Positions 1 through 64,000 of a stretch of 64,000 nucleotides of DNA are shown here, one piece after another. This stretch comes from Patescibacteria group bacterium (lineage in GTDB: Bacteria > Patescibacteriota > UBA1384 > CAJBMM01), in the NCBI GenBank assembly GCA_041660565.1, contig JBAZWC010000001.1, positions 430,481 to 494,480 on the forward strand, in the 5' to 3' direction. The notes beneath the pieces are model-generated. The model was given only the letters and a program-made list of their open reading frames with translations. It was not told the origin of the DNA and made no database searches. Within the stretch, counting starts at the first letter, position 1, and the number at the start of each line of letters is the position of its first letter. The translations under genes were made by a program, and so were the position numbers.

Positions 1-2
1 AT

Positions 3-131
3 GCCGGCACCGGTAGTTATGCAATTCAAGTTACTATTGGAGTAATCTTTGGCGCCGGGTACGCTCTACGTTCGTTTGGCGGGCGTTTTGTCACCAAAAT
101 TAAGCACTATCTGCGTAAAAACAAAGACTAA
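3..131 (+). CDS. 3' end of an upstream gene (partial, likely membrane protein)
   Basis: Frame 3 is open from the window edge to TAA at 129-131. The translation is hydrophobic and Gly/Ala-rich (..VIFGAGYALRSFGG..). Confidence 0.3.
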   Translation, partial: AGTGSYAIQVTIGVIFGAGYALRSFGGRFVTKIKHYLRKNKD

Positions 132-136
132 ACACC

Positions 137-1894
137 GTGAATCTCAAAATGATGGATAATTTTTCCAAGCTCAAATTTAAGAAAAATTTGTACTATTTTT
201 GGTATTGCTTGATTTTGTTTGCGATTTCTTCTTTTCCGTTAATTTCAAACTGGCTATCTAATCGATATCAGGTAACCGCAGCTGATTTGGTTCTGCCGAT
301 TATTTTGAATTCAATAACCGCGCTGGTGGTTGGTGCAATTTTCTGGCGCCAATACAAACAAAACAACTTAATTGGGGTGCTAACAGGCGGATTTACCATT
401 TTGTTCTTGACGCACCAATTTGCTAATCGATTAAATGCGGCTGGCACATTAATCAAAACAATCACCCCGTTTGCTAGTTATTCCACTGGTGTTTCGTTTT
501 TTCAGTACCTGTTTTTTCTGATACTGGTAATTGCAATCATCATGTATTTCTCGCACCGCCTCATTGCATACTTCCGCAACCAAAAATGGGAATTGGTAAT
601 ATGGTATCGTTCCGTAATAATTACCGTAATTACCATCTTTATTGTTCAATCCATGTTGGTCATTAAAATTGTCATTGCAGAATGGGCGCAATTTAGCTAT
701 CGCCCACCAACCCTTTCGGCAAATTTAAATACGACAAATAAACCAGATATTTATTACATCGTTCTAGACAGATACGCCAATCAAAACGTGCTCAAAACCC
801 AATTCAATTTTGATAACGGGGATTTCTTGAATTATTTGGATAAAAACGGCTTCACAGTAAACAATGACGCGCATAGCAACTATCCTTTTACTACGATGTC
901 TATTTCATCAACGATGAATGCCAACTATCAATCCGATATCGTGCAAAAGTTCGGCGGTGCATCTGAACAAACTTTAGAGCCGTTTCACGATTCAATTAGA
1001 TACAGCTCGGTTATTCAATCGCTCAAAAGTGCGGGATACAAATTTATCCAACTAGGCAGCTGGTATGAAGCCAGTAATCAAGCACCGCTTGCAGATCAGA
1101 ATCACCAACCCGACGGCCAACTTATCATACTAAATCATACTTTTACCCTGAATGATTTTGCCAAAAACCATTTAACTAACTCGTGGATTGGGCAAATTGT
1201 CTCTCGCGGACTAAATATTGGCCATTTTTCTGTACTTGGTTACAGCCAAATTAGCGAAGCAGACGCAACATTATATAAAATCCAACACCTCAAAGATTTT
1301 GCCAGCCAGTCTGCGGGCGGACGAGTAATCTTTGCGCACTTTTTAATCCCCCATGAGCCCTATTTGTTTAACGCCGATGGATCGTATTCCACCAACCCCA
1401 CCAGTGACAGCGTGGGAAAGCCGATCAAAACAAAATATACCGACCAAATTAAATTCATCAATAGTCAGATGAAGACCGTGATCGATCAGATCAATAAATC
1501 AAGTAGCAATCAAGCGATTATTGTTCTGCAAGCAGATGAAGGTGCGTATCCGATGCAAATGAACGGTCAGCTAAACGGGCAAGCGATTGAAGAGGAGTTA
1601 TCGGCAAGTGATATGCGCAACTGGTCGGATGCAGATTTGCAAATGAAATATGGAGTTTTAGCCGCATATCACATTCCAAAAGCTTCTGCGGCCCAAATTC
1701 AAACCAGCGCCGATTCGGTTAATGTGTTTCGGTTAATTTTTAATACCTATTTTGATGCCAAAATGGATTATTTACCCAAATGTTATTATGCTTACCCAAA
1801 CGGGCGCGCACAGTCGTTTGTCTTTGCCGATATTACCAAAAGATTGACAGGTAGTGATAACTCCTCCTGCCCCACCAACAGCAATTTTAAGTAG
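137..1894 (+). CDS. polytopic membrane protein with C-terminal sulfatase/LtaS-like (alkaline-phosphatase superfamily) exodomain
   Basis: 585 aa. The N-terminus is multi-TM. The extracytoplasmic part carries YYIVLDRYAN...NYPFTTMSISS and FAHFLIPHEPY, which resemble the LtaS/sulfatase fold. Confidence 0.5.
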   Translation: MNLKMMDNFSKLKFKKNLYYFWYCLILFAISSFPLISNWLSNRYQVTAADLVLPIILNSITALVVGAIFWRQYKQNNLIGVLTGGFTILFLTHQFANRLNAAGTLIKTITPFASYSTGVSFFQYLFFLILVIAIIMYFSHRLIAYFRNQKWELVIWYRSVIITVITIFIVQSMLVIKIVIAEWAQFSYRPPTLSANLNTTNKPDIYYIVLDRYANQNVLKTQFNFDNGDFLNYLDKNGFTVNNDAHSNYPFTTMSISSTMNANYQSDIVQKFGGASEQTLEPFHDSIRYSSVIQSLKSAGYKFIQLGSWYEASNQAPLADQNHQPDGQLIILNHTFTLNDFAKNHLTNSWIGQIVSRGLNIGHFSVLGYSQISEADATLYKIQHLKDFASQSAGGRVIFAHFLIPHEPYLFNADGSYSTNPTSDSVGKPIKTKYTDQIKFINSQMKTVIDQINKSSSNQAIIVLQADEGAYPMQMNGQLNGQAIEEELSASDMRNWSDADLQMKYGVLAAYHIPKASAAQIQTSADSVNVFRLIFNTYFDAKMDYLPKCYYAYPNGRAQSFVFADITKRLTGSDNSSCPTNSNFK

Positions 1895-1916
1895 AGATTA
1901 TTGTCGATTCTATCTT

Positions 1917-1950
1917 TGTCATTCCGGGCTTGACCCGGAATCTATATAAA
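1917..1950. repeat. GTCATTCC hairpin repeat (tgtcATTCCGGGcttgaCCCGGAATctatataaa)
   Basis: Inverted repeat immediately 3' of the stop codon. Near-identical copies lie at 40572-40608 and, in reverse orientation, at 19515-19546 and 38401-38433. Confidence 0.7.
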
Positions 1951-2005
1951 GAATTAGCTCCGCACTTGGTCTAGCACGGAGCTGTTGGGGGTGACGGGTC
2001 GGCGC
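1943..2005. repeat. 63-bp direct repeat, copy 1 (tatataaagaattAGCTCCGcacttggtctagcaCGGAGCTgttgggggtgacgggtcggcgc)
   Basis: Read directly from the sequence: identical to 3076-3138. Contains the hairpin AGCTCCG/CGGAGCT. Confidence 0.85.
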
Positions 2006-2239
2006 AGCCACCACCATGCTAGTGATGCAGTCGAGTATCCGCCTCTCCTTTTTGCTGCTGACTTATAGCTGGCAGCAGATACAAGATATGTTGACCATAC
2101 AATAGCAAAGATAAATGGTTTTGACACAATGATATTTTGATCAATATGTGTAATTATGATATACTTACGCTGTTTTTCAACGATCGTTCGTTAACATACC
2201 TCTGACACTATCGTACGCCACCCGAAAGGACATACGGAT

Positions 2240-2980
2240 ATGACAGACCAGGTGTTGGACGAGCGTTTTCAGGCAATGAAAACGTTGTTCACGCAGTTGC
2301 CTGAGCTAGTGGAATACCTTGCTCGTAAAGGCAGCATACATTCACAGCAAGTCTGCCAAGCGATCACGGGGAAGCCGGACTATCGGACTGCGCTTGATAA
2401 TGCAGATGACCCATGGATGTTAGCAAGCTTCTTGCGCGTCGAGATGGACACCGAAGTCCTTAGGCTGATCAAGCAATACCTGAACGATCATCCGCAAAAG
2501 TGGCTTCTGGTCTATGCCCGTCCCGCCTGCACAACGGTGCTATGCCCGTACAAGGCAGAGAGCATGTACGCAGTGCTATATCGCAGTCTATCCGAGATGG
2601 TTGACGGTGGAGTTGTCGGTCTCGATGCTACCCAAGTCATCCGATCAATCCTGTGCGATCATGACCAACACGACGCACGACGTTCTTCTTACATGCTTGG
2701 TGCGGCGGCGGTGATCGTCGATCTAACCGAGCAATTGTGCCGTGCCAAGGCAGAACTGGCGGCGCTACGAGACACGCATGACCCAGCGGGTCAGAAACAG
2801 ACCCAATGCATGTTTTGCCCAGACACTGCTGTCTGGGAGCGACATACCCAATTCACTGGCATTCATCCGTTCTGCCAGAAGCATGCTGAGCTCGAATCCG
2901 ACTTCGGTAAGGATGGCGTCGACAACTTCTTCTGGGTGAGGGTTGAGGAGGTTTCCACGGAGGAAACGTGGTCAATCTAG
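2240..2980 (+). CDS. hypothetical protein (GC-rich; C-terminal Cys/His cluster CMFCPD...HPFCQKH)
   Basis: 246-aa ORF of roughly 58% GC in a low-GC genome. It is bounded on both sides by the 63-bp direct repeat. I recognise no fold. Confidence 0.5.
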   Translation: MTDQVLDERFQAMKTLFTQLPELVEYLARKGSIHSQQVCQAITGKPDYRTALDNADDPWMLASFLRVEMDTEVLRLIKQYLNDHPQKWLLVYARPACTTVLCPYKAESMYAVLYRSLSEMVDGGVVGLDATQVIRSILCDHDQHDARRSSYMLGAAAVIVDLTEQLCRAKAELAALRDTHDPAGQKQTQCMFCPDTAVWERHTQFTGIHPFCQKHAELESDFGKDGVDNFFWVRVEEVSTEETWSI

Positions 2981-3075
2981 GTATCGAAAGCAGATGCCAT
3001 GCCCAATAACCCAAGTGCCCATCGGATCGTCGCTTCCGATGGGCTTCGTTTTACGTCAAGAAATAAGTCTGAAAA

Positions 3076-3138
3076 ATATATAAAGAATTAGCTCCGCACT
3101 TGGTCTAGCACGGAGCTGTTGGGGGTGACGGGTCGGCG
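3076..3138. repeat. 63-bp direct repeat, copy 2
   Basis: Perfect copy of 1943-2005, lying 96 bp after the stop of the 2240..2980 gene. Confidence 0.85.
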
Positions 3139-3140
3139 CT

Positions 3141-3380
3141 TCATTGTGTCTTGTCTTCCAGGCAGAAAGGCACGCTGTTGCGCGCGATCTCTTCGTCATC
3201 GAACGGACCGAATTCATTACGATACTTGGGGGCGCGACGACGCACCGGTTTGTTGGCTACATCGTCAGGCACGTCTGGTTTTGGATCGGGTAGCTGCTTC
3301 AGCCGCGCCTTCTCCTTCATACGTGCGAGGCGGTGAACCAACCATGCAGCCACCACCACGCCAATGATGCTGTCAAGCAC
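3141..3380 (-). CDS. small membrane protein (N-terminal TM, basic/Pro-rich tail)
   Basis: 79 aa. Overlaps the upstream small membrane ORF by 8 nt, which suggests translational coupling. GC-rich. Confidence 0.4.
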   Translation of the reverse strand: MLDSIIGVVVAAWLVHRLARMKEKARLKQLPDPKPDVPDDVANKPVRRRAPKYRNEFGPFDDEEIARNSVPFCLEDKTQ

Positions 3381-3603
3381 GTGGATCTCCTTTCCGTCGC
3401 CTGGGCTCCCGGGGTGCTGGAATCCGGCGGGGTCGTTCTCCCGGTTCGTTGGTTGGTTCGCTGAGATAGGTGGTATGGGTCACGCCTCTTTTGATGATCG
3501 AGGTACCTTGTTTCGGCTTCCAAGTCACGAGCCACACACCAATGCCAGTTAGTGCAACAACGAAGGCAATCATGCCCAACGCCACAAACGCAGTCTGAAG
3601 CAT
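3373..3603 (-). CDS. small membrane protein (N-terminal TM, Arg/Pro-rich tail)
   Basis: 76 aa. Sits downstream of the repeated promoter-like box at 3692-3717. Confidence 0.4.
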   Translation of the reverse strand: MLQTAFVALGMIAFVVALTGIGVWLVTWKPKQGTSIIKRGVTHTTYLSEPTNEPGERPRRIPAPREPRRRKGDPRA

Positions 3604-3691
3604 CTCGCGCTCCTTGTCCTATCCGGTACTTATGAAAGTGCACTGCTTCAGCACCAGCTGAGATCTCCCTTCTGCGGAAGTCCTACCGTAG

Positions 3692-3717
3692 ACAGATACT
3701 ATCGTTATATCATATTT
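3692..3717 (-). promoter_or_regulatory. repeated promoter-like box cagatactatcgttatatcatatttt (copy 1)
   Basis: An identical 26-mer recurs at 4354-4379. Both copies lie 40-90 bp upstream of minus-strand genes. On the coding strand it reads aaaatatgatataacgatagtatctg. Confidence 0.45.
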
Positions 3718-3723
3718 TAATCC

Positions 3724-3781
3724 AATAAAGAATCAGCTCCGAGCGGGTGCACGGAGCTGAAAGAACCAGGAGTCGGGCGTC
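3724..3781. repeat. variant of the 63-bp boundary repeat (aataaagaatcAGCTCCGagcgggtgcaCGGAGCTgaaagaaccaggagtcgggcgtc)
   Basis: Same architecture as 1943-2005 (AGCTCCG hairpin followed by a G-rich tail). Lies between two minus-strand genes. Confidence 0.6.
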
Positions 3782-4317
3782 TACCGAGAGGGTTGGTAGT
3801 GTCCGAGCAACCACAGGAAAGCGAACACCTTGTGTTCGACGGGATCGCCCCGGATCACGGCCGTAAAGCGGCGAGCGCCTATCGCGTACTGGTCGAAGAT
3901 GAACTCGGCCGGAATGTCGTCCGGTGTCGGGTGGAGACTGGGGTCGAGTAGGCCCATGAAGTCGGCGGAAACCTCACTGGGGCTGTCAACCGAGATAATC
4001 CACTGGTCCCCGGGTTTCATCACCAGCGTCAGCCCGTCTTTCCGGATAACCTCTACTACCGGCATCATGACGCTACCAGGAATCTCGAATTCGGCAACCA
4101 CGTTCAGGCAACCATTCTCCGCCTGAGCGAACGCATCAAGGCCATTTATCCCCAGGGCATCCGGGACCGCACTCCTGACGAAGTTGAGGCATCTCCAGAA
4201 CTGGCTTCCCAGCCGTTCCAGAACCTCATCCGGCCGATTGGGGCAACTAATGCTGCCTGGAGGGTTGAGTGTCTTCCAGCCATGCAACGATCTACGATCT
4301 ATCTTGGTGCACCGCAT
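3781..4317 (-). CDS. hypothetical protein (GC-rich island)
   Basis: 178-aa ORF with no recognisable motif. Its upstream region carries copy 2 of the 26-mer box. Confidence 0.45.
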   Translation of the reverse strand: MRCTKIDRRSLHGWKTLNPPGSISCPNRPDEVLERLGSQFWRCLNFVRSAVPDALGINGLDAFAQAENGCLNVVAEFEIPGSVMMPVVEVIRKDGLTLVMKPGDQWIISVDSPSEVSADFMGLLDPSLHPTPDDIPAEFIFDQYAIGARRFTAVIRGDPVEHKVFAFLWLLGHYQPSR

Positions 4318-4353
4318 GATCGTATCCTCTCTGTGAAGGTTCTTGTCGTACGT

Positions 4354-4379
4354 CAGATACTATCGTTATATCATATTTT
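4354..4379 (-). promoter_or_regulatory. repeated promoter-like box (copy 2)
   Basis: Identical to 3692-3717. Confidence 0.45.
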
Positions 4380-4457
4380 CATAAAAAAAAGGGTTTGACG
4401 TCTACCTATTTTGTTTTTCGTGAAAAAATGTTAAAATATGAGTTAGGTGATAAATAA

Positions 4458-4534
<77 letters not shown>

Positions 4535-4704
4535 TATCGCACCATCTTGCGAAATCACTCATTTCAGGCACCCATCTTGCGGAATAACACATTTGGATAC
4601 TCGTTTCACTCGCATCCAATTACAGAATGCTCGCTTTGGTCGCATTCTGAGCGCGTTATTCTACGCAAGTGGATGCTCGCTCGGGCGACGATACGCCCTC
4701 GCTC

Positions 4705-4780
4705 GCACCCATAGCTCAACTGGCAGAGCAGCTCCCTCTTAAGGAGAAGGTTACAGGTTCGATTCCTGTTGGGTGCACCA
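4705..4780 (+). tRNA. tRNA-Lys (anticodon CTT)
   Basis: GCACCCATAGCTCAACTGGCAGAGCAG..ctcttaa..GGTTCGATTCC..GGGTGCACCA. Confidence 0.85.
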
Positions 4781-4785
4781 AAAAT

Positions 4786-4810
4786 TCGACGTTTATCGTC
4801 GTTTTTTTAA
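4786..4810 (+). terminator. intrinsic terminator after tRNA-Lys
   Basis: CGACG-tttat-CGTCG followed by a T7 run. Confidence 0.6.
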
Positions 4811-4916
4811 TCCCTAAAAAATCCCTTGTTATCCATCGTTTTCCATGAGACAAAAATATTTGACTTTAGACCAGATAAATATTAGCTTAAAGGTATAGTA
4901 ACAAAGAAAGGAAACT

Positions 4917-6065
4917 ATGAAATTTCGCATATTTGTGGTGGCGTTATTCTTGTCCGGATTTATGGCAATCCCAGCCTACGCAGCGGATTTAAAAGCACCT
5001 GAGAGCCCATCCACCAACGTAACCGTTGGCACAGACACGGTTTGGAATAACTTATATGTCGCCGGCTCTAACGTGACTGTTGACGCTCCGGTTTTGAAAG
5101 ATTTGGTTGCAGCTGGCGGCAACGTAACGGTCAATGACCCGGTTGCGCACAGCGTTTTGATCGCTGGTGGCACGGTCTCACTAAAATCAGATGTAGGCCA
5201 GAACGTGCGCGTAATGGGTGGCACGGTTGATATTACCGGCAGCATTGGCGAGGATTTGTTGGTTGCCGGAGGCACCGTTACCATAGATTCAAACACCGTA
5301 GTTAAAGGTGATCTACTAGTAGCCGGTGGCACAGTAACCGTTAACGGTAAGGTTGATGGCACACTCAGAGCAACTGGCGGCGATATCATCATCAACGGAC
5401 AAGTAGGTAAAGACGTTATTGCTAAACAAATCAGCACCCTCGAGCTGGGAAGCACATCAGTTATCGGCGGCAAACTGTCCTATTCATCACCTGTTGAAGC
5501 CACTATTGCCACCACCGCGCGAGTCGTTGGCGGCGTTGATTATCAAAAAATTAGTTACCACAACAACGGCGTGGGTGATTCTTTGGCCGGTTTGTTAGTG
5601 TTTAGCGCCCTAATGAAGGCGTTGGCGTGGCTGGTAATGGCTTTGATTTTAGTTTACGGATTTGCCCGCTCTACCGCACACGTTGTCGAACAAAACAAAA
5701 CCAAATTTGGCTTATCACTAGGCATTGGTTTTATCGCAATTATTGTTGTTCCAGTATCCATCGTCTTATTCACGGTTTCACTAATTGGCTCAAGCTTGGC
5801 CGCTGTTTTAGGATTATTGTTCATTCTTGCTTTAATTCTTTCGGGGGCATTTGCGGCAATCTGGATTGGATCAGAGATCGTACGATTAATATCAAAGTCT
5901 AAAACTGCCCGCCTTGACTGGCTATCGGCACTAATTGGCGTGATTGCATTAATGGTTTTGGGCGTCATTCCGGTGTTGGGTTGGCTTGCTTGCGGTGTAA
6001 TATTCCTATCAACCTTTGGTGTATTAGTACGAATATTATGGTCTCATTTTCCACAAAAGGCCTAA
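4917..6065 (+). CDS. secreted/membrane protein with beta-helical (bactofilin-like AGG-x-V-x-V) repeats and C-terminal TM segments
   Basis: Signal peptide, reiterated VAGGNVTV/VAGGTVTI motifs, three or more C-terminal TM helices. RBS aaaggaaa. Confidence 0.5.
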   Translation: MKFRIFVVALFLSGFMAIPAYAADLKAPESPSTNVTVGTDTVWNNLYVAGSNVTVDAPVLKDLVAAGGNVTVNDPVAHSVLIAGGTVSLKSDVGQNVRVMGGTVDITGSIGEDLLVAGGTVTIDSNTVVKGDLLVAGGTVTVNGKVDGTLRATGGDIIINGQVGKDVIAKQISTLELGSTSVIGGKLSYSSPVEATIATTARVVGGVDYQKISYHNNGVGDSLAGLLVFSALMKALAWLVMALILVYGFARSTAHVVEQNKTKFGLSLGIGFIAIIVVPVSIVLFTVSLIGSSLAAVLGLLFILALILSGAFAAIWIGSEIVRLISKSKTARLDWLSALIGVIALMVLGVIPVLGWLACGVIFLSTFGVLVRILWSHFPQKA

Positions 6066-6234
6066 CTAGCAACACATTTATAGCTCTGGTTATATTAACG
6101 TATTAACATGTAATCAGGGCAATACTGTTATCAATTAAATAAATATTCGACCTCCCAATCGGTCAAATATATCCAATTTATCCAATTGGAAGATACCATT
6201 AGTTTGAGATTAACTTACGGTTGTGCGCCGACTT

Positions 6235-6852
6235 TTATGAATGCACAATAAATCCGCGAATGATTGGAGAATTTAATAGAATCTTTCGCTTAGATACCCA
6301 TCCGGAAAAATAGTTACGCTCAATTACTTCAATAGTATTACCGTTAATCGAGGTAACCACCGCTGCGTGGCCGGGACGACTCTCGGTTGTAATCAAAACC
6401 GCACCATCTTCCGGAATATTTGAGTTCGGTTTATTCGAGATTGCAGCACCGGAAATGTTGATACCACTAACCGCTCTGGCAAATGGAACACATTGACCGG
6501 ATTCGGGGTACAATTTTACCGCATCAGTTACTGCTAGAATTAGAGAATTGATTTTTTTCGATGCCAAAGCTTTAGCTCTTGCTTCAGCCTGTCTTTTATT
6601 TACAATAGTTTGGTTTGAGTCACCCACAGTAATGGTAAGCGTTTTGGCGACACAAATAGCACCAGCAGATTTCGTTGAAATATTAATTTCACATTCTGGG
6701 TTTGAAGATGGGATATTCTCTGACTGTGCGTGAATTGCGGGCGGTGTTTGAAAAGGTAATGTGCTAATGGCAATTGCCAGTAGCCACCGCGCGGCTTTTG
6801 ACGTACAAATACAAAACTCCTTGTTATACGGAAGAAGAAAGTTAAGCCCCAC
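6235..6852 (-). CDS. secreted CHAP-domain peptidoglycan hydrolase-like protein
   Basis: C-terminal Cys...His arrangement (GQCVPFAR...GHAAVVTS..IEVIERNY) typical of CHAP amidase/peptidase. N-terminal signal sequence. Confidence 0.5.
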   Translation of the reverse strand: MGLNFLLPYNKEFCICTSKAARWLLAIAISTLPFQTPPAIHAQSENIPSSNPECEINISTKSAGAICVAKTLTITVGDSNQTIVNKRQAEARAKALASKKINSLILAVTDAVKLYPESGQCVPFARAVSGINISGAAISNKPNSNIPEDGAVLITTESRPGHAAVVTSINGNTIEVIERNYFSGWVSKRKILLNSPIIRGFIVHS

Positions 6853-7054
6853 TCACTTTGTTCTTATCAGTAAGCACAAAAAAAGTATGACATAATCATA
6901 CTTCTACTCATTTCTTACCGACCTATACATTCTACAGCACAGCGCAATAAATGTCAACCCCTTTATGAAAAAATCAGGCGATAATCGGCTCAAGATTATC
7001 TAAGTAACTTAAGTATCTTAGGTTACTTAATGTGCCCGCGAGATAGTTGTCAAA

Positions 7055-8005
7055 ATGGCTATCAATCTTTATAATGAGTTAGGAGAAAAAGTGGAAAATA
7101 TCATTACAGTCAAAAATTTGAAGAAAGCTTATGGATCGCTAAAAGCGGTTGATAATATCTCATTTGAGGTCAAAAAAGGTGAAATATTCGGTTTATTAGG
7201 CGAAAACGGCGCCGGCAAAACCACTACTTTAGAAATGATTGAGGGTTTACGAAAGCCCACCAGTGGAGAAATTAAGGTACTAAATTTTGACATTCGCCAC
7301 GATTTATCCAAGATCAAACACATTATCGGTGTCCAGCTTCAGTCTTCGGCCTATTTTGGCTTCCTTACACTGGTTGAAATATTAGATTTATTCGGCAGTT
7401 TTTACCAAAAAACCGTTAATCCGATGGAGTTGTTAGAGCTTGTAGATCTTAAAGACAAGGCAAAATCATACATCAATAACCTATCTGGCGGGCAACGTCA
7501 GCGATTTTCGATTGTGGCAAGCCTGGTAAATGACCCGCAAATTGTCTTTTTAGACGAGCCAACGACCGGCCTAGACCCAATTGCCAGACGTAATTTATGG
7601 GATTTAATCATTAAAATTAAGGCGCAAGGCAAAACTATTGTGTTAACTACCCATTATATGGAAGAGGCCGAAATTTTGTGTGATCGTATTGGCATTATGG
7701 ATTCGGGCAAAATTGTAGCGCTTGATAAAACCCACAATTTGATTGAAAAAGTAAAACATCCCTACAAAATCCACTTCATTACCCCAAACCTATCTCAAAA
7801 ATCGTTTGATGCTCTCAATAAAATTGGCATTTTAGAAGAACTGGCGGGAAAATCGCACCATTATGAGCTCAGATTACACACGAAACACGATCTAAACGAC
7901 TCTTTGTCACTAGTGCAAAAAACCGACCCCGAAAGTCTGTCTGTCGGCCGCGCCAGCTTAGAAGACGTGTTTATTGAACTTACCGGAAAAACATTGAAAG
8001 ATTAA
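7055..8005 (+). CDS. ABC transporter ATP-binding protein (ABC-2 type)
   Basis: Walker A GENGAGKTT, signature LSGGQRQR, Walker B VFLDEPT. Confidence 0.85.
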   Translation: MAINLYNELGEKVENIITVKNLKKAYGSLKAVDNISFEVKKGEIFGLLGENGAGKTTTLEMIEGLRKPTSGEIKVLNFDIRHDLSKIKHIIGVQLQSSAYFGFLTLVEILDLFGSFYQKTVNPMELLELVDLKDKAKSYINNLSGGQRQRFSIVASLVNDPQIVFLDEPTTGLDPIARRNLWDLIIKIKAQGKTIVLTTHYMEEAEILCDRIGIMDSGKIVALDKTHNLIEKVKHPYKIHFITPNLSQKSFDALNKIGILEELAGKSHHYELRLHTKHDLNDSLSLVQKTDPESLSVGRASLEDVFIELTGKTLKD

Positions 8006-8006
8006 G

Positions 8007-9089
8007 ATGATAAAACTATTTATTGCCGATATTAAATTACTTTTCCGAAACAAACAACAATTGTTTTGGTCACTAATGTTTCCGCTCATTTTCACCGTAA
8101 TATTTGGCTTTTTCTTCGGAAGCGACACCACTTCCGCCGGTACGGTAGCATTAATTAACAATGCCAATACTCCGGTAGCATCATCGCTTGAATCTGTCAT
8201 GAACAGCGCCAAAGTATTCAAGGTACAAAAAGAAACCAACATAGATGATGCCAAAAAATTGCTAAAAAACAGCAAAGTGGTGGCGGTGGTGGTAATCCCA
8301 GCCGATTTTGGGGCGCAATCGGTATCCGCTTCAAAAAATCTACAACTAATTTCCGATCCCGGCAATGCGCAGTCAAATTCGATTGTAAGCGGATTTTTGA
8401 ATCAGTTCCTAACTACCCTCAATTTTCAATCGCAAGGAATCAAACCGATCTATGGCATTGATCAACAAAACACCAGCACCAATACATTTAATTACTTCGA
8501 CTTTGTGCTGGTTGGATTGATTGGAATGGCATTAATGAACAGCTCGGTTCAGGGCGTGGCAATTTCGATGGCGCAATACAGAGACGATCAAATTTTGAAG
8601 CGAGTTACGACCACCCCGTTGCCATCGTGGAAATTTATTATCGCTCAGGTATTATCACGCTTAATTGTGAACGTTATCCAAGTTGGCTTAATTTTGGGAA
8701 TCGGCGTCTACGCTTTCAACGGGCACATTTACGGCAATTTGGGTATGATTTTTGCACTAGCGATGCTTGGTGGGATTTTATTCCAGCTGCTCGGGTTCAC
8801 CGTGGCAAGCTTAACTAAAACCACTCAAGCGGCAGAAGGCATGGCCACCGCGGTTACTATTCCAATGATGTTTTTAGCCGGTGTCTTTTTTCCGATCGAT
8901 TCATTACCAAAATGGCTAAACAGCATTGTGCAGTATCTACCGTTAGCACCGTTATTAAGAATGATCCGAACGGCAGGTTTAGAAGCGGTTTCACCATTCG
9001 AAAATCCGATCAATATAGTGATTGTCTGTGGTTGGATTGTTATCCTATTGGCTATTTCATCTCTCAAATTCAAAATGAACCCGGAATAA
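8007..9089 (+). CDS. ABC-2 family transporter permease
   Basis: Starts 2 nt after the ATPase stop. Six predicted TM helices with a large first external loop. Confidence 0.75.
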   Translation: MIKLFIADIKLLFRNKQQLFWSLMFPLIFTVIFGFFFGSDTTSAGTVALINNANTPVASSLESVMNSAKVFKVQKETNIDDAKKLLKNSKVVAVVVIPADFGAQSVSASKNLQLISDPGNAQSNSIVSGFLNQFLTTLNFQSQGIKPIYGIDQQNTSTNTFNYFDFVLVGLIGMALMNSSVQGVAISMAQYRDDQILKRVTTTPLPSWKFIIAQVLSRLIVNVIQVGLILGIGVYAFNGHIYGNLGMIFALAMLGGILFQLLGFTVASLTKTTQAAEGMATAVTIPMMFLAGVFFPIDSLPKWLNSIVQYLPLAPLLRMIRTAGLEAVSPFENPINIVIVCGWIVILLAISSLKFKMNPE

Positions 9090-9120
9090 GCAACGATCTC
9101 GAGCAAATATCGTAATGGTT

Positions 9121-11889
9121 TTATTTGAGTTTGCGCGTTCGTCGTAATCTAAAGAGTGCGTAAACTAATATTGCAATAATACACGCAGAGAAAGCATAGA
9201 CAATCCATGCCCACAGCGGCAATGGATCTTTAGCAGCTTTAACAACTACGATTTCGGCGCGGTACGTTCCCGTGTTTACGGCCGGATCGGCAACCGCAAC
9301 ACTTTTTTCATAGCCAATGCCTTGGTACGCGAAAGCTAATACATGATCACCGACCGGAATGTTATTATAAACAACCACTCCATCTTCGTCCGTACTGGCG
9401 GTTTGAGGATCCGAGTGAATTGTAACCTCTAGTTTGCTAATGGGCTTGCCATCCGCATCCACTATTTTAAATTTGACTGTTTTAATCACTTTTTGACCAT
9501 TTTCCATTAGAATTTGGGTGTCAAAGAACTGTGAATCAGTGTCTGCTGTTGGACTAACTGAGGCAACCGGTGACGCGGCGGCGGAAGGAGAAGCAGATAT
9601 GGTAGACGCCGGGGTGGCTGTTGATCGAGTAGTAGCCGCGGTTGAATTTGTAGTGGTTGACGTAGTTGCCGTTGGGGTTGATGATGCCTCAGCGGTAGAA
9701 GTTGGAGTTGGTGTTGATGTCGCGGCGGTGGTAGGAGTAGAAGTAGGAGTTGATGTTGGGGTAGGGGTTGCGGCTGGTGAATCATCAACTGAAAAGCTTA
9801 TTTCGTAGTCGCTACTGTTTGTATTGCCAGCGCTGTCTAAACATCGGACATAATAGTGATATGTATTGCCGTCGGCTAAACCAGATACGGTTGCGGTATG
9901 AGAGGTACCATTAGAGGTGGTAAAACTGCCTGTCATCACTCCGTACGCCGTTCCTGCCGAGGTGGAGTATTTACACGTTGATGAACTATCAGTGGTCACA
10001 GATAATGTAGCCGAAGTGGTAGACGCATCTAATGTTCCGGAAGGAGACCCGCCAGATAAAACCGCAACGGTTTTATCTAGATAAATGCTCACCACGCCTT
10101 CGGCGATGTTGCCAGCGTTGTCAGTAGCCTTGATAGTAACCGTGTGGGTACCATCTGCAACCGCAGAGACATCTAGAGTATACGGGCTGGTAATTGAACT
10201 ACCATATGCTCCACTGTCTAATTTTAACTTATAGTTTGCAACGTCGCTGGCTGCATCACTGGTTGAAAACGACACGCTAATGGTGTCACTGTTTGTGGTC
10301 GCCGCCGGATCTGCAACCGGAGTAAAACCAGCCGGCGCAGATTTATCTACATAAACAGATACGGTATGTTCCCTAAAGTTACCTGCCGTATCAATCGCTT
10401 TAACGGTTACGGTGTGAGTGCCATCTGCCACTGCCGCAATGTTCAGCGTGTATGGGCTGGAAACGCTATCGGTGTAGGCACCGCTATCTAGCTTGATTGA
10501 ATAGCTCGCCACACCGCTGCCCGCGTCTGTGGTAGAAAATGAGATATCAGCCGAATTAGCAGATGTCCACGACGCCGGATTAGATGTAGGAGTAAACGCC
10601 ACTGGTGCAACAGAGTCAAACCCAATGTCGGCAATTGCCTGAGCAATCTGACCGTGGCCGGCAGTGTTATAATGAACACCATCTGAATTATACGCAGTTT
10701 GGATGTCCCATAAATTGCCCGCATCACCGCCACTTCTGAATTGCCCAACATACGATGAGGCATCAACAACAATTGCCTTAGAATAGTTGTTTGCTAATGT
10801 TGTGAGCGATGCATTCCAATCATCTCTAGTTTGCATTTGAGTGGTTGTTCCGTTTGTCCAAGGTAAAACTTTAATTACAACAATTCGATCAAGCGAAGAT
10901 TCTGCTTGAGCTGCATCTAACATAGACGTCCAATTAGCCAAAAACGTAGCCTTTAAAACCCCGCCAGCGATATCGTTTACACCACCTTCAATCACAACTG
11001 CCCTCGGTTTAAGAGCAACTATGTCAGCGGCGAAACGGGCGCTAATTTGAGCTGTAGTTTGAGAGCCAATTCCCATGTTTTGATAACTATAGCCGGTCAA
11101 TACGCCAAACTGACTCTCTATCGTAGACGCAATATTTGTGGTTGCGGTAGCCTCAAGAAAACTGTAATGCGCCGGATGCCCGGCGATAATTGAATCACCA
11201 ATAAAAGCTACCTGAGGCGCCTGCATATAAAACTCAATGGGGAGAACAGCACCGGCCAAAAACTCAGATGACCCCTCCCAGTTATAATCTGTAGTAGCGA
11301 CCGCTGAATTTGTATGATAGTAACTAGTTACCCCAGTAATTGACGTCTTGGCATAAAAAAACGATCCTTTTGTAGAAAGGATGACTTGATAACCGTAATA
11401 ATCCCCTTCTTGGACACCAGCAATTGGTGAGGCTAAATCTATTGTGGAATATTGCCCGGAGCTTAAACTGCTAATCAAGTTTTCACTCGCTCCAACCAAA
11501 TCATATGTAGCGCCATCTTTACGCCAAATTTTCACATAAAACTGCGCCAGTCCGGTGGTAGAAACTGTATAAATTCTAATGCGACTAACTGTCCCGCTTT
11601 CCCTAATACGATATTTTTGACCGATGGTAATATAATCACGGGTAGATGTATCGGAGCAGATTCCTGAGGCACATCCCCAGTTAGCCGCACCGGTAGTAAT
11701 AGTATCATACGGAGCCACTAATACTTTGTCAGAGTTTGCGGGATAGTCAGGATAGGCTAATGCGGTTTTAGGATTCACATACGATGGCGCCTCAGCCAGA
11801 ACCGATATAACAAGAAGTACGGTAACCAGTATCCAGAAAAAATGTCGCTTGGTGGGTAGTATTTTTTTAATCATATATCTCTCCTTCAT
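9121..11889 (-). CDS. large cell-surface protein with an SGNH/GDSL hydrolase domain, Ig-like repeats, Thr/Pro-rich linker and C-terminal TM anchor
   Basis: GDSIIAGHP and GGVNDI blocks. Long TPTSTPTSTPTT linker. The C-terminus is a hydrophobic helix followed by RRTRKLK. Confidence 0.65.
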   Translation of the reverse strand: MKERYMIKKILPTKRHFFWILVTVLLVISVLAEAPSYVNPKTALAYPDYPANSDKVLVAPYDTITTGAANWGCASGICSDTSTRDYITIGQKYRIRESGTVSRIRIYTVSTTGLAQFYVKIWRKDGATYDLVGASENLISSLSSGQYSTIDLASPIAGVQEGDYYGYQVILSTKGSFFYAKTSITGVTSYYHTNSAVATTDYNWEGSSEFLAGAVLPIEFYMQAPQVAFIGDSIIAGHPAHYSFLEATATTNIASTIESQFGVLTGYSYQNMGIGSQTTAQISARFAADIVALKPRAVVIEGGVNDIAGGVLKATFLANWTSMLDAAQAESSLDRIVVIKVLPWTNGTTTQMQTRDDWNASLTTLANNYSKAIVVDASSYVGQFRSGGDAGNLWDIQTAYNSDGVHYNTAGHGQIAQAIADIGFDSVAPVAFTPTSNPASWTSANSADISFSTTDAGSGVASYSIKLDSGAYTDSVSSPYTLNIAAVADGTHTVTVKAIDTAGNFREHTVSVYVDKSAPAGFTPVADPAATTNSDTISVSFSTSDAASDVANYKLKLDSGAYGSSITSPYTLDVSAVADGTHTVTIKATDNAGNIAEGVVSIYLDKTVAVLSGGSPSGTLDASTTSATLSVTTDSSSTCKYSTSAGTAYGVMTGSFTTSNGTSHTATVSGLADGNTYHYYVRCLDSAGNTNSSDYEISFSVDDSPAATPTPTSTPTSTPTTAATSTPTPTSTAEASSTPTATTSTTTNSTAATTRSTATPASTISASPSAAASPVASVSPTADTDSQFFDTQILMENGQKVIKTVKFKIVDADGKPISKLEVTIHSDPQTASTDEDGVVVYNNIPVGDHVLAFAYQGIGYEKSVAVADPAVNTGTYRAEIVVVKAAKDPLPLWAWIVYAFSACIIAILVYALFRLRRTRKLK

Positions 11890-11959
11890 ATCATTATATC
11901 ATTACAAAATCTATTTTCTAGACATATGAATACCGCGCCCGTCTTGGGGCGCGGCTTGG

Positions 11960-12451
11960 TTATTCCTGGGTGGTACCCCAGTCGTACGATCTGGGACCGA
12001 CGCGAGTAGTTGGTCCGGTAAAGGCTGGTTGCTTGTCACCATTGCCGCCGTTCTTGTCGTGTTGCTGACGCACCTGGCCAGATGTGCCGGGACGATCAAT
12101 CCGTTTTGCTTTGGTCTGATGTCCACGATCGGTGGATTGCGGGGCATGTCCGTTCCCCGGATATCCGCGACTTCGCGATGAAGGAGTAGAGACGGCTTTG
12201 GCACCCTTGGTTGTGGGTGCTGCGCTAGCGCGATCCGCAAAGTCCCGAAGTACCTTGCACTTTCCCGGATCGCCCAGCATCTGACCATCCAGTCCCACGA
12301 TCTTTTCCGGGCAATCAGCGTGCTTCTGATCTCCGAGCTTTATCCGCAAAGGCAGTTCCTTCGCGTTTAGCTTCGGGTTTTCTCCCATATAGACTTTCGC
12401 CTCCCACGCCTCAAAACATACAACACAGTGCCCATCGTCTATGGTATCCAC
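11960..12451 (-). CDS. hypothetical protein (GC-rich)
   Basis: 163-aa ORF in the GC-rich block. Cys-x2-Cys at the N-terminus. No recognisable fold. Confidence 0.35.
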   Translation of the reverse strand: MDTIDDGHCVVCFEAWEAKVYMGENPKLNAKELPLRIKLGDQKHADCPEKIVGLDGQMLGDPGKCKVLRDFADRASAAPTTKGAKAVSTPSSRSRGYPGNGHAPQSTDRGHQTKAKRIDRPGTSGQVRQQHDKNGGNGDKQPAFTGPTTRVGPRSYDWGTTQE

Positions 12452-12604
12452 GGCATTCTCCTTGTGAAAGGTCGGAGGTAGTTGAATACAACAAGAGATC
12501 GTGCGTTCACGACCCCCTCTGATACCACTAAATACTTTTATCAGATGAATTACAATACAATATTTGGTATGATCGAGTTAGACAAACGGGAGGGAGATAC
12601 AACC

Positions 12605-12844
12605 ATGCCAAGGGCGCGAAAGCATCGGACACGCGCGGAAGTGCACGAAGCGATCATGGCCAAGCTTCGGGAAATGCCCCCGGAAGAAGCGGAGCGGGTA
12701 TTGGAAAGACTTACCGCCGAGCCATATCCCCAGCCAGGTCCAAAACCATGGATCACTCGTGAGGACGTCGACGCGGTGATCGAACGAATAAGGCAGATGA
12801 CCCCTGAGCAACTTGCCGAGAAGCTATTTCGTGAGCCAGTTTAA
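12605..12844 (+). CDS. hypothetical small protein (GC-rich)
   Basis: Internal ATG at 12605 preceded by a gggaggga RBS (MPRARKHRTRAEVHEAIMAKL...). Terminator hairpin GACCTG..CAGGTC plus T-run at about 12869-12897. Confidence 0.4.
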   Translation: MPRARKHRTRAEVHEAIMAKLREMPPEEAERVLERLTAEPYPQPGPKPWITREDVDAVIERIRQMTPEQLAEKLFREPV

Positions 12845-12937
12845 GCGCCTTGCAATTCAGCCACTCAGACCTGTGCAGTTGCGCAGGTCTTTTTTTGTTG
12901 CAAGGTGTGATTATTTATGTTAAAGTAATTATAGTTT

Positions 12938-13011
12938 GGCCTGTTCGTCTATCGGTAGGACATCGCCCTTTCACGGCGGCAAGAGGGGTTCGACTCCCCT
13001 ACAGGCTACCA
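12938..13011 (+). tRNA. tRNA-Glu (anticodon TTC)
   Basis: GGCCTGT acceptor pairs with ACAGGCT. Anticodon loop ctttcac. T-arm AGGGGTTCGACTCCCCT. Encoded CCA. Confidence 0.8.
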
Positions 13012-13109
13012 ATAAACTCCGCTTGCGCTTCGCTTATTTGGCGAAAAGTGGGCAAAGTTTATTTACCTTGACTGTAGGAATAGGTATTCCGAAGCCATAG
13101 CGAAGGATA

Positions 13110-13126
13110 CCCCTACAGGCTACCAA
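13110..13126 (+). repeat. 17-bp duplicate of the tRNA-Glu 3' end (att-like direct repeat cccctacaggctaccaa)
   Basis: Identical to 12996-13012, 114 bp upstream. Confidence 0.6.
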
Positions 13127-13160
13127 GCATTTGTGAATATCGTGCCTTAAGAGGAGAAAT

Positions 13161-13859
13161 ATGTCATCAGCAAATACTGGCTCAACTGATAATATCCGTT
13201 TTGCCGTTTTGGCCGCCGATACGGTGCTGCTGACTTTTCAAAATGATAAATTATTTGTCAGATTAGTGTCTGTTAATCGCCCACCACATTTCCCCGAAGG
13301 GAGTAAAGGCTTGCCAGGGGGGCTACTATTTCCCGATGAAGTCGCAGAACAATCCGCTGCCAGACATATACAAACAAAAGGCGGAATTAATCCTGATAAA
13401 GTATACTTGGAGCAACTTTACACATTTAGTGAGGTTGATCGTGATCCACGTGGCCGGGTTGTCGCAGTAGCATATTTGGCCGTAGTACCATGGGATCGAC
13501 TTGATCCAATCGAAAAACAGAATAATAACGACGCATGGTGGAGTGAGGTTAGCAAAACTGGAAATCTAGCCTACGATCACAATAAAATTTTAGATATGGC
13601 TTTAACAAGACTTCGCCATCGTATTTCTTACTCAACGATTGTATGTAAGTTATTACCAAATGAATTTAGTTTGACCGAATTGCAAGATATTTTTTCGGTT
13701 GTATTATCAAAAAAACTTGATAAAAGAAATTTCCGAAAAAAAATACTCAAATTAGATATTCTGAAACCACTCTCCCACAAACAAGATAGTCGACCATACC
13801 GACCCGCGCGGCTATATACATACAAATCTTCGGACGTTGAAGAAATAGATATCATTTAA
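13161..13859 (+). CDS. nrtR: NrtR-family transcriptional regulator (Nudix-like ADP-ribose-binding domain plus C-terminal winged helix)
   Basis: Degenerate Nudix box GLLFPDEVAEQSAARHIQTKGG (RH instead of RE). C-terminal NEFSLTELQDIFSVVLSKKLDKRNFRKKI. Immediately upstream of nadM-nadV. AT-rich, like the host genome. Confidence 0.7.
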   Translation: MSSANTGSTDNIRFAVLAADTVLLTFQNDKLFVRLVSVNRPPHFPEGSKGLPGGLLFPDEVAEQSAARHIQTKGGINPDKVYLEQLYTFSEVDRDPRGRVVAVAYLAVVPWDRLDPIEKQNNNDAWWSEVSKTGNLAYDHNKILDMALTRLRHRISYSTIVCKLLPNEFSLTELQDIFSVVLSKKLDKRNFRKKILKLDILKPLSHKQDSRPYRPARLYTYKSSDVEEIDII

Positions 13860-13931
13860 ACATCGATCTCAATTTATTTTTATCTTGAAAGACCCTGAAA
13901 AGGGTTTTTTTGTTGGGGGGGTATTGACAAC

Positions 13932-13979
13932 GTGTAATTTATACACTATCTTAGAAATAGATAGTGTGATTTTTACACT
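13932..13979 (+). promoter_or_regulatory. cluster of three palindromes (candidate NrtR operators) overlapping a TTGACA-17-TATCTT promoter upstream of nadM
   Basis: GTGTAatttaTACAC (13932-13946), TATCTtagaaaTAGATA (13947-13963), AGTGTgatttttACACT (13963-13979). TTGACA at 13924-13929. Confidence 0.4.
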
Positions 13980-14006
13980 TAGCACATTAACAACAGGAGA
14001 TATACG

Positions 14007-14909
14007 ATGCCAAATGGTCCTGCAGCTGTGGGGGTAGTCGTTGCCCGATTTCAAGTGCCCGAGCTTACCCTCGGTCATCAAGCTCTGATTGAATTCGTAG
14101 AAAGCCAAGTCAAGCAAGTCTTGCTCGTACTCGGCACATCGGAAGCCTTTGCCACCAGCCGCAATCCCCTCAGCTTTGCCGCTAGACGGGAGATGGTTCT
14201 GGCATCGTACCCCAATGTCAAGGTGGTCAGTCTGGCTGATCACCCATCCGATTCCGTCTGGTCCACTAACCTGGATCAACTGATCAAAAAGATGTTCCCG
14301 GACCAGTCGGTTTCCCTCTACGGGTCGCGCGATTCCTTTCTAACCACCTACTCCGGCACCCTGCCTGTGGTTGACTTTCCCGCCTTACCTTGCCTGTCTG
14401 GAACCGAGAACCGTGTCGCCCTTCTAGACAACCCACCAACCAGCCCCGATTTCCGCAAGGGGATTGTCTACAGCCAAGTCGCCCGAGCCGGGATCCCCTA
14501 CGCCACTGTTGATATAGCAATCGTCGATGAGAACAAGGGGCTCGTTCTCTTGGGTGGCAAGCCAACTGACGGAGACCGCTATCGTTTCATCGGCGGTTTC
14601 GTTGATGTTAACGATGAATCCCTGGAACGAGCCGCAAAACGCGAGGCTTACGAAGAAACCGGCGGTCTCGAGATAGACGATCTCCGCTACTTCGGATCAG
14701 CGAAGGTCGTTGATTGGCGCTACCAAGGAACCGGCGATGGAATCTTGACTAGCTTCTTCGCCGCAACCTACATTTTCGGTTGCGCAAAGGCCCAGGACGA
14801 CATCGCACGAGTGAAATGGGTACCGATCAAGGAAGTCAAGCAGTACCTCGTCCCGGAACATCAGATTCTGGGCAGCATGCTCCTCAAACAGCACCATCTG
14901 ACACGATAA
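14007..14909 (+). CDS. nadM: bifunctional NMN adenylyltransferase / Nudix (ADP-ribose) pyrophosphatase, NadM-Nudix type
   Basis: N-terminal nucleotidyltransferase motif (ARFQ..ELTLGH). C-terminal Nudix box GGFVDVNDESLERAAKREAYEETGG. GC-rich. Confidence 0.8.
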   Translation: MPNGPAAVGVVVARFQVPELTLGHQALIEFVESQVKQVLLVLGTSEAFATSRNPLSFAARREMVLASYPNVKVVSLADHPSDSVWSTNLDQLIKKMFPDQSVSLYGSRDSFLTTYSGTLPVVDFPALPCLSGTENRVALLDNPPTSPDFRKGIVYSQVARAGIPYATVDIAIVDENKGLVLLGGKPTDGDRYRFIGGFVDVNDESLERAAKREAYEETGGLEIDDLRYFGSAKVVDWRYQGTGDGILTSFFAATYIFGCAKAQDDIARVKWVPIKEVKQYLVPEHQILGSMLLKQHHLTR

Positions 14910-14924
14910 GAAAGGGAGACGACC

Positions 14925-16313
14925 ATGTCTGACAACATCATCCTCCTCACCGACAGCTACAAGCCAACCCACGGCCCCCAGTACCCGCCACGCACCCAGA
15001 CTATCTTCTCGTTCTACGAGAGCCGGGGCGGCCTTTTCCCTGAGACCACCTTCTTTGGCCTCCAGTACCTGATCAAGCGATATCTGCTCGGTCAAGTGGT
15101 GACCGAGGAGAAGATCGAGGAAGCCTATGAAGTTCTGGGGAGCCACTTCGGCAACTCGAATTACATGAACCGGGCTGGCTGGGAATACATCCTGAAGGCA
15201 CACGGTGGACGGTTGCCAATCCTCATCCGGGCCATACCGGAGGGGACATCGATCCCAAACCACAACGTCCTCATGACGGTGCAGAACACCGACCCCAACG
15301 GCCTGCCATGGCTCACCAACTACCTGGAGACTCTGCTCTGCCAGGTCTGGTACCCCTGCACGGTCGCCACCCAGAGCCGGGCCATGCGCCAGGAGATCCT
15401 CCGCTTCCTCGAGGAAACGGGCGATCCCAGCCAAATCGACTTCAAGCTGCATGACTTCGGTTTCCGGGGTTCCACCAGCGTGGAGTCAGCTGGTATCGGC
15501 GGGGCGGCCCACTTGGTCAACTTCAAGGGGACTGACACCCTCGAAGCCATCATGGTCGCCCGTCGTTACTACGGCGAGAACATGGCCGGCTACTCGATCC
15601 CAGCCGCCGAGCACAGCACCATCACATCCTGGGGCAAAGAGCACGAGGCTGACGCTTACGCCAACATGCTCACGGCCTACCCCACCGGCACCGTAGCCGT
15701 AGTCTCGGACAGCTACGACGTATTCAACGCTTGTCGCTCCATCTGGGGTGGACAGCTCAAGGAGCGCGTTCTGGCCCGAGACGGCGTCCTCGTCATTCGC
15801 CCCGACAGCGGTAACCCCCCGGAAGTGGTCACCCAGGTCCTCGATATTCTCGGGCAGACCTTCGGCTTCACCACCAACGACAAGCAGTACAGGGTACTGC
15901 ACCCAAAGGTCCGGGTCATTCAGGGCGACGGCATCGACTACGCCATGATCACCCAGATCCTGACCGCTATGCGGCAGGCGGGATGGTCAGCTGATAATCT
16001 CGCCTTCGGCTCCGGCGGCGGTCTGCTCCAGAAGGTCAACCGAGACACCCAGCGTTTCGCCTTCAAGTGCTCAGCCGCTCAGATCGACGGAACCTGGCGC
16101 GATGTGATGAAGGACCCTGTCACTGATCCCGGCAAGCGTTCCAAGGCGGGCCATCTGGCCCTTGTACGCAACAGCGCCGGCGACTGGAAGACCATGCGCG
16201 AGTCAGACGCCGAAGCCATGGGATTCTCCAACCAACTAGTCCCTGTCTTCAAAGACGGCGCCCTATTGGTTGATTACAACTTCCAGTCCATTCGAGATCG
16301 CGCCGCGATGTAA
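14925..16313 (+). CDS. nadV: nicotinamide phosphoribosyltransferase (NAMPT/NadV)
   Basis: LLTDSYKPTH signature and full-length similarity to NadV. GC-rich. Starts 16 nt after the nadM stop. Confidence 0.85.
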   Translation: MSDNIILLTDSYKPTHGPQYPPRTQTIFSFYESRGGLFPETTFFGLQYLIKRYLLGQVVTEEKIEEAYEVLGSHFGNSNYMNRAGWEYILKAHGGRLPILIRAIPEGTSIPNHNVLMTVQNTDPNGLPWLTNYLETLLCQVWYPCTVATQSRAMRQEILRFLEETGDPSQIDFKLHDFGFRGSTSVESAGIGGAAHLVNFKGTDTLEAIMVARRYYGENMAGYSIPAAEHSTITSWGKEHEADAYANMLTAYPTGTVAVVSDSYDVFNACRSIWGGQLKERVLARDGVLVIRPDSGNPPEVVTQVLDILGQTFGFTTNDKQYRVLHPKVRVIQGDGIDYAMITQILTAMRQAGWSADNLAFGSGGGLLQKVNRDTQRFAFKCSAAQIDGTWRDVMKDPVTDPGKRSKAGHLALVRNSAGDWKTMRESDAEAMGFSNQLVPVFKDGALLVDYNFQSIRDRAAM

Positions 16314-16379
16314 GTCGCAGCACCTTCCGGCCTCCTATCGGGGGCCGGTTTTTCTGTAAATTTTTTTATTAGCTCGTTT

Positions 16380-16790
16380 ATGATGATTTTTTGGTATAGT
16401 GGGGGTATGGAAAAATATGAACTATGGTTCCGATTAGCGTATCGGGACATAATTTTAACCAAAAAAATGACCGCTGCCGTGCGTCCGGGAGATCGTCGTG
16501 CGCCAAATAACAAAGGAACTAGCATTGGCGAAAATGTGATTATTCGGGTGATGAAACTACCGGGTAATGAAGCTGAAAACATCAACCCGATATTTACAGA
16601 TGATAATATTCCTGCCAAAATAACGGCGATTGAGGTTAAGCGCTTGCAAGATGTTACGCCAGCGGATCTGATCGGATGTTCGGCAGATTGTTCGGATTGG
16701 CACGGCGTGGCAAACCAGCTAAGCTTAATCTACAACCAGGTATTTACCGGGCCCGAAGAAGTCAGCATCGTCCGGTTCGAATACACATAG
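16380..16790 (+). CDS. hypothetical protein (possible ASCH/PUA-like small domain)
   Basis: ORF only. The likely true start is at MEKYELW (16407). Confidence 0.3.
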   Translation: MMIFWYSGGMEKYELWFRLAYRDIILTKKMTAAVRPGDRRAPNNKGTSIGENVIIRVMKLPGNEAENINPIFTDDNIPAKITAIEVKRLQDVTPADLIGCSADCSDWHGVANQLSLIYNQVFTGPEEVSIVRFEYT

Positions 16791-16800
16791 GAGGACAGCC

Positions 16801-17790
16801 ATGATAATTCAGAAGTTGATCGATTCTAAGATGCTGACAGTTGCGTCAAAAGCGCAAGATAATCCGCCTAGTCTAGAAGGGTTGGATTTCTTCGCGGTTG
16901 GATACGCAGCCAAGGATTACCCCGCCCAGACGCCTCGGCTGTGGAACGCGCTTTACGCGCAATTTGGGCTGAATGTCCGCAATATCCGACTGATTGGATC
17001 ACCGGAGGTAGCGGGTGATGTATTCGATGCCTATCGGAATGACGACCGGTTTCTGGGCGGCGACGTCGGCGCTGGCATCAAGGACAAAGCATGGGTGATT
17101 GTCGATCAAATTGACCCGCTTGCCCGTGCAATGCAAGCGATCAACGTGGTAGTGCGAACAGACCACAAACTGGTCGGCTACAATACCGACGGCCATGGAT
17201 ATGTGGCCGGCTTGCAACAGGTAATGGATGCGACAGACAAAACCATCCTGATCTTAGGGGGTGGCGGCACCGCCAATGCCATCGCCTTTGCCGCAGCGGC
17301 CGCCAGGATGAAGCTGATCATCCTCAACCGCACCGTCAGCAAAGCAAATGACCTAGCCGTGCGAGTTAACCAGTTCTGCAACAAAGCGGTAGCGGTTTCA
17401 GGTGGGCGTGAGATGATATCAGCCGAAGCGCCGAAAGCCGACGTGATCGTTAGCGTAATCGACGATCCGCATTCACCGCTCGACCAATTCTCGGCACTGG
17501 GCGAGATTGAATTACCGGCAACACCAGACAGTCTGTCTCGAAACGTCGCCACCGCTACCAAAGTAATGCGAACGCTAAAGCCGGGTGTGCTGATTTCGGA
17601 TGTTGCGTTACGTGACAAGCCAACCGCAACGTTGCAGTTAGCAGCCAGCACCGGGCTAAAGACACAGGATGGCCGGCCGATGGTGCTAGAACAGGCCATT
17701 CTGGCGTTTTGGCTCGTCAACCAGCGGCTGCTCAAACCCCGCCGCATTACCCAAGCTCAAGTTGCAAAGGCGATGCGCCAAATCGCCTAA
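16801..17790 (+). CDS. shikimate/quinate 5-dehydrogenase family protein (AroE-like)
   Basis: GGDVGAGIKDK, NTDGHG, ILILGGGGTANAIAFA and ILNRTVSKANDLA blocks match AroE catalytic and Rossmann motifs. Confidence 0.65.
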   Translation: MIIQKLIDSKMLTVASKAQDNPPSLEGLDFFAVGYAAKDYPAQTPRLWNALYAQFGLNVRNIRLIGSPEVAGDVFDAYRNDDRFLGGDVGAGIKDKAWVIVDQIDPLARAMQAINVVVRTDHKLVGYNTDGHGYVAGLQQVMDATDKTILILGGGGTANAIAFAAAAARMKLIILNRTVSKANDLAVRVNQFCNKAVAVSGGREMISAEAPKADVIVSVIDDPHSPLDQFSALGEIELPATPDSLSRNVATATKVMRTLKPGVLISDVALRDKPTATLQLAASTGLKTQDGRPMVLEQAILAFWLVNQRLLKPRRITQAQVAKAMRQIA

Positions 17791-17807
17791 GGCAAATCCG
17801 TCAACCT

Positions 17808-17842
17808 AAGCCCTGCACCTTCGGGTGCAGGGCTATTTTTTT
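17808..17842 (+). terminator. intrinsic terminator
   Basis: AAGCCCTGCACC-ttcg-GGTGCAGGGCT followed by a T7 run. Confidence 0.75.
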
Positions 17843-17922
17843 ACATTAACATTGACAGAGACTGGTATAAATGATATTTTATGACCAAGATCGTCCACTA
17901 CGTATCAAGGGGGTGAGTTGCG

Positions 17923-18177
17923 ATGCAAGTACTTGGGAAGGTTGTAAGCATCCAGGAACCCGTTGCCCTGTTGTCCGGACAGGAATCTGACGGGGTTACG
18001 ATCCTATCGGGCACGGAGTGCTTTGACGTCCTGTTCCCCAAGGGAGCGGTAACTCCGCACATGGTTGGATCGCTAATCGTGTTCGAGATGGCCGAGGAGA
18101 TCATGGTCGCCCGATATGGCAGCCAGCCAAGATGCGTCGTGAGCATCGACCCGCCCGACGCGACACTCGGACACTAG
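17923..18177 (+). CDS. hypothetical small protein (GC-rich)
   Basis: 84 aa. RBS aagggggtgag. Followed by the hairpin CAGGCGCTGTG..CACAGCGCCTG. Confidence 0.4.
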   Translation: MQVLGKVVSIQEPVALLSGQESDGVTILSGTECFDVLFPKGAVTPHMVGSLIVFEMAEEIMVARYGSQPRCVVSIDPPDATLGH

Positions 18178-18283
18178 CCATACCGCCGAACCAGGCGCTG
18201 TGCAAACCGCACAGCGCCTGAAATTGTACTTGACAGCAAAAGTGTAGGGTATATAACGGATATATAAGAAAGAAAGGATATAT

Positions 18284-18694
18284 ATGGAAAAAACACATAT
18301 CGTCCCCAAAATCTATGGATACGTGGTCTGCTTGGTAGCAGTAATTGTTACTTTGGTGGCACTGGGAAATATTGTTAACGCGATATTTGATCGCGCCAAT
18401 CCAACCAGCGTAAGCGACTACAGATACAACTTGCAAAGTCATGATGTTTCTTCGTTTGCTGCGTACAAAGCGGACTATCAATCTAACCTGAACTCAGCTG
18501 AAAACAAAACCGCCACCACAGTAGTTTTGTCTGACGACCAATTGAGAACAAATTATGAGGCTGCCCGCACCAGTCAAATTGATGCGGTAAAACTGGGCAC
18601 AGTCAAAACAATTACCGTTTTTAGCATTCTGCTGGTTGTAGCGGTAGGATTGTTCGCCAGTCACTGGATCTGGTTACGTAAATTTGAGAAATAG
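18284..18694 (+). CDS. hypothetical membrane protein (one N-terminal and one C-terminal TM)
   Basis: ORF with an aaaggatatat RBS and a hydrophobic N-terminus. Confidence 0.45.
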   Translation: MEKTHIVPKIYGYVVCLVAVIVTLVALGNIVNAIFDRANPTSVSDYRYNLQSHDVSSFAAYKADYQSNLNSAENKTATTVVLSDDQLRTNYEAARTSQIDAVKLGTVKTITVFSILLVVAVGLFASHWIWLRKFEK

Positions 18695-18791
18695 TTTCTA
18701 ACTCAATTTGAGATAAAATAACGCGCTAGCCTAGCGCGTTATTTTGTTATGGTAAAAAAGTGAGAATAACTAAAATTTATGTTATAATATA

Positions 18792-18884
18792 GCCAATGCC
18801 GATATAGCTCCCTCCTTCGCCAAGGCTTCGGAAGGGCAAGCAGCTGGTTAGTACTGCAATAAGTGCTTTCGCCTGCCCCTCGTA
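18792..18884 (+). pseudogene. tRNA-like fragment / partial duplicate of the tRNA-Thr 5' end with an inserted hairpin
   Basis: gccaatgccgatatagctc (18792-18810) duplicates gccaatgccgacatagctc (18885-18903). A D-arm-like agctggttagtactgca and an anticodon-stem-like tgctttcg are present. The T-arm is absent. Confidence 0.5.
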
Positions 18885-18890
18885 GCCAAT

Positions 18891-18966
18891 GCCGACATAG
18901 CTCAGCTGGTAGAGCAGTGCTTTCGTAAAGCAAAGGTCATCGGTTCGATTCCGATTGTCGGCTCCA
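18891..18966 (+). tRNA. tRNA-Thr (anticodon CGT)
   Basis: GCCGACATAGCTCAGCTGGTAGAGCAGTGCTttcgtaaAGCAAAGGTCATCGGTTCGATTCCGATTGTCGGCTCCA. Confidence 0.8.
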
Positions 18967-19050
18967 GATTTTTGCAATCTATCGCCGCGTTTTCAACGAC
19001 CGGATCCAGATTTTTGCAATCTATCGCCGCGTTTTCAACGACCGGCTCCA
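18967..19050 (+). repeat. 2 x 42-bp tandem repeat abutting the tRNA-Thr 3' end, each unit ending in a tRNA-end-like CGG(A/C)TCCA
   Basis: gatttttgcaatctatcgccgcgttttcaacgaccggatcca repeated twice. The tRNA itself ends ..gtcggctcca. Confidence 0.7.
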
Positions 19051-19085
19051 AAAAAATTCTCCGCCAGGGAGAATTTTTGTTTGTC
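19051..19085. terminator. bidirectional intrinsic terminator
   Basis: aaaaaaaTTCTCCgccaGGGAGAAttttt, with T/A runs on both sides. Confidence 0.65.
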
Positions 19086-19305
19086 TTAAATATTAGTAGA
19101 CCGGTCCCGAAAGCGATGCCATCGGGACCGGGTTGTGCACGACCATCGCGCCCGTTGCCTAACCAAGGGATGGAAAGCGCTCTGCTTCCCAAGCCCCGCC
19201 GTGACGGGTTAGGTAACGAGCGGGGTCGCTGGTGTTACGAGGACCTTCATGTGAGTCCTCCTGGGTGAGCGCGGTGGTGGCTTTGGACATCTAGCCTGGC
19301 GCTCA
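19086..19305 (-). ncRNA. candidate GC-rich structured small RNA (about 220 nt), unknown class
   Basis: Minus-strand promoter TTGACA (19334-19339), 17 nt, TATTTT (19311-19316). GC-rich hairpins (GACCGGTCCCGA..TCGGGACCGG and GCCTAACC..GGTTAGG). Ends at the bidirectional terminator. Contains a 12-codon ORF with a perfect AGGAGG SD (MKVLVTPATPLVT). Confidence 0.35.
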
Positions 19306-19514
19306 TCAGTAAAATATCAAAAACGATTTTCGCTGTCAACAAAAAATAGAGCGCACGCTGATTTGCCAAATCCGTTGCCACCCTTAAATATCCCTAGTAA
19401 TCCTTAGCGATTCGAAAATCGCCTCTCCATTTTTAAATAAATTCGAGATTCCAAAAGTTTAAAAATTAAAAAACTATTTGACATTTGTCATTAGAAATTA
19501 GTCATTAGACATTT

Positions 19515-19546
19515 TCTATATAGATTCCGGATCAAGTCCGGAATGA
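19515..19546. repeat. GTCATTCC hairpin repeat (reverse orientation) abutting the gap stop codon
   Basis: tatagATTCCGGatcaagtCCGGAATgacat. Confidence 0.6.
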
Positions 19547-19548
19547 CA

Positions 19549-20556
19549 TCAGAGTTTTTGACCCACCAGTACTGCTTCTTCAACCAATCTGTTGGCATAG
19601 CCCCATTCGTTGTCGTACCACGCCACCACTTTAACCAAATCGCCATCTACCACCTGCGTTAACGACAGATCAACAATCGACGAAAAGTGGCTCCCAATAA
19701 AGTCCGACGATACCAGTGGCTCTTCGGTATAGGACAAAATCCCCTCATAGCGCTTCATTTTATCCACCGCTTTTTTGAACACCTCGTTTACCTGCTTGAC
19801 GGTGGTTTTTTTCTTCAACAAAAAGGTAAAATCAGCCAATGACACCACCGAAGTTGGTACCCGAATTGCCAATCCATCAAACAAGCCCTTTAGTTCCGGC
19901 ACTACTTGATGAGCAGCGCTGGCGGCTCCGGTAGATGTTGGCACAATGTTCATACCAGCACTTCTGGCGCGGCGCAAATCTTTGTGCGGCCCGTCTTGCA
20001 GATTTTGGTCGGCAGTGTACGAGTGGATAGTGGTCATCATCGCCTTTTTCACTCCAAACTCGGACACAATAATTTGGGCAACCGGTGTAATACAGTTGGT
20101 GGTGCATGAAGCATTTGAAATAATTTCTTCTTTATTGTATTTGTTGTCGTTGACCCCCATCACCAGCGTAACCGCACCGTCTCCCTTTGCCGGAGCAGAG
20201 ATAATTACTCGCTTTGCTCCTGCACTAATATGCGCATGGGCGTCTTTTGGATCGGTAAATCGCCCGGTGCACTCTAGCACAATATCGACATTTTCTTTTT
20301 TCCACGGCAATGCTTTGGGATCTTTTTCGGCGTGAACTTTAATCTTGTGACCATCGACCACCAAATTGTCCCCTTCAACGCCAATATTGGCATCGTATTT
20401 GCCATAGTTTGTATCATATGATAGTAGATGCGCCAGCGTGGCAGGATCGGTTAGATCATTAACCGAGGCGATGTTAAGCATTGGTTTGGTAAGGGCAATT
20501 TTCAAGGCGTTTCGCCCAATTCGACCAAATCCATTTATCGCGATATTGATAGACAT
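19549..20556 (-). CDS. gap: glyceraldehyde-3-phosphate dehydrogenase
   Basis: INGFGRIGR NAD-binding N-terminus, active site SCTTNC, full-length GAPDH similarity. Confidence 0.95.
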   Translation of the reverse strand: MSINIAINGFGRIGRNALKIALTKPMLNIASVNDLTDPATLAHLLSYDTNYGKYDANIGVEGDNLVVDGHKIKVHAEKDPKALPWKKENVDIVLECTGRFTDPKDAHAHISAGAKRVIISAPAKGDGAVTLVMGVNDNKYNKEEIISNASCTTNCITPVAQIIVSEFGVKKAMMTTIHSYTADQNLQDGPHKDLRRARSAGMNIVPTSTGAASAAHQVVPELKGLFDGLAIRVPTSVVSLADFTFLLKKKTTVKQVNEVFKKAVDKMKRYEGILSYTEEPLVSSDFIGSHFSSIVDLSLTQVVDGDLVKVVAWYDNEWGYANRLVEEAVLVGQKL

Positions 20557-20680
20557 AGTACTCCTTAATTTGAAATTTGAAATTTTTAATTTGAAATGTA
20601 GACCACGCTTTAGCGTGCTTGAGGAAAACAGACTAAAGTCTGGACTACGTATATTAGGTTACAAATTTAAAATTCGTCAT

Positions 20681-21625
20681 TTATTTATACATTATGCCAG
20701 TTTTGGCGCCAACTTTCATCACCACGCTCTCGGAATTAGCCAGCCCGTGCTCGAGCGCGTTTTTGAAGGTCATGCCGTGCATCAACCCGGCCACTGCGCC
20801 ACTACCCAGTGCGTCTCCGGCACCGGTGCTGTCAACCGCTTTAATATGATGAGGCGTTAGCGAGACAGTATTCTGATGATCAAATGCCCATATTGGATTT
20901 GCGCCATCTGACACAATCGCTTGAACAACTTTCATTTTTTTCAATTCCTTAACCGCATTTTCAGAAGTAATATTTTGCTGAAAAATCATCCCCGCTTCTT
21001 CTCGATTGATAATTAGCAGGCTTATTTGTTTAAACCAACGCTCCAAGTGCATATAATCAATTTTAAGATCTAGTTTGCCCGGATTCCACGCGATTTTAAT
21101 ATTATTTTTATTGGCCCATTGCCACACGTGTTCAATGCTAGGGGCAAGCCCGTTAAGCGATGTAACATACACCCAGCGAGACTTTAGATTATCCAAAACC
21201 GCCAGATCGTCTGTGGTTAAATGCCCGGCCGACCCACGATCGGTTAAAACAGTGCGCTCGGCATTTGGATCAATCAAAATAACCGATTGACCGGTTTTGC
21301 CGCCCTTGGCTACGATTATATGGTCGATTGGAATATTATCTTGGCGTAAATCGTTTTTAACCAAATCCCCGGCATGATCTGAGCCAACTTTGCCAATAAC
21401 AGTAGCCAAAAGACCCTGACGCTTAAAAGTAACCGCAGAATTGGTGGCGCCGCCGCCGCTTTGCTGGATAATGGATTCAACATCGGTTTTTGTACCCAAC
21501 GCAAAACATTCATCCACCCCAGATGGCGAAGCCGTGTCATTATGCTGATGCGCGTTCTTTAGCTTAACTAAAGTATCAAGCAATGAAGCACCAATCGAAA
21601 TACAGTCAAAATCTTTACTCATCAC
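20681..21625 (-). CDS. PfkB-family carbohydrate kinase (ribokinase/fructokinase-like)
   Basis: GGGATNSA and DSTGAGDA motifs. Confidence 0.8.
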   Translation of the reverse strand: MMSKDFDCISIGASLLDTLVKLKNAHQHNDTASPSGVDECFALGTKTDVESIIQQSGGGATNSAVTFKRQGLLATVIGKVGSDHAGDLVKNDLRQDNIPIDHIIVAKGGKTGQSVILIDPNAERTVLTDRGSAGHLTTDDLAVLDNLKSRWVYVTSLNGLAPSIEHVWQWANKNNIKIAWNPGKLDLKIDYMHLERWFKQISLLIINREEAGMIFQQNITSENAVKELKKMKVVQAIVSDGANPIWAFDHQNTVSLTPHHIKAVDSTGAGDALGSGAVAGLMHGMTFKNALEHGLANSESVVMKVGAKTGIMYK

Positions 21626-22479
21626 GCCTTCCCCACGCTGCCAAACATCACCATTTTCTGCTTGACTACTTTATTGATTGAGTCTCTGCCGGCACCAATA
21701 ATCTCTCGGATATCATAAGCCTCGCTATTTGATCTTAAAAACTGCCGCACCGCTGAGCTGAAAGCTAAACGCAAATCGGTATCGATATTAATTTTGACTA
21801 CTCCGTTTCGAATAGCGATATGGATATCTTTAAGCGAATTTCCCGAAGCACCGTGCAACACTAACGGAAAATTACAGGCTTCTTGAATCTGTTTCAACAG
21901 ATCAAAATCGAGTTTTTCTTCGGCAGTGGTGATGCCATGAGCGTTACCAATCCCAACCGCCAGCACGTTTACCCCGGCTTCACGCGTAAACTTTACCGCT
22001 TCCGCTACATTGGTCTTAATTGGTTCTTTGTTTTCGATGTAATCTTCGCGTCCCATCACCGCACCCAGCTCGGCTTCAACCGAAGCGCCATGCTTTTTGG
22101 CCATCGCCACCACTTTGATAGTCTTGGATAAATTATCCTCAAAACTATCATGATTAAAATCTACCATTACCGAAGTGTATCCAACTTCAAGGCATTTTTG
22201 GGCGATATCTACAGTGCGGCCATGATCCAAATGGATTACAATCGGTACTGTTGATTTTTTAGCCATCTGTAAAATAACACCAGTAAGATTGTCGAACCCG
22301 GCATAATCAAGCGCTTTTTCGCTGGTTTGTACAATCGCCGGCGATTTTAGTTCCTCAGCCGCTAAAATTACCGCCTGCGCAGATTCAATATTGGTTACAT
22401 TAAACGCGCCGATTGCATATTTACCGGCAAATGCATGCGGAACTATCGCATCTAGTGATACTAGTATATTCCCCTCCAA
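21622..22479 (-). CDS. fba: class II fructose-bisphosphate aldolase
   Basis: KYAIGAFNV..HLDHG..class II aldolase motifs. Overlaps pfkB by 4 nt. Confidence 0.9.
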   Translation of the reverse strand: MEGNILVSLDAIVPHAFAGKYAIGAFNVTNIESAQAVILAAEELKSPAIVQTSEKALDYAGFDNLTGVILQMAKKSTVPIVIHLDHGRTVDIAQKCLEVGYTSVMVDFNHDSFEDNLSKTIKVVAMAKKHGASVEAELGAVMGREDYIENKEPIKTNVAEAVKFTREAGVNVLAVGIGNAHGITTAEEKLDFDLLKQIQEACNFPLVLHGASGNSLKDIHIAIRNGVVKINIDTDLRLAFSSAVRQFLRSNSEAYDIREIIGAGRDSINKVVKQKMVMFGSVGKA

Positions 22480-22537
22480 CTACTATTATTTTAGCAGAAA
22501 GATCGTAGTAATACGAAATGCAGCTTACAGTATTCGA

Positions 22538-23158
22538 CTAGTTGCTCTGTCCTTGTAACGATAATAGACTTTCTTCCGGATTTGGTTTATTAAAAATAGC
22601 ACTGTGAATCACGGCTGCATCTGCGTGACCAATTAATTCGAACTTTGACTGCTCTATCCCACCATCTACTGCCACAAATAAATCTGAATTAATGTTTTTA
22701 ACTTCGGTGATTTTCCCAATCATATCTTCTTGAAACGGACGCCCGCTTTCACCCGGACTAACCGTTAAAATTAGCACACTCGAAATTGAATCAAGATACG
22801 GCCTAATTAATTCAACCGGGTCTTCGGGCGACAGTGCAACACCTGCTTTTAGGTTGAGAATTTTGGTTTGCTCTAAAAAAACACCAAAAGTTGCCGCTTT
22901 AGGATGAGCATAAATATAACGCACTTTTTCAGCCTTAATACCATCCAGATATCGCGCCGGGTCCATTACCATCAAATGCACATCACAAATATTGTGCTGA
23001 ACAATGTTAAGCTGATCGCTTACGCTAGGCGTTGCACCCGGCACCAAAGTGCCATCACACACATCCAAATGCACCACGTTGGCCACCAATTTAACCAAAT
23101 CAACCTGGTTTCGAACTTCTTCAAGATTACGAGCTAAAATGGACGGGATAATCTCCAT
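22538..23158 (-). CDS. rpe: ribulose-phosphate 3-epimerase
   Basis: IIPSILA..HLDVCDG..HLMV RPE motifs. Confidence 0.85.
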   Translation of the reverse strand: MEIIPSILARNLEEVRNQVDLVKLVANVVHLDVCDGTLVPGATPSVSDQLNIVQHNICDVHLMVMDPARYLDGIKAEKVRYIYAHPKAATFGVFLEQTKILNLKAGVALSPEDPVELIRPYLDSISSVLILTVSPGESGRPFQEDMIGKITEVKNINSDLFVAVDGGIEQSKFELIGHADAAVIHSAIFNKPNPEESLLSLQGQSN

Positions 23159-23162
23159 TACG

Positions 23163-23603
23163 TCAATCCAAATCGGTAATTTTTTTTAACCGACGTATAT
23201 GACGTTCCTCGGCAGAAAATGGGGTGTTCAACCAGTTATCCACAATTTCAATAGCCGAATCCTCGCTTAAATAAGCCGCACCCAAGCACAAAACGTTAAT
23301 ATTATCATCAGATTTGACCCGCTCGGCCATTGCCGGTAACGCCACCGTACCCGCTAAAACACCTTTAACTCTATTTGCCGCCATACACATTCCCACACCG
23401 GTGGCGCAAATTAAAATTCCAAGATGACTTTTTGGATCTTTGCTTATCTCTTTTGCCACTTTAATGGCTAAGTCGGGATAATCCACTGGATCTGCGGTAT
23501 CGGTGCCAAAATCTGTTACCTTAATTCCCCGACCTTTCAAAAACTTTACCACGCTTTTTTTTAATTCCACCCCAACGTGATCATTAGCGATAAAAATGTC
23601 CAT
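23163..23603 (-). CDS. rpiB: ribose-5-phosphate isomerase B
   Basis: RpiB/LacAB family over the full length, 146 aa. Confidence 0.85.
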   Translation of the reverse strand: MDIFIANDHVGVELKKSVVKFLKGRGIKVTDFGTDTADPVDYPDLAIKVAKEISKDPKSHLGILICATGVGMCMAANRVKGVLAGTVALPAMAERVKSDDNINVLCLGAAYLSEDSAIEIVDNWLNTPFSAEERHIRRLKKITDLD

Positions 23604-23674
23604 AATTCCCCTAATTTTAAATTTTCAATTTTTAATTTCAAATGAAAGGCAACCAATTTTAAATATCTAAATAA

Positions 23675-23745
23675 GGAACCTTTTTAAATTTTATCATTCG
23701 GTACTTATTCATTTAAAATTTTGCCTTTAAAATTTTAAAATTGTT
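23675..23745. repeat. AT-rich ~70-bp repeat (ggaacctttttaaattttatcattcggtacttattcatttaaaattttgcctttaaaattttaaaattg)
   Basis: The reverse complement recurs at about 55905-55980. Confidence 0.6.
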
Positions 23746-23805
23746 AGTGAGATATTTCTCAGTTTTTTTAAGCCAATTTTACGAAATTAAAATTACGCTC
23801 GAATA

Positions 23806-25596
23806 CTAGCTTCCCACCACTCCAACTTGGTTACTATTTGTCTCCACAATCTTCCTCACCGCGCCACCGGCAATACCCACAATGTTAGTGGTTTTTGCCC
23901 CATTGAGCGATGTCCCCACAATCACGTAATTTTGATCCGGTGTCAACATAATGCTAGCTGCGCTGCCGGTACTGGTCAATTGCGTCTCATTTTTGCCATT
24001 ACTATCCGCCACAAAAACGTCAGTTTGGCCGTTTCTAGTATCAATGTAAACCCAACGCCCAGACGAAGTCTTTAACGTCACACTATCCAAACTACCCGGA
24101 TCGTAAATAGTACGAGTATAAATACGATCGCGTACCGTAGGCGTGGCGGTTGAATCGGTCTGATTAGGCGTAGTGTTGGACAAATTAATATCCAATGTTT
24201 TGTAGTTATAACTGGAATCGCGATAGCTGTACCGCACCGACGTACTAGTCAAAAAATACAAATCTTGACCCGAGTTAATCTCGGCGTTACTAATACGGCG
24301 CAAATTAGAACCATCAATCTTAACACTAAAAATACCCTTGGCATCGCTTAAACCAGGCGTACCGTCGGCTACGCCGTAGGCATCTTGAGTGTAAACCACC
24401 GTCCCGCCATCACTACTAACACTCATGGTCACAATACTTGTCAAAATGTTGGTAGATGTGGCTGGCAAAACATTCAACTGAATTCGAGCCTTGGTATCAG
24501 TCCGATACGCCATAATTGCAGTTTGGCTTGGCGATGCGCTACTGGTGTAAACATACACGATGGTGTTATTCGAAGCCCAGCGAATGTACTTTGGATCATT
24601 GTCGTCGGTTGCTTTGGTAATGTTCCCGGCCGTGTCTTTTAGATACAGCTTTGTGGCCGCCTGACCGCTTTGAACCACTCCATCACGATCAGATAGAAAG
24701 GCGAGAGTTTTTTGATTTGGTGATAACAACGGCGCAGTATTACTACCCGTATATTTATCGGAAAAGAGATTTTTCGGCGTAGCGCCCGTTACATCGGTAG
24801 TCAACAAATCAATCTTACCACCCTTTTCCTGCTCAAAAATAACCGATAACTTTGGCTGCATTTCTGCCTTAATAGCACCAAAGGTTTTGTCTGATTTGAT
24901 GGTAAAACTCTGCTGCCAATCAATATAACCGGTCTTTGTAACCTTAATTTGGGTTACATCAGCTTTAATCATAAGTGTAAACGCGCCACTGGCATCGGTA
25001 TCCCCCGCCACCGTACCGGCCAACAATTTTGCCTCAGCAATGCCCTTACCGGAAACGTAATCTACCACTGTTCCGGTTAAACTAAACGTTTTGTCGGGCG
25101 CTTTTTCCAAAATAATGTCAGGCAACGGGTTAAGCCCGCGATAAAGCGTGGCATCAAAGGTTTGCGGTGAATAATCGGTCTTAGTGGCGGTAACAGTAAT
25201 TTTTCCGCTAATCAAGCCGGACATGTTGGCCACTCCATCACTATTAGTGGTAGCAGAGACGCTGTCGATCATCACCACCGCACCGGCAAGCGGTTTATTA
25301 GTGTCTTTTTCCATCACCCGCACCGAAACTTGAGCGGCATTGTACCAATTGCTAAATTTGGTAAATAAATCAAATTGCCACACGCAAAAGCCGGCAACAA
25401 TCAAAATAATGGTCACTAATACTGAGATGACGATTTTACGATTAAACGAGATTTTTAGCTCTACGTTAGATGGTTTTACTTTGTGCTTTGAGTTTGACTG
25501 ATCGGGCTGATCGTCTTTTTCCTCGGCACTCGCGGCTTTCTGATCGTTGGCTTGTGCTTCTTGGTTGTCATCCGAATTGTCAAAAGTCAGATGCAT
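23806..25596 (-). CDS. membrane-anchored exported protein with carboxypeptidase-regulatory-like domains and TolB-like (PD40) beta-propeller
   Basis: N-terminal TM after an acidic/low-complexity leader. Repeated DG..G...Y.. propeller-like blades. Confidence 0.5.
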   Translation of the reverse strand: MHLTFDNSDDNQEAQANDQKAASAEEKDDQPDQSNSKHKVKPSNVELKISFNRKIVISVLVTIILIVAGFCVWQFDLFTKFSNWYNAAQVSVRVMEKDTNKPLAGAVVMIDSVSATTNSDGVANMSGLISGKITVTATKTDYSPQTFDATLYRGLNPLPDIILEKAPDKTFSLTGTVVDYVSGKGIAEAKLLAGTVAGDTDASGAFTLMIKADVTQIKVTKTGYIDWQQSFTIKSDKTFGAIKAEMQPKLSVIFEQEKGGKIDLLTTDVTGATPKNLFSDKYTGSNTAPLLSPNQKTLAFLSDRDGVVQSGQAATKLYLKDTAGNITKATDDNDPKYIRWASNNTIVYVYTSSASPSQTAIMAYRTDTKARIQLNVLPATSTNILTSIVTMSVSSDGGTVVYTQDAYGVADGTPGLSDAKGIFSVKIDGSNLRRISNAEINSGQDLYFLTSTSVRYSYRDSSYNYKTLDINLSNTTPNQTDSTATPTVRDRIYTRTIYDPGSLDSVTLKTSSGRWVYIDTRNGQTDVFVADSNGKNETQLTSTGSAASIMLTPDQNYVIVGTSLNGAKTTNIVGIAGGAVRKIVETNSNQVGVVGS

Positions 25597-25692
25597 ATTC
25601 TGCCCCTTTTATTTAAGATTAAGCGATCGGACCAAAATATGCAACAAATCCTTCGACAAAACCAGGAATCTAATCCTGAGCTTGTCGAAGGA

Positions 25693-25769
25693 TGGCGCGA
25701 GCGACCGGACTTGAACCGGCGACCTCCACAGTGACAGTGTGGCGTTCTAACCAACTGAACTACGCCCGC
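25693..25769 (-). tRNA. tRNA-Asp (anticodon GTC)
   Basis: The reverse complement reads GCGGGCGTAGTTCAGTTGGTTAGAACGCCACActgtcacTGTGGAGGTCGCCGGTTCAAGTCCGGTCGCTCGCGCCA. Confidence 0.85.
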
Positions 25770-25842
25770 ATTTACCCCGTTCTGCGGGGTTAGTATTACT
25801 ATAACACATTTGGAGGATAGAAAATAGAGGGGATCACGACCT

Positions 25843-25910
25843 GTCATCCCCGCCCCGCTAAGCGGGGCTAAGGAACGCTTAGCGTCCCGACATTTTATTC
25901 GGGGATCCAG
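25843..25910. repeat. GTCATCCC/ACGCTTAGCGTCCC hairpin module
   Basis: CCCCGCcccgctaaGCGGGG and the ACGCTTAGCGT palindrome. The related GGGACGCTAAGCGTCCC recurs at 30775-30810. Confidence 0.5.
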
Positions 25911-25933
25911 AAAAAAACCTAGAAGTATTTTTC

Positions 25934-26020
25934 ATAGACTGCCCCGAAGTAAGTTCGGGATGGCTGGCGCCAGATTCCCACCGAAGTCTACCCCGAGCTT
26001 TGCCTCGGGGCGGGAATGAC
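25934..26020. repeat. 87-bp repeat, left copy (inverted relative to 30161-30248)
   Basis: atagactgccccgaag..cgggatggctggcgccagattccc..ctaccccgagctttgcctcggggcgggaatgac. Its reverse complement is about 90% identical to 30161-30248. Confidence 0.8.
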
Positions 26021-26029
26021 AACCTGCTC

Positions 26030-26057
26030 TTGACTCACACCACTGTTTTTGCCATAA
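26030..26057 (+). promoter_or_regulatory. sigma70-type promoter TTGACT-17-CATAAT
   Basis: ttgactcacaccactgtttttgccataat. The downstream leader ggcgttgatcttgaacaactt is shared with the unit starting at 26752. Confidence 0.6.
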
Positions 26058-26063
26058 TCGAGG

Positions 26064-26640
26064 TGTTAAGACGCATAGGGCGTTGATCTTGAACAACTTG
26101 CCCCATCGCAACCGTGGATACTGCTTACCTCTCGGAAGCGATGGCATCTCCTGCAAAAGTATTCAAGGAAGCCCTGTGCGCGTCGCCCCCACTCCCGAGC
26201 CCGGTCAAATGGGGCTCAAGTCCCGTTCAAAAAACGGAGAAGCGTATGAAGCAGTTCGTCGCCTAACCTATCAGCGGGGTGGTCTCGGCAACACGCACCT
26301 GTTGGATAGGTTGCGCGCCCGGACCATTAGATGTCCACTCTCGGTCGGCGTTGAGCGGATTAGATACCCGCTTCAGGTCGACCACGTCTGTTAGGATGTC
26401 GTTGTTTGTTGAACAGAGGCGCGGTGGGTGGGCGAACCCACCTCGCCTCTGGCCTCATCGTCACACATCATCCGCCAGCCGCGCAGGAAACCGCGCATCC
26501 AGCCCCACCTTTCTTCCTACATCCCTTTAAGCGAGGTTCGCCTCGTGTCCCAAGTCGCGCCCCCTCCCAGCCCGGGAGTGGGGCGCTTCTCATTTCCGTC
26601 GCCTTTTCACACCTCCGAGGTGTTTGCCGTTGCCACGGTT
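26064..26640 (+). ncRNA. candidate large GC-rich non-coding transcript, unit 1 (about 0.6 kb)
   Basis: About 62% GC. No ORF above 110 aa, and the small ORFs overlap in all frames. Strong promoter. Ends near the hairpin CACCTCCGAGGTG. Confidence 0.4.
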
Positions 26641-26704
26641 TCACCTCTGAGGAGTGAAATGTCTCTGTCCTCCGTCATCAGTCATCTGTTTTCCGACAGG
26701 GGTA

Positions 26705-26732
26705 TTGACAACCATTTTTATTCTGCTATAAT
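26705..26732 (+). promoter_or_regulatory. consensus sigma70 promoter TTGACA-16-TATAAT
   Basis: ttgacaaccatttttattctgctataat, followed by the leader ggcgttgaccttgaacaact. Confidence 0.7.
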
Positions 26733-26738
26733 GGATCA

Positions 26739-27874
26739 TGTACGCCGATAAAGGCGTTGACCTTGAACAACTGAAAATCCATATCCTCGTCCGGTTAGAG
26801 TCTGGTTAAACCGGCTTGTGGACAGGGTCCACCAGTGGTTCGGGATTGACGCCTTTTCGGCGTTTTGACAAGTTATTAGTCGTTTTTGCCCTAAAATCCA
26901 GCACGTCGAAAGGAAGCACGTCCATGAGGGTGCACGAGCCGTTCGTGAACTTGGAGAAGAACATATGCACGTTCGACGGCAGCACCGGCAACTCGATCAG
27001 CCCGGACGCCGGCCTCAGCGCGTGACCGCCTCCGGCGCCGCCTAGGCCACGGGCCTCGGCGCGCCCAACACGGCGCGTAGCGTGGTGCACGGGGCGCGGT
27101 GCGGCGAGGAGCGTCCTCCCCACCGCGCGCCCGTGGTCTCACAGCTGTTATCTTCCTTGAAGGGAGGCGTCGAGATGAGAGTCGCGACGTCGGGATTCAC
27201 CTAGCGGAAGCTAGGTCGGCCTACCCCGCGGTGTTCGGGCCAACCGGTTGGCAGAGGCACACCCTCTCGCCGGCTGGCGACACTGTGGGTCACTCCCTCC
27301 CCCGGCAGATCCGCCGGGAAAGGAGACACCCCCATGAACCTGCACCAAACCCTGGCCGCCATCAACGGCGGAGGGTAGCACGCGCTCGGCGGTTCGCGTC
27401 TGAGAGTCCGGGTACACCCCGGTTAAGATGAGGGGATCCGACACATAACGCGGATCGTGATCTAGTCGCACCTGTGAGAGTAAGAAGCTGTCCGTGGGCG
27501 GCTAACCCACGGAGCGCATCGATGGAATCTGCGCGAGCAGCGTCGCTGGCATAGGCCGGCGGTCATCTCTGCCGCAAAGCAGGTTCCGTCCTCGGGGCGG
27601 GCGTCGCACAGAGGGCCGTGATTCACTGGCCCCGTATGACACGCCTGGCCCGTCGCGACGCGGAGGGGAACTCGGCTGAACCAACCCCCTCCGCCTCGCC
27701 GTACGAAGTACAAACCGGCGCGTAGCGCGCCACACTACCAAATCGATCCTGGGCGGGACTCCTTCTCGCCCAACATGCCCGCAGCTTTGCATCCTGCGAC
27801 CATGGCTCGGCCGCTTCCCATCATCGGGGGGCGGCCGTTCTACTTTTTATACACCTTTTAGAGGTGTTTTTTTG
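26739..27874 (+). ncRNA. candidate large GC-rich non-coding transcript, unit 2 (about 1.1 kb, roughly 67% GC)
   Basis: Only short overlapping ORFs in all six frames. Two internal small ORFs carry strong SDs (gaaaggaag..ATG, 33 aa; aaaggaga..ATG MNLHQTLAAINGGG). Double terminator: GGCCGC..GCGGCC plus T-run, then ACACCTtttaGAGGTGT plus T7 (27852-27874). Confidence 0.4.
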
Positions 27875-27925
27875 ATTGAAAGAACGTAGCCCAAGCTTCT
27901 TGAACGTGAATTGGGAAACTATAAT

Positions 27926-28074
27926 GTCATTTCGACCCTAGGAGATTGTCAAATCGACTATGTTGGAGAAATCTGAGAAAGAATCCCTTCCCGTCTTTTC
28001 TTGAGATTTCTCCACCCTCGAGACAACGCTCGAGGCTCTGCCCGTAGGCTACGCCCGGAGGGAGTCGAAATGAC
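27926..28074. repeat. ~150-bp composite hairpin of the GTCATTTCGAC subfamily
   Basis: gtcatttcgaccct...agggagtcgaaatgac outer stem. Inner pair ggagaaatctgagaaagaa / ttcttgagatttctcc. Related to 55843-55908 and 56091-56137. Confidence 0.7.
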
Positions 28075-28167
28075 AGATTGTGGTCGATGGTTTGCAACAC
28101 ATAAGATGATCTAGTATTTTTGTTAAAAACGTCTTAGAATAATAATCGACAACATAAAGGAGTTTAT

Positions 28168-29457
28168 ATGGAAGTACTACGCAATATGTGGCGACGCAAG
28201 TTTCGCTCATTTTTAACCATTATGGGCATTTCTATCGGAATTTTTGCCTTTACGGTGATGGGATCGCTGGCCCTAAAATTTAACAAAATGATTTCAGGTG
28301 GCAAGGATTACGTTACCGGGCAAATTACCATTATGCCTAAAGGCACTAGCTTTTCCACCGGCGCCACCACCAGCACCTTGCCGGTTTCGGTGCTTGATAA
28401 CATCGCCAAAGTAGATGGTGTAGAAGCGGTAATGCCAACAGTGCAGCTAGCACTATCAGATCCAGATCCAGACAATCCGGCCGCCAGCAGCGCTTCTTTC
28501 GGTACGCCACCCACCATTGTTGGATCAGACTATTCATCCGCCTTCAAAAACAAAAACTGGGATAAATTGGCTATGAAAGAAGGGCACAATATTATCGCCA
28601 GTGAAGGTGATGATAAAGTTGCTATTGGCATTAGTATTTCGGCCGATAAAAAACTACACGTTGGCGATAAAATGACCATTCGTGGAAAAGATTTTACGGT
28701 GGTTGGGGTAGCTGACCGCACCAATACCGGCCCGGATTCGTACATTTTTATGAACATTAAACCGGCGCGCGAAATGTTAATTGAGTCTAATCCATTCTTA
28801 AAATCGCTTAAAGATCAGGCAGACAAAGCCAACGCTATTTCCGCTGCCGCTCTGGCGCAGTTGCCGGCAGATACCCAAGCCCAATTGGCACAGGCAAAAA
28901 CGTTTAAGGTTGAAGACGTCAATTCCATGGCTGCGGCTTCGTGGAAAGACGGTTACGACCCAGAGACAGTGGTCAAAAACATCAAAGATAAATACAAAAA
29001 TGAAGTGTTGGTAATGTCGCCAAAAGAGTTAGGTGATCAGATAGATAAAGCATCAGTGCTACTAAATGCGGTAATTTTAGGATCAGCGTTAATTGCCTTA
29101 ATTGTAGGTGGTTTTTCGGTGATCAATACTATGATTATGTCGGTTTCCGAGCGCACCAAAGAAATTGGGGTCAAAAAAGCCATCGGCGCTAGCGGTTGGA
29201 CCATCGCCAAGGAGTACACATTTGAAGCGGGCGTAATTGGCATTTTAGGTGGTTTGATTGGAATGGGGTTGGGGCTGCTAATGATTACCATCGTCAATCA
29301 TAATTTGGCCGACAAAGGCGCGGAGATCTTTTTGGTACAAAACAGCTTTTTGGCCGAAGTGGTGCTGTTTAGCTTTTGTTTGGGCATTGTGGCCGGCATT
29401 ATTCCGGCGTGGCGTGCTAGTAGGTTAAAGGTGGTTGACGCCATCAGAGAGCTATAA
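28168..29457 (+). CDS. ABC transporter permease, FtsX/MacB-like
   Basis: N-terminal TM, large extracytoplasmic MacB_PCD-like domain, C-terminal FtsX four-TM bundle. Confidence 0.8.
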   Translation: MEVLRNMWRRKFRSFLTIMGISIGIFAFTVMGSLALKFNKMISGGKDYVTGQITIMPKGTSFSTGATTSTLPVSVLDNIAKVDGVEAVMPTVQLALSDPDPDNPAASSASFGTPPTIVGSDYSSAFKNKNWDKLAMKEGHNIIASEGDDKVAIGISISADKKLHVGDKMTIRGKDFTVVGVADRTNTGPDSYIFMNIKPAREMLIESNPFLKSLKDQADKANAISAAALAQLPADTQAQLAQAKTFKVEDVNSMAAASWKDGYDPETVVKNIKDKYKNEVLVMSPKELGDQIDKASVLLNAVILGSALIALIVGGFSVINTMIMSVSERTKEIGVKKAIGASGWTIAKEYTFEAGVIGILGGLIGMGLGLLMITIVNHNLADKGAEIFLVQNSFLAEVVLFSFCLGIVAGIIPAWRASRLKVVDAIREL

Positions 29458-29466
29458 GGAGATAAA

Positions 29467-30144
29467 ATGAGTGAAGTAATAATTTCAGCCAAAAACATCC
29501 AAAAATCGTACCGAATGTCCAAAAAGAACCTGGTGCAAGCATTACAAGGCGCAAATATTGAGGTTCATAAAGGTGATTTTACTGCGATTGTGGGGCCATC
29601 GGGTGGCGGAAAATCAACCATGATGCATATTTTGGGGTTGCTTGATCGAGCCGATGCAGGTGAATTGACTATTGATGGTGCCTCGGTCGGTTCGTTGAAA
29701 GAGAAACAAGCGGTTAAATTTAGATCAAAAAAAATTGGCTTTATTTTTCAAGGATTTAACTTATTGCCATCGTTGACCGCTTTGGAGAATGTGATGTTGG
29801 CTGGACGATACGGCGGAATGAAAAAAGGCCAAAGCAAAGCTCGCGCACTGGAATTGTTGAAATTGGTCGGATTAATTGAGCGAGCAGGGCATCGCCCCGC
29901 CGAACTATCGGGAGGACAGCAACAACGCGTCGCCATTGCCCGAGCATTAATGAATAATCCGGCGATTATCTTAGCCGACGAACCAACCGGTGAGCTGGAT
30001 TCCAAGACATCTATCGAAATAATTGAGATGTTAAAGAAATTGAATCGAGATAATAATCAGACATTTGTAATCGTTACGCATAATCCCGAAGTAGCCGCGG
30101 CATGTAAAAAAACCATTGTGCTAAAGGATGGAAGAAACGCGTAA
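29467..30144 (+). CDS. ABC transporter ATP-binding protein (MacB/LolD-like)
   Basis: GPSGGGKST Walker A, LSGGQQQRVAIARAL signature. Confidence 0.9.
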   Translation: MSEVIISAKNIQKSYRMSKKNLVQALQGANIEVHKGDFTAIVGPSGGGKSTMMHILGLLDRADAGELTIDGASVGSLKEKQAVKFRSKKIGFIFQGFNLLPSLTALENVMLAGRYGGMKKGQSKARALELLKLVGLIERAGHRPAELSGGQQQRVAIARALMNNPAIILADEPTGELDSKTSIEIIEMLKKLNRDNNQTFVIVTHNPEVAAACKKTIVLKDGRNA

Positions 30145-30160
30145 CTGACACTCGCCCGAT

Positions 30161-30248
30161 GTCATTCCCGCCCCGAGGCAAAGCTCGGGGTAGACTTTGA
30201 CGGGAATCTGGCGCCAGCCATCCCGAACATGCTTCGGGGACAGTCTAT
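30161..30248. repeat. 87-bp repeat, right copy (inverted relative to 25934-26020)
   Basis: gtcattcccgccccgaggcaaagctcggggtagac..gggaatctggcgccagccatcccg..cttcggggacagtctat. Confidence 0.8.
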
Positions 30249-30363
30249 AACAAACTGTTTCTACTCAAGGGATCGCAAAGGATATATTAAGGGTGGCCAG
30301 GGATTGGGCAACATTTTTGCGTAACCAGCGTCAGACATTATTGTACAAACGAAAGGAAAATGT

Positions 30364-30567
30364 ATGGTAATGAAGAAACGGGCGTTTCTGGTAGCAACTG
30401 CCACAGCCATCAGCGGAAGTTTCGCGGTGATTAAGACACCGCATGCGCTAGCCGCCACCAAGCAAAATCCGGTCGTTCTAAAGGCTCCGAGGAATAATCA
30501 GGTCAAACGAATAACTAACGTTCGAAAATATAAACAAACACTAAAACATACTCACGTTTTCAAATAA
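30364..30567 (+). CDS. hypothetical small secreted protein
   Basis: 67 aa with a signal-peptide-like N-terminus and basic C-terminus. Followed by the terminator AAAGACCTAA..TTAGGTCTTTTTG. Confidence 0.3.
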   Translation: MVMKKRAFLVATATAISGSFAVIKTPHALAATKQNPVVLKAPRNNQVKRITNVRKYKQTLKHTHVFK

Positions 30568-30612
30568 GGATTCACAAAAAGACCTAAAAGAATTAGGTCT
30601 TTTTGTCTTTTT

Positions 30613-30688
30613 GTGGGGAGACTAAAGGGAGTCGAACCCTTGATGACAGAGCCACAATCTGTCGTGATACCGCTTCACCATAGTCTCC
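30613..30688 (-). tRNA. tRNA-His (anticodon GTG) with G-1
   Basis: The reverse complement reads G-GAGACTATGGTGAAGCGGTATCACGACAGAttgtggcTCTGTCATCAAGGGTTCGACTCCCTTTAGTCTC-C-CCA. The extra 5' G pairs with discriminator C. Confidence 0.8.
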
Positions 30689-30808
30689 ATAAATTCAGAA
30701 GATGGAAGATAGAGGATGGAGGATGGACCGAATATTCTATCTTCTATTTTCCATTTTCTATCCTCCAGATTGGTGGGACGCTAAGCGTCCCGTTTACCAC
30801 GCTTAGCG

Positions 30809-30884
30809 TGGTGCGCCTGGAAGGAATCGAACCTTCGACCCACTGCTTAGAAGGCAATTGCTCTATCCACTGAGCTACAGGCGC
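30809..30884 (-). tRNA. tRNA-Arg (anticodon TCT)
   Basis: The reverse complement reads GCGCCTGTAGCTCAGTGGATAGAGCAATTGCcttctaaGCAGTGGGTCGAAGGTTCGATTCCTTCCAGGCGCACCA. Confidence 0.8.
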
Positions 30885-31058
30885 AAATCGGAAGATAGAG
30901 GACGGAAGATCGAGGATAGAAAGATCCACTATCCAATATATATTTTAACATAATTTGACAAAAAATTCCACTCCATCTTCTATTTTCTATCTTCTATAAT
31001 TGCCACTAGCAATTTCGAAACTATGCGAGCTATGCTTGCTAGTTTCATCCTCCGATTT

Positions 31059-31132
31059 TGGAGCGAGTGAGGAGAATCGAACTCCCGTTTTATCCTTGGG
31101 AAGGACACGTTCTACCATTGAACCACACTCGC
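31059..31132 (-). tRNA. tRNA-Gly (anticodon CCC)
   Basis: The reverse complement reads GCGAGTGTGGTTCAATGGTAGAACGTGTCCttcccaaGGATAAAACGGGAGTTCGATTCTCCTCACTCGCTCCA. Confidence 0.75.
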
Positions 31133-31258
31133 AAGTCGGATGACCTAGGACAGAACCATATCAATTTTATCGAATTTTTACCACAAATACCATGACCTAA
31201 GATTATAATTATAAGAATGGGTCGCGAGCGTATTGCCCGCAACCCATTTGCGTACCGG

Positions 31259-31741
31259 TTAGCCGATCTTGACTCGACGCCGCAAGCGATTGACCTGACC
31301 ATGTGCTGTTCGATGAGCAACAACAGCCGCGATCGACTTGGCCAAGCCCACTTTGAGATCTGCTGTGAAGGCCATCATCGCATCGAGATCCTGTTCCTTG
31401 GTTAGGTTATGCCAGTTTCCGTCTGGCATCAGTACCTCGAATCTCAGCGCACGCCCTTGATGTGGCCACTCGCCAGTGATGCTCGAATTGCAGCTAAGTC
31501 GGTAGCGGTGGCCAATTCCTTGCCGTGTTATTCGCAGCTCCCACGGCAGCTGTTGGCGACAGGCAGCTAGCGGAACTGCAAGGCTACTTGAGATCTTCGT
31601 TGCCTCAAATCGAAGCGCAGCCCGAGCAGACCGTAGAAGAGTCGACTCCACACCTTCTGGGTTGGTTACCAGATTTGCCGCCATCTCAAGCTTACGCGTA
31701 TCAATGTACATCCAGGCCTCCTTTTGGACATTGGTGATCAA
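31259..31741 (-). CDS. hypothetical protein (GC-rich, adjacent to the tRNA cluster)
   Basis: 160-aa ORF of roughly 55% GC. No recognisable domain. Confidence 0.35.
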   Translation of the reverse strand: MITNVQKEAWMYIDTRKLEMAANLVTNPEGVESTLLRSARAALRFEATKISSSLAVPLAACRQQLPWELRITRQGIGHRYRLSCNSSITGEWPHQGRALRFEVLMPDGNWHNLTKEQDLDAMMAFTADLKVGLAKSIAAVVAHRTAHGQVNRLRRRVKIG

Positions 31742-31921
31742 TCAAAGCATGTTGCCGGCTTAAATCAGCCCTAAATCAGTAGAGCTAATTACAACCGGCA
31801 ACGCTGTTAAGATGCAATTACGGCAATATAATAACACTTTTTTACCAAAATTCCTACACTTGAGTGTTTCAGTTCAACCAAATTATTGCCAAAATGCCAA
31901 GAATGGGTGTAAGATGCGACT

Positions 31922-32248
31922 ATGTTTGATGAAACAAGGTCTTGGCTTAGCGGTTTGAAGCAAAATATAATCTGGTGGCTGATAGTTTTGGCGTTGGTGA
32001 TGTTTGGCATCACTTTATTTTTATGGCTAAAATTAATCATCCCCAACGAAAAAGGGCTGTATTCGCCGTTTGAAAATGGTTTGTCACTTATTAAATACGT
32101 TGCCCTAATCTGTGGAGTTAATTTGGCAATCACCATTAGCTCACTGAAACGTCAGAAAATTTGGGTGGTCATGCCCATCGCCGCCACATTGTTTATTTTA
32201 GGATTGACACTATTTTACTTAATTACGCTTTGGAAATTGAATGTTTAG
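31922..32248 (+). CDS. small membrane protein (three TM)
   Basis: 108-aa hydrophobic ORF. Confidence 0.4.
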   Translation: MFDETRSWLSGLKQNIIWWLIVLALVMFGITLFLWLKLIIPNEKGLYSPFENGLSLIKYVALICGVNLAITISSLKRQKIWVVMPIAATLFILGLTLFYLITLWKLNV

Positions 32249-32350
32249 TAACAAACTCCAATTTATCCAATCGATCCAATTAGACCAATTAGCAACGACA
32301 ATTCGAACCAACAAAATTACAATTCGATAATTTAATGTTAATATATAACC

Positions 32351-33895
32351 ATGCATAAAAATTTTCCGCCTGCTGCAAAGCGATTTTTTGAAATACTACC
32401 CGGAGCCTTAACTTGGTCTGCGCTATTGTTACCAGCATTACTCGCTATTTGGTATCCAATACCAGTGGCTATTTTTGTGATCTGTTTTGATTTGTATTGG
32501 TTGTATCGTTCGGTCGAGCTATCTAACAACATCATTAGAGTTTACAACCGAATGCGCTCAGCTGCTAAAACAAACTGGCATCAGAAATTAGCTAGTCTAG
32601 GCAATACCATCACCCCGTGCGGATACAAACTTGATGAAGTGTATCAAGCTATCATCATTGTGGCGTACAAAGAACCGGCCGAGTTGCTGGAAGCCTCAAT
32701 AAATAGCTACGTAAATTCTAATTTCGATGTCAAAAAGCGCACCATTTTAGTCTTAGGCACCGAAGAGCGCGCTGGCGAACATAGTGATCATCTTAACCAA
32801 TATTTGTCGGAGCGATTTAAAGATAAATTTTTACGATTTGAACACACCATTCACCCTAAAAACATTCCGGGGGAGATTAAATGTAAAAGCGCTAACGCCA
32901 CGTGGGCTGCCAAGCATCTGTACAAAATTTGTGAAGAAATGCGTATTTCGCCAAAACAGGTTTTGTTACACAATTTCGACGCAGACACCCGAACGCACAA
33001 AGAATACTTTGCTTACGTACAGTGGAACTTTATGCACACACCACCAGACCAGCACACCTGCTATCAGCCAATCCACATTTATAACAACAACATCTGGGAC
33101 ACCGGCGCGCCAATGCGCGTTATCGCCATCAGCTCTACCTTCATTTTTATGCACAATACCATGCGCCCAACTCATTTTTACAACTTTTCCAGCCGCAGCG
33201 ACTGTTTTCAAACAGTGGTGGACATTGGCTACTGGACGGTGAACGCCATCCCCGAAGACTCACGCGAATATTACGACGCCTACTTTCGCTATAACGGCAA
33301 ATTGACCATCCAACCGCAATACATCCCGCTGTATATGGACGCGGTACTGTCTGAAGGATATTGGGGCAGCTTAATGAATCAGTACCGACAGCTGCGCCGA
33401 TGGGCGTGGGGTGTAATTGATTTGGCATATTTAGCCGAAAAATCTTGGAAAGACACTAAAATTCCATGGACATCTAAACTGGGACGCATTTTAGAACACA
33501 CCGAAAGCAACTTTTCCAGATCTACCACCGCGCTGTTTTTGGGATTTTTTGGCTGGATTCCGTTGATTGTAAACAATAGATTTCACGACACAATGATTGG
33601 TTATCATATGCTAAGCGTTACCCAAATTATTTTGACCTTGGCGATTGTGGGAACATTAACTTCGTTATACCTGTCGTATTTATTGCTTCCGCCGCGCCCA
33701 CCACATCACAAACCAATTAAATATATTGGCTTTTTGCTGCAATGGGTGTTGGTACCGTTTGTGTCGATATTCTTAGGCTCATTCTCGGCCATCGATGCCC
33801 AAACGCGGTTGATGTTTGGAAAATATCTAGAGTATCAAGTAACCGAAAAAGCGGTGGGGCAATCTACCAAAGCAGAGCTTGGGGCAAAATCTTAA
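32351..33895 (+). CDS. membrane GT2-family processive glycosyltransferase (cellulose/chitin synthase-like; QxxRW motif)
   Basis: N- and C-terminal TM bundles. Cytoplasmic GT-A domain with DAD and QYRQLRRWAWG. Confidence 0.65.
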   Translation: MHKNFPPAAKRFFEILPGALTWSALLLPALLAIWYPIPVAIFVICFDLYWLYRSVELSNNIIRVYNRMRSAAKTNWHQKLASLGNTITPCGYKLDEVYQAIIIVAYKEPAELLEASINSYVNSNFDVKKRTILVLGTEERAGEHSDHLNQYLSERFKDKFLRFEHTIHPKNIPGEIKCKSANATWAAKHLYKICEEMRISPKQVLLHNFDADTRTHKEYFAYVQWNFMHTPPDQHTCYQPIHIYNNNIWDTGAPMRVIAISSTFIFMHNTMRPTHFYNFSSRSDCFQTVVDIGYWTVNAIPEDSREYYDAYFRYNGKLTIQPQYIPLYMDAVLSEGYWGSLMNQYRQLRRWAWGVIDLAYLAEKSWKDTKIPWTSKLGRILEHTESNFSRSTTALFLGFFGWIPLIVNNRFHDTMIGYHMLSVTQIILTLAIVGTLTSLYLSYLLLPPRPPHHKPIKYIGFLLQWVLVPFVSIFLGSFSAIDAQTRLMFGKYLEYQVTEKAVGQSTKAELGAKS

Positions 33896-33902
33896 TTATT
33901 CC

Positions 33903-33946
33903 TTGTCATTCACGGAAAGACCTAAGAATCTATATAAAAAAAGTAG
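33903..33946. repeat. GTCATTC hairpin variant plus tctatataaaaaaag
   Basis: ccttgtcattcacggaaagacctaagaatctatataaaaaaag, directly after the GT2 stop. Confidence 0.5.
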
Positions 33947-33996
33947 CCCAGACTTCAGTCTGTTTCTTAAACATACTAAAGTATGATCTACAAGTT

Positions 33997-34026
33997 TGGA
34001 GCGGGTGAAGGGAATCGGACCCTCGT
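33997..34026 (-). pseudogene. tRNA-like 3' half (T-arm plus acceptor plus CCA)
   Basis: The reverse complement reads ACGAGGGTCCGATTCCCTTCACCCGCTCCA. There is no matching 5' half within 40 nt. It pairs with the 5' half at 34164-34191. Confidence 0.5.
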
Positions 34027-34060
34027 GTCAGAGTTTGCCCGTCCTCCGCAGTAGCAAATT

Positions 34061-34134
34061 TGGAGCGGGTAACGGGAGTCGAACCCGTATCTTCACCTTG
34101 GAAGGGTGTCATAATACCGCTATACTATACCCGC
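34061..34134 (-). tRNA. tRNA-Gly (anticodon TCC)
   Basis: The reverse complement reads GCGGGTATAGTATAGCGGTATTATGACACCcttccaaGGTGAAGATACGGGTTCGACTCCCGTTACCCGCTCCA. Confidence 0.8.
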
Positions 34135-34163
34135 AAAAAACTGCTACGGAGGATGGAGAAAAC

Positions 34164-34191
34164 TCGCGCTCTACCATTGAGCTACACCCGC
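34164..34191 (-). pseudogene. tRNA-like 5' half (acceptor plus D-arm)
   Basis: The reverse complement reads GCGGGTGTAGCTCAATGGTAGAGCGCGAG. Its acceptor GCGGGTG is perfectly complementary to CACCCGC of the 3' half at 33997-34026. Confidence 0.5.
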
Positions 34192-34234
34192 TTCAGTAGA
34201 GATGGCTGTGCCATCCGTAACCTTGGCGAAGGAT

Positions 34235-34310
34235 GGTCGGGGTGGTCGGACTTGAACCGACGGCCTCATCGTCCCAAACGACGCGCGCTAGCCAACTGCG
34301 CCACACCCCG
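34235..34310 (-). tRNA. tRNA-Pro (anticodon TGG)
   Basis: The reverse complement reads CGGGGTGTGGCGCAGTTGGCTAGCGCGCGTCGtttgggaCGATGAGGCCGTCGGTTCAAGTCCGACCACCCCGACCA. Confidence 0.8.
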
Positions 34311-34323
34311 AAATATATTCTCC

Positions 34324-34358
34324 TGTCATTCCCGCGAAGACGGGAATCCAGTCTATGA
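34324..34358. repeat. GTCATTCC hairpin repeat (gtcATTCCCGcgaagaCGGGAATccagtctat)
   Basis: Inverted repeat read directly from the sequence. Confidence 0.6.
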
Positions 34359-34443
34359 ACAAATTTCCTAACGAATCACTTATAAATCATAGCATAAAAA
34401 TGGATTTTGGGCAATAAAAAATATTAAATTATAAGCGCCGGGC

Positions 34444-34701
34444 TTAGTGCCCGACGCTATGATCGTGTCCTACAGCTTCTTGCTGGACTTGCGCGAGTTT
34501 ACCCTCGAGTTCGCGGATTGGCTCCGCCAGTGCTCCGGCGATAGACTTGCTTACTTCCGCTTCCAGCGCCTCGAGTTCGCGCCCCTCTGCCTCTGTGATG
34601 GTTCCGTCCGCCCTCTTGCGGATCAGCTCTAACCGCAGAGGATTCCTCTTCACCCAAGACGGGTGCTTGCGTCTGCCCAACTTGTCTACAAAGTCGTTCA
34701 T
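34444..34701 (-). CDS. hypothetical small protein (GC-rich, coiled-coil-like)
   Basis: 85-aa ORF with a charged helical repeat (EAEGRELEALEAEVSK). Confidence 0.3.
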   Translation of the reverse strand: MNDFVDKLGRRKHPSWVKRNPLRLELIRKRADGTITEAEGRELEALEAEVSKSIAGALAEPIRELEGKLAQVQQEAVGHDHSVGH

Positions 34702-34814
34702 CGCACGCTCCTACACGGCGTAGTGTATACGAAATCTGCCCATACAATATCAATTCGCTAAATAAAAATCAATCCGCCCTTTCAACAGCGAATATTTTTT
34801 GCCATAATGGATTA

Positions 34815-36506
34815 ATGATTAAACGACTAAAGAGCCTTAAACCATGGCAAATTGTGCTGCCAATAATTGTTGCACTGCTGGTAGCGCAATTTATTTTGCA
34901 AGTTGATTTAGCTAAAAAAGACTCTCAAACTATCGATGAAGCGGTGCACATTGGCGCCGGTTATACCTATTTAACCAAGGGTGATTATCGTTTTAACGCC
35001 GAACATCCCCCTTTGGTCAAAGAAATCGCCGCGTTTCCCCTACTATTTCTTAATCTAGACCCAAACCAAGATCCAACCGATTGGAACAACGCCGGCCATT
35101 ATTATTTGGACCCGTACGGGTATTCGGGTAACTGGGGCCACAATTTGCTCTACTACTCAAACGTGGCCGTAGACACCATTCTTTTTTACGCCCGCATTGG
35201 CCCAATGCTGTTGACCACGTTGCTGGGAGCGGTAATTGCGCTGGTAGCTATTTTGGCTTTTGGCTGGTGGGCCGGCTTAATTGCCACTGTGCTTTACGTA
35301 CTAGACCCGGCGTTTACCGGTCATGGCCATTTAGCCACCACCGATATTGGCGCCACTTTGGGATACATCGCCGGAATTGCCTCACTTTGGTATCTAATCA
35401 AAAAACCATCATATAAGTCTGCCGCCATTTTTGGCGTCGCCTTAGGCATTGCCAATTTACTCAAATTTACCATGCTGGCGCTAGGTCCAATATCTATTAT
35501 GCTGCTTGGCGGGTATATCATCTACAACATTGAGGCAAAAAAAGACAAAGCAAAGCGATGGTGGCTGCTTTTCGTCTCATTTATTGTTGCCACAGTGGTG
35601 ATATGGGCGGGATATGGTTTTCACCGCACCACGCTACCGATGGACACCGGATACGATGCTTATGGGCAGGTAATAGCCGAACCGTTTAACGGCGCTTTAA
35701 GGCAATTATACGATTTTGACAACATCGCCAAATGGGTTCCACTGCCAACCGATTATCTAAAAGGCGCGGCAATGGTGCTTAATCACACCGGCGGCGGACA
35801 TCCATCATTCTTGTTTGGCGAGTCAAAGGACTCGGGTTGGTGGTACTATTTCCCGGTCATTATTACCATAAAAACCCCAATTATCAGCCTGTTTTTGATG
35901 ATTTTTAGCCTGGCGGTGGTGATTAAGCAACGCAAAAAAAATCAGTTTGCGGTATTTTTGATCGCATCATCGTTAATTTATCTGACTATCAGCATGCTTT
36001 CCCACGCCAATCTGGGTATTCGACACATTTTGCCATTCTACCCTTCTTTGTTTATTGTAGTCGGATATGTTTTTACGTTATTGAGCAAGAAACTTAAGAT
36101 TGTATTTTCGGTACTACTAGCCGTTTTAGCTATCCAATTTGCGTTGATGTATCCATTTTATCTATCATATTTTAACCAATTCGTGGGTGGATCTTACAAC
36201 GGCTATAAATATGCCACTGACTCCAATTTAGACTGGGCACAAGATTTGCATCGCATAAAAACATACACCGATACTCACAACTTAGGTGTGCCGTACGTTT
36301 TCTACAACTGGGACGGTGACGATGCGATAGATATGTACGGCATCCCGCGCCGACCAAACGCCAATCTTGCCACAGACAGATCCGGCTATATGATAATTGG
36401 TGCTTCCACATTACAATCACCGGAAATGCGCTGGTTGTTCAGCTATCAATTAGTTGATAAAATTACCCCCGGAGTTCTAGTATTTAATTTGGACAAATTA
36501 AAATGA
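34815..36506 (+). CDS. GT-C family glycosyltransferase (ArnT/PMT-like, polyprenyl-phosphate-sugar dependent)
   Basis: DEAVHIGAGYTYL..HPPL N-terminal loop motif, at least 11 TM helices, C-terminal extracytoplasmic domain. Confidence 0.65.
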   Translation: MIKRLKSLKPWQIVLPIIVALLVAQFILQVDLAKKDSQTIDEAVHIGAGYTYLTKGDYRFNAEHPPLVKEIAAFPLLFLNLDPNQDPTDWNNAGHYYLDPYGYSGNWGHNLLYYSNVAVDTILFYARIGPMLLTTLLGAVIALVAILAFGWWAGLIATVLYVLDPAFTGHGHLATTDIGATLGYIAGIASLWYLIKKPSYKSAAIFGVALGIANLLKFTMLALGPISIMLLGGYIIYNIEAKKDKAKRWWLLFVSFIVATVVIWAGYGFHRTTLPMDTGYDAYGQVIAEPFNGALRQLYDFDNIAKWVPLPTDYLKGAAMVLNHTGGGHPSFLFGESKDSGWWYYFPVIITIKTPIISLFLMIFSLAVVIKQRKKNQFAVFLIASSLIYLTISMLSHANLGIRHILPFYPSLFIVVGYVFTLLSKKLKIVFSVLLAVLAIQFALMYPFYLSYFNQFVGGSYNGYKYATDSNLDWAQDLHRIKTYTDTHNLGVPYVFYNWDGDDAIDMYGIPRRPNANLATDRSGYMIIGASTLQSPEMRWLFSYQLVDKITPGVLVFNLDKLK

Positions 36507-37219
36507 CAGAATCAATATATCTGAGTGTTATCGTTCCGGCCTACAACGAGTCCAAACGCATCGCTAAAACTGTTAAAGAAATTGACGATTATTTAAAATC
36601 GCAAAAATACAGCTACGAAATTGTGGTGGTAGATGATGGTAGCAAAGATAATACGTTTGATGTGGTATCTGGGCTCAAACTACCGCACGTTAGACCAATA
36701 AAACAGGCTAAAAATACCGGTAAAGGTGGAGCGGTCAAAACCGGCATGCTCAGCGCTGTTGGCGAATATCGACTAATGTGCGATGCCGATAACGCCACAC
36801 CGATTAGCGAAATAACCAAACTTTTGGCTTTTGCCAATGAATTCCCGGTGGTAATTGGTTCGCGCTATATGAAAGGATCCAACATCCGCATCAAGCAACC
36901 GTTAACGCGCATCATTGGATCACGCCTGTTTAACACCTTGGTTCAGCTACTACTTTTACCCGGTTTTCCGGACACTCAATGTGGCTTCAAACTATTTCGC
37001 GCCAATGTAGTAGATAAATTATTTGGCAAACTTGAAACCAATCGGTGGGGTTTTGATTTAGAGATTTTGGTTCGAGCGCGAAAAAGCTTCCTTTACATTA
37101 AACAAGTGCCAGTCGAATGGTGTGATCAGGAAGGTTCAAGTGTTAATGGGGTTAGCGTATTTATCAGTGCGGTAAAAGAGTTAATTAATATTAAAAAGCA
37201 ATCAAAAAAGTGGAAGTAG
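36503..37219 (+). CDS. GT2 polyprenyl-phosphate glycosyltransferase (GtrB/DPM1-like)
   Basis: LSVIVPAYNE..VVDDGSKDNT..DAD motifs. Overlaps the GT-C gene by 4 nt. Confidence 0.8.
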   Translation: MTESIYLSVIVPAYNESKRIAKTVKEIDDYLKSQKYSYEIVVVDDGSKDNTFDVVSGLKLPHVRPIKQAKNTGKGGAVKTGMLSAVGEYRLMCDADNATPISEITKLLAFANEFPVVIGSRYMKGSNIRIKQPLTRIIGSRLFNTLVQLLLLPGFPDTQCGFKLFRANVVDKLFGKLETNRWGFDLEILVRARKSFLYIKQVPVEWCDQEGSSVNGVSVFISAVKELINIKKQSKKWK

Positions 37220-37231
37220 AAAGGAGTTCGG

Positions 37232-37381
37232 ATGTGTGATTCAGATGGTAACTGTGAAATGTGCCGTGGAGCTTGCGCTTGCCCGGGTAAAACTGTCAAG
37301 GAAGAGTGCAAGTGCGAAATGGTTTGCAAATGCAATGAGTGCAAAGAAGAGGACAGCCTAGAGGGTCAATCCGAAGAATAA
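37232..37381 (+). CDS. Cys-rich 49-aa protein, metallothionein-like (below the ORF-track cutoff)
   Basis: MCDSDGNCEMCRGACACPGKTVKEECKCEMVCKCNECKEEDSLEGQSEE has 12 Cys in the first 38 aa. RBS gaaaggag sits 8 nt upstream. A terminator hairpin follows. Confidence 0.5.
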   Translation: MCDSDGNCEMCRGACACPGKTVKEECKCEMVCKCNECKEEDSLEGQSEE

Positions 37382-37546
37382 AATCGATATTTACTAAAAA
37401 CAGAGGGCGGATATGAAATATATTCGGCCTCTGTTTTGTTATTGACAAATATAATTCGGTATGATATAATATAACTATCTACCGTACCTTAACGTAGCTA
37501 TCAGCTGAGCAGGTAAGCTCAAACCAAAAACTAGGGGGATACTCCC

Positions 37547-38284
37547 ATGCTGTACGTCAGTTTGGCGTTGATAATCGCCGCGCTCGCCAGTTGGATCATT
37601 AGGCTGATTTTTGCGAACGCACGCCTACGCCGTAAGTCGGCTTACGACTGGCTAACCGGACTATTGTCTAAGCCAGGTATCATCGAGATTGGACAGAGAA
37701 TCGTTTCAAGTTCGGTTCGATATTCGGAATCAGACCCGCCGGTAGTTGTAATGTTGGCAGACCTGGATGGGTTCAAACGCCTCAACGACAAGTGCGGTCA
37801 CCACGCCGGAGACGAAATGCTGCGCAGCGTCGCTGGCAACGTCTTTGGCCACTTGCGTGAGTCCGACGGTGTCGGGCGCGTGGGCGGTGACGAATTCGTG
37901 CTTGTTGCTCGGGGCGACGCGCTGAGTTTAGCGCAAAAGATCGAGTCGTCCATGAACGCGATTAACACTTGGGGCGCTGGCCGTGGATTCCCCGAGGTCG
38001 GGATGAGCATTGGCATTGCGGTGCTAAACCACGAAAAAGTGGGACTGTTCTGCTTTGCCACCGGCCGCAGCTGGAAAGCGCTGCGCCCACTCGGGGAGAT
38101 CGGGGTGTACCATTCCAAGCACCGGAAGGTGTTTGGAAAGTTTGTGGCTGGGGCGTCTCGGACTAAGCTGTTGGAGAGCCACCTAAACAAAGTCCGAGAG
38201 CTGGCCACACACCCCGTGACTTTTGACGGAATGACTGCGGCGGCGGATGCCGCAATGTACTCCGCTAAGACAGGGGAAAGATGA
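37547..38284 (+). CDS. GGDEF-domain diguanylate cyclase with N-terminal TM helix
   Basis: ADLDGFKRLNDKCGH and RVGGDEFVL motifs. GC-rich. Confidence 0.8.
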   Translation: MLYVSLALIIAALASWIIRLIFANARLRRKSAYDWLTGLLSKPGIIEIGQRIVSSSVRYSESDPPVVVMLADLDGFKRLNDKCGHHAGDEMLRSVAGNVFGHLRESDGVGRVGGDEFVLVARGDALSLAQKIESSMNAINTWGAGRGFPEVGMSIGIAVLNHEKVGLFCFATGRSWKALRPLGEIGVYHSKHRKVFGKFVAGASRTKLLESHLNKVRELATHPVTFDGMTAAADAAMYSAKTGER

Positions 38285-38400
38285 CACACCAGGTCGGTGA
38301 GCGCGAAGCGCTTGCCGGCCTTATTTTTTTTACCATAATTCAAATGCGGGTTAGTATATTCTGTCACTCTGGGCAAGACCTAAGAGTCCAGCCGTTCTTT

Positions 38401-38433
38401 CATATAGATTCCGGATCTGTGTCCGGAATGACA
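38401..38433. repeat. GTCATTCC hairpin repeat (reverse orientation)
   Basis: catatagATTCCGGAtctgtgTCCGGAATgacaag. Confidence 0.6.
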
Positions 38434-38612
38434 AGAGATAATTCTCGGCTACGCCTCGAACAAGAAAGTCAATCCTCCATCTTCCATTCTCCACCCTCCG
38501 AATTGTTTGACAGAATCTGTAAAAAAAAGTATGCTGTAAGCAGGATGGACGAAGTAGTAACTCAAATAAATCCATCCGATTAAAGAAAGTTTTGCAATGA
38601 AAGGATGTACTC

Positions 38613-40133
38613 ATGTCAGCTGTTATAATAGCTGCCCTGTCTGGGGTAGCCGGACTTGTGATTGGAATTATCGTTATTCGAACCTTAACTGCACGCCAAT
38701 TAGAGCAGTATAAAAATAAGGCGCAAAAAACCGCCGATGAACTCGAAAATAAGCACAAGGATATCATCTTTCAAGCTAAAGATGAGGCCTTAAAAATTAA
38801 AGATGATGCCAAAAAAGAAGAAGAGCATCGCTTAAAAGAAGTTAAGGAATTAGAGCAAAATGTGCGCCGCCGCGAAGAAGCAATAGAGACGCGCGTTTTA
38901 GAGATAGACAAAGAGCGTAAATTGGTGCAGCAATCAACCGCCGAAGTATCCGAAATGAAAGATAAATTACGCGAAATTCGCACTCAGCAAGAGCAATCGT
39001 TAGAGCGAATTTCTAAATTAACTAAAGATGATGCCAAAAAAGTGTTGTTAGAGTTAGTGGAAAAAGAAAACCGAGACGAGCTGGTTCAACGCATTAAACA
39101 GGTTGAGCAAGCCGCCAAAGACGAAGCCGAATCACGCGCCCGTAAGATTGTAGCTACCACCATTTCACGCATCTCTTCGGATATGACCGCCGAACAAACT
39201 GTTTCGGCCATTACTATTCCAAACGAAGAAATGAAGGGGCGAATTATTGGCAAAGAAGGCCGCAACATTCAGGTTTTTGAAAAAGAAACCGGAGTGGATG
39301 TAATTATCGACGATACTCCCGACAGCGTCATTTTATCGTCATTTGATCCGGTACGCCGTCAAATTGCCCGTGTGGCGCTAGAAAAATTGATCCAAGATGG
39401 CCGCATCCATCCTACCCGCATTGAAGAGTTGGTTAAAAAAGCCACCGACGAAGTTGGCGAAGAAGTTAAAAAAGCCGGTGAAGACGCCGCTTATGAGGCC
39501 GGAGTATCTGGATTGCCGGTTGAATTATTAAAGATTTTTGGCCGATTAAAGTTTCGTACCAGTTACGGCCAAAATATGTTGCGTCATGCCATTGAAGTGT
39601 CGCACATTGCGGGCGTTTTAGCCGCAGAAATTGGCGCTAACGTAGATATTTCTAAAAAAGCTGCTTTACTGCATGATATTGGAAAAACAGTGTCGCAAGA
39701 GGTTTCGGGTAGCCACGCATTAATTTCGGGTGATATTATGCGTAAATATGGCATTCCAGAAGACGTTGTACACGCCGCAGAGGCCCATCATGAGGATGTG
39801 GAGATCAAATCTACCGAAGCGTTCGTGGTGCAGGCTGCAGACGCCATATCGGGCGCCAGACCGGGTGCCAGACGTGAAAGCTTAGATCAGTATATCAAAC
39901 GCTTGACCGAGCTTGAAAACATTGCCAATTCATTCAAAGGTGTGGAAAAATCGTTTGCTATTCAGGCCGGGCGTGAAGTGCGAATTATCGTTAATCCTTC
40001 GGACATCGATGATTTAGCAATGCATAAGCTAGCCAAAGACGTGGCCAACAAGGTTTCCGCCACTATGCAGTTCCCGGGTCAAATTAAGGTCAACGTTATC
40101 CGCGAAATGCGATCAGTTGAATACGCCAAATAA
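38613..40133 (+). CDS. rny: ribonuclease Y
   Basis: N-terminal TM, coiled coil, KH domain (GRIIGKEGRNIQ), HD domain (LLHDIGK). Confidence 0.9.
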   Translation: MSAVIIAALSGVAGLVIGIIVIRTLTARQLEQYKNKAQKTADELENKHKDIIFQAKDEALKIKDDAKKEEEHRLKEVKELEQNVRRREEAIETRVLEIDKERKLVQQSTAEVSEMKDKLREIRTQQEQSLERISKLTKDDAKKVLLELVEKENRDELVQRIKQVEQAAKDEAESRARKIVATTISRISSDMTAEQTVSAITIPNEEMKGRIIGKEGRNIQVFEKETGVDVIIDDTPDSVILSSFDPVRRQIARVALEKLIQDGRIHPTRIEELVKKATDEVGEEVKKAGEDAAYEAGVSGLPVELLKIFGRLKFRTSYGQNMLRHAIEVSHIAGVLAAEIGANVDISKKAALLHDIGKTVSQEVSGSHALISGDIMRKYGIPEDVVHAAEAHHEDVEIKSTEAFVVQAADAISGARPGARRESLDQYIKRLTELENIANSFKGVEKSFAIQAGREVRIIVNPSDIDDLAMHKLAKDVANKVSATMQFPGQIKVNVIREMRSVEYAK

Positions 40134-40158
40134 AATTACATTTTAGAATTTTTAAAAT

Positions 40159-40566
40159 ATGAAACGCTTCAAAAAAATATTTAAACTAGGATTGTCAGTT
40201 GTCGTTTATCCTCTAATTAGCCTGGCGATTGTTTACGGGTTATTTATGTTGATGGACAAAAACATCAACCGCGTTGCGTTTGAAACACTGGCGGTTTTTG
40301 CCCTGGCACTACCAGGAGTCACGCTGGCATTAGGAATATATCATTTAACAAGCAAGCATCGGCTGATTATGTCCGTTATCGCTTCGGCACTGTCGGCCTT
40401 AATCTGGGTAATTGTGGCTTACTTAATGCGTAGCAACGGTTTATTCGATCCGCTCACCCCCACTAACGCGTTCTGGCTCTGGCTGGTTTACGCCCCCTAC
40501 ATTTTCAGTTTATTGGTAATTATTGAAATGGTCCGCTTGGCATTCCGACTTAAACGGAAGGATTAA
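40159..40566 (+). CDS. hypothetical membrane protein (four TM)
   Basis: 135-aa hydrophobic ORF between rny and ymdB. Confidence 0.45.
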   Translation: MKRFKKIFKLGLSVVVYPLISLAIVYGLFMLMDKNINRVAFETLAVFALALPGVTLALGIYHLTSKHRLIMSVIASALSALIWVIVAYLMRSNGLFDPLTPTNAFWLWLVYAPYIFSLLVIIEMVRLAFRLKRKD

Positions 40567-40571
40567 TCCCT

Positions 40572-40608
40572 TGTCATTCCGGGCTAGACCCGGAATCTAT
40601 ATAAAAAA
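40572..40608. repeat. GTCATTCC hairpin repeat (near-identical to 1917-1950)
   Basis: ttgtcATTCCGGGctagaCCCGGAATctatataaaaaaag. Confidence 0.7.
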
Positions 40609-40620
40609 AGAAGGTTAAAT

Positions 40621-41391
40621 ATGAATATTCTCTTTATCGGTGATATTTCGGGCAGGCTCGGGCGCCGAGCAGTAACCGAGGTTTTACCGGAAATAATCAA
40701 GAAACATAAGGTAGATTTAGTTATCGCCAACATTGAAAACGCATCGAGTGGTGATGGCGTCAGTGTGAAAGCGTATGATGAATTACGCGCTTTGCCAATC
40801 GATATTTTTACCTCTGGCAATCATATCTGGCAAAAAAGAGAAATCTATCCGACATTAGAAGATAAAAACGAACTAATTTTACGCCCAATAAACTATCCCG
40901 ACGGCACCATCGGACGCGGAGTTTGGACAAAAGAAATTGGCACTACCAAAGTGGCAGTGGTAAATGTGATCGGCCGCATTTTTATGAAAGAGGGCATAGA
41001 TGATCCGTTTAGAGCAACCGAAAAAGTGCTGAGTGAGTTAAAAAACCATGTAGTGATTGTCGATTTTCACGCCGAAGCAACATCCGAAAAACGGGCGTTT
41101 GGATTCTTTCTGGATGGCAAAGTGGCCGCCGTTTTAGGCACTCACACTCACGTACCAACCGCCGATGAGCAAATTTTGCCCGAAGGCACCGCTTATATTT
41201 CTGATGTTGGATTTGTGGGAGCTCATCAATCCGTACTTGGAGTTGATAAAGATATTATTGTCCATAATTTTATGGTCAAGCCAAATGAGATTTACGAGAT
41301 GGGTAAAGGCGAGGCCGAATTTAACGCTGTTCTAATCGAGACCAACGGCCTCAAAGCCAAGTCAATATCTCGTATTCGCGAAATGGTTTAA
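40621..41391 (+). CDS. ymdB: YmdB-family 2',3'-cyclic-nucleotide phosphodiesterase (metallophosphoesterase)
   Basis: MNILFIGDISG..GNHIW..motifs. The rny-ymdB arrangement is the canonical one. Confidence 0.8.
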   Translation: MNILFIGDISGRLGRRAVTEVLPEIIKKHKVDLVIANIENASSGDGVSVKAYDELRALPIDIFTSGNHIWQKREIYPTLEDKNELILRPINYPDGTIGRGVWTKEIGTTKVAVVNVIGRIFMKEGIDDPFRATEKVLSELKNHVVIVDFHAEATSEKRAFGFFLDGKVAAVLGTHTHVPTADEQILPEGTAYISDVGFVGAHQSVLGVDKDIIVHNFMVKPNEIYEMGKGEAEFNAVLIETNGLKAKSISRIREMV

Positions 41392-41439
41392 ATTAGGTGA
41401 TTAGGTTATTAGGGGTTTGTCCGTCACTTTGATCAGAAC

Positions 41440-41853
41440 CTATTTAATCTTTCTTAAATCACCGTCTATAACAATGGGCTTCATCGCCTCGATCTCGGTT
41501 TTGTAGTACTTATTCTCTGGAATTGGATTAAGTAAGAATATCTTTTGATTTAAAACGTGGGCAAAACCTATTTCCAAGAAGGTGTTGCCGCCAATATAAT
41601 TTTTCTCGCCATATTTATCAAAATTTGCCGCCAGAACCGCATCAGCCCCTTGCATCTGACTCCAAAATTTCCTAATAGCGTCCATATTATTTTTTTGGTG
41701 CAATTTTATAACTTCTTTTTCATCATCGGATTTGCCAATCATAGATTGCGCCAAAGTTGTAACAAATGCCTCGTTGCCTAGACTTATTAGCTCATCTCTG
41801 AGCACGATCATTTTTTCAGTATGCTGCATACTTCCGACAACACCAATTTTCAT
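41440..41853 (-). CDS. hypothetical protein (Rossmann-like; possibly nucleoside 2-deoxyribosyltransferase-like)
   Basis: ORF only. The functional suggestion rests on a weak motif resemblance. Confidence 0.3.
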   Translation of the reverse strand: MKIGVVGSMQHTEKMIVLRDELISLGNEAFVTTLAQSMIGKSDDEKEVIKLHQKNNMDAIRKFWSQMQGADAVLAANFDKYGEKNYIGGNTFLEIGFAHVLNQKIFLLNPIPENKYYKTEIEAMKPIVIDGDLRKIK

Positions 41854-41870
41854 ACAATCCTTTCAAACAC

Positions 41871-42242
41871 TCAGTTTCGGTGAAATAGGCGGCTGAACCA
41901 AGAACTATTTGTTCTAGTTGGCTCGGTTGCCATCGCAGCTTCCTGATTTCCCGGTTTTAGTGATTCGGTGGGTGTGTCTTTGTACGAATTTACGTCCAAC
42001 GGGTTTTTATTTGGATTAAATGGGACAGGGGGATTATCTTTTGCGTTTAAATTTCCAGATGATTGTGGCACAACCGACGCACTTTCGGCTGACCCTTGTC
42101 CCCAATGGTCCTTTTCGGATTGTGGTACCGGTTGAGGTATAAACTGCGGAGTTGTTGGCTCTGCTACCGGCGGTTCGTTTCCGCGTTCCCACGGATTGAC
42201 ATGCTTCGCTTCGATTTGGACGTCCTCTTCTCCGGGTGTCAT
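41871..42242 (-). CDS. hypothetical Pro-rich protein
   Basis: The ORF as given overlaps a tRNA, so I trimmed it to the internal Met MTPGEED. Confidence 0.3.
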   Translation of the reverse strand: MTPGEEDVQIEAKHVNPWERGNEPPVAEPTTPQFIPQPVPQSEKDHWGQGSAESASVVPQSSGNLNAKDNPPVPFNPNKNPLDVNSYKDTPTESLKPGNQEAAMATEPTRTNSSWFSRLFHRN

Positions 42243-42281
42243 AGTTTCTGGCACATTCCCTCCAAATTTTTTTGATTTGAT

Positions 42282-42357
42282 TGGTACCCTTGGTAGGAGT
42301 TGCACCTACGACCTTTCCCTTAGGACGGGACTGCTCTATCTACTGAGCTACAAGGGC
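42282..42357 (-). tRNA. tRNA-Arg (anticodon CCT)
   Basis: The reverse complement reads GCCCTTGTAGCTCAGTAGATAGAGCAGTCCCgtcctaaGGGAAAGGTCGTAGGTGCAACTCCTACCAAGGGTACCA. Confidence 0.75.
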
Positions 42358-42454
42358 GAATGATTTGTCATCCATGGTCCTAGTGGCAGAGATGGCTGTG
42401 CCATCCGTAGCTTTCTTGACCTTCCGAAGCTTTAGCGTAGGAGGTAGCGAAGGA

Positions 42455-42531
42455 TGGTCGGAGTGCTGGGATTTGAACCCAGGACCTCATCGTCCCGAAC
42501 GATGCGCGCTACCGAGCTGCGCTACACTCCG
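42455..42531 (-). tRNA. tRNA-Pro (anticodon CGG)
   Basis: The reverse complement reads CGGAGTGTAGCGCAGCTCGGTAGCGCGCATCGttcgggaCGATGAGGTCCTGGGTTCAAATCCCAGCACTCCGACCA. Its 3' flank shares tccttcgc..and the palindrome GGATGGCACAGCCATCC with the tRNA-Pro(TGG) flank. Confidence 0.8.
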
Positions 42532-42662
42532 ATTATCAAATTATAACACGTTTTCGATCGTTTTCATATCAGAAAACCCTCTCCTCACGAGGAGAAGAAT
42601 AACCTAAGTAAATGAGAAGCGCCTCCCAACTAGTGTCGGGAGGCGCGCATGGAAACGTCGCG

Positions 42663-44030
42663 TTACTGCGACGCAAGGACCATGGTCTTCTTGACGGCCA
42701 CCGTTGCGGCGGTGATCGTCACCGGTTCGGCCACAGAGATCGTCTTGACGTTCAACTTGGCCCAGGCGGACTTGGTGCCGGCTGGGATTGTAACCGTGTA
42801 CGGCACAATCACGCCTGCCGAGGAACTGCTGAGGGTGATTACGATGCCCTCCGCCGGAGCCACCGTGTCTACACTAACCAGCACGGATGGAGTTGTCCCC
42901 GCCTTGACCACCGGTGGCAACGAGGCCAATCCGGTGATGCGGATGGGGGTAAGAACAAACGGTCGGAAGGAGTTGCTAATGGTGGCGTCTAGGAAACCAT
43001 TGGCGGCAATCCGTCCGTCCTCGCTGATACCCTTCCCAGCACAGATCAACACTGCGCTCTTAGGAATAAGATCATTGAGGTTGTACGCCTCGCCGTTTGC
43101 CCACAACATACCGGTGTCCGTGGGGGAATAGAACCTGGCGCCAACGATCAGATCATCGTTGTTGATAGCGAAGGGCCAACCCGGACCCAATACAAGATGA
43201 GCTGGAAGATCGTGCACCCCAGCTTCGTCCCAAAATGCGGGACCAAGACTGGTACGACCAACCACATGCCCACGGTCGTTTAGCGCTTCGCCGTGACACC
43301 GCTCATCCGGGGCGTGCCCGGGCAATCGTACCCAGCTGCCATTGGTGCTATCTGGGCCAGACGGGGTCCACACCGCATCGAACGTGACCCAGTTGGTCCA
43401 AAGCGTCCAATACCCGCCTGTTCCGAGCACTTGGCCTACAGCGTTGATCTGCTTCGCTGAGCTTGTATGTTCGCCGATATTCGAGTGAATGTTGAACGGT
43501 TGCCCGTCCTTCCTCCAGATGGTCGCAACAGTGTTGGGTGGAGTACCGTCCGGGGTATGATAGATGACAGACTCCCCGACGATGAACATCCTCGAGTTTA
43601 GGTCATATGCATAGCTACCAGAGATATTTCCTGATAGCACCCCCATCACTTTCTGTACAGTCCCGTCCCATGTGGAAGCTTGACTAGGGTAATAGCTGTA
43701 GCCGGCAATGACGCCCGCATCATTCACCCCTCTTCCGGATGAATAATGAATCGGGGATGTAGCATCAAGCACCCCCCTTCTCCAGACCAACAGCTTGTTG
43801 TTGTAGCTTTGGTTCCAGTACCCAACGATGGTATCTCCACTGGGGCTCATCCCAGTGATACTGTAAAACGGGCTACTATAGATTGGGTTGACATATGGAG
43901 TGGGCAACACCTTGGCGGTGTAGCTAACCCCAACTACCGGAGGAGTAGAAGCGTGTGCCGCAATGGCCAAAGCGGCAACGACAACGATGCCAACCACAAC
44001 CGAAACGAACCGAGAAAGCTTGCCGCTCAT
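42663..44030 (-). CDS. secreted HAF-family extracellular-repeat protein (GC-rich)
   Basis: Signal peptide from MSGKLSRF (ATG at 44030, RBS aaagga). Repeated G..NDxG.VxG motifs (GVNDAGVIAGYSY, INAVGQVLGTGG, ALNDRGHVVGRTS). About 60% GC. Confidence 0.6.
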   Translation of the reverse strand: MSGKLSRFVSVVVGIVVVAALAIAAHASTPPVVGVSYTAKVLPTPYVNPIYSSPFYSITGMSPSGDTIVGYWNQSYNNKLLVWRRGVLDATSPIHYSSGRGVNDAGVIAGYSYYPSQASTWDGTVQKVMGVLSGNISGSYAYDLNSRMFIVGESVIYHTPDGTPPNTVATIWRKDGQPFNIHSNIGEHTSSAKQINAVGQVLGTGGYWTLWTNWVTFDAVWTPSGPDSTNGSWVRLPGHAPDERCHGEALNDRGHVVGRTSLGPAFWDEAGVHDLPAHLVLGPGWPFAINNDDLIVGARFYSPTDTGMLWANGEAYNLNDLIPKSAVLICAGKGISEDGRIAANGFLDATISNSFRPFVLTPIRITGLASLPPVVKAGTTPSVLVSVDTVAPAEGIVITLSSSSAGVIVPYTVTIPAGTKSAWAKLNVKTISVAEPVTITAATVAVKKTMVLASQ

Positions 44031-44308
44031 CGTACTCGTCCTTTCTGTAGCACTAGCAGAGACGTGTTTCGACAGCCAAAACGCAAACTTGCGCGGGCGG
44101 GGTGCCCGCAGCACTTCTACATCGTGTTTTGACCCTTTCGATAGCGCGTAGTGTGGGTGTCCACAGGAAAAACGTACGCGCGAATAGTAGAACGGCATCC
44201 CCCGTAGTCGATTGTTAACGTTCGACCCGAGTATTTGCCTGATTATACCACATTTTGTCAAATGTATCTAGTTTGTAATTTATTTGCAAACCAACTACAT
44301 TTATTTCT

Positions 44309-44971
44309 ATGACAGAATATATTATTGTGCGGGCAAAACGCCGTAGTGTGCAAATCAAAATTGATCACGATGGTAAAGTGATAGTGCGGGCGCCGTTTTG
44401 GGTTTCCTTACGTCAAATTGATCAATTTGTGCATCAAAACGAGGCGTGGATTGCTAAAAGACTCGATGTACACCAACAGCAACCACACCGCCAATCGCAT
44501 CATTTTAATGATGGCGATATGTTTTGGTATTTGGGAAAAGAATATCCACTAAAGATTTCAGGTGAGATCAGTGGCAAGGTGAGATTTGAGAATGCGCTAA
44601 TTATTCCCAATACCAAACCGGAACTAGCTAGAACAATGATACTGAAATGGTACAAAAACGAGGCAGACATGTTTTTACGACAGCGGCTAGATCAATTTGC
44701 TACCTTAATGGATATTAAATATCATGCAGTCAAAATTACCTCAGCAACTAGCCGCTGGGGATCGTGCAATCACCTTAACTCAATTAGCCTGAATTGGAAG
44801 CTAATTCAAGTTCCAAAAGACGTTATTGATTACGTGGTGGTGCACGAGCTGGCGCACATTTTACAACATAACCATAGTAAACTGTTTTGGGCTGAGGTTG
44901 AAAAAGTACTACCCGATTATAAAATCAGGCGTAAATGGCTGAAAGACCACGGCTTTCTGTTGCAATTTTAA
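44309..44971 (+). CDS. DUF45/YgjP-like zinc metallopeptidase (M48-related HExxH)
   Basis: VVHELAHILQHNHS motif with a YgjP-like N-terminal region. Confidence 0.6.
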   Translation: MTEYIIVRAKRRSVQIKIDHDGKVIVRAPFWVSLRQIDQFVHQNEAWIAKRLDVHQQQPHRQSHHFNDGDMFWYLGKEYPLKISGEISGKVRFENALIIPNTKPELARTMILKWYKNEADMFLRQRLDQFATLMDIKYHAVKITSATSRWGSCNHLNSISLNWKLIQVPKDVIDYVVVHELAHILQHNHSKLFWAEVEKVLPDYKIRRKWLKDHGFLLQF

Positions 44972-44979
44972 CTCATCTA

Positions 44980-45009
44980 TTGACATTAAGATTCAGTTGG
45001 AGTATATAT
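44980..45009 (+). promoter_or_regulatory. sigma70 promoter TTGACA-18-TATATA
   Basis: ttgacattaagattcagttggagtatatata. Confidence 0.6.
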
Positions 45010-45015
45010 ATTAAT

Positions 45016-45432
45016 GTCAGGCCGAGAAAGTCCTGCGTCTCGCTGATCAGCGAGAAAGCAGGCCTTTCAAGCGACTAGCTAGATGGCGACCGAGTCCCAT
45101 CTAAGCCTGGCGCCACCAGTGGGTACCGCACCGAATTGCAAGTAGGGCAGTGCCCCAAAAACCAAATAAAGACAACCGAATATTGCCGATGGCGGCAGGG
45201 CAAGAAGTGTTCGGGAGTCGCGGAGGATCCTGCGGATTGCTCTGGTGAGCATGCACATGGAAGTCAATGGCGGGGACGTGCGTACGCCTTGCACTTCACC
45301 ATTAACGATCCCAAAGCGAGGATCAGCAGCCACCCGAGTACCCCTAAGGATCTCAGCCTTACCCGAACCAGGGGGTCGGCGCATTCGCGCCGGCCCCTCC
45401 CTATTTTTTTCAACCCTTGTGGTTGTTTTTTT
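45016..45432 (+). ncRNA. candidate GC-rich non-coding transcript, unit A (about 0.4 kb)
   Basis: About 60% GC and ORF-poor. Double terminator: GGTCGGCGCattcGCGCCGGCC plus T8, then CAACCcttgtGGTTG plus T7. Confidence 0.4.
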
Positions 45433-45459
45433 ATCTATAATTCAAGCAGTAATTCACTA

Positions 45460-45489
45460 TTGACATAAGTTTGTTACAAGAGTATATTC
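45460..45489 (+). promoter_or_regulatory. sigma70 promoter TTGACA-18-TATATT
   Basis: ttgacataagtttgttacaagagtatattc. Confidence 0.6.
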
Positions 45490-45495
45490 ATTGAT

Positions 45496-45898
45496 GTTGG
45501 GAGATAGCAGACGCGACGTCGCCATCTTCAATGCAGTTCGCCGGAAACTGCGGCGGTTGTGCGAGAGATTTCTCGCCAATCCAACACTGGTCACAAGGTG
45601 CTCGTGGGAGTTTCAACCAAGTGGCCAGGCTCCGACACAGCCTACGACGATCTGGGGGTCTGCATGGAGGTAACTCCACCGAAGAGAGTCGTATGGGATA
45701 TGTAACCGGATTCAAGCTCCAAGCCCATGGATACGGGCCACGCCGCTCTTAAGCGGATACCGAACCTCCGCACGGAGGACCATGGGATACAGCTCATATC
45801 TGTTTACAAACTCCCAAACCGCACACGCCTAACGGGGGCCGGTCGCCAGTTGATCGGCTCCCCCCCATTTTTTTCAACCCAAGTGGTTGTTTTTTTGT
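45496..45898 (+). ncRNA. candidate GC-rich non-coding transcript, unit B (about 0.4 kb)
   Basis: Same architecture as unit A, including the double terminator: GGGGGCCG..CGGCTCCCCC plus T7, then CAACCcaagtGGTTG plus T7. Confidence 0.4.
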
Positions 45899-45960
45899 CT
45901 CTAAATTTGCTAAAAATCGCAATTTATGGTTATGATAAGGTAGAGAACAAAGGGGATAAA

Positions 45961-47031
45961 ATGGAACAACCAGCGGTTCAACGCGTCAAATTTGACATTT
46001 CAACCAGTGCCATCATCAAAATTCTAGTGGTGATCTTTGGCATCTTCTTTTTGCAAAAAATTCAAAGCATATTGCTGTTATTATTAATTGTTTTGATCTT
46101 GGTAACCGCCCTTTCTCCGATTGTCGACTCGCTGGTTAAACGCTTGCAGATCAAGCGCTGGCTGGCTGTTACCTTAATTTTTAGCTCCATTGCCGTATTA
46201 CTGATTCTGGTTACATGGCTGATTGTGCCGTTGCTGTTTAGCCAGACAATCGACTTATTGCAACTACCACAAATCAAGAATTTATTTGGTATCACCGAAT
46301 CCAGCTCGGCGCTTGAAGAGTTGCAAATGTTATATGCCAAAATTCCCGGATTACCGACGGATAGCACCGGTTTTGTCAACTTTTTCTCGGCCATTTTTGG
46401 CGGCATCGCTAGCGCATTTACCATTCTGGTATTATCGCTATATCTTTTGCTTGATGAGGATGGCATTCGCAAATACATTCTGACTGTATTACCAACAACA
46501 CATAAAGAACAAATTGTTTCGGTGATACACAAAATTAGCGTCAAATTAGGATACTGGTTACGCGGTCAACTTTCCTTGGGATTGATTATCGGATTGATTG
46601 ATTTGGTTATTTTGCTTAGTTTCGGCGTACCTTATGCTTTGACTCTGGCAATTTTCGCCGGAGTAACCGAATTAATCCCGTATCTTGGACCATTTTTGGG
46701 GTACGGCGCCGCATTGTTTGTCGCACTAACCTCTGACTCGTCATTTCATATTAGCAAACTAGTAGTAGTAGTTGGCATTTCGATTGGATATCTAGTGGTA
46801 CAGCAACTGGAAGGTAATTTCTTGGTACCAAAAGTGATGCAAAAGTCAGTCGGGCTTTCGCCTGTAATAATAATTGTGGCAATTTTGATTGGCGCAAAAT
46901 TATTCGGATTAGTTGGTGTAATCCTATCCGTACCAATTGCGGCTGGTATTTCGGTTATTGCCGATGAATGGCCTGCCATTCAGCAAGCTTATCATAATAA
47001 TAAAGCCGGCATCTCTAAATCACTAGAATAA
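45961..47031 (+). CDS. AI-2E family transporter (PerM/YhhT-like)
   Basis: Eight TM helices with the conserved block GNFLVPKVMQKSVGLSPV. Start reset to the ATG at 45961 (RBS aaagggga), because the longer ORF runs back into GC-rich unit B. Confidence 0.75.
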   Translation: MEQPAVQRVKFDISTSAIIKILVVIFGIFFLQKIQSILLLLLIVLILVTALSPIVDSLVKRLQIKRWLAVTLIFSSIAVLLILVTWLIVPLLFSQTIDLLQLPQIKNLFGITESSSALEELQMLYAKIPGLPTDSTGFVNFFSAIFGGIASAFTILVLSLYLLLDEDGIRKYILTVLPTTHKEQIVSVIHKISVKLGYWLRGQLSLGLIIGLIDLVILLSFGVPYALTLAIFAGVTELIPYLGPFLGYGAALFVALTSDSSFHISKLVVVVGISIGYLVVQQLEGNFLVPKVMQKSVGLSPVIIIVAILIGAKLFGLVGVILSVPIAAGISVIADEWPAIQQAYHNNKAGISKSLE

Positions 47032-47042
47032 TATCGGTTAGC

Positions 47043-47090
47043 TTGTCATTTCGACCCCCTGTCCGCCAGCTGGCGGATCCGATAGGGTGG
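47043..47090. repeat. GTCATTTCGAC hairpin variant
   Basis: cttgtcatttcgaccccctgtCCGCCAGCTGGCGGatccgatagggtgg. Confidence 0.5.
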
Positions 47091-47143
47091 TTGTGTGATA
47101 ATTTGAAATTTGAAATTTACAATTTGAAATGATGGAAATTTTT

Positions 47144-48382
47144 TTATTTTTTTGAATGATTAGTAATTCGCTTTATTGCCACCATGTATGCGGCATCTCT
47201 TAGTGTGGTCTTTTCTTGTACCGACAAATTATAAACCGCCAAGCTGGCTTTATTCATTTGGGCTTTAAGTTTGGCAAAAACTTTCTCTTTACTCCACGAT
47301 TGCTTGTGGATGTTTTGATACCATTCGTAGTAAGAAACCGCCACACCACCTGAATTGGCTAGAATATCCGGAATAACCATTATTCCTTTTGTTTTTAGTA
47401 CTTGATCCGCATCGGCGGTAGTGGGGCCATTGGCCAGTTCTAAAACGTATTTGGCTTTAATCTGAGATGCATTTTCGGCCACTATCACATTTTCTAGCGC
47501 CGCTGGAACTATCACATCTACCGGCAGCGTCAATATCTTATCCGGAGAAATAATTTGCGATTTTTCCGCCATATCCGATAGTAATTTGCCGCTGTTTTTT
47601 GCTTCAATTAACGCATCAATATTAGTGATACCAAGCGGATTGTAAATGCCGGTTTTGGAATCGGATATCGCCACCACCTTTACTCCCAGCTCAACCAAGA
47701 ATTTGGCCACGTACTGCCCCACGTTACCGAATCCTTGTACAGATGCGGTAAGATTGGTGATATCGATCTTTGCGGCCTTCATGATCGCCTCAAAGGCGTA
47801 CGCGCCCCCTAGACCGGTGGCTTCGGTGCGTCCCAATGATCCACCTAGAGTTAGCGGCTTACCGGTAACCACCGCCAGCGACTTCTTGCCGGTCGATTTG
47901 GCAAATTGGTCAACCACCCACTCCATTATTTGCCCGTTAGTGTTCACATCTGGCGCCGGCACGTCTTTGTGCGGCCCAATATTATCGGCAATCGCGCTAA
48001 TGTATTGCCTGGTCAATCTTTCTAACTCATTGGTCGATAAATCTTTAGGGTTAACATTAACACCACCTTTGCCACCGCCAAATGGCACGTCTATCACGGC
48101 ATTCTTCATTGTCATCCACAATGACAGCGCTTTTACCTCATCTACGTTAACTTGGGGATGATAACGAATACCACCCTTGTATGGCCCGAGGGCGTTATTA
48201 TGCTGAGATCGATATCCGGTGTAAACCACCACGTTGCCATCATCCTTTAACAACGGCAAATTTAGCTCGATTACTTTGTCTGGATTAGATAATTTGGCCA
48301 CCCACAATCGGTCAAGGTTAACTTTCTTGGCGATGCTTTGAATTTGTAGCTGCGCACGCAACCACGGGTTATTATCTGCCAT
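47144..48382 (-). CDS. gdhA: NAD(P)-dependent glutamate dehydrogenase
   Basis: Glu/Leu/Phe/Val dehydrogenase family. K..GGGKGG catalytic loop. C-terminal Rossmann fold. Confidence 0.9.
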   Translation of the reverse strand: MADNNPWLRAQLQIQSIAKKVNLDRLWVAKLSNPDKVIELNLPLLKDDGNVVVYTGYRSQHNNALGPYKGGIRYHPQVNVDEVKALSLWMTMKNAVIDVPFGGGKGGVNVNPKDLSTNELERLTRQYISAIADNIGPHKDVPAPDVNTNGQIMEWVVDQFAKSTGKKSLAVVTGKPLTLGGSLGRTEATGLGGAYAFEAIMKAAKIDITNLTASVQGFGNVGQYVAKFLVELGVKVVAISDSKTGIYNPLGITNIDALIEAKNSGKLLSDMAEKSQIISPDKILTLPVDVIVPAALENVIVAENASQIKAKYVLELANGPTTADADQVLKTKGIMVIPDILANSGGVAVSYYEWYQNIHKQSWSKEKVFAKLKAQMNKASLAVYNLSVQEKTTLRDAAYMVAIKRITNHSKK

Positions 48383-48419
48383 ATCAGCCTCCGCTATTAA
48401 GACATATTAAGTATTAAAT

Positions 48420-49373
48420 TTAGATCCCGATGAATGTGTGAACCTTAGCCGCATTTTTCCAAATCACAAAGTCGTTATCACCGCGAATATCTTCTATTAA
48501 GATTAAATGCCAACCATAGGTGGTACGAATCGGTCCCAGAATATCACCTTTTTTAACCGAACTGGCAAAAATTGCGTCGTCAAACTCAGCAACAGACTGG
48601 CCGCGGCTTAGATATCCAAGCTCGCCAGAGTTATTATTACTGGCCGTGTCTTCACTATATTGCTTGGCCATATCGGCAAACGGCTTACCGCCATTTATCT
48701 GCTTTAGATAGTCCTTAGCTTTTACCTGAGCGGCATCAATGGTTTTTTGGTCAGCGCCGGAATCTACTTTAACTAACAGATGACGAACCTGAACTTCGCG
48801 CCACTGTTTTTTATCTTGATACCAAGCCTGTACTTTATTTTTGAGTAGCTGCTTGGCAATTAAATTTTTGAATTGATCCTCGTTTAGCCCGTATAGATCG
48901 GTCAGAACTTTAGCAAGCTCCTCTTTACCACTTTTTTCTTGCAGTTTTTGATAAGCCTGATTTACTTCGTCTTGGCTAACCTTGATCTTGTTCTTGGTAG
49001 CTTGATTCGCAGTCAGCTGATCGGTAATTAGTAGGTCAATCACCTGCTTTTTGACCGTAGTAACATCGTAGCTGGTTTTGCTGGCATCATAAAAATGCTT
49101 AGTATAATCGTAGGTAAAGTTGTAATCCGAGATCGGGATAAGTGACCAATTTACTTTAACCGCAGGGTACGGAATGATTCTGGCCATAAATTTGGCAGAT
49201 GAATTGTTGACGTTAAACCCATAAATTGCAATCGCAAACGCAATAATTAAGGCCACAAACAAACCAACCAAACTAAAGAATATTGATCTCGCTGAGCGTC
49301 TTTTAAACTCAAATCGTGAGAAAAACCGAGCAATGGATTTTGTGAATTGTTTTATTTTTTCAAGTATTTTCAT
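48420..49373 (-). CDS. membrane-anchored parvulin-type peptidyl-prolyl isomerase (PrsA/SurA-like foldase)
   Basis: N-terminal TM, chaperone-like middle region, PpiC domain (..FDDAIF.., GWHLILIED). Confidence 0.75.
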   Translation of the reverse strand: MKILEKIKQFTKSIARFFSRFEFKRRSARSIFFSLVGLFVALIIAFAIAIYGFNVNNSSAKFMARIIPYPAVKVNWSLIPISDYNFTYDYTKHFYDASKTSYDVTTVKKQVIDLLITDQLTANQATKNKIKVSQDEVNQAYQKLQEKSGKEELAKVLTDLYGLNEDQFKNLIAKQLLKNKVQAWYQDKKQWREVQVRHLLVKVDSGADQKTIDAAQVKAKDYLKQINGGKPFADMAKQYSEDTASNNNSGELGYLSRGQSVAEFDDAIFASSVKKGDILGPIRTTYGWHLILIEDIRGDNDFVIWKNAAKVHTFIGI

Positions 49374-49375
49374 AT

Positions 49376-50008
49376 TTACCTAACGCTGCCTAGAAGTACC
49401 GGTTTAATTGTAGCAAGAACAAAAACGACTAGCAACAAGCACATCACTGCATCACCCCACAATTTGTTCCACGAAAATTCCTTTTTTGCGTCCGCTTCTA
49501 GAAAACTCCACAGTAGATAGACAAAAAAGGTGCTTAGTAGGGCTTCGCTAAGTACATCATCATATATCACCCAATACATTAAGTAGGTAATAATTTGGGC
49601 GGTGATAAAACCAACTAAATAGGAATGGCGCCACAGTACCGATTTTGGGAAAAGATGGTGTCCGCGCCAAATTGTCAGAATCACCATTACAACAGTAGAT
49701 GCGCCAAGTAGCGTCCAAATTGGCCATATTTCTAAATGATTAAAGGAATAAACCATACTAAAGTTGATGTAGGTAAACAACAGCAACAGCGCGTCGATGT
49801 TTTGGCGCCAAAACGATTGCCATAGGGCATAAATGGCGAAAACGACGATCACCGTGTATTGAAAAGAGGAAATGTGAACCTTGCTAAAATAATATTGCAA
49901 AATAACCACTAAAACTACACTCGCGATGGCTAAAATTGGTTTAGCGGTGCGATTCGGAAAAATCTTGTTCCAAATATCGGTATAAGTTGGAGAATTGGGC
50001 ATAATCAT
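49376..50008 (-). CDS. hypothetical polytopic membrane protein
   Basis: 210 aa with at least 6 TM helices. Starts 3 nt after the prsA-like stop. Confidence 0.45.
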   Translation of the reverse strand: MIMPNSPTYTDIWNKIFPNRTAKPILAIASVVLVVILQYYFSKVHISSFQYTVIVVFAIYALWQSFWRQNIDALLLLFTYINFSMVYSFNHLEIWPIWTLLGASTVVMVILTIWRGHHLFPKSVLWRHSYLVGFITAQIITYLMYWVIYDDVLSEALLSTFFVYLLWSFLEADAKKEFSWNKLWGDAVMCLLLVVFVLATIKPVLLGSVR

Positions 50009-50158
50009 TCCAAAATTCGAAGCACTAAATCCAAAATCCGAAACATTTATGATTAGAAATTTGGAATATATTTCGTATTTCGAGTTTCGAGTTTCGTGCT
50101 TTTTACTTATTGTGTGTGCACAACAACATGATCGCGCGGAATATCGACTTAATAGACG

Positions 50159-51493
50159 CTATTTGCTTGTCGAATAGTCTGCGCCTAATATTAGCACAAT
50201 GTCCGCTGTTTCGCTACTAGCAGAAGAATCTTGGCGGGCTTTTAGTCCGAATCTTTTTTCTAAAAATGATATAGTGAATGGATTTTTGCCACCACTCCGA
50301 TCGATCAACTGCGTGAACTGCTCTTTTGTAGTGCTATTTGTAACACTTACAACATTGTATCCCAAATTTTTAAGTGTTTTGGATACGGTTGCGCCAAGTC
50401 CAGAGGTGCTGGTAGCGTTTTGAATAGCAATAGTTGAGTCTTCTTTTGCCAAAAATGGATTGGTGAAAATGGTATGAGCAATGTCTTTAACTGCTTGATA
50501 GGTGTAATCGCCATCGCGTGGGACCAATACGTCTGCACCACCAATATTTTGCCCCACCAACGGACCACTGGCTGAGCTGTCAATTACCTGGGTAATAATT
50601 TGGCTGCCAGTTAAATCTTTAACCTCGGTGATGAGTGTTTGCATTTCGCTAACCTGTAAGTCAGTACGAATATGATTACCCACAATATTCATTATTTGAG
50701 TCAATTTAACCGGATTAGTTAAGACGCCTGCCGACAGGGCTTTTTGTTTAATCGCTAACATTACTTCTTGCTGTCGGCGCGATCGATCAAAATCGGATGT
50801 GGTTTTACGTGATCTGGCATACTTTAAGGCAGTTTCCCCATCCATTGTTTGTGTTCCGGCTTTAATATGCACCGGAGAGTAACGAATCATATCTGCCGCC
50901 GGATAAAACGGATCATCAAGTGGCGTATCCACCGTGACCGTTATACCCCCCAAAGAGTCCACAATCTCCTTAAAGGCCTGAAAATCCAGTAACACATAAT
51001 AATGAATCGGTATGCCTAATAGATCACTAATGGTCTGCTTTGCCGCGGCTGTGCCATTGCCTTTTTGTTTCAATTCACCACGATAATACATCTCATTTAT
51101 ACGAGCGTATGTGTTACTGGAATATTTATAATACAGATCCCTTGGCACAGATAGGAAACCAGCTTTGTGATTTTGAGTATCTAACGATAAAACTTGGATA
51201 GTGTCTGTCAATGTACCGCCCGGATGATCTTCTCCACCCATGCCCATCAATAGAATATTTACCCGACCATCCGAATCACCGGATAAATCGGACGGTTTAA
51301 CATCTTTTGCGTTTTTAGTCAGCAAAACGCTACCCCCGTTAGAGTTAGCCGTAATGACCTTATTTTTATTTTTTATGATGGTGTAGCCGAACCAGCTAGA
51401 TAATCCTATTATCAGGACGACAAAAAATAAGCCGACCCACTTTGCCGTTCGTTTAACTTTTGATCCGGATGCACCAAATTTAATAAATCGCAT
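50159..51493 (-). CDS. LCP-family (LytR-CpsA-Psr) cell-wall glycopolymer ligase
   Basis: N-terminal TM, LCP core (ILLMGMGGED..TDTIQVLSLD..FLSVPRDLYY), C-terminal LytR_C-like domain. Confidence 0.85.
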   Translation of the reverse strand: MRFIKFGASGSKVKRTAKWVGLFFVVLIIGLSSWFGYTIIKNKNKVITANSNGGSVLLTKNAKDVKPSDLSGDSDGRVNILLMGMGGEDHPGGTLTDTIQVLSLDTQNHKAGFLSVPRDLYYKYSSNTYARINEMYYRGELKQKGNGTAAAKQTISDLLGIPIHYYVLLDFQAFKEIVDSLGGITVTVDTPLDDPFYPAADMIRYSPVHIKAGTQTMDGETALKYARSRKTTSDFDRSRRQQEVMLAIKQKALSAGVLTNPVKLTQIMNIVGNHIRTDLQVSEMQTLITEVKDLTGSQIITQVIDSSASGPLVGQNIGGADVLVPRDGDYTYQAVKDIAHTIFTNPFLAKEDSTIAIQNATSTSGLGATVSKTLKNLGYNVVSVTNSTTKEQFTQLIDRSGGKNPFTISFLEKRFGLKARQDSSASSETADIVLILGADYSTSK

Positions 51494-51744
51494 TTATCTT
51501 ATTTTATCTGATTGTCGTGTTTGGAGCAAGGCGCTGTTTTCTTGTTCGAGGCATGGCCGAGAACTACCCATTTAGTAAAGGGATAATTCTCACTTCGTCC
51601 TCCGAGCGTAACTCTACGGAGTGGAGCTTCGAACAAGAAATACATCGTGTGCAAATTTAAACTTTGCTACACTTAATATTCCTAATTGATACTAATAAGC
51701 GATCCCCACCAGTTTAGCCAATTACGCTGAAAATTGTCTTAGAG

Positions 51745-51948
51745 TTATTCGGCTTTCTCGGCTTTTTCAACTGGTTTGCATTTGTGGGCCACGCCTACAA
51801 TGCTTTGCGCCAAAGTAAAGGCGAACAATATCAGGGTTATAAACCCAATCCCCACCTCAGTATCCGTTGCACCACCCGTCATAAATGACAAAGCGAAAAA
51901 CAACCCGATTGCCGAAACCAGTATTCCAATGACTGACATAACTTTCAT
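51745..51948 (-). CDS. small membrane protein (two TM)
   Basis: 67-aa hydrophobic ORF. Confidence 0.35.
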   Translation of the reverse strand: MKVMSVIGILVSAIGLFFALSFMTGGATDTEVGIGFITLILFAFTLAQSIVGVAHKCKPVEKAEKAE

Positions 51949-51969
51949 TATGCTCCTTTTTTTTATTTT

Positions 51970-52386
51970 CTATTGAACCGCGATAACGGTAAAATCTCTA
52001 ACCGGATTAGTCTCATCTATATTGTAACAGACTTGTTGCTCAAAGGAATCTGCTAGTTGATATTTCCCCAGTGTTCTTTTGGTCTTATCTAAAAAGTTGA
52101 CGTCTAAACAACCACTTTCTTCGGTGGTCAACGAATACGAACCATCAGTACCAACAGAGGCACCAATTGATCCGATAATTACTTGCTGGGTGCTGGCTGG
52201 GCCAACCACTTTGCCTGTGCTATCCACAATGGTTACTTTACCGGTAACGTAATGAAAATATGGACTAGCGGGGACAGTGCTGGCATCACTGCTAATATAG
52301 TGGATGTATGTAGATACGCCAACCAAAATTATCAGGATACCCAAAACAATAAATTGGTATCGTTTAAAAATCATTTTATTATTCAT
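51970..52386 (-). CDS. hypothetical exported protein
   Basis: 138 aa with an N-terminal TM/signal anchor. Confidence 0.4.
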   Translation of the reverse strand: MNNKMIFKRYQFIVLGILIILVGVSTYIHYISSDASTVPASPYFHYVTGKVTIVDSTGKVVGPASTQQVIIGSIGASVGTDGSYSLTTEESGCLDVNFLDKTKRTLGKYQLADSFEQQVCYNIDETNPVRDFTVIAVQ

Positions 52387-52403
52387 CTTCTTTCTTTCCG
52401 ATA

Positions 52404-54176
52404 TTATGGCTGCAACGACAGATCAACGGTTTTCATTAGAATATCGTTGATAATCTGACCGGTATCATTAGCATTTTTTGAATAATCATTCATATGTACG
52501 ATACCGTCATGGAAAGCCGAAGCGTATGTTTCAGTGTTGCCGTCTTTTGGATGTCCAAAGCTTTTCCACGCATTGTCATACGTACTGTCTTTTATGACGG
52601 TAAAATATGGTGGATCCAAAAATCTACCCAAAGCACGAACAGTGGCAAAAAGACCGGTATCGGAAGAAAAAGTATCGCAAGTGCCGCTCTTACGCAAGTC
52701 TATGCCGTGCCCAAATTCATGAATGACGGCGTGAACAGTAACATCTGTGCCATATTTTTGAACCACACTAGCTGTGATTTCAAAACGTTCAGCAAATAAA
52801 TTTGGACCATTAGTATTTGGGTGCGGCAGCGCAGACATACATTTAACATTGGGAGGGCTTGACTCATTATGCCCATATTCACTGTATTCGTAGCCAACGC
52901 TGGGATTCCCGTCTGAGTTAACAACCACTTGCAGGGGTAGCATATTATATTTTGGATACGCTGCTCTTAGCTTGCCAATCTGCTCGTCCACCGCTTTCCA
53001 CGTTGCCAGCATACTGGTATACGTAGTTTTGGCTTGGTACCCACAGAACCAAAATTCTTTTACATTTGTTTGAGGATATTTATAACATTTACCGTCCGTT
53101 GAAACCGAATTTGGTGTCATGGCAACATGAATTATGTCAGCGGTATTATCAGGGACATTATACAATACCGCAGTTGTGGTATATGTTTTATAGCCTGATG
53201 CGGAAACAGTAACGGTATAAACGCCCGAAAGCACTTTTTTAAAACTAGCTATACCTTTTTTATTTGTTTTAGCGGAAAGATGTGTTTTTGGATAAAGATC
53301 TAGCTTAACTGTTGCATTACTAACTAATTTTTCTGTCGGACCGTAATCAAAGTAATCTACCACCACTACATCTACTTTATGAACATTATCTACTGCCACA
53401 TTATCAACTTGCAAACTTACACTTATTGTCTGATTATTCGTCGCGGAAAACTTGACCGTAGCCGGTGTACCAATTAATTTTGTATCACCTAGCCACGGCT
53501 CAACCGAGAAATCGACACCAGGAACAAGTGCGTCTGACACATATTCAAAATTGATCCCTTGTGGGCCAATGATTGTTTTGCCAATTAATTTTCTACTCTT
53601 AACCTCGAATATCTTTATTATCACCCCGGGTTTCTTATATAATAATTCGCCTGATATTTTATTCGAAGAAACCACTTCAAGTTTAATATCATATACATTT
53701 TTACCCGGACGAAGCCACGGAATAGTTTTGATTGGGAAAACAACAAAATCACCTTGTGCTTTTAGACTAGCTGATTCAGGATAGACCGACGGAAAGATGT
53801 AATGCCCGGTCAGGTCTGTTTTGACTGTGACGCCGGTATTGCCATTTTGGTAGAGAGTAACGTTCACATTCGGAATACCCACTTTGGAGGTTGAAAGATA
53901 GGCAAAACCTTCTAGCCATGTGCGAACGCCGGAAGATGGATTTGATGATGGCTGTCCGGAAGCGTTAGCAGTTGGAGTAGGTGTTTTGGTGGGGGTAGCA
54001 GTAGGGGTTGCGTTTGGAGTTGGAGTGAAATTGGCTGTGGGAGACATTGTGGGTGTGGCTGAGGTGGCAGAAGATGGATTACTCGACGGCCCAATAGCCA
54101 TAGCAGGGACGGAAAGCAATCCAATATTTATTATCATCGCCAAACCAATCACCAAAAAACGTGCGATTTTTTTCAT
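52404..54176 (-). CDS. secreted multi-domain protein with HExxH zinc-metallopeptidase-like C-terminal domain and Thr/Pro linker
   Basis: Signal peptide from MKKIARFLVIGLA (ATG at 54176). TPTATPTKTPTPTA linker. Carboxypeptidase-regulatory-like beta domains. VHAVIHEFGHGIDL motif. Confidence 0.55.
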   Translation of the reverse strand: MKKIARFLVIGLAMIINIGLLSVPAMAIGPSSNPSSATSATPTMSPTANFTPTPNATPTATPTKTPTPTANASGQPSSNPSSGVRTWLEGFAYLSTSKVGIPNVNVTLYQNGNTGVTVKTDLTGHYIFPSVYPESASLKAQGDFVVFPIKTIPWLRPGKNVYDIKLEVVSSNKISGELLYKKPGVIIKIFEVKSRKLIGKTIIGPQGINFEYVSDALVPGVDFSVEPWLGDTKLIGTPATVKFSATNNQTISVSLQVDNVAVDNVHKVDVVVVDYFDYGPTEKLVSNATVKLDLYPKTHLSAKTNKKGIASFKKVLSGVYTVTVSASGYKTYTTTAVLYNVPDNTADIIHVAMTPNSVSTDGKCYKYPQTNVKEFWFCGYQAKTTYTSMLATWKAVDEQIGKLRAAYPKYNMLPLQVVVNSDGNPSVGYEYSEYGHNESSPPNVKCMSALPHPNTNGPNLFAERFEITASVVQKYGTDVTVHAVIHEFGHGIDLRKSGTCDTFSSDTGLFATVRALGRFLDPPYFTVIKDSTYDNAWKSFGHPKDGNTETYASAFHDGIVHMNDYSKNANDTGQIINDILMKTVDLSLQP

Positions 54177-54235
54177 GCAATCCTCATCCTTATTGTACCT
54201 TAATTGTTGCAAAAAATATCCCGTACCGCAACTAT

Positions 54236-55300
54236 TTATCTGTCTTTGTCAACTATCACAGGGTTATCCGGTAATTTTACTACCGCTTCTTCGCCTACCG
54301 AACTTAAACGAAGCTCAATTTTGTTTATCTGCTTTTCGGTTTCCAAGTATTTTGTCTGCGCGCCTTGAATATGGCTACCCAAACCGGAATAGCTCTTGGA
54401 AAACTTCTCAAAATCATGCGCCAGTGTTTGTAAATTGGTCAAAATGTGATGAGCTTGCTCTTCAATTTTTAGCCCCTTAAGTCCGAGCAATATAGCCTGT
54501 AAGTAAATATAAAGAGTGTTTGGTGAAACCGGAATCACTTTTTTGGCAAAAGCATAAGATAAAACCGAATCGTCTTTATCATCTTTTAGCACCGTTTCGT
54601 AATATAAATTTTCGGCCGGTACATACATTAAGGCAAAATCAAAAGTTCCTTCTGCGGGTAAAATGTATTTCTTGGCAATATCGTCGATGTGTTTTTTAAC
54701 GTCGGATTTAAACGCCTTGCTCATTTGTTCTTTTTCCAAATCGTTTTTACTATCAACCAACCGGCGGAAGTTTTCCATTGGAAACTTGGCGTCAATTGGC
54801 ACCAGTAAACCATCGTGCAATTTAACCACCGCATCTACCCGTTCGCCGCTCTTAAAATTGTATTGCAATTTATATTGATCCTTGGGCAGCAGCTGCGCCA
54901 GCATATCACCCAAAAACAACTCGCCCAAATTGCCACGTAGTTTAGGAGTTTTAAGGATGTCTTGAAGCGAGGTCAAATCTTTGCCAATAGCTAAAATTTG
55001 TTTCGAGCCTTCGTCCAAATGGGCGAGTCGTTCGGTAACCTGATTAAACAAGGTGGTAGTTTGATCTAATTTTTGGCCTACCGAAGCGCCGGATTTATCC
55101 AATGTTTCGCGATGTTCTTGTAATTGAGTTTGCAACAATAGCTGAAATTGCTGCATCTGCTGCAGCATGCCGGTGTTTAGGGCGTCCATGCGCTGATGCA
55201 ATAACGCGTTATCGGTTGATTTACCCCGACGCAAAAAAATGGCAACCATGGCACCAACAGTCAACCCACCGAGTAAAAATAAAATTGATTCAGCGTTCAT
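54236..55300 (-). CDS. rmuC: DNA recombination protein RmuC
   Basis: N-terminal TM, long coiled coil, C-terminal RmuC nuclease-like domain. Confidence 0.75.
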   Translation of the reverse strand: MNAESILFLLGGLTVGAMVAIFLRRGKSTDNALLHQRMDALNTGMLQQMQQFQLLLQTQLQEHRETLDKSGASVGQKLDQTTTLFNQVTERLAHLDEGSKQILAIGKDLTSLQDILKTPKLRGNLGELFLGDMLAQLLPKDQYKLQYNFKSGERVDAVVKLHDGLLVPIDAKFPMENFRRLVDSKNDLEKEQMSKAFKSDVKKHIDDIAKKYILPAEGTFDFALMYVPAENLYYETVLKDDKDDSVLSYAFAKKVIPVSPNTLYIYLQAILLGLKGLKIEEQAHHILTNLQTLAHDFEKFSKSYSGLGSHIQGAQTKYLETEKQINKIELRLSSVGEEAVVKLPDNPVIVDKDR

Positions 55301-55316
55301 TTAGTTCCGTTTTCTG

Positions 55317-55817
55317 TCATCGGACTTTCTTTCGTTCGAACAACGATAAGCCGACCAAGATTACCACTAAAGCGTAAAAATACTGGGCGTAATGCAAGTT
55401 ATACAATAGCCAAAATCCGCTAACTAGGAAGAATATCAGGCCTATATCAAACATCCATTTTTTTTGCCATCTTAGCCACGCCAACAACATCGGTATAGTT
55501 AAAGTTAGTGGCAGGACAAAATTGATCAAATCGTAGTAAAACCAACCGGTAAACTGATTAAAGAACAAAAATAGTGAGAAAATTATCAAAAATAGACCAA
55601 AAATATATTCATATGGTTTTTTTTGCGATGGGTGAGATTCCACAAAGTGAAGCATTATATAAATTCCGGGAATTAAGATTAAAAGCGGCCAAAAACCGGC
55701 CCACACCGCAACCTGGGGAGCAAGATTCTGCACCAAAATGATTAAACCAATAATGATAATATACGACGCAAACAACACCCGCCAAAGACTAACTTTGTGC
55801 ATACAATCTCCTGACAT
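55317..55817 (-). CDS. hypothetical membrane protein (five TM)
   Basis: 166-aa hydrophobic ORF. Confidence 0.4.
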   Translation of the reverse strand: MSGDCMHKVSLWRVLFASYIIIIGLIILVQNLAPQVAVWAGFWPLLILIPGIYIMLHFVESHPSQKKPYEYIFGLFLIIFSLFLFFNQFTGWFYYDLINFVLPLTLTIPMLLAWLRWQKKWMFDIGLIFFLVSGFWLLYNLHYAQYFYALVVILVGLSLFERKKVR

Positions 55818-55842
55818 AGATTATACCGCGATTCCTACCCCT

Positions 55843-55908
55843 TGTCATTTCGACCCTGCGAGAATGTCAATTCGAGCGTGTTGGAGAAATCTAAGGAAGA
55901 ATCCCATC
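55843..55908. repeat. GTCATTTCGAC subfamily repeat
   Basis: cttgtcatttcgaccctgcgagaatgtcaattcgagcgtgttggagaaatctaaggaagaatccc. Related to 27926-28074. Confidence 0.6.
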
Positions 55909-56090
55909 CACAATTTTAAATTTTAAAGGCAAAATTTTAAATGAATAAGTACCGAATGATTAAATTTTAAATGGTTCCTTATTAAGTCATTAAAAATTGG
56001 CAACCATTCATTTGATAATCTCGAGCGTTCCGCGAGTGATTTCGATGCTAAGCATCTAATTAAAAATTAATAATTTATAATTCTTTTTTT

Positions 56091-56137
56091 GCAGATTTCT
56101 CCACCCTCGACTTGAATATCGAGGAGTCGAAATGACA
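56091..56137. repeat. GTCATTTCGAC subfamily repeat (reverse orientation)
   Basis: cagatttctccaccctcgacttgaatatcgaggagtcgaaatgac. Confidence 0.6.
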
Positions 56138-56166
56138 ACTTGTGACGTATACCTTGAACCAACGTT

Positions 56167-56910
56167 TTAGTGCAAGCTGGATAAACTGGATTTTTGGAAA
56201 ATTTTATACGTATTATTATCGCAATTACCGTTATTCACTGGATAAGTAGCATCTCGCCACTGATTAAACGGGGCTGCAACAGGATTTGAGAAATATCCGG
56301 TATTTGCAGCGTTATAACCTTCCGTGCACGGGGTAGCTTGATTCTCTAAAGCCACTCGCAGCACATAGTATTTTTGCTGTGCCCGATAACTAATCGCTCC
56401 CGCCCTCCAAACAGCTGAAGCGTCGGCACTACTATCCCAAACCGGGAAACCGCCGGCAGCCGTAAATGACCCTGTAACGGCCTTGGGTTTAGAAAGTAGT
56501 GGTAATAAATAAGCACTGGCAGCAATAGTAGCGGCGTTTGTATTGTCTGTATTAAACATCGGGTCAGCATACGCATATTGCGCTGCAACGTAACTGCTAA
56601 TAGAAGGATCTAAGCTGACCACTAAATTACAATCGCCCAAACCGGTAAAGTCGGCACCGGCATTACGATTTCCTTGGCACATAGCCCCCGCTCTGGCACT
56701 AGACCAGTTTGGCGCATACACATTATTGACCGATTTGTATTGCTCCAAAGCAGATTGAATGGCCAAAACCGACGTTTTTCGGGTTGTGTCTCGTGAACGC
56801 ATTTGCGCCCGAGAATAGCTACCAACAGAAATGGCAGTTAAAATCCCAATAATCGTCAAAACAATCATCAATTCAATCAAAGTAAAAGAACGACGTCTAA
56901 GTATAATCAC
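56167..56910 (-). CDS. type IV pilin-like protein (prepilin-type N-terminal cleavage/methylation domain)
   Basis: N-terminus RRRSFTLIELMIVLTIIGIL, followed by a variable beta-rich domain. Confidence 0.8.
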   Translation of the reverse strand: MIILRRRSFTLIELMIVLTIIGILTAISVGSYSRAQMRSRDTTRKTSVLAIQSALEQYKSVNNVYAPNWSSARAGAMCQGNRNAGADFTGLGDCNLVVSLDPSISSYVAAQYAYADPMFNTDNTNAATIAASAYLLPLLSKPKAVTGSFTAAGGFPVWDSSADASAVWRAGAISYRAQQKYYVLRVALENQATPCTEGYNAANTGYFSNPVAAPFNQWRDATYPVNNGNCDNNTYKIFQKSSLSSLH

Positions 56911-56969
56911 AGATTACCTCTCTACAATTTTAGTCGGTAGCGCGCTTATACACGCTACCTTAAAAACTA

Positions 56970-57182
56970 TTATTCTTTTTTGCTAAACGCCATTACTAAT
57001 AGATATAGCGCTCCCAAACCCACTAAATCGTAAACGACACGAGATACCGTGCTCATATCGCCAAAGATTTTAGCGACAAGATCATATTTGAAAAGACCGA
57101 CTAATCCCCAGTTCAATGCACCGACGATTACTAATACAAAAGCTACCCAATCTAACGTACCCATCTTTTTCATTTCAATCAC
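56970..57182 (-). CDS. DUF378-like small membrane protein
   Basis: MGTLDWVAFVLVIVGALNWGLVGLF. Confidence 0.55.
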   Translation of the reverse strand: MIEMKKMGTLDWVAFVLVIVGALNWGLVGLFKYDLVAKIFGDMSTVSRVVYDLVGLGALYLLVMAFSKKE

Positions 57183-57303
57183 CTCCCCTCGCTATAAATA
57201 AAGATCTACTACCATTATACACAATGGTGATTATATGCAACAATTTATCACAAAAAAAGACCTTTCGGTCAAAGTGGCTTGAGTTTCGAGTTAATTACAA
57301 AGG

Positions 57304-57379
57304 ATGGCTGGGGAGGAGGGACTCGAACCCCCGAATGCCAGGACCAAAACCTGGTGCCTTACCACTTGGCGACTCCCCA
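57304..57379 (-). tRNA. tRNA-Gln (anticodon TTG)
   Basis: The reverse complement reads TGGGGAGTCGCCAAGTGGTAAGGCACCAGGttttggtCCTGGCATTCGGGGGTTCGAGTCCCTCCTCCCCAGCCA. Confidence 0.8.
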
Positions 57380-57437
57380 ATTAGTTATATCCTACCACAA
57401 AATCATATTCTAAGCAATCATAATCGGCAATTATTTA

Positions 57438-57465
57438 TTGCAAATTGTCTCTTTTCTGATAGAAT
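57438..57465 (+). promoter_or_regulatory. promoter TTGCAA-16-TAGAAT, copy 1 of a duplicated about 45-bp promoter module
   Basis: ttgcaaattgtctcttttctgatagaataatgacatcaca. A near-identical copy lies at 57743-57785. Confidence 0.6.
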
Positions 57466-57495
57466 AATGACATCACATGTACGGAGGCACGACGA

Positions 57496-57690
57496 ATGCC
57501 AGGTCAAACCGGTCTTACCTTCGACGAGCTTGTGCACGCGCTGATTTCCGCTTCCATTGCACTCGGCAAGATGGAAAAGCAACACCAGATTCGCCATACC
57601 CCACCCGACGAGACGGAACGTTTGCTCGCGCCACTTCGTTCTCGAGTAGAAGAGATCCGAAACGAAATCGTGTGCGCACATTATGCGTGA
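57496..57690 (+). CDS. small helical protein, paralog 1 (64 aa, GC-rich)
   Basis: MPGQTGLTFDELVHALISASIALGKMEKQH.. Its own promoter and terminator are duplicated around the next gene. Confidence 0.5.
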   Translation: MPGQTGLTFDELVHALISASIALGKMEKQHQIRHTPPDETERLLAPLRSRVEEIRNEIVCAHYA

Positions 57691-57709
57691 ACCGGACATC
57701 ATCATGCCA

Positions 57710-57741
57710 CGCCGCGGGTCAAGACAGACCGCGGCTTTTTT
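57710..57741 (+). terminator. intrinsic terminator, copy 1
   Basis: GCCGCGGgtcaagacagaCCGCGGC plus T7. Confidence 0.7.
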
Positions 57742-57742
57742 T

Positions 57743-57771
57743 GTTGCAAATTGTCTATTTTCTGATACAAT
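57743..57771 (+). promoter_or_regulatory. promoter TTGCAA-17-TACAAT, copy 2
   Basis: ttgcaaattgtctattttctgatacaataatggcatcaca. Confidence 0.6.
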
Positions 57772-57801
57772 AATGGCATCACAGCGACACAGAGGTGTGC
57801 C

Positions 57802-57996
57802 ATGAACGTAACACGGATGAGTGCAGCTCAGTTGGTGGACAGCCTCATCGACAAGACGGCTGAGCTCACAGAACTACGCCACGACAAGGACGTAACTTCA
57901 GTGGCAGCTAGGAATGCTCAGGACATTTGCACAGCCGAGCGAGACCAGTGCCGCGCTGAGATTCTCCGGCGGCTTGGAGCCAAGAAAGCCGAGTAG
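57802..57996 (+). CDS. small helical protein, paralog 2 (64 aa, GC-rich)
   Basis: MNVTRMSAAQLVDSLIDKTAELTELRHDKD.. The L-V-x-[AS]-L-I register is shared with paralog 1. Confidence 0.5.
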   Translation: MNVTRMSAAQLVDSLIDKTAELTELRHDKDVTSVAARNAQDICTAERDQCRAEILRRLGAKKAE

Positions 57997-58030
57997 CCCG
58001 CCATCCCCACCACCTCACCCTCCCCACCAC

Positions 58031-58065
58031 GCCGCGGGTCAAGACCGACCGCGGCTATTTATTTT
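58031..58065 (+). terminator. intrinsic terminator, copy 2
   Basis: GCCGCGGgtcaagaccgaCCGCGGC followed by tatttatttt. Confidence 0.65.
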
Positions 58066-58678
58066 GGGAATACGACTGAATTACTTTAACAATCGCCTCG
58101 TGAACTTCATCAACAGTCCCAGATGCATCAACCACCTTTATTCGATCAGGATTATTTTTTGCCAAATCCAAATACGCCTGACGAATTTTTTGATGAAATT
58201 CTAAACCCTCTTTTTCAAAACGATTCTGATCTTCTTGCCGCGACAACCCGATCTTTGGGTCAATGTCTAACAATATCGTCAAATCTGGTTTGATATTACC
58301 AGTGGCAAATAGATTCAGATTATTCACCTCTCCAAGTTCAATCCCGCGAACATATCCTTGATACACCGCGGATGAATCGATAAATCGATCACAAATAACC
58401 ACAGAACCTTTGTGTAAATGCGGCTTGATTAGTTTCTCACAAACTTGCGACCTAGACGCTAAAAATAGAAGCAGTTCGGCGTTGGTCGTTAGTGGTGACG
58501 GTGGATCTAAAATAATCTGGCGAATTTTTTCGGCTGTCTCTTCACCACCTGGCTCTCGCAGGGTAAAAACATCATGCTTAGCCTCGGTTAACCACTCGGC
58601 GAGCAATTTTACTTGCGTCGATTTACCGGTGCCTTCGCCACCCTCAAAAGTAATAAAAATGCCGTTTAGATTTGCCAT
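58055..58678 (-). CDS. tmk: thymidylate kinase
   Basis: FITFEGGEGTGKSTQ P-loop, DR(F/Y) motif, lid region. Confidence 0.9.
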   Translation of the reverse strand: MANLNGIFITFEGGEGTGKSTQVKLLAEWLTEAKHDVFTLREPGGEETAEKIRQIILDPPSPLTTNAELLLFLASRSQVCEKLIKPHLHKGSVVICDRFIDSSAVYQGYVRGIELGEVNNLNLFATGNIKPDLTILLDIDPKIGLSRQEDQNRFEKEGLEFHQKIRQAYLDLAKNNPDRIKVVDASGTVDEVHEAIVKVIQSYSQNK

Positions 58679-58687
58679 TCGATTATC

Positions 58688-60217
58688 CTATCGTAATGTA
58701 AAATGTTTATCCACAATCAACGGTTTGTCTTGATTATACGGAATGTTTAATTGCAGAGCCAGCTCGGCTTTAATTAACTCTAGCGTTATATCCACATAAT
58801 GATCACCGCGCGACAGTAAATTACGTTTGGCTAAACGTAGCGCAATTTCACGCGCTTTTGTGCCAATTTCTTCGGCAATTTCGGTACCTGACAAACTAAT
58901 TAGCTTTAAGATGATTTTGCCACCATCAACCTGTATTCGCACAATTCCACGTGGATCTAAATCTGCAGACTCATCAAATTGCGCTTTCACCCGCCCGCGC
59001 AACGCACAATCCACCAACTTTTTGGCATTCTCCCAATCTTCTTCGTACATATGCGCGGAGTGCGAGGTGATGGCCAAAGATCCAATTGGCAAATTAGTCT
59101 CTTCGGCAACGTATTTTTGTAAATTTAGCAGCGCAAAAGCGTTGGGTAACGCCGCCTTAAAGATATCATGTGATCTGAATGTGGCGATTAAGTTTAGTTT
59201 ACCTTCAACGGTCGTCAAAAACTGAATCAAGCACAAACACGGTGGTGAGTGATGTTTCATATCAAACGGCGGGTACAACGTGGTGCCAAAAGCGCGGCGA
59301 GTGATAGGTGATGATTTTAGATGACGTACAATCTCATCAACTTGATCTAAATCACCCGGGTAATTGCGCAAACGGCTCCCATAGGTGTACACCGTGCCCT
59401 CGGGCAGCTTTGCATCCAAAAACGCCGTGGCGTATTCTTTAAGCATATCTTTGTGCATCCCAACTGCTTTCAACAGCTCCTCCGGCCAATCCGGAATAGC
59501 AAACTTGGCTAAATCTTCTTGATGAATCACCCAAGTAACCACCTGCAACTCTTTCTGCAAATTGCCATATTCGGTTTTTTTGATGCCACCGTAAAGCAAA
59601 ATGCGATCAACCACCTGCGCCCATGCGCCAGCCAGAGTAGGATGATGCACTGCAAACCCAATTTCTTCCGATGGCGCCGAGGCGTCAACATCGCGCTTGG
59701 TTTCGGGAAAAGAAGTGGGCTTCATATATGGCTTAGTGTCTGAGGTTAGATTTTTCACTTTGGAGATCATTTTGTCGTAGTCTAGGTCAGATAAATCGAG
59801 CAATTTAACATTTTGGCGCACTTTTTCTAACACGTCCGGATCAATTTCAGGATGCAGCCTGTCTGATGTTCCGTTTACTAGGTTATCTTTGCCTATGCTA
59901 CTATCGAAAAAAGTTTTGAGTAAATTGCGGCCGGCAATGCCAAATTGAGTGTTTGATAGTGGCGCGTTGCCCCAAACCACCATCGTTTTAATGGTTGGAT
60001 TCAAGCACAAATTACGCAAAATCACCGAAACGCCTTCTTTGCTGTAAAGCGTACCCATCAGCCCAATGTGCTTGGTAATGGTCGGATCTTTTTTGAGCAG
60101 CAAATTTGGGTCGGACCAACACGTTGCCAAACCAACCGAGGCGTTTTCACCGGTCACCACCGGATATTTTTCAGGTAAATAAAGTTGGTATTTCATTAAA
60201 TCCCTTGTTCGAATCAA
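58688..60217 (-). CDS. thymidylate-synthase-fold protein (ThyA-like C-terminal domain) with an about 250-aa N-terminal extension
   Basis: The C-terminal half aligns with the ThyA core: SPPCLCLIQF....GKLNLIATFRSHDIF...PNAFALLNLQKYVAE...SLAITSHSAHMYE. The N-terminal half has no recognisable motif. Lies in an operon with tmk. Confidence 0.6.
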   Translation of the reverse strand: MIRTRDLMKYQLYLPEKYPVVTGENASVGLATCWSDPNLLLKKDPTITKHIGLMGTLYSKEGVSVILRNLCLNPTIKTMVVWGNAPLSNTQFGIAGRNLLKTFFDSSIGKDNLVNGTSDRLHPEIDPDVLEKVRQNVKLLDLSDLDYDKMISKVKNLTSDTKPYMKPTSFPETKRDVDASAPSEEIGFAVHHPTLAGAWAQVVDRILLYGGIKKTEYGNLQKELQVVTWVIHQEDLAKFAIPDWPEELLKAVGMHKDMLKEYATAFLDAKLPEGTVYTYGSRLRNYPGDLDQVDEIVRHLKSSPITRRAFGTTLYPPFDMKHHSPPCLCLIQFLTTVEGKLNLIATFRSHDIFKAALPNAFALLNLQKYVAEETNLPIGSLAITSHSAHMYEEDWENAKKLVDCALRGRVKAQFDESADLDPRGIVRIQVDGGKIILKLISLSGTEIAEEIGTKAREIALRLAKRNLLSRGDHYVDITLELIKAELALQLNIPYNQDKPLIVDKHFTLR

Positions 60218-60222
60218 TCCAA

Positions 60223-60789
60223 TTAGTCCAATTCGGCCAATTGGATCTTTTTTACCGGCCTAAACGACATGCGGTGATGCTGTGACGGCCCATATTTCTG
60301 CAACCGCTCTTGGTGCAATTTGGTACCGTAACCAACGTGCAATTTGAAACCGTAGCGGTCGTCCGTATCTAACCCATACATTAACCTATCCCGATAGACC
60401 TTGGCAACTATGGAGGCGGCACTAATCTGTGGCACCAATAAATCACCGTGAATTATTACCTCTTCTGGAATGTCGGTTTGGCATGAAAAGCCATCAATTT
60501 TAACCAAATTCGGCCTTGTTTTAAGTCCTGCAAGCGCCAAACGCATTACCAACCGGTTTGCCTCGGCTAGGCCTAGCCGATCGATTTCAGAAGCGCTGAC
60601 TTCAGCGATAAATAAATCTAAAGCGACCTGACGGATTATTTGGTCTAGCTGCTCGCGCTTAGTTTTAGATAACAGCTTTGAATCGGTTAACCCGTCTATT
60701 TCGGTATCGAGAATGACGGCGGCGGCCACTATTGGCCCCGCCCACGCCCCTCTACCAACCTCATCAATCCCGGCGATTATTGTATTCAT
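60223..60789 (-). CDS. rnhB: ribonuclease HII
   Basis: IIAGIDEVGRGAWAGPIVAAAV active-site N-terminus. Start set at MNTIIAG (ATG 60789); the longer ORF is an upstream extension. Confidence 0.85.
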   Translation of the reverse strand: MNTIIAGIDEVGRGAWAGPIVAAAVILDTEIDGLTDSKLLSKTKREQLDQIIRQVALDLFIAEVSASEIDRLGLAEANRLVMRLALAGLKTRPNLVKIDGFSCQTDIPEEVIIHGDLLVPQISAASIVAKVYRDRLMYGLDTDDRYGFKLHVGYGTKLHQERLQKYGPSQHHRMSFRPVKKIQLAELD

Positions 60790-61011
60790 TGGCTTTATCT
60801 TATCATAACTCGTCGACCTCCGTAGGGGCGGACTCATACTTGTCCTTCCGTAGCTCAGAGAGCGAAGGGGGATGTCCGCCCGTTTGAGGGATAACAATGG
60901 ATAGCAAAGGATGACGAGGGATTTTTGGCACAAAAAAAAGACCGTATTGGTCTTAAAAAAGTTCTGGGCGGCGGGGATTGTCTCCCCGTCGCCCATTCCA
61001 TGTCGTGTGCG

Positions 61012-61350
61012 TCACGCCTCGCAAGTCGCGTCAGAAGCAGCCTTGGTCTCCGTCTTGAGCAATGCCAAACACATCTTTGTGAACTCGTCACGGATGTCCG
61101 CAGGCATATTCCACGGTCTATCACCGAGCGTCTTGAGCACGCTCGAGACATACTCGGCCGCGAACTTGCGCATCTCGTCGAAAGACATAGCCAGCACCGC
61201 TAGGAGCTGCATGTCGGCGACGAAAGATCCCCATACCTCACCCCATTCCACGGCATTAGAAGGAGTGAGAGCCGGAATGATCGCGAAGTAAATGTTGATC
61301 TTTGCCGTCAGCTTAACCTTGATCGAAGCCACGTCCATCATAGTGTCCAT
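61012..61350 (-). CDS. hypothetical protein (GC-rich)
   Basis: 112-aa ORF of roughly 55% GC. Confidence 0.35.
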   Translation of the reverse strand: MDTMMDVASIKVKLTAKINIYFAIIPALTPSNAVEWGEVWGSFVADMQLLAVLAMSFDEMRKFAAEYVSSVLKTLGDRPWNMPADIRDEFTKMCLALLKTETKAASDATCEA

Positions 61351-61503
61351 TTCGTGCTCCTATAGCCTACCATTCGGCTGCGGCCGAGTACGTGTGTCAA
61401 AGGACTCAACGACTTGTCCTGCCGTGATACCACTATATTATCATATATTTTAATAAATGTCAAGGTAGATATGGACAAATTAAAGATGTTATGCTATAAT
61501 ATA

Positions 61504-61998
61504 GTAGTCTAAATCTTTTCGGATCATCGCCCCTAACGGGGAGGAAAGTCCGGGCACCTGATAAGCGTTGTACTGACGCATCTGCTAGCATTAGTTAGCA
61601 GCGAAGTCTAGCTGCCCCGTCATTCGACAGGGCAAGGGAATAGTGCAACAGAAAATACACAGCCAGCCAATGCGTTGCATTGGAAATTCGAAATTCTAAA
61701 TTCCAATTTATAAACATAAGGAAATTTGTTTATAGGCTGGATTCCCGCCTGCGCGGGAATGACGCCTCGAGTTTCTAGTGCAGCGCGTCGGGGGCAAAGG
61801 TGAAAACGTGTGGTAAGAGCGCACGCGCTTTAGCAGCAATGCTAATTTGTGAAAACCCTGCATGGTGCAAGTCTGGTGGACCATTCGCTTCAATTGTGCT
61901 TATCCAAGAAGCGGGTTTGGCCCAGACGCGTAGATAGATGATGGTCAAGTATTTGTTTACAAATACTACAGAACCCGGCTTATAGAAACGGTTTAGAC
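61504..61998 (+). ncRNA. rnpB: RNase P RNA (bacterial type A) with an enlarged P12 region
   Basis: Promoter -10 TATAAT at 61494-61499. P4 5' strand GGAGGAAAGTCCGGGC (61539-61554). AGTGCAACAGAAA. GGTAAGAGCGCAC (61815-61827). P4 3' strand ACAGAACCCGGCTTA (61965-61979). P1 pairing GTCTAAA/TTTAGAC. Terminator AATGACGCtgttAGCGTCATT plus T-run at 62001-62030. Confidence 0.85.
61739..61763. repeat. GTCATTCC-family hairpin inside the rnpB P12 expansion
   Basis: ggATTCCCGCctgcGCGGGAATgac, preceded by an about 55-nt AT-rich insert (aaattcgaaattctaaattccaatttataaacataaggaaatttgtttatag). Confidence 0.7.
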
Positions 61999-62020
61999 AT
62001 AAAAAATGACGCTGTTAGCG

Positions 62021-62338
62021 TCATTTTTTGTCATTTTTATTTAGATCAATTACTAATGAAACATGAGATGAGGGCGGATTTTGAGATAACGATCGATTTT
62101 CTTCTATTGAATCAAAAACTATTTTCGCATCATTTTCAGCAGATTCGGTGATGCTTTTCATCTCTTCTTCGCTTAAATTGTATTCAGATGGATCAAAATC
62201 TTGGTCGTCTTCTACCATCGTTTCTAACTCACGTACTCGTTTTTGCAACCGATCAAGCTGATTTTCCAACAGATCTATCCGGGCGTTAACGGTAGCAAAT
62301 TTTTTTTCAATTTTAGCAATAATTTGTTCTTGGTCCAT
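62021..62338 (-). CDS. hypothetical acidic coiled-coil protein
   Basis: 105-aa ORF with heptad-like repeats at the N-terminus. Confidence 0.4.
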   Translation of the reverse strand: MDQEQIIAKIEKKFATVNARIDLLENQLDRLQKRVRELETMVEDDQDFDPSEYNLSEEEMKSITESAENDAKIVFDSIEENRSLSQNPPSSHVSLVIDLNKNDKK

Positions 62339-62415
62339 TGTTACTCCTATGTAATTATCAGGATAAACTAGCCGGTGATTTTGTCAACCAAATTTCCCCA
62401 ATTGGGCAAATTGGA

Positions 62416-64000
62416 TTAATTTGATTTTAGAACATTTTTCAGATACTGCCCTGTCGATGATTTTTCCACCTTAGCCACTTCTTCCGGTGTACCCGAAGCA
62501 ATTAGCAATCCTCCAGCTACACCGCCCTCTGGGCCTAGATCAATAACATAATCAGCCGATTTAATTACGTCTAAATTATGCTCAATCACTAGTACTGAAT
62601 TTCCTTTATCAACTAAAGCCTGCAACACACTAATTAGATGTTTAACATCTTCAAAGTGCAAACCGGTGGTTGGTTCGTCTAGAATATAAAATGTTTTGCC
62701 GGTACCACGACGCGACAGCTCGGTGGCTAATTTGACTCGCTGAGCTTCTCCACCCGACAAAGTGGTCGCGGGCTGGCCAAGGTGAATGTAGCCCAACCCA
62801 ACATCAAACAACGTTTGTAGTTTGGTTTTGGCGGCTGGCACGGCGTCAAAAAACTCTAACGCTTGCTCAACCGTCATATCTAGCACTTCCGAAATGTTTT
62901 TGCCCTTATATTTGATCTCTAGCGCCTCGTGGTTGTAACGTTTACCGTGACATTCTTCACATGTTACATAGACATCGGGCAAGAAATGCATTTCAATTTT
63001 CAGCACTCCATCGCCATGACAAGTTTCGCATCGCCCACCTTTAACATTGAATGAGAATCTGCCCGCTTTGTATCCGCGCATTCGGGCGTCTGAGGTAAGC
63101 GAAAACAAATCGCGAATAAAGGTGAATAAACCGGTGTAAGTGGCGGGATTTGAGCGTGGTGTGCGACCGATTGGTGATTGATCAATAGTAATAACTTTAT
63201 CAAGATAAGATAGACCCAAAATCTCTTTGTGCTTGCCCGGATTTGTGCGAGCGTGATGGAATTTCTGTTCCAAAGTTTTGGCCAGAATATCGTTAATTAA
63301 AGTGGATTTTCCTGATCCGGAAACACCGCTGACACAAACAAACACGCCTAGTGGAATTTTAACGTCAATATTTTGCAGATTGTTCTGGGTAGCGCCCACA
63401 ATGGTTAGCGCACGATCAGTAATTTCTCGACGTAATTTTGGCGTCGCAATCTCTTTTTTACCAGATAGGTATTGCCCGGTAACCGAGTTTTCGTTCTTTT
63501 TGACCTCGGTTGGTGTACCAATGGCTACCACATTTCCACCATTTTCTCCCGCACCAGGGCCAATATCGATTAAGAAATCTGCTTGTTCCATTGTTTCTTG
63601 ATCGTGCTCAACCACAATAACCGAGTTACCTAGATCACGTAGTTTCTTTAGCGCATCTAATAGTTTGGCGTTGTCGCGTTGATGCAGGCCGATTGACGGT
63701 TCATCCAAAATATACAAAACCCCCATCAACGACGAGCCAATTTGGGTGGCTAAACGAATACGTTGCGCTTCTCCGCCCGACAACGTGGTGGCAGAACGAT
63801 CTAAGTTTAGATAAGCCAAACCGACGTTTTGCAAAAAATTCAAGCGCGATTTAGCTTCTTTCACAATTTGCTTGGCGATAACCGTGTTGCGGTCTGTTAG
63901 TTTAAGATTAGATACAAAATCATGAGCTTCATCTATGGATAAACTGGTTACTTCGGCAATCGATTTTTGATTAATCTTGACCGCCAGTGCCTCTGGTTTT
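62416..64000 (-). CDS. uvrA: excinuclease ABC subunit A (C-terminal roughly 60%; gene continues past the window end)
   Basis: Two ABC ATPase modules with LSGGEAQR signatures and a zinc-finger CxxC pair. UvrA-specific insertion domains. The open frame continues beyond 63864 to the window edge. Confidence 0.9.

Follow-up and report, generated by a model that had tools for sequence, protein, structure and literature searches.

A candidate small RNA gene between tRNA-Thr and gapA in a Patescibacteria genome

In the genome of a Patescibacteria group bacterium, a GC-rich, hairpin-laden segment lies between tRNA-Thr and gapA. Is this segment a gene, and if so, does it yield a housekeeping RNA, a small peptide, or a small RNA (sRNA) of its own? 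Here we analyzed the element within the window, i.e., the whole 64,000-nt stretch of DNA corresponding to positions 430481-494480 of contig C1 of the 941,055-bp genome (8 contigs, rated 100% complete). Among 24 listed sequencing runs, one (DNA, groundwater metagenome) contains the element stretch, in a 531-nt contig with 0 differences and hence no population variation; no RNA run covering the stretch was found among the 24. Judging from its sequence and predicted fold, we consider it somewhat more probable than otherwise (roughly 55%) that the element is an independently transcribed, non-coding, lineage-restricted candidate sRNA gene of ca. 255 nt. An earlier note on this DNA had placed the element downstream of tRNA-Thr, and the setting is as follows (window coordinates).

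18891-18966, plus strand: tRNA-Thr(CGU), convergent with the element
18959-19042: tandem duplication of 42-nt units, at the 3' end of tRNA-Thr
19050-19078, both strands: predicted bidirectional intrinsic terminator, with an 11-bp stem at 19052-19078, a UUCUCC/GGAGAA GC core, and A5/T5 flanks
19311-19339, minus strand: sigma-70-type promoter, with -35 TTGACA at 19339-19334, a 17-nt spacer, and -10 TATTTT at 19316-19311
19549-20556, minus strand: gapA (GAPDH, 335 aa), upstream of the element on the same strand

Promoter, terminator, and predicted fold

The minus-strand promoter, TTGACA-17-TATTTT, was found exactly where the earlier note had read it. It matches the consensus at 10 of 12 positions and carries an extended -10 TG at 19319-19318, giving the arrangement TTGACA-N14-TG-N-TATTTT with a predicted transcription start at ca. 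19306-19303. To judge this arrangement we counted the form TTGACA-N14-TG-N-TA-NNN-T on both strands of the 941-kb genome. It occurred 27 times, against a mean of 0.8 over 20 locally shuffled genomes and 1 in the reversed genome, and is hence ca. 30-fold commoner than by chance. One of the 27 sites stands before tmRNA, and most stand before ORFs: an ORF of at least 75 aa starts within 250 nt of 22 of the 27 sites, including the site at 19339, where the ORF counted is a 96-aa TTG ORF without relatives. On this genome-wide distribution, the form is one that the organism actually uses as a promoter; the site at 19339 is very probably active, and transcription of the element is likely.

The other end of the element is the hairpin at 19078-19052, the sole terminator-like site that a scan of 18600-19700 returned. 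The scan reported the 19052-19078 stem for the plus strand only, on which the hairpin is followed by TTTTTGTTTGT. On the minus strand, UUCUCC-CUGGC-GGAGAA followed by U7 (19056-19050) was read directly from the sequence, and this U7 hairpin stands ca. 250 nt downstream of the promoter. With the 11-bp stem and the minus-strand U7, the segment does stop at a bidirectional terminator, as had been claimed. The interval from gapA to the promoter is an AT-rich 210 nt, in which no canonical terminator for gapA was seen. Since the hairpin is the only canonical terminator after gapA, the element stretch may double as the 3' end of its mRNA.

The GC-rich core (19300-19095) spans 206 nt with ca. 63% GC. 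In 100-nt windows across 19100-19299, the GC fraction was 0.61-0.65, compared with 0.26-0.47 in the flanks, and the median of intergenic regions of at least 150 nt in the genome was 41%, against 63% for the core. The latter figure derives from crude gene calls in a genome-wide screen of GC-rich intergenic regions, whose ORF caller hid the element inside a spurious ORF, and it serves as context only. Screens of GC-rich intergenic regions are also described in the available text of PMC6429828 and PMC8723152. The previously given size and composition (ca. 220 nt, ca. 62% GC) agree with a GC-rich core of 206-220 nt, but the predicted transcript, from ca. 19304 to ca. 19050, is longer (ca. 255 nt).

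We then folded the element. The minus strand gave a minimum free energy (MFE) of -112 kcal/mol, corresponding to a z-score of -5.38; among 200 dinucleotide shuffles, none folded as well. In a 25-shuffle test, the core reached z -4.8, compared with -3.3 for RNase P RNA and -3.45 for tmRNA of the same genome (first 220 nt of each). The plus strand gave -114.7 kcal/mol (z -3.99); 56 of ca. 87 pairs were common to both strands, and G-U counts did not separate them. Folding thermodynamics were thus not decisive as to the strand of the element, and the element is assigned to the minus strand on the basis of its promoter and U-tract. The single-sequence MFE prediction for the minus strand comprises four domains (H1-H4) followed by a linker.

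19267-19304, minus strand: H1, a 6-bp outer helix (19304-19299/19272-19267) around a 4-bp helix (19296-19293/19282-19279)
19239-19262, minus strand: H2, a 7-bp hairpin (19260-19254/19245-19239) with AGGAGG at 19262-19257 partly buried and AUG at 19250-19248 in the loop
19209-19250, minus strand: 13-codon ORF MKVLVTPATPLVT plus UAA stop, overlapping H2 (3' arm) and H3 (5' strand)
19139-19229, minus strand: H3, an interrupted stem of 6+8+7 bp with a branched tip
19101-19131, minus strand: H4, a perfect 10-bp hairpin CCGGUCCCGA/UCGGGACCGG with a 3-bp extension
19079-19100, minus strand: AU-rich linker ahead of the terminator, predicted to be largely unpaired

The long hairpins described earlier were recovered. 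The arms of H4, CCGGTCCCGA/TCGGGACCGG, are 10 nt long and 100% complementary (19101-19110/19122-19131), and those of H3, CGCCCGTTGCCTAACC/GGTTAGGTAACGAGCG, are 16 nt long and 88% complementary (19149-19164/19207-19222). The predicted tip of H3 consists of a 3-bp hairpin (19206-19197) and an 8-bp GGGAAGC/GCUUUCC hairpin (19191-19184/19178-19171). The fold prediction gave 0.02-0.09 expected pairs joining the 5'-most 40 nt to the 3'-most 60 nt, so the RNA is predicted to have neither a closing stem nor a rod shape.

Coding potential and the 13-codon ORF

The AGGAGG in H2 stands 6 nt before the AUG of the 13-codon ORF. A perfect AGGAGG-N6-AUG is what would be expected if the transcript served a small protein or leader peptide, its product being either the 13-aa peptide or a 43-aa ORF (19290-19159), with the hairpins controlling translation. 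The position of the ORF also suits such a role: its SD is half-buried in H2 and its reading frame reaches into the 5' strand of H3, so translation and folding would compete. However, the SD-ATG pairing is statistically unremarkable. AGGAGG occurs 198 times and is followed by ATG at 4-9 nt in 53 cases, 40 of which start ORFs of at least 50 aa and 13 of which start shorter ones, including the ORF of the element. In the reversed genome, AGGAGG with ATG was found in 16 of 284 cases (5.6%), from which ca. 11 short cases are expected by chance. With 13 short cases against ca. 11 expected, the textbook SD is not evidence of translation, and the 13-codon ORF is probably a chance ORF. Of the "12-codon ORF with perfect AGGAGG" in the earlier note, the ORF and its perfect SD stand, whereas its length is 13 codons and the SD-ATG pairing is not beyond chance. 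Furthermore, there is no gene to attenuate before the terminator, and only the convergent tRNA-Thr lies beyond it; the 43-aa ORF has no relatives, Pfam match, or codon-phase signal. We regard a small-protein or leader-peptide transcript as improbable.

Other signs of coding were sought over the whole element. GC by codon phase in the core was 0.64/0.67/0.57, without a low second position; the second-position GC of the five neighboring genes measured was 0.36-0.43. The 98-aa (plus strand), 96-aa (minus strand), and 43-aa (minus strand) ORFs and the read-through of the 13-codon frame had 0 Pfam matches, even where the search was run at E ≤ 10, and the three ORFs had 0 relatives among 5.8 billion protein clusters. 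Searches of the element against its own genome with tblastx and blastn returned only itself, indicating that it has no paralogue there and is single-copy. The homology to a protein-coding fragment that the earlier note had named as counting against an RNA element was therefore not found by Pfam, cluster, or tblastx searches. A coding remnant was also considered in view of MKVLVTPATP, which we take to resemble the N-terminus of NAD-dependent epimerases, and was rejected: there was no Pfam match, no relative, and no codon-phase signal.

The element accordingly has the features of a stand-alone sRNA gene: a 5' promoter, a same-strand 3' terminator, and no protein-coding signal. The description of a structured minus-strand element running from promoter to terminator is supported by how enriched the promoter form is, by the fold z-score, and by the absence of coding signal. 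In the reading as an sRNA gene, the strong extended -10 promoter would start minus-strand transcription near 19304, and an RNA of ca. 255 nt would fold into four GC-rich hairpin domains with an AU-rich tail and end at the hairpin-U7 terminator common to the convergent tRNA-Thr. The gapA transcripts probably end at the hairpin 19078-19052 too, and the element would then be laid out like a 3' UTR-embedded sRNA that is transcribed from a separate promoter. We infer that such an RNA would be made and non-coding, with a regulatory or protein-binding role. A ribosome on the 13-codon ORF could remodel the RNA via H2 and the 5' strand of H3; the statistics do not call for translation of this ORF. A more elaborate proposal, which we consider rather improbable, is that the element represents a new genus-restricted class of structured RNA of ca. 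255 nt in an ultra-small bacterium, transcribed from its own promoter within the 3' region of gapA, in which the SD-AUG hairpin and the 13-codon ORF would couple translation to the refolding of H3 in a dual-function or ribosome-sensing manner.

Known RNA families and the signal recognition particle

Could the element instead be a divergent housekeeping RNA, such as SRP (4.5S) RNA, 6S RNA, or similar? Two observations favored this. The models for small SRP RNA (RF00169), large SRP RNA (RF01854), and 6S RNA (RF00013) gave 0 matches in the whole genome, which thus has no Rfam-detectable SRP or 6S RNA, and the element contains GGGAAGCAG, which loosely resembles the conserved sequence of SRP domain IV. 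The earlier note had drawn this likeness and had already called it unconvincing.

Rfam searches at the gathering score over the whole window found nothing at the element. At E ≤ 10 with lax filters, the interval 18950-19450 returned only noise (MIR162_2, S15 leader, and RFPL3-AS1; E 2.7-4.5), and the check proposed earlier, with SRP, 6S, and tmRNA models, yielded 0 matches on the stretch at E ≤ 10. In the same genome, tmRNA (RF00023) was detected at C1:393603-393994 with 137 bits and RNase P RNA (RF00010) at window positions 61511-61998 with 125.5 bits, both away from the element. No SRP RNA was found in the 25 relatives searched at E ≤ 1. A bona fide ffs gene elsewhere had been named as an observation that would speak against the element; a search of the entire genome turned up no SRP RNA.

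The protein side of the SRP pathway was blank as well. In a profile search, the Ffh M domain (PF02978) was found in 0 of 1 genomes, the organism's own; nothing in the genome exceeded the cut-off for the SRP54-type GTPase (PF00448), the weak matches being PilB/GspE, ABC, Mur-ligase, adenylate-kinase, and PilT proteins, or for ftsY (TIGR00064). The G1...DTAGR...TKxD arrangement, which is the motif order of SRP54/FtsY-type GTPases, was absent from the six-frame translation of the genome. The SRP protein profiles were positive in 14 of 14 named control genomes, and SecY was present in this genome with 337 bits in the same search. An SRP RNA in this genome would thus be left without a detected protein partner.

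The predicted structure also differs from those of the known RNAs. Small SRP RNA folds into one long hairpin in which the 5' and 3' ends pair and domain IV forms the tip. The only likeness of the element to small or large SRP RNA is a GGAAGCAG-like string together with its GC-rich hairpin character, whereas the element has four domains with unpaired ends, its GGGAAGC is paired in a local 8-bp stem and not placed after a GNRA tetraloop, and neither Ffh nor FtsY was found in its genome. It resembles 6S RNA in length (ca. 200-250 nt), in having a strong promoter, and in being a gene by itself, but it has no model match, closing stem, central bubble, or rod shape. In addition, a housekeeping RNA should be conserved, yet the element was in no relative searched. 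The domain IV likeness is thus left without a model match, end pairing, or an SRP54/FtsY-type protein. A divergent housekeeping RNA is highly improbable; as far as these methods reach, this reading of the sequence is refuted, and the SRP, 6S, and tmRNA readings of the element are closed.

As a side observation, SRP RNA, Ffh, and FtsY were found neither in this genome nor in up to 120 others of the phylum, while SecY is present. If upheld, the SRP RNA/Ffh/FtsY blank would be of much greater interest than the element. Our literature search, as far as the texts were accessible, returned no paper on SRP loss in CPR/Patescibacteria or on the element, and the available text of PMC8155191, PMC10768705, PMC8321541, and PMC7203096 contained nothing bearing on the claim. 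In a lineage without detected SRP RNA, 6S RNA, or SRP protein, any abundant structured RNA would be worth characterizing.

Relatives, the rearranged junction, and known sRNAs

To search for relatives of the element, we used BLAST and a covariance model. BLAST found the element in 0 of 60 relatives, and BLAST of phages and plasmids gave no counterpart. The covariance model (219 positions, 68 pairs), built from the element alone and aligned to itself, matched only the element in 151 class genomes (0 of 150 others, including 0 of 4 order relatives), which, with a weak single-sequence model, means "not found" and not "absent". The same model matched only the element when applied to 11 loci and to the five order genomes. 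Metagenome contigs fetched via GAPDH had a best identity of 64%, so they were not close kin. An exact 19-mer of the element, GGGAAGCAGAGCGCTTTCC, had 6 matches in 185,579 species genomes (Bacteroides, clostridial, and Zixibacteria MAGs), but these were rejected as relatives because the model fitted over 19-29 nt only, i.e., by chance. The order consists of five sampled genomes, each a separate genus; therefore, the absence of relatives is partly a sampling limit.

The lack of relatives is also what would be expected of the main rival to the sRNA gene, namely a non-functional relic: GC-rich DNA of foreign, decayed, or repeat origin, left where the tRNA-Thr/gapA junction was rearranged, and either transcribed or merely carrying a promoter-like site. 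The locus suits this explanation in several respects. FBA-pfkB-gapA is kept in 5 of 5 family genomes, while the region after gapA varies: wherever the sequence reaches far enough, each family genome has its own arrangement. In G001, gapA and a convergent tRNA-Thr adjoin without any spacer. In G004, the closest sampled relative (GAPDH 86% identical), gapA is followed by a homologue of a 136-aa membrane protein and then tRNA-Thr, all on the same strand; compared with G004, the membrane-protein gene and tRNA-Thr of the window are inverted relative to gapA. Neither the G001 nor the G004 locus has a counterpart of the element. Other ORFs follow gapA in G002, and the G003 contig ends 158 nt past gapA. 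In the window, tRNA-Thr is flanked not only by the 42-nt tandem duplication but also by a partial duplication of its 5' half, a 21-nt direct repeat at 18790-18810/18883-18903. GC-rich genes at 14925-18177, ca. 1 kb from the element (NAMPT third-position GC 0.79), lack a counterpart next to the tRNA gene of G004. From these comparisons of loci, the element is young or newly acquired and lies in a rearrangement-prone spot; such a hot spot suits junk as well as young genes.

Two possible marks of the rearrangement were rejected. A 9-nt direct repeat, CTTAAATAT, flanks 19094-19382 like a target-site duplication, but ca. 1 such repeat is expected by chance per 650 nt and no terminal inverted repeats were seen. 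A 12-nt inverted match with the promoter at 18230, considered as an inversion scar, covers only the -35 box and 6 nt.

The genome's own repeats are a further possible source of a relic. Clusters of GC-rich hairpins occur frequently between its genes (ca. 30 loci, with ca. 4 full composite copies), and the genome evidently tolerates them. Their modules, present in 12-27 copies each genome-wide, include CCCCGCTNAGCGGGG (12 copies), GGRACGCTNAGCGTYCC (17 copies), and two GAGGAG-type hairpins; GGRACGCTNAGCGTYCC also has 9 copies in G004 and was found in 0 of 79 other class genomes. Strongly folded, GC-rich stretches were likewise observed at C1:158935-159154 (a repeat cluster, z -8.5), C1:305592-305780 (z -5.7), and C2:99883-100229 (with its own promoter and terminator), none of which had an Rfam match at E ≤ 0.1. 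Since other GC-rich, hairpin-laden stretches exist in the genome, GC-rich structure alone is not special. The element resembles these dispersed, REP/BOX-like repeats in being intergenic and GC-rich with near-perfect hairpins. In contrast to them, it is single-copy and does not align significantly with repeat loci: against 8 repeat or similar loci, 3 of them full composite copies, the best z was 3.9 (local score 30) and the rest were at most 3.0, and a 15-nt near-match to one repeat locus is at chance level by our estimate.

Against a relic, the promoter form is ca. 30-fold above chance and a canonical terminator stands at the right distance from it. Moreover, the core is unlike the dispersed repeats, phage or plasmid DNA, or any protein, and is without residual codon periodicity. 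Presumably, 290 nt of useless DNA would also tend to be lost from a genome of only 0.94 Mb. Taken together, we rate a relic less probable than the candidate sRNA gene, though more probable than the other rivals. The candidate sRNA gene would be one more orphan sRNA candidate of an uncultivated organism, modestly useful for annotation and as a transcript target.

The layout of the candidate sRNA gene can be compared with two kinds of known systems. The dual-function sRNAs SgrS/SgrT and SR1/SR1P double as messages for a small peptide, and SR1P reportedly binds GapA. The element is likewise a structured sRNA candidate with a short SD-bearing ORF, but this ORF has only 13 codons and is at chance level, the adjacency to gapA is coincidental, and the likeness is one of layout. 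The second comparison is with MicL and DapZ of enterobacteria, sRNAs encoded within or downstream of a 3' UTR, which have their own promoter and share the terminator of the mRNA. The element differs from this class in that no relatives, chaperone, or target have been identified for it and in being much more GC-rich and more heavily folded than typical base-pairing sRNAs. In common with MicL and DapZ, it has a sigma-70-type promoter 3' of a same-strand gene, a structured length of ca. 250 nt, and a shared Rho-independent terminator with an AU-rich stretch ahead of it.

Search for the signal-recognition particle

To find the RNA of the signal-recognition particle (SRP), we searched with the small and large SRP RNA models. 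Neither model gave a match in the genome that holds the window, and at E≤1 each had no match in any of 26 genomes, this genome counted in. In the control set of 14 named genomes, the small model detected SRP RNA in 12–13 and the large model in 7–11.

The SRP proteins were sought through two domains. The Ffh M domain (PF02978) was found in 0 of the 41 genomes of the relatives set and in 0 of the 121 genomes of the phylum set, the own genome being counted in both, and the SRP54 GTPase domain (PF00448) did not rise above the cut-off in any of 61 phylum-set genomes. Both domains were detected in all 14 named control genomes. The GTPase motif arrangement was also not found in G153, a second complete genome (785,860 bp), by a regular expression that had no positive control. 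SecY is encoded in the own genome. By these sequence searches, the SRP system was not found in this genome or in the relatives searched (among G001–G208). No statement on SRP absence in such genomes was found in the literature searched; an SRP-less state, if real and phylum-wide, would be remarkable.

Surroundings of tRNA-Thr and gapA

The following features were observed in the window around these two genes.

14925–18177: GC-rich gene block
18790–18903: partial duplication of the 5′ half of tRNA-Thr
18959–19042: 42-nt tandem duplication, 98% identical
19488–19561: stretch of high summed depth in metagenome contigs

No counterpart of this gene block is present next to the tRNA-Thr of G004, the closest sampled relative. 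The block contains genes for a NAMPT-type phosphoribosyltransferase (third-position GC, 0.79) and a shikimate-dehydrogenase-like protein, together with two ORFs without a family, and may be acquired DNA.

In the partial duplication, a 21-nt direct repeat (18790–18810 and 18883–18903) flanks 72 nt. Within these 72 nt are a hairpin module, CCTTCG...CTTCGGAAGG, and a second, diverged version of the D-arm/anticodon-arm region of tRNA-Thr. An incomplete copy of tRNA-Thr likewise lies close to the tRNA-Thr of G004. The tandem duplication begins at the last 8 nt of tRNA-Thr (CGGCTCCA / CGGATCCA), and a third CGGCTCCA lies immediately before the terminator hairpin.

The high-depth stretch spans the 3′ end of gapA and the hairpin TTCCGGA-CTTG-ATCCGGAA directly after it. 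At 80% likeness, its summed depth was 540–2100, compared with ca. 15–17 in neighbouring stretches; therefore, many other organisms in the sample bear something similar.

Other structured RNAs and folded stretches

A class A RNase P RNA was located at 61511–61998 of the window (125.5 bits). It is 488 nt long against the 367 positions of the model, with a large insertion at ca. 61660–61790.

Three further GC-rich, strongly folded intergenic stretches, on contigs C1 and C2 of the own genome, had no Rfam match at E≤0.1.

C2:99883–100229
C1:305497–305780
C2:362105–362431

The first of these may be another sRNA gene, as it carries both a hairpin-U terminator and a TTGACA...TATAAT promoter of its own.

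Dispersed hairpin modules

GC-rich hairpin modules are dispersed over ca. 30 loci of the own genome, where they build composite elements of ca. 200–250 nt and occur in many partial copies. Example loci, and the members inside the window, are as follows.

C1:110903–111080
C1:158962–159093
C2:345159–345374
window ca. 25853–25889
window ca. 30775–30791

Module CCCCGCTNAGCGGGG has 12 copies in this genome and module GGRACGCTNAGCGTYCC has 17; the paired CCTTCTCCTC and CCCTCTCCTC hairpins are further modules of the family. One hairpin module also has 9 copies in G004 and none in 79 other genomes of the class. The dispersed family looks REP/BOX-like.

Follow-up and report, generated by a model that had tools for sequence, protein, structure and literature searches.

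What are two tandem GC-rich segments, each lacking a credible long reading frame, doing in a Patescibacteria (Berkelbacteria-like) chromosome? Within the window, as we call the whole 64-kb stretch of DNA analysed here (45.7% GC), unit 1 (26064 to 26640) has a GC content of 58.8% and unit 2 (26739 to 27874) one of 62.7%; the original prediction had put them at about 62% and 67%, too high in both cases. Along unit 2 the composition changes, from only 49% GC in the first 185 nt to 66.7% in the core (26924 to 27840). No credible long ORF was found between 25597 and 28167, where overlapping ORFs of at most 110 aa occupy all six frames, as had been anticipated for these blocks. Other RNAs of the same genome are less GC-rich than the units (RNase P RNA, 47.5%; tRNAs, 51 to 62%). 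Values of 63 to 67% lie far above those of the host RNase P RNA and tRNAs, and foreign DNA fits them as well as structural selection does. The sequence suggests that both units are GC-rich candidate RNAs framed by expression signals.

Expression signals around the two units

A predicted plus-strand promoter with a TG extended -10 precedes each unit: P1 (TTGACT-17-CATAAT, 26030 to 26058) scores 10/12 against the consensus and P2 (TTGACA-16-TATAAT, 26705 to 26732) 12/12. Both satisfy a sigma70 definition of consensus hexamers at a spacing of 16 to 18 nt, and only one promoter besides P2 scores 12/12 anywhere in the 64 kb. The near-perfect sigma70 promoters called earlier before each unit were thus recovered with the same hexamers and spacings. 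Unit 1, ORF-poor and with 59% GC, is a predicted plus-strand transcript of about 0.6 kb (26065 to 26700), its start placed about 7 nt past the -10 hexamer and its 3' end approximate. Unit 2, about 1.1 kb on the plus strand (26739 to 27874), comprises a leader hairpin, a first small ORF, a GC-rich core, and a double terminator. The two hairpin terminators expected to close it were located within 27808 to 27874 (plus strand; MFE -35.2 kcal/mol, z -5.8), the first (27808 to 27837) with a 12-bp GC stem and a T-run and the second (27851 to 27867) with a 7-bp stem and T7. Between the units (26590 to 26705) no canonical plus-strand terminator was found; the 3' region of unit 1 carries a weak hairpin, ACACCU-CCG-AGGUGU-UU, at 26609 to 26625.

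The leader said to be common to both transcripts is a 20-nt sequence, GGCGTTGAYCTTGAACAACT, present at 26079 and 26753 and nowhere else in the window (0.02 matches expected from shuffles), each copy 21 nt from its -10 hexamer. Around it, the two units share 52 nt at 71% identity. We rejected the idea that units 1 and 2 are paralogues, since BLAST found nothing in common between them outside this promoter-leader module.

Both leader copies resemble boxA. Copy 1, GGCGTTGATCTTGAACAACT (26079 to 26098, plus strand), contains the 13-mer TGATCTTGAACAA, and copy 2, GGCGTTGACCTTGAACAACT (26753 to 26772, plus strand), the 13-mer TGACCTTGAACAA; they match 11/13 and 10/13 positions, respectively, of the E. 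coli rrnH boxA, which is perhaps not the form used by the host. The yardsticks were E. coli rrnH TGCTCTTTAACAA, taken from the genome, and the gamma-proteobacterial GYTCTTTAANA, either of which may differ from the host's own. The two sites keep C4, T5, and T6, depart from the consensus at positions 2 and 7, and lie at about +20 in each inferred transcript. At two or fewer mismatches the unit 1 site is the only one in the 64 kb; at three or fewer, 18 sites were found window-wide against 23 expected, that is, no enrichment. BoxA antitermination acts on long non-coding transcripts, and the boxA consensus drifts between phyla (PMC7665894, PMC5725501).

Each leader is also predicted to fold. The 5' leader hairpin of unit 1 (26072 to 26180, plus strand; MFE -41.7 kcal/mol, z -3.2) uses the leader box as its 5' arm. 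That of unit 2 (26742 to 26863, plus strand; MFE -55.9 kcal/mol, z -5.4) is near-perfect, with a GC-rich base CGCCGA/UCGGCG followed by UUUU, and in this fold model the hairpin and its U-run could act as an attenuator.

Folding and coding content

Structure was predicted by single-sequence folding of this one genome's copy. Unit 1 as a whole gave an MFE of -254 kcal/mol (z -6.4), with z from -2.4 to -4.5 in its fold windows, and unit 2 gave -549 kcal/mol, with plus-strand windows down to z -5.1; across 27400 to 27900 the plus strand folds better than the minus strand. Folding places a hairpin-dense core, up to 82% GC, at 27030 to 27800 on the plus strand. Seven 200-nt windows inside the units had a mean z of -2.8, while the remaining window averaged -0.73 (sd 1.48); GC-rich coding controls gave about -0.5 and the RNase P RNA of the same genome -2.7. 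The folding of both units thus beats shuffles and GC-matched coding controls. An excess of GNRA or UNCG tetraloops in the hairpin loops, a sign of RNA-level selection, was sought, and nothing striking appeared. Negative fold z-scores also arise in non-functional palindrome-rich DNA.

Period-3 power stays at a non-coding level outside 26880 to 27060, and in unit 1 it is mostly 1 or less with a maximum of 2.1. None of ten six-frame translations matched a protein family in Pfam or PHROG. A degraded, frameshifted protein gene from a high-GC donor, named beforehand as what would overturn the RNA reading, was therefore rejected for the region as a whole on this non-coding periodicity, the lack of Pfam or PHROG matches, and protein searches that return only the locus itself.

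The one coding signature within the region belongs to small ORF 1, which specifies 33 aa, MRVHEPFVNLEKNICTFDGSTGNSISPDAGLSA (26924 to 27025, plus strand), behind the SD AAGGAAG 7 nt upstream. Its third codon positions are G or C in 32/33 cases (P = 3e-6) while GC1 and GC2 are 0.45; period-3 power in this zone reaches 3.2 to 3.4, and the fold z of about 0 indicates no excess structure. Judged from these sequence features, a good SD, the extreme GC3, and the lack of excess structure, small ORF 1 looks truly coding, which makes a purely non-coding unit 2 improbable. A minus-strand ORF of 105 aa (26806 to 27123) is a less likely source of the GC3 bias, because the third-position GC run stops at about 26915, where the plus-strand ORF starts, and is not continued through the C-terminal part of the minus-strand frame; the plus-strand ORF, moreover, has the SD. 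IMG annotates small ORF 1 as a hypothetical protein in a singleton cluster. The peptide weakly resembles one FDGTTGK repeat unit of tail-fibre proteins (E 1e-5 to 1e-4), and proteins with this repeat match PHROG 28473, tail fiber. Small ORF 2 would encode 14 aa, MNLHQTLAAINGGG (27334 to 27378, plus strand), from a locally unstructured stretch with a perfect SD, AAGGAG, 8 nt upstream.

These ORFs bring up the alternative that the units are simply mRNAs for very small proteins (33 aa, 14 aa, perhaps 6 aa), whose GC-rich parts serve only as stabilising or regulatory untranslated regions. The coding signature, well-spaced SD, and unstructured context of small ORF 1, its annotation as a gene in IMG, and the SD and open setting of small ORF 2 all agree with it. 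We nevertheless consider it improbable: the ORFs fill less than 10% of unit 2 and nothing credible exists in unit 1, no small-peptide gene is known to carry an 800-nt structured 3' UTR with z as low as -5, and among 1.8 billion representatives no homologous peptide was found beyond the weak repeat matches. No genes for peptide-specific processing, export, or immunity are adjacent either, the neighbour being a generic MacB/ABC pair. The small-peptide option raised earlier is borne out in part, by the coding signature of small ORF 1.

Diversity-generating retroelements (DGRs) are reported as common in Patescibacteria, and the zone around small ORF 1 has some features of a DGR template repeat: over about 130 nt, adenines fall almost exclusively at codon positions 1 and 2, four codons are AAC, a stop codon closes the zone, with a hairpin of very high GC after it, and the sequence is like a repeat of the tail-fibre type. 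Under this reading unit 2 would serve as a structured template RNA, with reverse transcriptase and target elsewhere. An adenine-tolerant search of both strands of the window detected no variable-region copy (the best non-self match covers about 50% of non-A positions), and no reverse transcriptase or Avd-type gene occurs among the ORFs scanned there, whereas template repeats normally adjoin the reverse transcriptase gene. This makes a DGR highly improbable.

Searches for relatives

The whole window was compared with Rfam under the gathering-score cut-off; for the region, and for each unit by itself, the threshold was relaxed to E ≤ 10. Even at E ≤ 10 the units had no Rfam match other than chance hairpin matches. 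This covers the classes that had been named for comparison by covariance model (ROOL, GOLLD, OLE, HEARO, raiA, and group II introns), none of which matched at E ≤ 10, and the models for group I introns, tmRNA, RNase P, SRP, 6S, and rRNA, likewise without a match to the units at E ≤ 10; ARAGORN found no tmRNA. All the intrinsic tests (folding, the lack of period-3 signal over most of the length, translations without a protein family, and the plus-strand signals) agree with the earlier proposal of large structured RNAs, but no named class was matched.

No homologue was found in GTDB genomes, JGI metagenomes, IMG/VR, phages, plasmids, or 15 billion proteins including spurious ORF calls. A scan with the leader 20-mer returned 21 matches in GTDB genomes, 28 in JGI metagenomes, and 0 in IMG/VR; all are single, fall inside protein genes of unrelated taxa or in DNA of eukaryote-like character, and occur at the chance rate, and we rejected them as homologues. 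Synteny was equally unproductive, as the nearest MacB permeases (64 to 68% identical) have different, densely coding upstream regions. A 1792-aa concatenate of all frames matched no protein, probably because low-complexity words swamped its candidate list; a cleaner 175-aa query recovered only the locus itself, and exact look-ups of the ORF translations gave singleton clusters. The units showed no DNA similarity to phages or plasmids, three interior 20- to 23-mers had no match in IMG/VR, tblastn of small ORF 1 against phages yielded nothing meaningful, and the small ORFs had no homologous peptide among the representatives apart from those weak repeat matches. No tandem repeats or CRISPR-like arrays were found in the region.

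One hairpin, GCGG-AUUAGAUAC-CCGC, is identical to the 16S 790 loop. A reduced rRNA or rRNA mimic was rejected as unsupported: the sole 13-mer in common with E. coli 16S (its 790 loop), GGATTAGATACCC at 26357, has a shuffle probability of 0.083 for a match of at least 13, BLAST against rRNA gave E 0.1 or worse (0.17 for the 790-loop match), and there was no Rfam SSU or LSU match.

Origin of the locus and its proposed organization

On the left, the block adjoins a divergent tRNA-Asp(GTC) (25693 to 25769, minus strand; ARAGORN, Rfam tRNA 69.9 bits), as first noted, and ARAGORN finds 13 tRNAs in the 64-kb window. MITE-like repeat A (25842 to 26021; terminal inverted repeats TGTCATCCCCGCCCCG and CGGGGCGGGAATGACA) ends 8 nt before the P1 -35 hexamer, and its right 95 nt recur inverted at 30160 to 30254 (minus strand; BLAST against the window). 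The inverted repeat described as bounding the segment is thus present, but its length is 95 nt rather than 87 bp (25928 to 26021 against 30254 to 30160, 92% identical), and it brackets macB-type ABC transporter genes together with both units. MITE-like repeat B (27925 to 28075; terminal inverted repeats TGTCATTTCGAC and GTCGAAATGACA) has partial copies at 55843 to 56144.

The abrupt compositional jump, and short-read contigs that break in the flanking repeats, could indicate that GC-rich reads of another organism were joined to a Patescibacteria contig by misassembly or contamination. A contig from an independent assembler (Logan contig L058, same sample) matches 25992 to 27953 at 100% identity and runs in one piece from AT-rich promoter through GC-rich unit 1, AT-rich promoter, and GC-rich unit 2 to AT-rich terminator, so the MAG assembly did not create the join of AT-rich and GC-rich DNA. 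Both ends of this contig lie in repeats found elsewhere in this genome, and a chimera would require several AT/GC junctions, each exactly at a promoter or terminator. We regard a chimera as hardly credible.

A more serious competitor is that the GC-rich segments are recent foreign DNA, such as the remains of a high-GC donor's mobile element or phage, lodged beside tRNA-Asp between MITE-like repeats, and transcribed without function, the hairpins being donor-type palindromes or terminators. Their composition is far from that of the host, the GC3 of small ORF 1 is as in high-GC genomes, and its peptide has the weak tail-fibre likeness. GC-rich islands, mostly orphan genes, lie closer to tRNA genes than under random placement (P about 0.01), a 42-nt tandem duplication including the tRNA-Thr 3' end represents an integration-type scar in this genome, and the locus occurs in one genome only, relatives lacking it upstream of macB. 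Against this, the GC-rich parts are bounded exactly by expression signals (two near-consensus promoters, a promoter-leader module present in duplicate, and a double terminator), an arrangement hard to account for unless expression was under selection. About 1.6 kb lacks codon periodicity, whereas dense phage or high-GC bacterial DNA is mostly coding; neither DNA nor protein matched any phage or plasmid, and the ORFs scanned in the 64-kb window include no integrase, reverse transcriptase, or phage gene. Useless DNA would also be expected to disappear from a streamlined Patescibacteria genome. On balance, functionless debris appears unlikely, while still the foremost of these competitors.

We give about an even chance to the reading that the units are large structured RNAs specific to this lineage, possibly gained by horizontal transfer, and that unit 2 is coding as well. 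The locus would be a stable-RNA-type operon whose two products, about 0.6 kb and 1.1 kb long, are unrelated large structured RNAs. The boxA-like leader and the lack of a good terminator in unit 1 give it a layout that resembles a small rRNA-type operon for untranslated RNA. Transcripts from P1 would read through into unit 2, so that P2 would act as an internal promoter, comparable to tandem rrn promoters. By analogy, the common box may be a boxA-type NusB/NusE site through which RNA polymerase would resist premature (Rho-type) termination over a long untranslated RNA, as happens in rRNA operons and CRISPR arrays. Unit 2 would be bifunctional, with an unstructured, SD-bearing stretch translated into the 33-aa peptide and a GC-rich 3' part of about 800 nt acting as folded RNA. 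A horizontal origin of the GC-rich bodies from a high-GC source, possibly a mobile element, is suggested by the extreme GC3 of small ORF 1 and by the tendency of GC-rich islands in this genome to gather near tRNA genes.

Second boxA sites are found in the 16S-23S spacers of rrn operons. The locus shares with such operons strong promoters, an early boxA-like 13-mer in each transcript, a second copy before the second RNA as in that spacer, products predicted to be long, untranslated, and structured, and strong terminal terminators; it differs in that its products are not rRNA (no Rfam SSU or LSU match), and the boxA likeness was scored against E. coli, from which the host's own may differ. In boxA-antiterminated CRISPR arrays, a promoter-proximal boxA similarly guards a long non-coding, partly foreign-derived transcript (PMC7665894), but the units have no repeats, spacers, or cas genes.

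RNA-only assemblies have recently been shown for OLE, ROOL, and GOLLD. OLE RNA is comparable in its length of about 600 nt, high degree of structure, and strong promoter; unlike the units, which have no Rfam match, it sits in a conserved Firmicutes operon with oap genes, none of which is at this locus. ROOL and GOLLD are ornate RNAs that belong to phages and prophages. They are large, abundant, of unknown function, and often near tRNA islands (PMC12286853). The units resemble them in size class (ROOL about 600 to 660 nt, GOLLD over 800 nt), hairpin density, tRNA adjacency, expression signals predicted to be strong, the lack of a protein partner encoded alongside, and a probable mobile or foreign origin. 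They differ in failing both covariance models at E ≤ 10, together and separately and including the conserved multi-pseudoknot core of ROOL and the universally conserved 3' domain of GOLLD, in being much richer in GC than the host, and in forming two unrelated RNAs in tandem behind a common leader. They are also singletons rather than a family, with an embedded, translated-looking small ORF and no phage genes in 64 kb. The analogy with these abundant, tRNA-adjacent, mobile-element-borne RNAs leads us to think an RNA particle that self-assembles or sequesters protein more likely than a base-pairing regulator.

The fullest version of this reading, which we offer tentatively and with less than even confidence, is an rRNA-operon-like locus, with tandem promoters, boxA-type antitermination, and a double terminator, for two undescribed giant structured RNAs, one of them peptide-encoding. 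These would be founding members of new ornate RNA classes, probably from a high-GC mobile element, and would work not as regulators but as abundant RNA particles serving as scaffold, cage, or protein sink.

Few large RNAs of unknown function are known from bacteria, and they pose some of the most interesting open questions in RNA biology. That a tiny streamlined genome contains about 1.8 kb of structure-rich sequence, strongly promoted and seemingly untranslated, argues for function. Should the transcripts be functionless, the locus would still document the uptake of high-GC DNA beside tRNA genes in a symbiont-type genome. If the proposed reading is true, an uncultured phylum would contribute new classes of large RNA, boxA-type antitermination would gain a natural example beyond rRNA and CRISPR loci, and the locus would illustrate a long RNA that is bifunctional, both coding and structural.

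Architecture of the GC-rich locus

The interval between tRNA-Asp (25693–25769, - strand) and a MacB-type ABC permease gene (28168–29457) holds no credible ORF, only overlapping ORFs of at most 110 aa in the six frames, in keeping with the lack of a credible long ORF stated in the original prediction. Both predicted sigma70-type promoters were recovered on the + strand by a consensus scan, P1 (TTGACT-17-CATAAT, 26030–26058) and P2 (TTGACA-16-TATAAT, 26705–26732), each with a TG extended -10. Only two promoters in the window agree with the consensus at 12/12 positions: P2 and a second one (TTGACA-17-TATAAT, 37442–37470), which precedes a GC-rich GGDEF-domain gene (37547–38284, 57% GC). The scan also located the expected double terminator (27808–27837 and 27851–27867, + strand) of unit 2, the predicted ~1.1 kb transcript behind P2. 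Since no good terminator lies between it and unit 1, the predicted ~0.6 kb transcript behind P1, P1 transcripts probably run on into unit 2.

The units are indeed GC-rich relative to the window (45.7%), although their values, 58.8% for 26064–26640 and 62.7% for 26739–27874, are somewhat below those first proposed. The core (26924–27840) reaches 66.7%; unit 2 has only 49% over its first 185 nt. In an independent assembly of this sample, from Logan, a single contig is identical to 25992–27953, so this AT-rich/GC-rich mosaic is not an artefact of MAG assembly.

On either side of the units (25842–26021 and 27925–28075) lies a MITE-like element with TGTCAT...ATGACA termini, and both have further copies in the window. 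These repeats fall into two families (25842–26021, 30160–30254, 27925–28075, 55843–56144) that have the termini in common and carry GC-rich internal hairpins, and short-read contigs end at them. The inverted repeat noticed originally is present (25928–26021 versus 30254–30160, 92% identity) and measures 95 nt instead of 87; this inverted pair brackets both RNA units and the macB/ABC genes (25928–30254). The flanking proteins assign the window to a Patescibacteria genome that is Berkelbacteria-like judging from their best matches. The closest relatives of the MacB-type permease are only 64–68% identical, and the search for homologous loci in related genomes found none, the locus being absent upstream of macB in relatives. 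The remaining window genes are ordinary chromosomal ones, GAPDH, aldolase, RpiB, Rpe, RNase Y and RNase HII among them, with no phage gene, integrase or reverse transcriptase.

RNA folding and the shared leader

For the full length of unit 1 the predicted folding energy is -254 kcal/mol (z -6.4). When the window was scanned in 200-nt segments, the seven segments within the units had a mean z of -2.8, versus -0.73 (sd 1.48) for the rest; scores were ~-0.5 for coding segments of comparable GC content and -2.7 for the genome's own RNase P RNA. Between 27400 and 27900 folding favors the + strand over the - strand, in agreement with the orientation of promoters and terminators. That RNase P RNA, of bacterial class A (61511–61998, 125.5 bits, GC only 47.5%), is 488 nt long where the model has 367 positions, so it must itself carry ~120 nt of insertions. 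Elsewhere, a 750-nt ORF-poor gap (44971–45727) includes a strongly folding segment (45001–45200, z -5.2) and a promoter (TTGACA-17-TATATT, 45460–45488), with no Rfam match at E<=5.

Rfam 15 gave no match in the region at gathering thresholds, and at E<=10, for the region whole and unit by unit, only chance hairpin matches. This excludes ROOL, GOLLD, OLE, HEARO, raiA, group I and II introns, tmRNA and rRNA as families, including every class to which the units had been tentatively compared. ROOL and GOLLD, large, abundant RNAs of unknown function adjoining tRNA genes (PMC12286853), are still the closest known analogues, although neither family's covariance model matches the locus. One unit 1 hairpin, GCGG-AUUAGAUAC-CCGC (26355–26371), reproduces the 9-nt loop and closing pairs of the 16S rRNA 790 loop (helix 24) as a 13-mer identity; the idea of an rRNA mimic was dropped, as 8% of shuffles also yield a 13-mer shared with E. 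coli rRNA (P=0.083) and BLAST gave E >=0.1.

The proposed common leader was borne out: the 64 kb contain exactly two copies of the 20-mer GGCGTTGAYCTTGAACAACT (0.02 expected), each beginning 21 nt past a -10 hexamer, and the similarity between the units continues for 52 nt in all (71% identity). A long hairpin whose 5' arm is this shared box opens each transcript (z -3.2 in unit 1, -5.4 in unit 2); that of unit 2, with UUUU directly after its GC-rich base, could therefore serve as an attenuator. In GTDB genomes and JGI metagenomes the 20-mer had only single, chance-level matches; IMG/VR contains neither this 20-mer nor the interior words of the units used as queries, and searches of phage and plasmid DNA returned no match to the locus.

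The leader contains TGATCTTGAACAA in unit 1 and TGACCTTGAACAA in unit 2, which match the boxA of the E. coli rrnH leader, taken directly from the genome (TGCTCTTTAACAA), at 11/13 and 10/13 positions, respectively. The unit 1 site is the only one in the window with <=2 mismatches, and across the window sites with <=3 are not enriched (18 found versus 23 expected). BoxA recruits NusB/NusE, rendering RNA polymerase Rho-resistant during synthesis of long RNAs that are not translated, rRNA and CRISPR arrays among them, and its consensus drifts from phylum to phylum (PMC5725501, PMC7665894). The order promoter, boxA-like box, RNA 1, promoter, boxA-like box, RNA 2, double terminator mirrors an rRNA operon, and we infer from the sequence that the shared leader may play a boxA-type role.

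The 33-codon ORF and the origin of the GC-rich bodies

Period-3 spectral power across the units stays at a non-coding level (mostly 0.4–1.3, peak ~2; window median 2.0), with the sole exception of 26820–27060, where it reaches 3.2–3.4, as in real genes. This zone coincides with the 33-codon ORF that had been singled out within unit 2 (26924–27025, + strand). Of its 33 codons, 32 end in G or C (binomial P=3e-6), against 45% GC at the first and second positions; an AAGGAAG SD site precedes it by 7 nt, and, unlike the rest of the units, it has a local fold z-score of ~0. On these grounds we take the ORF to be a true coding sequence, at present or in the recent past. The minus strand has a 105-aa ORF with the same third positions, which is the less likely source of the signal, as it fits the signal boundaries less well. 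That the units are simply small-peptide mRNAs with long structured UTRs would accommodate this ORF, and strikes us as quite improbable. Ten six-frame translations of the region had no Pfam or PHROGs match, so a frameshifted gene from a high-GC donor, the scenario that might have undone the original prediction, does not account for ~1.6 of the 1.8 kb. In a set of ~15 billion proteins, both the small ORF and the translations of spurious ORFs form singleton clusters.

Searched exhaustively with HMMER, the 33-aa peptide gave weak matches (E 1e-5 to 1e-4). The top-ranked one (P0123) was not reproduced by pairwise BLAST; the two examined matches that stand are to tandem P..v...IATFDGTTGKLI.D.G repeats, and proteins with these repeats match a PHROG tail-fibre family. 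Most other GC-rich genes in the window lack a Pfam match, and 17 GC-rich islands (>=200 nt, GC >= 58%) lie nearer tRNA genes than random (median 638 versus 1737 nt, P ~0.01), which suggests repeated acquisition of high-GC DNA beside tRNA genes. Together with the extreme GC3, these observations suggest a high-GC source for the GC-rich bodies, perhaps a mobile element. Such an origin would also suit functionless foreign DNA transcribed by happenstance, an explanation we consider rather unlikely. A diversity-generating-retroelement template was rejected for the window, which contains no variable-region copy and, among the ORFs scanned, no reverse transcriptase.

The window has several further features. 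A 42-nt tandem repeat (18959–19050, 2.2 copies, 96% identical) starts within the 3' end of tRNA-Thr (18891–18966) and looks like an att-type duplication from integration at a tRNA gene. Directly past it lies a third GC-rich ORF-poor unit (19085–19339, - strand, ~63% GC, body ~220 nt) with a promoter (TTGACA-17-TATTTT, 19339–19311), an AGGAGG-led 13-codon mini-ORF (MKVLVTPATPLVT) and a bidirectional terminator near 19050–19080, without a boxA-like leader or an Rfam match at E<=5. A GC-rich 84-aa orphan ORF (17923–18177, GC3 0.70) behind a strong promoter (TTGACA-17-TATTTT, 17852–17880) has no Pfam match and likewise forms a singleton cluster in the set of 15 billion proteins. A cluster at 13161–16313 comprises an NrtR-like regulator, a Nudix protein and a nicotinamide phosphoribosyltransferase (NAD salvage); the latter two genes (GC3 0.61 and 0.79) were probably acquired horizontally, being GC-rich in a 46% GC genome.

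For the locus as a whole, we favor, at roughly even chances, a lineage-specific operon of the stable-RNA type, in which two large structured RNAs would be transcribed under boxA-like antitermination and unit 2 would also encode the 33-aa peptide.

Follow-up and report, generated by a model that had tools for sequence, protein, structure and literature searches.

Group I introns and large integrative elements are, to our knowledge, the only interruptions described for bacterial tRNA genes. MITEs and REP elements (mobilised by RAYT transposases) are small non-autonomous palindromic elements, and the intron of an archaeal tRNA-Trp houses a box C/D RNA. Archaea possess bulge-helix-bulge tRNA introns as well as split and permuted tRNAs (reviewed in PMC4090602 and PMC3978253), and an archaeal integrative element in the tRNA-Thr of Caldiarchaeum carries a replacement tRNA piece (PMC3293823). 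Insertions are abundant in the rRNA genes of bacteria from the Candidate Phyla Radiation, CPR (PMC11270868), and for one class of tRNA group I introns a -1/omega pattern has been reported, with a C before the intron and a G as its last base (10.1101/2020.01.27.920355). Our literature searches turned up no report of one tRNA lying within a bacterial tRNA gene. Here we describe such an arrangement in a 64-kb stretch of a 516-kb contig from an uncultivated Patescibacteria genome; the whole stretch is called the window below.

The nested unit covers 34191..33997 of the minus strand and consists of a complete tRNA-Gly(UCC) within the two halves of another tRNA. It comprises the 5' half of an outer tRNA-Gly(UCC) (GCGGGTGTAGCTCAATGGTAGAGCGCGAGTTTTC, 34158..34191, positions 1-35, the last base being anticodon C35), a 23-nt leader which is the left inverted-repeat arm (TCCATCCTCCGTAGCAGTTTTTT, 34135..34157), the inner tRNA-Gly(UCC) of 74 nt with an encoded CCA (34061..34134), a 23-nt trailer which is the right arm (AATTTGCTACTGCGGAGGACGGG, 34038..34060), and the outer 3' half, from C36 through CCA (CAAACTCTGACACGAGGGTCCGATTCCCTTCACCCGCTCCA, 33997..34037). 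Leader, inner tRNA and trailer together form an insert of 120 bp, placed exactly between the outer anticodon bases C35 and C36. The original prediction of an intact tRNA-Gly(TCC) nested between the halves of a second tRNA gene is borne out, since ARAGORN calls tRNA-Gly(tcc) at 34061-34134(-), the Rfam tRNA family RF00005 matches with 64.6 bits against a threshold of 29, and the halves are readable on both sides. These halves are longer than it had described, TTTTC being part of the 5' half and CAAACTCTGAC part of the 3' half.

A co-oriented tRNA-Pro(UGG) lies directly upstream of the nested unit (34234..34310, minus strand). Further upstream, a promoter-like site found by consensus match only, TTGCCC-17-TATGAT with a TG (34386..34414, minus strand), is the likely start of a transcription unit made of tRNA-Pro and the nested genes; a consensus search revealed no minus-strand promoter-like site inside the nested unit. 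About 35 nt past the outer 3' end we observed a terminator-like hairpin, CAGACTGAAGTCTG, followed by a T-rich run (33935..33962, minus strand), here too by consensus match only. The trailer of tRNA-Pro contains a hairpin, CCAtccttcgccaaggttacggatgg, which together with a ggcacagcca motif is also kept in the relative L003 (28/31 aligned; 0/300 shuffles scored as high).

The outer gene has kept its stems, with 4/4 pairs in the D stem, 5/5 in the T stem and, as had been noticed for the acceptor strands of the two halves, 7/7 Watson-Crick pairs in the acceptor. When the halves are joined, the anticodon loop is UUUUCCAA and ARAGORN calls a tRNA-Gly(tcc) of 75 nt with a 7-nt anticodon loop and a canonical cloverleaf; the rejoined loop would read ...GAGUUUUCCAAACUC... 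and the junction of a spliced outer tRNA GAGUUUUC-CAAACUC. The outer gene is therefore UCC and not GCC, so that its original assignment to tRNA-Gly(GCC) was wrong, together with the refutation test that had been built on it. No choice of junction yields GCC, and the intact homologues show UCC. An intact GCC gene with the same acceptor stem does adjoin tRNA-Pro in L129, another of the genomes compared here.

Using a 23-mer from the outer 5' half, we located seven intact homologues (in L157, L164, L149, L143, L152, L154 and L165), all tRNA-Gly(UCC) genes whose first 34 nt are those of the outer 5' half. The joined outer gene is 96% identical to the L157 gene, from which it differs solely by one extra base and one substitution. 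The extra base is a T in the anticodon-stem strand of the 3' half, absent from 9/9 intact homologues; ARAGORN accordingly gives the joined tRNA a 5-nt variable loop, along with a C27-U43 mismatch. The inner and outer genes are identical at only 49/76 positions and differ in D-arm family; their 3' ends are 84% identical over a stretch of 32 nt that takes in 7 nt beyond CCA (repeat D1). In the more distant relatives L154, L157, L149, L164 and L165 the gene order is a 514-aa gene, a GT39 glycosyltransferase (family 39) gene, tRNA-Pro(UGG), an intact tRNA-Gly(UCC) of the outer type, tRNA-Arg(UCU) and tRNA-His. Judged by sequence and gene order, the outer gene is the resident, native tRNA-Gly(UCC) of the lineage, which follows tRNA-Pro(UGG) in relatives; in its interrupted form it is presumably inactive.

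The spacers on the two sides of the inner tRNA had been recognised as inverted repeats, and a repeat search retrieved them as such (repeat I2), with 21-nt arms at 76% complementarity and a core of UCCUCCGUAG/CUGCGGAGGA. Complementarity between leader and trailer extends over nearly their whole length, and the termini TCCATCCTCCGTAG and CTGCGGAGGACGGG match at 11/14 positions. RNAfold predicts for 33993-34192(-) a nested double cloverleaf of -76.4 kcal/mol (z = -4.2; 0/200 shuffles fold as well), in which the anticodon stem is continued by an interrupted helix of ~22 bp. Among the tRNAs of the window, leader and trailer pair only around Gly(UCC), Gly(CCC) and Lys, and not around most others; such pairing was also seen around the Gly of L165. 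The repeat hairpin matches no Rfam family. Within the 64-kb window it has one intact copy, with no further copies beyond chance and no enrichment of its motifs.

How does this insert compare with the described systems? Like the group I introns of bacterial tRNAs, it is an intervening sequence in an anticodon loop, precise, sporadic among relatives and without target duplication, and in the window and in L129 it follows a pyrimidine and ends in G. Unlike them, the inserts of this type have no ribozyme core, measure 110-120 nt instead of ~200 nt or more, and consist for 74 nt of a complete tRNA; position 35|36 (site 4 in the numbering of the paper cited above) is not a classical site and nothing suggests self-splicing. 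Indeed, Intron_gpI gave no match up to E = 10 at the window locus, nor up to E = 1 in L129 and L143, and 120 nt of which 74 nt are tRNA cannot hold a group I core. With archaeal introns and split tRNAs it shares an interrupted tRNA gene, an intron-exon helix and the precedent of a functional RNA in a tRNA intron, but the host is bacterial, the position is inside the anticodon and not 37/38, and no bulge-helix-bulge (two 3-nt bulges with 4 bp between) is present at the junctions, where the predicted helices contain 1x1 mismatches and one 1-nt bulge. Only the trailer strand could form a 3-nt bulge, which would lie away from the junction. ARAGORN in intron mode did not call the outer tRNA. The split or intron-like tRNA that had originally been envisaged as one of two readings thus finds no support in these results. 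We know of no splicing endonuclease in this bacterial group, and splicing would be unnecessary, because the embedded RNA is itself a tRNA with the same anticodon.

Tyrosine-integrase islands and phages also target tRNA genes, bring a replacement sequence and leave fragments of the old gene, but they are kilobases long, encode a recombinase, are bounded by direct repeats through duplication of the att core and leave a single fragment. The nested cassette has 120 bp, no ORF, inverted-repeat ends and a whole tRNA, both halves of the old gene flank it, and it lacks a direct repeat: no core is common to its left junction, GAGTTTTC|TCCATCC, and its right one, GGACGGG|CAAACTC. A Pfam search of ~50 ORFs of the 64-kb window detected no transposase, integrase, homing endonuclease, reverse transcriptase or RNA ligase, and we found in the window no gene for a recombinase or a tRNA splicing endonuclease. 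Like rRNA intervening sequences and the CPR insertions, the cassette is short, patchy, present in the same bacterial group and complementary at its ends, so that a hairpin loop becomes a long helix. However, an rRNA intervening sequence is removed, RNase III cutting its helix, and the rRNA functions although fragmented, whereas a tRNA cut in its anticodon cannot work; here function would be rescued by the cargo tRNA, and no homing endonuclease is encoded. MITEs and REP elements resemble it as protein-less units of ~36-120 bp with inverted-repeat ends and near-identical copies in unrelated contexts, but the cassette shows no copy excess in the window, has no transposase found with it, carries a tRNA cargo and targets a fixed bond in a cognate tRNA anticodon, and there is no target-site duplication at the three tRNA insertions that we identified.

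These three insertions came from an ARAGORN scan of joined flanks, performed on 172 tRNAs from ~50 loci. Besides the window, we observed in L129 a tRNA-Gly(CCC) inside a tRNA-Gly(CCC), split C35|C36, and in L143 a tRNA-Cys(GCA) inside a tRNA-Cys(GCA), split C35|A36. The split position is 35|36 in 3/3 nested cases, and in 3/3 the ARAGORN anticodon call of the joined outer gene is that of the inner tRNA. The inserts measure 120, 115 and 110 nt, below the size of a group I ribozyme, and 74 nt of each are tRNA. Group I introns of tRNAs follow a U, rarely a C, and have G as their last base. In the window and in L129 the base at -1 is C and the insert ends in G; in L143 an ambiguity of 2 nt permits C/C or U/G. 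The repeat arms of the window and of L129 are identical at 36/36 positions (the first 16 nt of the leader and the last 20 nt of the trailer), whereas the tRNA-Pro and tRNA-Thr orthologues of the same two genomes are identical at only 64/78 and 62/78. In L152, a close relative of L143, the outer Cys gene of L143 is uninterrupted, the halves being 100% and the flanks 98-100% identical, and the two therefore represent a filled site beside an empty one, with at most 2 nt of ambiguity at the junction. Together with the exact C35|C36 point and the native character of the outer gene, the Cys pair argues for the other of the two original readings, a disruption by a tRNA-carrying element bounded by inverted repeats. 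On the evidence of these genomes, nested genes of this kind are a recurrent class in related uncultivated bacteria, in which a complete tRNA framed by inverted repeats occupies 35|36 of the resident tRNA gene that shares its anticodon. A contig scan with CCCGCTCCAN{35,64}CCCGCTCCA for Gly 3' ends lying too close together returned 120 hits, which apart from L019 and L020 were chance matches in GC-rich coding sequence.

The repeat arms also occur on their own. In two unrelated viral contigs, L171 and L177, they are joined as a plain 36-nt hairpin without tRNA, at least 34/36 identical to the window arms; one of these hairpins is located within a head-protease ORF, and that of L171 is possibly flanked by a 7-bp repeat, ATAATCA, in a region which is itself repetitive. 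Among cultured phage genomes and plasmids the hairpin had no match, and in viral contigs we found neither a cargo-bearing copy nor a Cys-type hairpin. The repeat module behaves as an independent palindromic element that would move horizontally.

Compared between genomes, the outer genes form a decay series. In L129 the outer gene and the repeats are fully intact, and the T arm plus acceptor is identical at 28/28 positions to that of the functional L157 gene. The orthologous locus in L130, where the neighbouring protein is only 61% identical to that of L129, shows decay of the leader, the trailer and the outer stems; its outer 3' half nevertheless has a T stem that is perfectly paired yet different, and its acceptor strand still forms 6/7 pairs with the 5' half. 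L129 and L130 appear to share one insertion. In that case the intact outer gene of L129 would be easier to reconcile with a recent re-invasion, or with selection acting on the outer part, than with neutral decay alone. Elsewhere L125 retains only an outer 5' half and the leader, and in L003 and L169 an inner-type Gly(UCC) stands beside the same genes with no halves left, outer-half remnants not being detectable in L003.

The possibility that a metagenome-assembled contig chimerically joins reads from two tRNA-Gly genes could draw on the Logan contigs of the same run, which break inside tRNA-Pro and inside the inner tRNA, and on a run of N in this intergenic region of the relative L128. An artefact is nevertheless unlikely, since an independent Logan assembly (L167, run SRR18595301) matches the window locus base for base from the downstream gene through the outer 3' half and the trailer, which it confirms, into the 3' portion of the inner tRNA, and thus gives these junctions exactly. 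No k-mer common to the two tRNA-Gly genes is long enough to misguide an assembly, and the same architecture is found in independent assemblies from other projects, L129 (NCBI) and L143 (JGI), so that we attach almost no probability to this idea. Debris of local rearrangement, in which neighbouring Gly tRNA genes were duplicated in tandem and partly deleted with no mobile element, is very improbable too. The tRNA loci are indeed rearrangement hot spots (Pro-Gly inversion relative to L003, serine-recombinase element at tRNA-Pro in L125, duplicated tRNA-Pro 3' end in L003), and the 84% identity of the inner and outer 3' ends, which extends beyond CCA, would suit a duplication. But two deletions ending at the same anticodon bond would be required, abutting inverted repeats would not be produced, and position 35|36 in three genes of three genomes would be left without explanation; the identical arms in L129 and in viral contigs, the nested genes of L129 and L143 and the L143/L152 pair largely refute it.

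Two other explanations give the outer halves a role. They could act in cis as a scaffold, a non-decoding acceptor/T arm and long helix kept to aid expression of the inner tRNA by recruitment of RNase P, as an RNase III site or through precursor stability. The stable nested fold, the acceptor and T arms intact in the window, L129 and L143, the different but paired T stem and the 6/7 acceptor pairing of L130, and the leader-trailer pairing around some other tRNAs (e.g. Lys in the window and Gly in L165) are all consistent with this; we still find it rather unlikely, as the inner-type tRNA of L003 and L169 works without halves or repeats, most window tRNAs have no leader-trailer pairing, and neither the arm identity across genomes nor the bare viral hairpins would be explained. 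Alternatively, both tRNAs could mature, the inner one being released through RNase P cleavage and 3' processing, the helix recognised by an endonuclease (RNase III-like or other) and the outer halves ligated across C35-C36. Such an intron-like gene would account for intact outer cloverleaves in three independent cases, for position 35|36 in all three, for outer anticodons always equal to the inner ones, for arms better conserved than functional tRNAs (36/36 against ~80%) and for the intact outer gene of L129, where the insertion looks older than the L129/L130 split; the C before and G at the end of the insert in the window and L129 also recall the -1/omega pattern of one tRNA group I intron class (10.1101/2020.01.27.920355). 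Against it stand the absence of both a ribozyme core and a bulge-helix-bulge, the extra anticodon-stem base of the window gene, the outer halves decayed or gone in L130, L125, L003 and L169, a product that would repeat the function of the inner tRNA, and the same arms as bare hairpins in viral contigs, one of them in the head-protease ORF, where no tRNA splicing is at stake. We know, moreover, of no protein-based tRNA splicing pathway in bacteria, and we regard this alternative as distinctly unlikely.

We consider it moderately probable that a hairpin-bounded cassette of 120 bp, carrying a non-orthologous tRNA-Gly(UCC), was inserted at 35|36 of the resident cognate gene, that the inner tRNA took over and that the outer halves decay; in this proposal we infer how the transcript is processed, that the outer gene is inactive and that the cassette is mobile. 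The nested unit would be co-transcribed with tRNA-Pro from the upstream promoter, and the repeats would prolong the outer anticodon stem as the interrupted ~22-bp helix, with the inner cloverleaf at its tip. RNase P and 3'-end nucleases would then free the inner tRNA as a working tRNA-Gly(UCC), while the outer halves, without an anticodon loop, could not decode and would decay afterwards. The insertion would cost nothing, because the insert supplies the replacement for the gene that it destroys. The inserting enzyme would be encoded outside the cassette and outside the 64-kb window. An observation that speaks against insertion followed by decay is the intact outer part of L129, in spite of an insertion seemingly shared with L130.

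The arrangement points to a self-compensating type of tRNA-gene insertion that has not been described before. More tentatively, and with somewhat less than even confidence, we suggest a class of protein-less self-compensating mobile elements in Patescibacteria-like bacteria, made of a palindromic module of ~36 bp with a central tRNA gene and inserting at 35|36 of the resident gene whose anticodon equals that of the cargo; repeated re-invasion would drive tRNA-gene turnover, with nested or decayed halves as its traces, unless both tRNAs mature by protein-dependent splicing. Such an element could re-invade repeatedly, as its cargo both replaces the destroyed gene and offers a fresh target site. 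It also speaks against the insertion model that, since tRNA-Gly(UCC) is able to read GGG by wobble, the match between inner and outer anticodons in both CCC cases is not obviously forced by selection. What sets these loci apart is the interruption of one fixed anticodon bond by a tRNA with the same anticodon in a conserved hairpin, for Gly(UCC), Gly(CCC) and Cys(GCA). Should the cassettes be mobile, selfish DNA would have a novel means of doing no harm, namely to carry a spare copy of its target, and there would be a new route of horizontal tRNA-gene replacement in reduced genomes with one copy per tRNA; if both tRNAs mature, bacteria would possess a tRNA splicing pathway new to science. Standard tRNA finders report the inner gene only, so that the phenomenon is invisible in current annotations, and two chance encounters among ~170 tRNAs suggest that nested tRNAs may be common in the group.

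A second tRNA-Gly of the window, tRNA-Gly(CCC) at 31059..31132 (minus strand), is flanked upstream by ...ATGGTTC-TGTCC..TCATCCGA and downstream by TCGGAGGATGA. These flanks may derive from an older, decayed insertion of the same kind, the alignment tests giving p ~0.05-0.2, which is not statistically secure. The syntenic gene in L125 is preceded by a clean outer 5' half and a TCCATCCT leader. When the L125/L168 sequence (the closest relative, 71%) was extended by 10 kb, it contained no Gly(UCC); at its tRNA-Pro we found an element with a serine recombinase and a diversity-generating retroelement (DGR), which is a separate event. Finally, the Pro-Gly segment of the window is inverted relative to L003, where the 3' end of tRNA-Pro is duplicated.

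On the minus strand, tRNA-Pro(UGG) (34310..34234) is followed by the 5' half of a tRNA-Gly gene (34191..34158; GCGGGTGTAGCTCAATGGTAGAGCGCGAGTTTTC), comprising the acceptor strand, the D arm, an anticodon-stem strand and the first four loop bases, then by a leader (34157..34135; TCCATCCTCCGTAGCAGTTTTTT), a complete tRNA-Gly(UCC) (34134..34061), a trailer (34060..34038; AATTTGCTACTGCGGAGGACGGG) and the outer 3' half (34037..33997; CAAACTCTGACACGAGGGTCCGATTCCCTTCACCCGCTCCA). Both complete tRNAs are detected by ARAGORN, and the Rfam tRNA model scores each at about 64 bits. The flanking inverted repeats of the original prediction were recovered by a repeat search, with 21-nt arms in leader and trailer that are 76% complementary. 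RNAfold predicts a nested double cloverleaf in which these repeats prolong the outer anticodon stem (-76.4 kcal/mol, z = -4.2; 0 of 200 shuffles folded as well). We observed a promoter-like site upstream of tRNA-Pro(UGG) and a terminator-like hairpin downstream of the outer 3' half; on the minus strand within the nested unit, neither kind of site was found. An independent Logan assembly of SRR18595301 is identical across the downstream gene, the outer 3' half and the trailer, into the inner tRNA, and the nested order is therefore not an artefact of MAG assembly. Other assemblies fail here: contig L128 has a run of N in the tRNA intergenic region (5740-5845), and of two Logan contigs L004 stops within tRNA-Pro and L167 within the inner tRNA. 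The locus is thus difficult to assemble, perhaps because strains differ, for instance in having filled or empty alleles.

The nearest intact counterpart of the outer gene is the tRNA-Gly(UCC) of locus L157 (GCGGGTGTAGCTCAATGGTAGAGCGCGAGTTTTCCAAACTCGATACGAGGGTCCGATTCCCTTCACCCGCTCCA), and the window halves correspond to a gene of this type severed exactly between anticodon positions C35 and C36, carrying an additional T on the 3' side of the anticodon stem and a single variable-loop substitution; identity to intact genes is partly built into the 5' half by the search with a 23-mer of that half and is independent in the 3' half. This metagenome scan returned 34 loci, with intact tRNAs having that 5' part and no nested arrangement among them. 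The rejoined halves are read by ARAGORN as tRNA-Gly(tcc), so that the outer gene, predicted as GCC, is in fact UCC like its L157 homologue. In five loci (L154, L157, L149, L164 and L165), the gene order is a homologue of the 514-aa gene (32351-33895 in the window), the family-39 glycosyltransferase (GT39) gene (34815-36506 in the window), tRNA-Pro(UGG), an intact outer-type Gly(UCC), Arg(UCU) and His. To judge from this order, the outer gene is native to its position, since more distant relatives carry an intact outer-type Gly(UCC) after tRNA-Pro(UGG). The inner tRNA has the same UCC anticodon and comes from a different sequence family (D arm GTATAGCGGTATTAT; 49/76 identical to the outer gene). 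Many tRNA-Gly genes of the group, presumably functional ones included, have a T loop UCCGAUU or UCCGACU in which C replaces the nearly universal U55 (pseudouridine); it occurs in the outer T loop (34011-34017), L157, L149, L164, L003, the inner gene of L129, L128 and others.

We also removed 172 tRNAs, one at a time, from about 50 loci along with 0-40 nt per side and ran ARAGORN on the joined flanks. Matches with few leader/trailer length combinations, which stem from tightly packed tRNA clusters, were discarded, and the loci with most combinations were inspected. In three loci, the window among them, a tRNA sits between two halves that, once joined, form a tRNA with the same anticodon. The predicted nesting is real and more than a one-off pseudogene. 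In L129 (GCA_964359635.1), whose neighbour protein is 54% identical, an outer Gly(CCC) (312-345 / 461-500) split between C35 and C36 encloses an inner Gly(CCC) (365-438; leader TCCATCCTCCGTAGCAAGT, trailer CCTTGCTACTGCGGAGGACGGG). In L143, a JGI metagenome contig, an outer Cys(GCA) split between C35 and A36 encloses an inner Cys(GCA) (214-287, minus; leader CTGCCCGACGCACATT, trailer ATGCGCTATGGGCGGCGGGC). Its close relative L152 provides the empty site, having the same Cys gene uninterrupted, with halves 100% identical, flanks 98-100% identical and a junction ambiguity of only 2 nt. L143 also has a hammerhead type III ribozyme-like match (1779-1835, plus), situated between a kinase-like ORF and tRNA-Arg(CCG); at 39.1 bits (E = 1e-5) it falls short of the 48.5 gathering score.

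The arms of the window and L129 are identical over 16 + 20 = 36 nt. In the same two genomes, the orthologous tRNA-Pro and tRNA-Thr are identical at only 64/78 and 62/78 positions, respectively, and at about 0.8 per site the chance of 36 consecutive identities is about 3e-4. The cargo varies: the window has a UCC gene, L129 and L130 share a CCC gene of one type, and L125 has a CCC gene of a second type. The arms are also joined head to head without a tRNA in two unrelated IMG/VR viral contigs: in L171 the hairpin (TCCATCCTCCGTAGCAGAGCTACTGCGGAGGACGGA; ~1505-1545, minus) is intergenic and bracketed by an ATAATCA direct repeat, and in L177 (TCCACCCTCCGTAGCAGGGCTACTGCGGAGGACGGG; ~9630-9667, minus) it lies inside a Mu-like head protease ORF, just past the protease domain and next to a major head protein gene. 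The joined hairpin matched no Rfam family and was absent from cultured phage genomes and plasmids. In their distribution, the arms behave as an independent entity.

Several loci are partial or decayed. The inner tRNA of L130, the orthologue of L129, is 93% identical to its counterpart, and the leader, trailer and outer stems of L130 are degraded. L125 retains a clean outer 5' half and a TCCATCCTTAG leader upstream of Gly(CCC), and its 3' half is absent. L003 and L169, one lineage (Gly genes 74/75 identical) and the closest GT39 relatives (53%), have an inner-type Gly(UCC) adjoining the same genes, with no traces of outer halves beside it. In the window, the flanks of Gly(CCC) (31132..31059) resemble remnants of nested halves, though not significantly.

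Several origins were examined and set aside. A group I intron gives no covariance-model match, and the inserts are just 110-120 nt. An archaeal-type intron would require a bulge-helix-bulge motif, which is absent; the insert's terminal G is paired with outer C35 in a helix with 1x1 mismatches and a single-base bulge. The junctions have no common core or target duplication, contrary to a conservative site-specific recombinase product, and leftovers of a tandem duplication would presuppose a pair of deletions that stop at a single anticodon bond, and this in three different genes. Of the alternatives originally offered, the insertion of a tRNA-carrying, repeat-bounded cassette is hence favoured over these intron types. 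Probably, a hairpin-bounded cassette bearing a whole tRNA entered a resident tRNA gene of the same anticodon at bond 35|36; the comparisons establish exact junctions, a native outer gene, recurrence, a filled and empty pair, conserved termini and a decay series. The nested unit would be co-transcribed with tRNA-Pro and the inner tRNA freed by RNase P and 3' processing. The outer halves, unable to decode, would drift, as may be seen in the extra anticodon-stem base of the window and the heavy decay of L130 and L125. Insertion would be tolerated because the cassette supplies its own replacement, and repeated invasion is conceivable since the inner tRNA is a fresh copy of the target site; such a history would account both for L125, where a clean outer half accompanies an inner gene of another kind, and for the putative older remnants beside the window Gly(CCC). 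The inserting activity must act in trans; no transposase, integrase, homing endonuclease, reverse transcriptase or RNA ligase gene was found in the 64-kb window, whose content is ordinary housekeeping (RNase Y, glycolysis, ABC transporters, thymidylate metabolism, RNase HII and others).

Two observations are not neatly accommodated by insertion of a cassette. In L129, the outer cloverleaf is perfect, the arms are pristine, and T arm plus acceptor match the functional L157 gene at 28/28 positions, despite an insertion that L129 seems to have in common with L130, where the neighbouring protein reaches only 61% identity. This leaves two options: selection acts on the outer part and the repeats in certain lineages, or L129 was recently re-invaded. 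In addition, selection does not obviously require inner and outer anticodons to agree in the two CCC cases, and the match may reflect a mechanism sensing the anticodon. For these reasons we retain a reading in which the insert is intron-like, which is quite improbable, and one in which the outer part acts as a cis-scaffold, which seems rather unlikely; selection on the outer part and the repeats would suit both.

Bacterial tRNA interruptions in the literature searched are group I introns only (10.1101/2020.01.27.920355), disrupted tRNAs are described in archaea (PMC4090602, PMC3978253, PMC3293823), and rRNA genes of the Candidate Phyla Radiation contain abundant intron-like insertions, in a report where tRNA is unmentioned (PMC11270868). 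No part of this literature, whose partial coverage leaves novelty unproven, reports a bacterial tRNA gene with another tRNA inside it. The window locus is one instance of a recurrent and, it seems, undescribed mode by which tRNA genes get interrupted and replaced in Patescibacteria-like bacteria. Like those known insertions in tRNA genes that make good the damage they cause, nested cassettes would offset their own; that they represent a categorically new mobile element or bacterial tRNA processing pathway is somewhat less likely than not.

Other features were noted around the tRNAs. In the L125 and L168 scaffolds (ENA BUCK21, from a 71% relative; 5756-9515 and 2418-12177), a large serine recombinase ORF abuts and overlaps the 3' end of tRNA-Pro(UGG). 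Beyond it come Bro-N, bAvd, an Lcl_C-domain protein and a reverse transcriptase, indicating an integrated element with a diversity-generating retroelement at the position that the nested Gly gene occupies in the window; L169 may be its other junction. In L003 (29-105), a second copy of the tRNA-Pro 3' end ('catccccgacca') lies 35 nt past the gene, which looks like the footprint of an integration at that end. Directly after the CCA of several tRNAs, 'tccttcg...' opens a hairpin that takes in the CCA end, for example CCAtccttcgacaa...ttgtcgaaggat after tRNA-Asp (minus strand: 25650-25692, Asp; 34190-34233, Pro-UGG; 42410-42454, Pro-CGG; 57260-57304, Gln). The Pro trailer with 'ggcacagcca' is kept 28/31 in L003 (57-135), and this hairpin may serve the lineage as a signal for 3' processing or termination. 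In the Gly-CCC / Arg-UCU / His spacers (30690-31058, minus), purine-rich runs (ggaggatagaaaatggaaaatagaagataga) and then pyrimidine-rich complements (tccatcctccatcctctatcttcc) form inter-tRNA hairpins, and the leader 9-mer CCATCCTCC recurs 31 nt upstream of tRNA-His. A hairpin repeat, 'ggattcccg...cgggaatgaca', and degenerate copies flank the tRNA locus (34324-34350, 33904-33921), with similar 'gtcattcc/gtcattgcgag' repeats in L125 (5590-5670) and L169 (660-700). Between tRNA-Arg(UCG) and tRNA-Lys(CUU), two short repeats 'gcacc(c)atcttgcg(a/g)aat' (4535-4600) may be tRNA-Lys 5'-end fragments, since the second opens with its first 8 nt (GCACCCAT). The window holds 13 tRNA genes, and its G+C per 2-kb bin ranges from 0.39 to 0.59 (0.58 at 14-16 kb, 0.59 at 26-28 kb).
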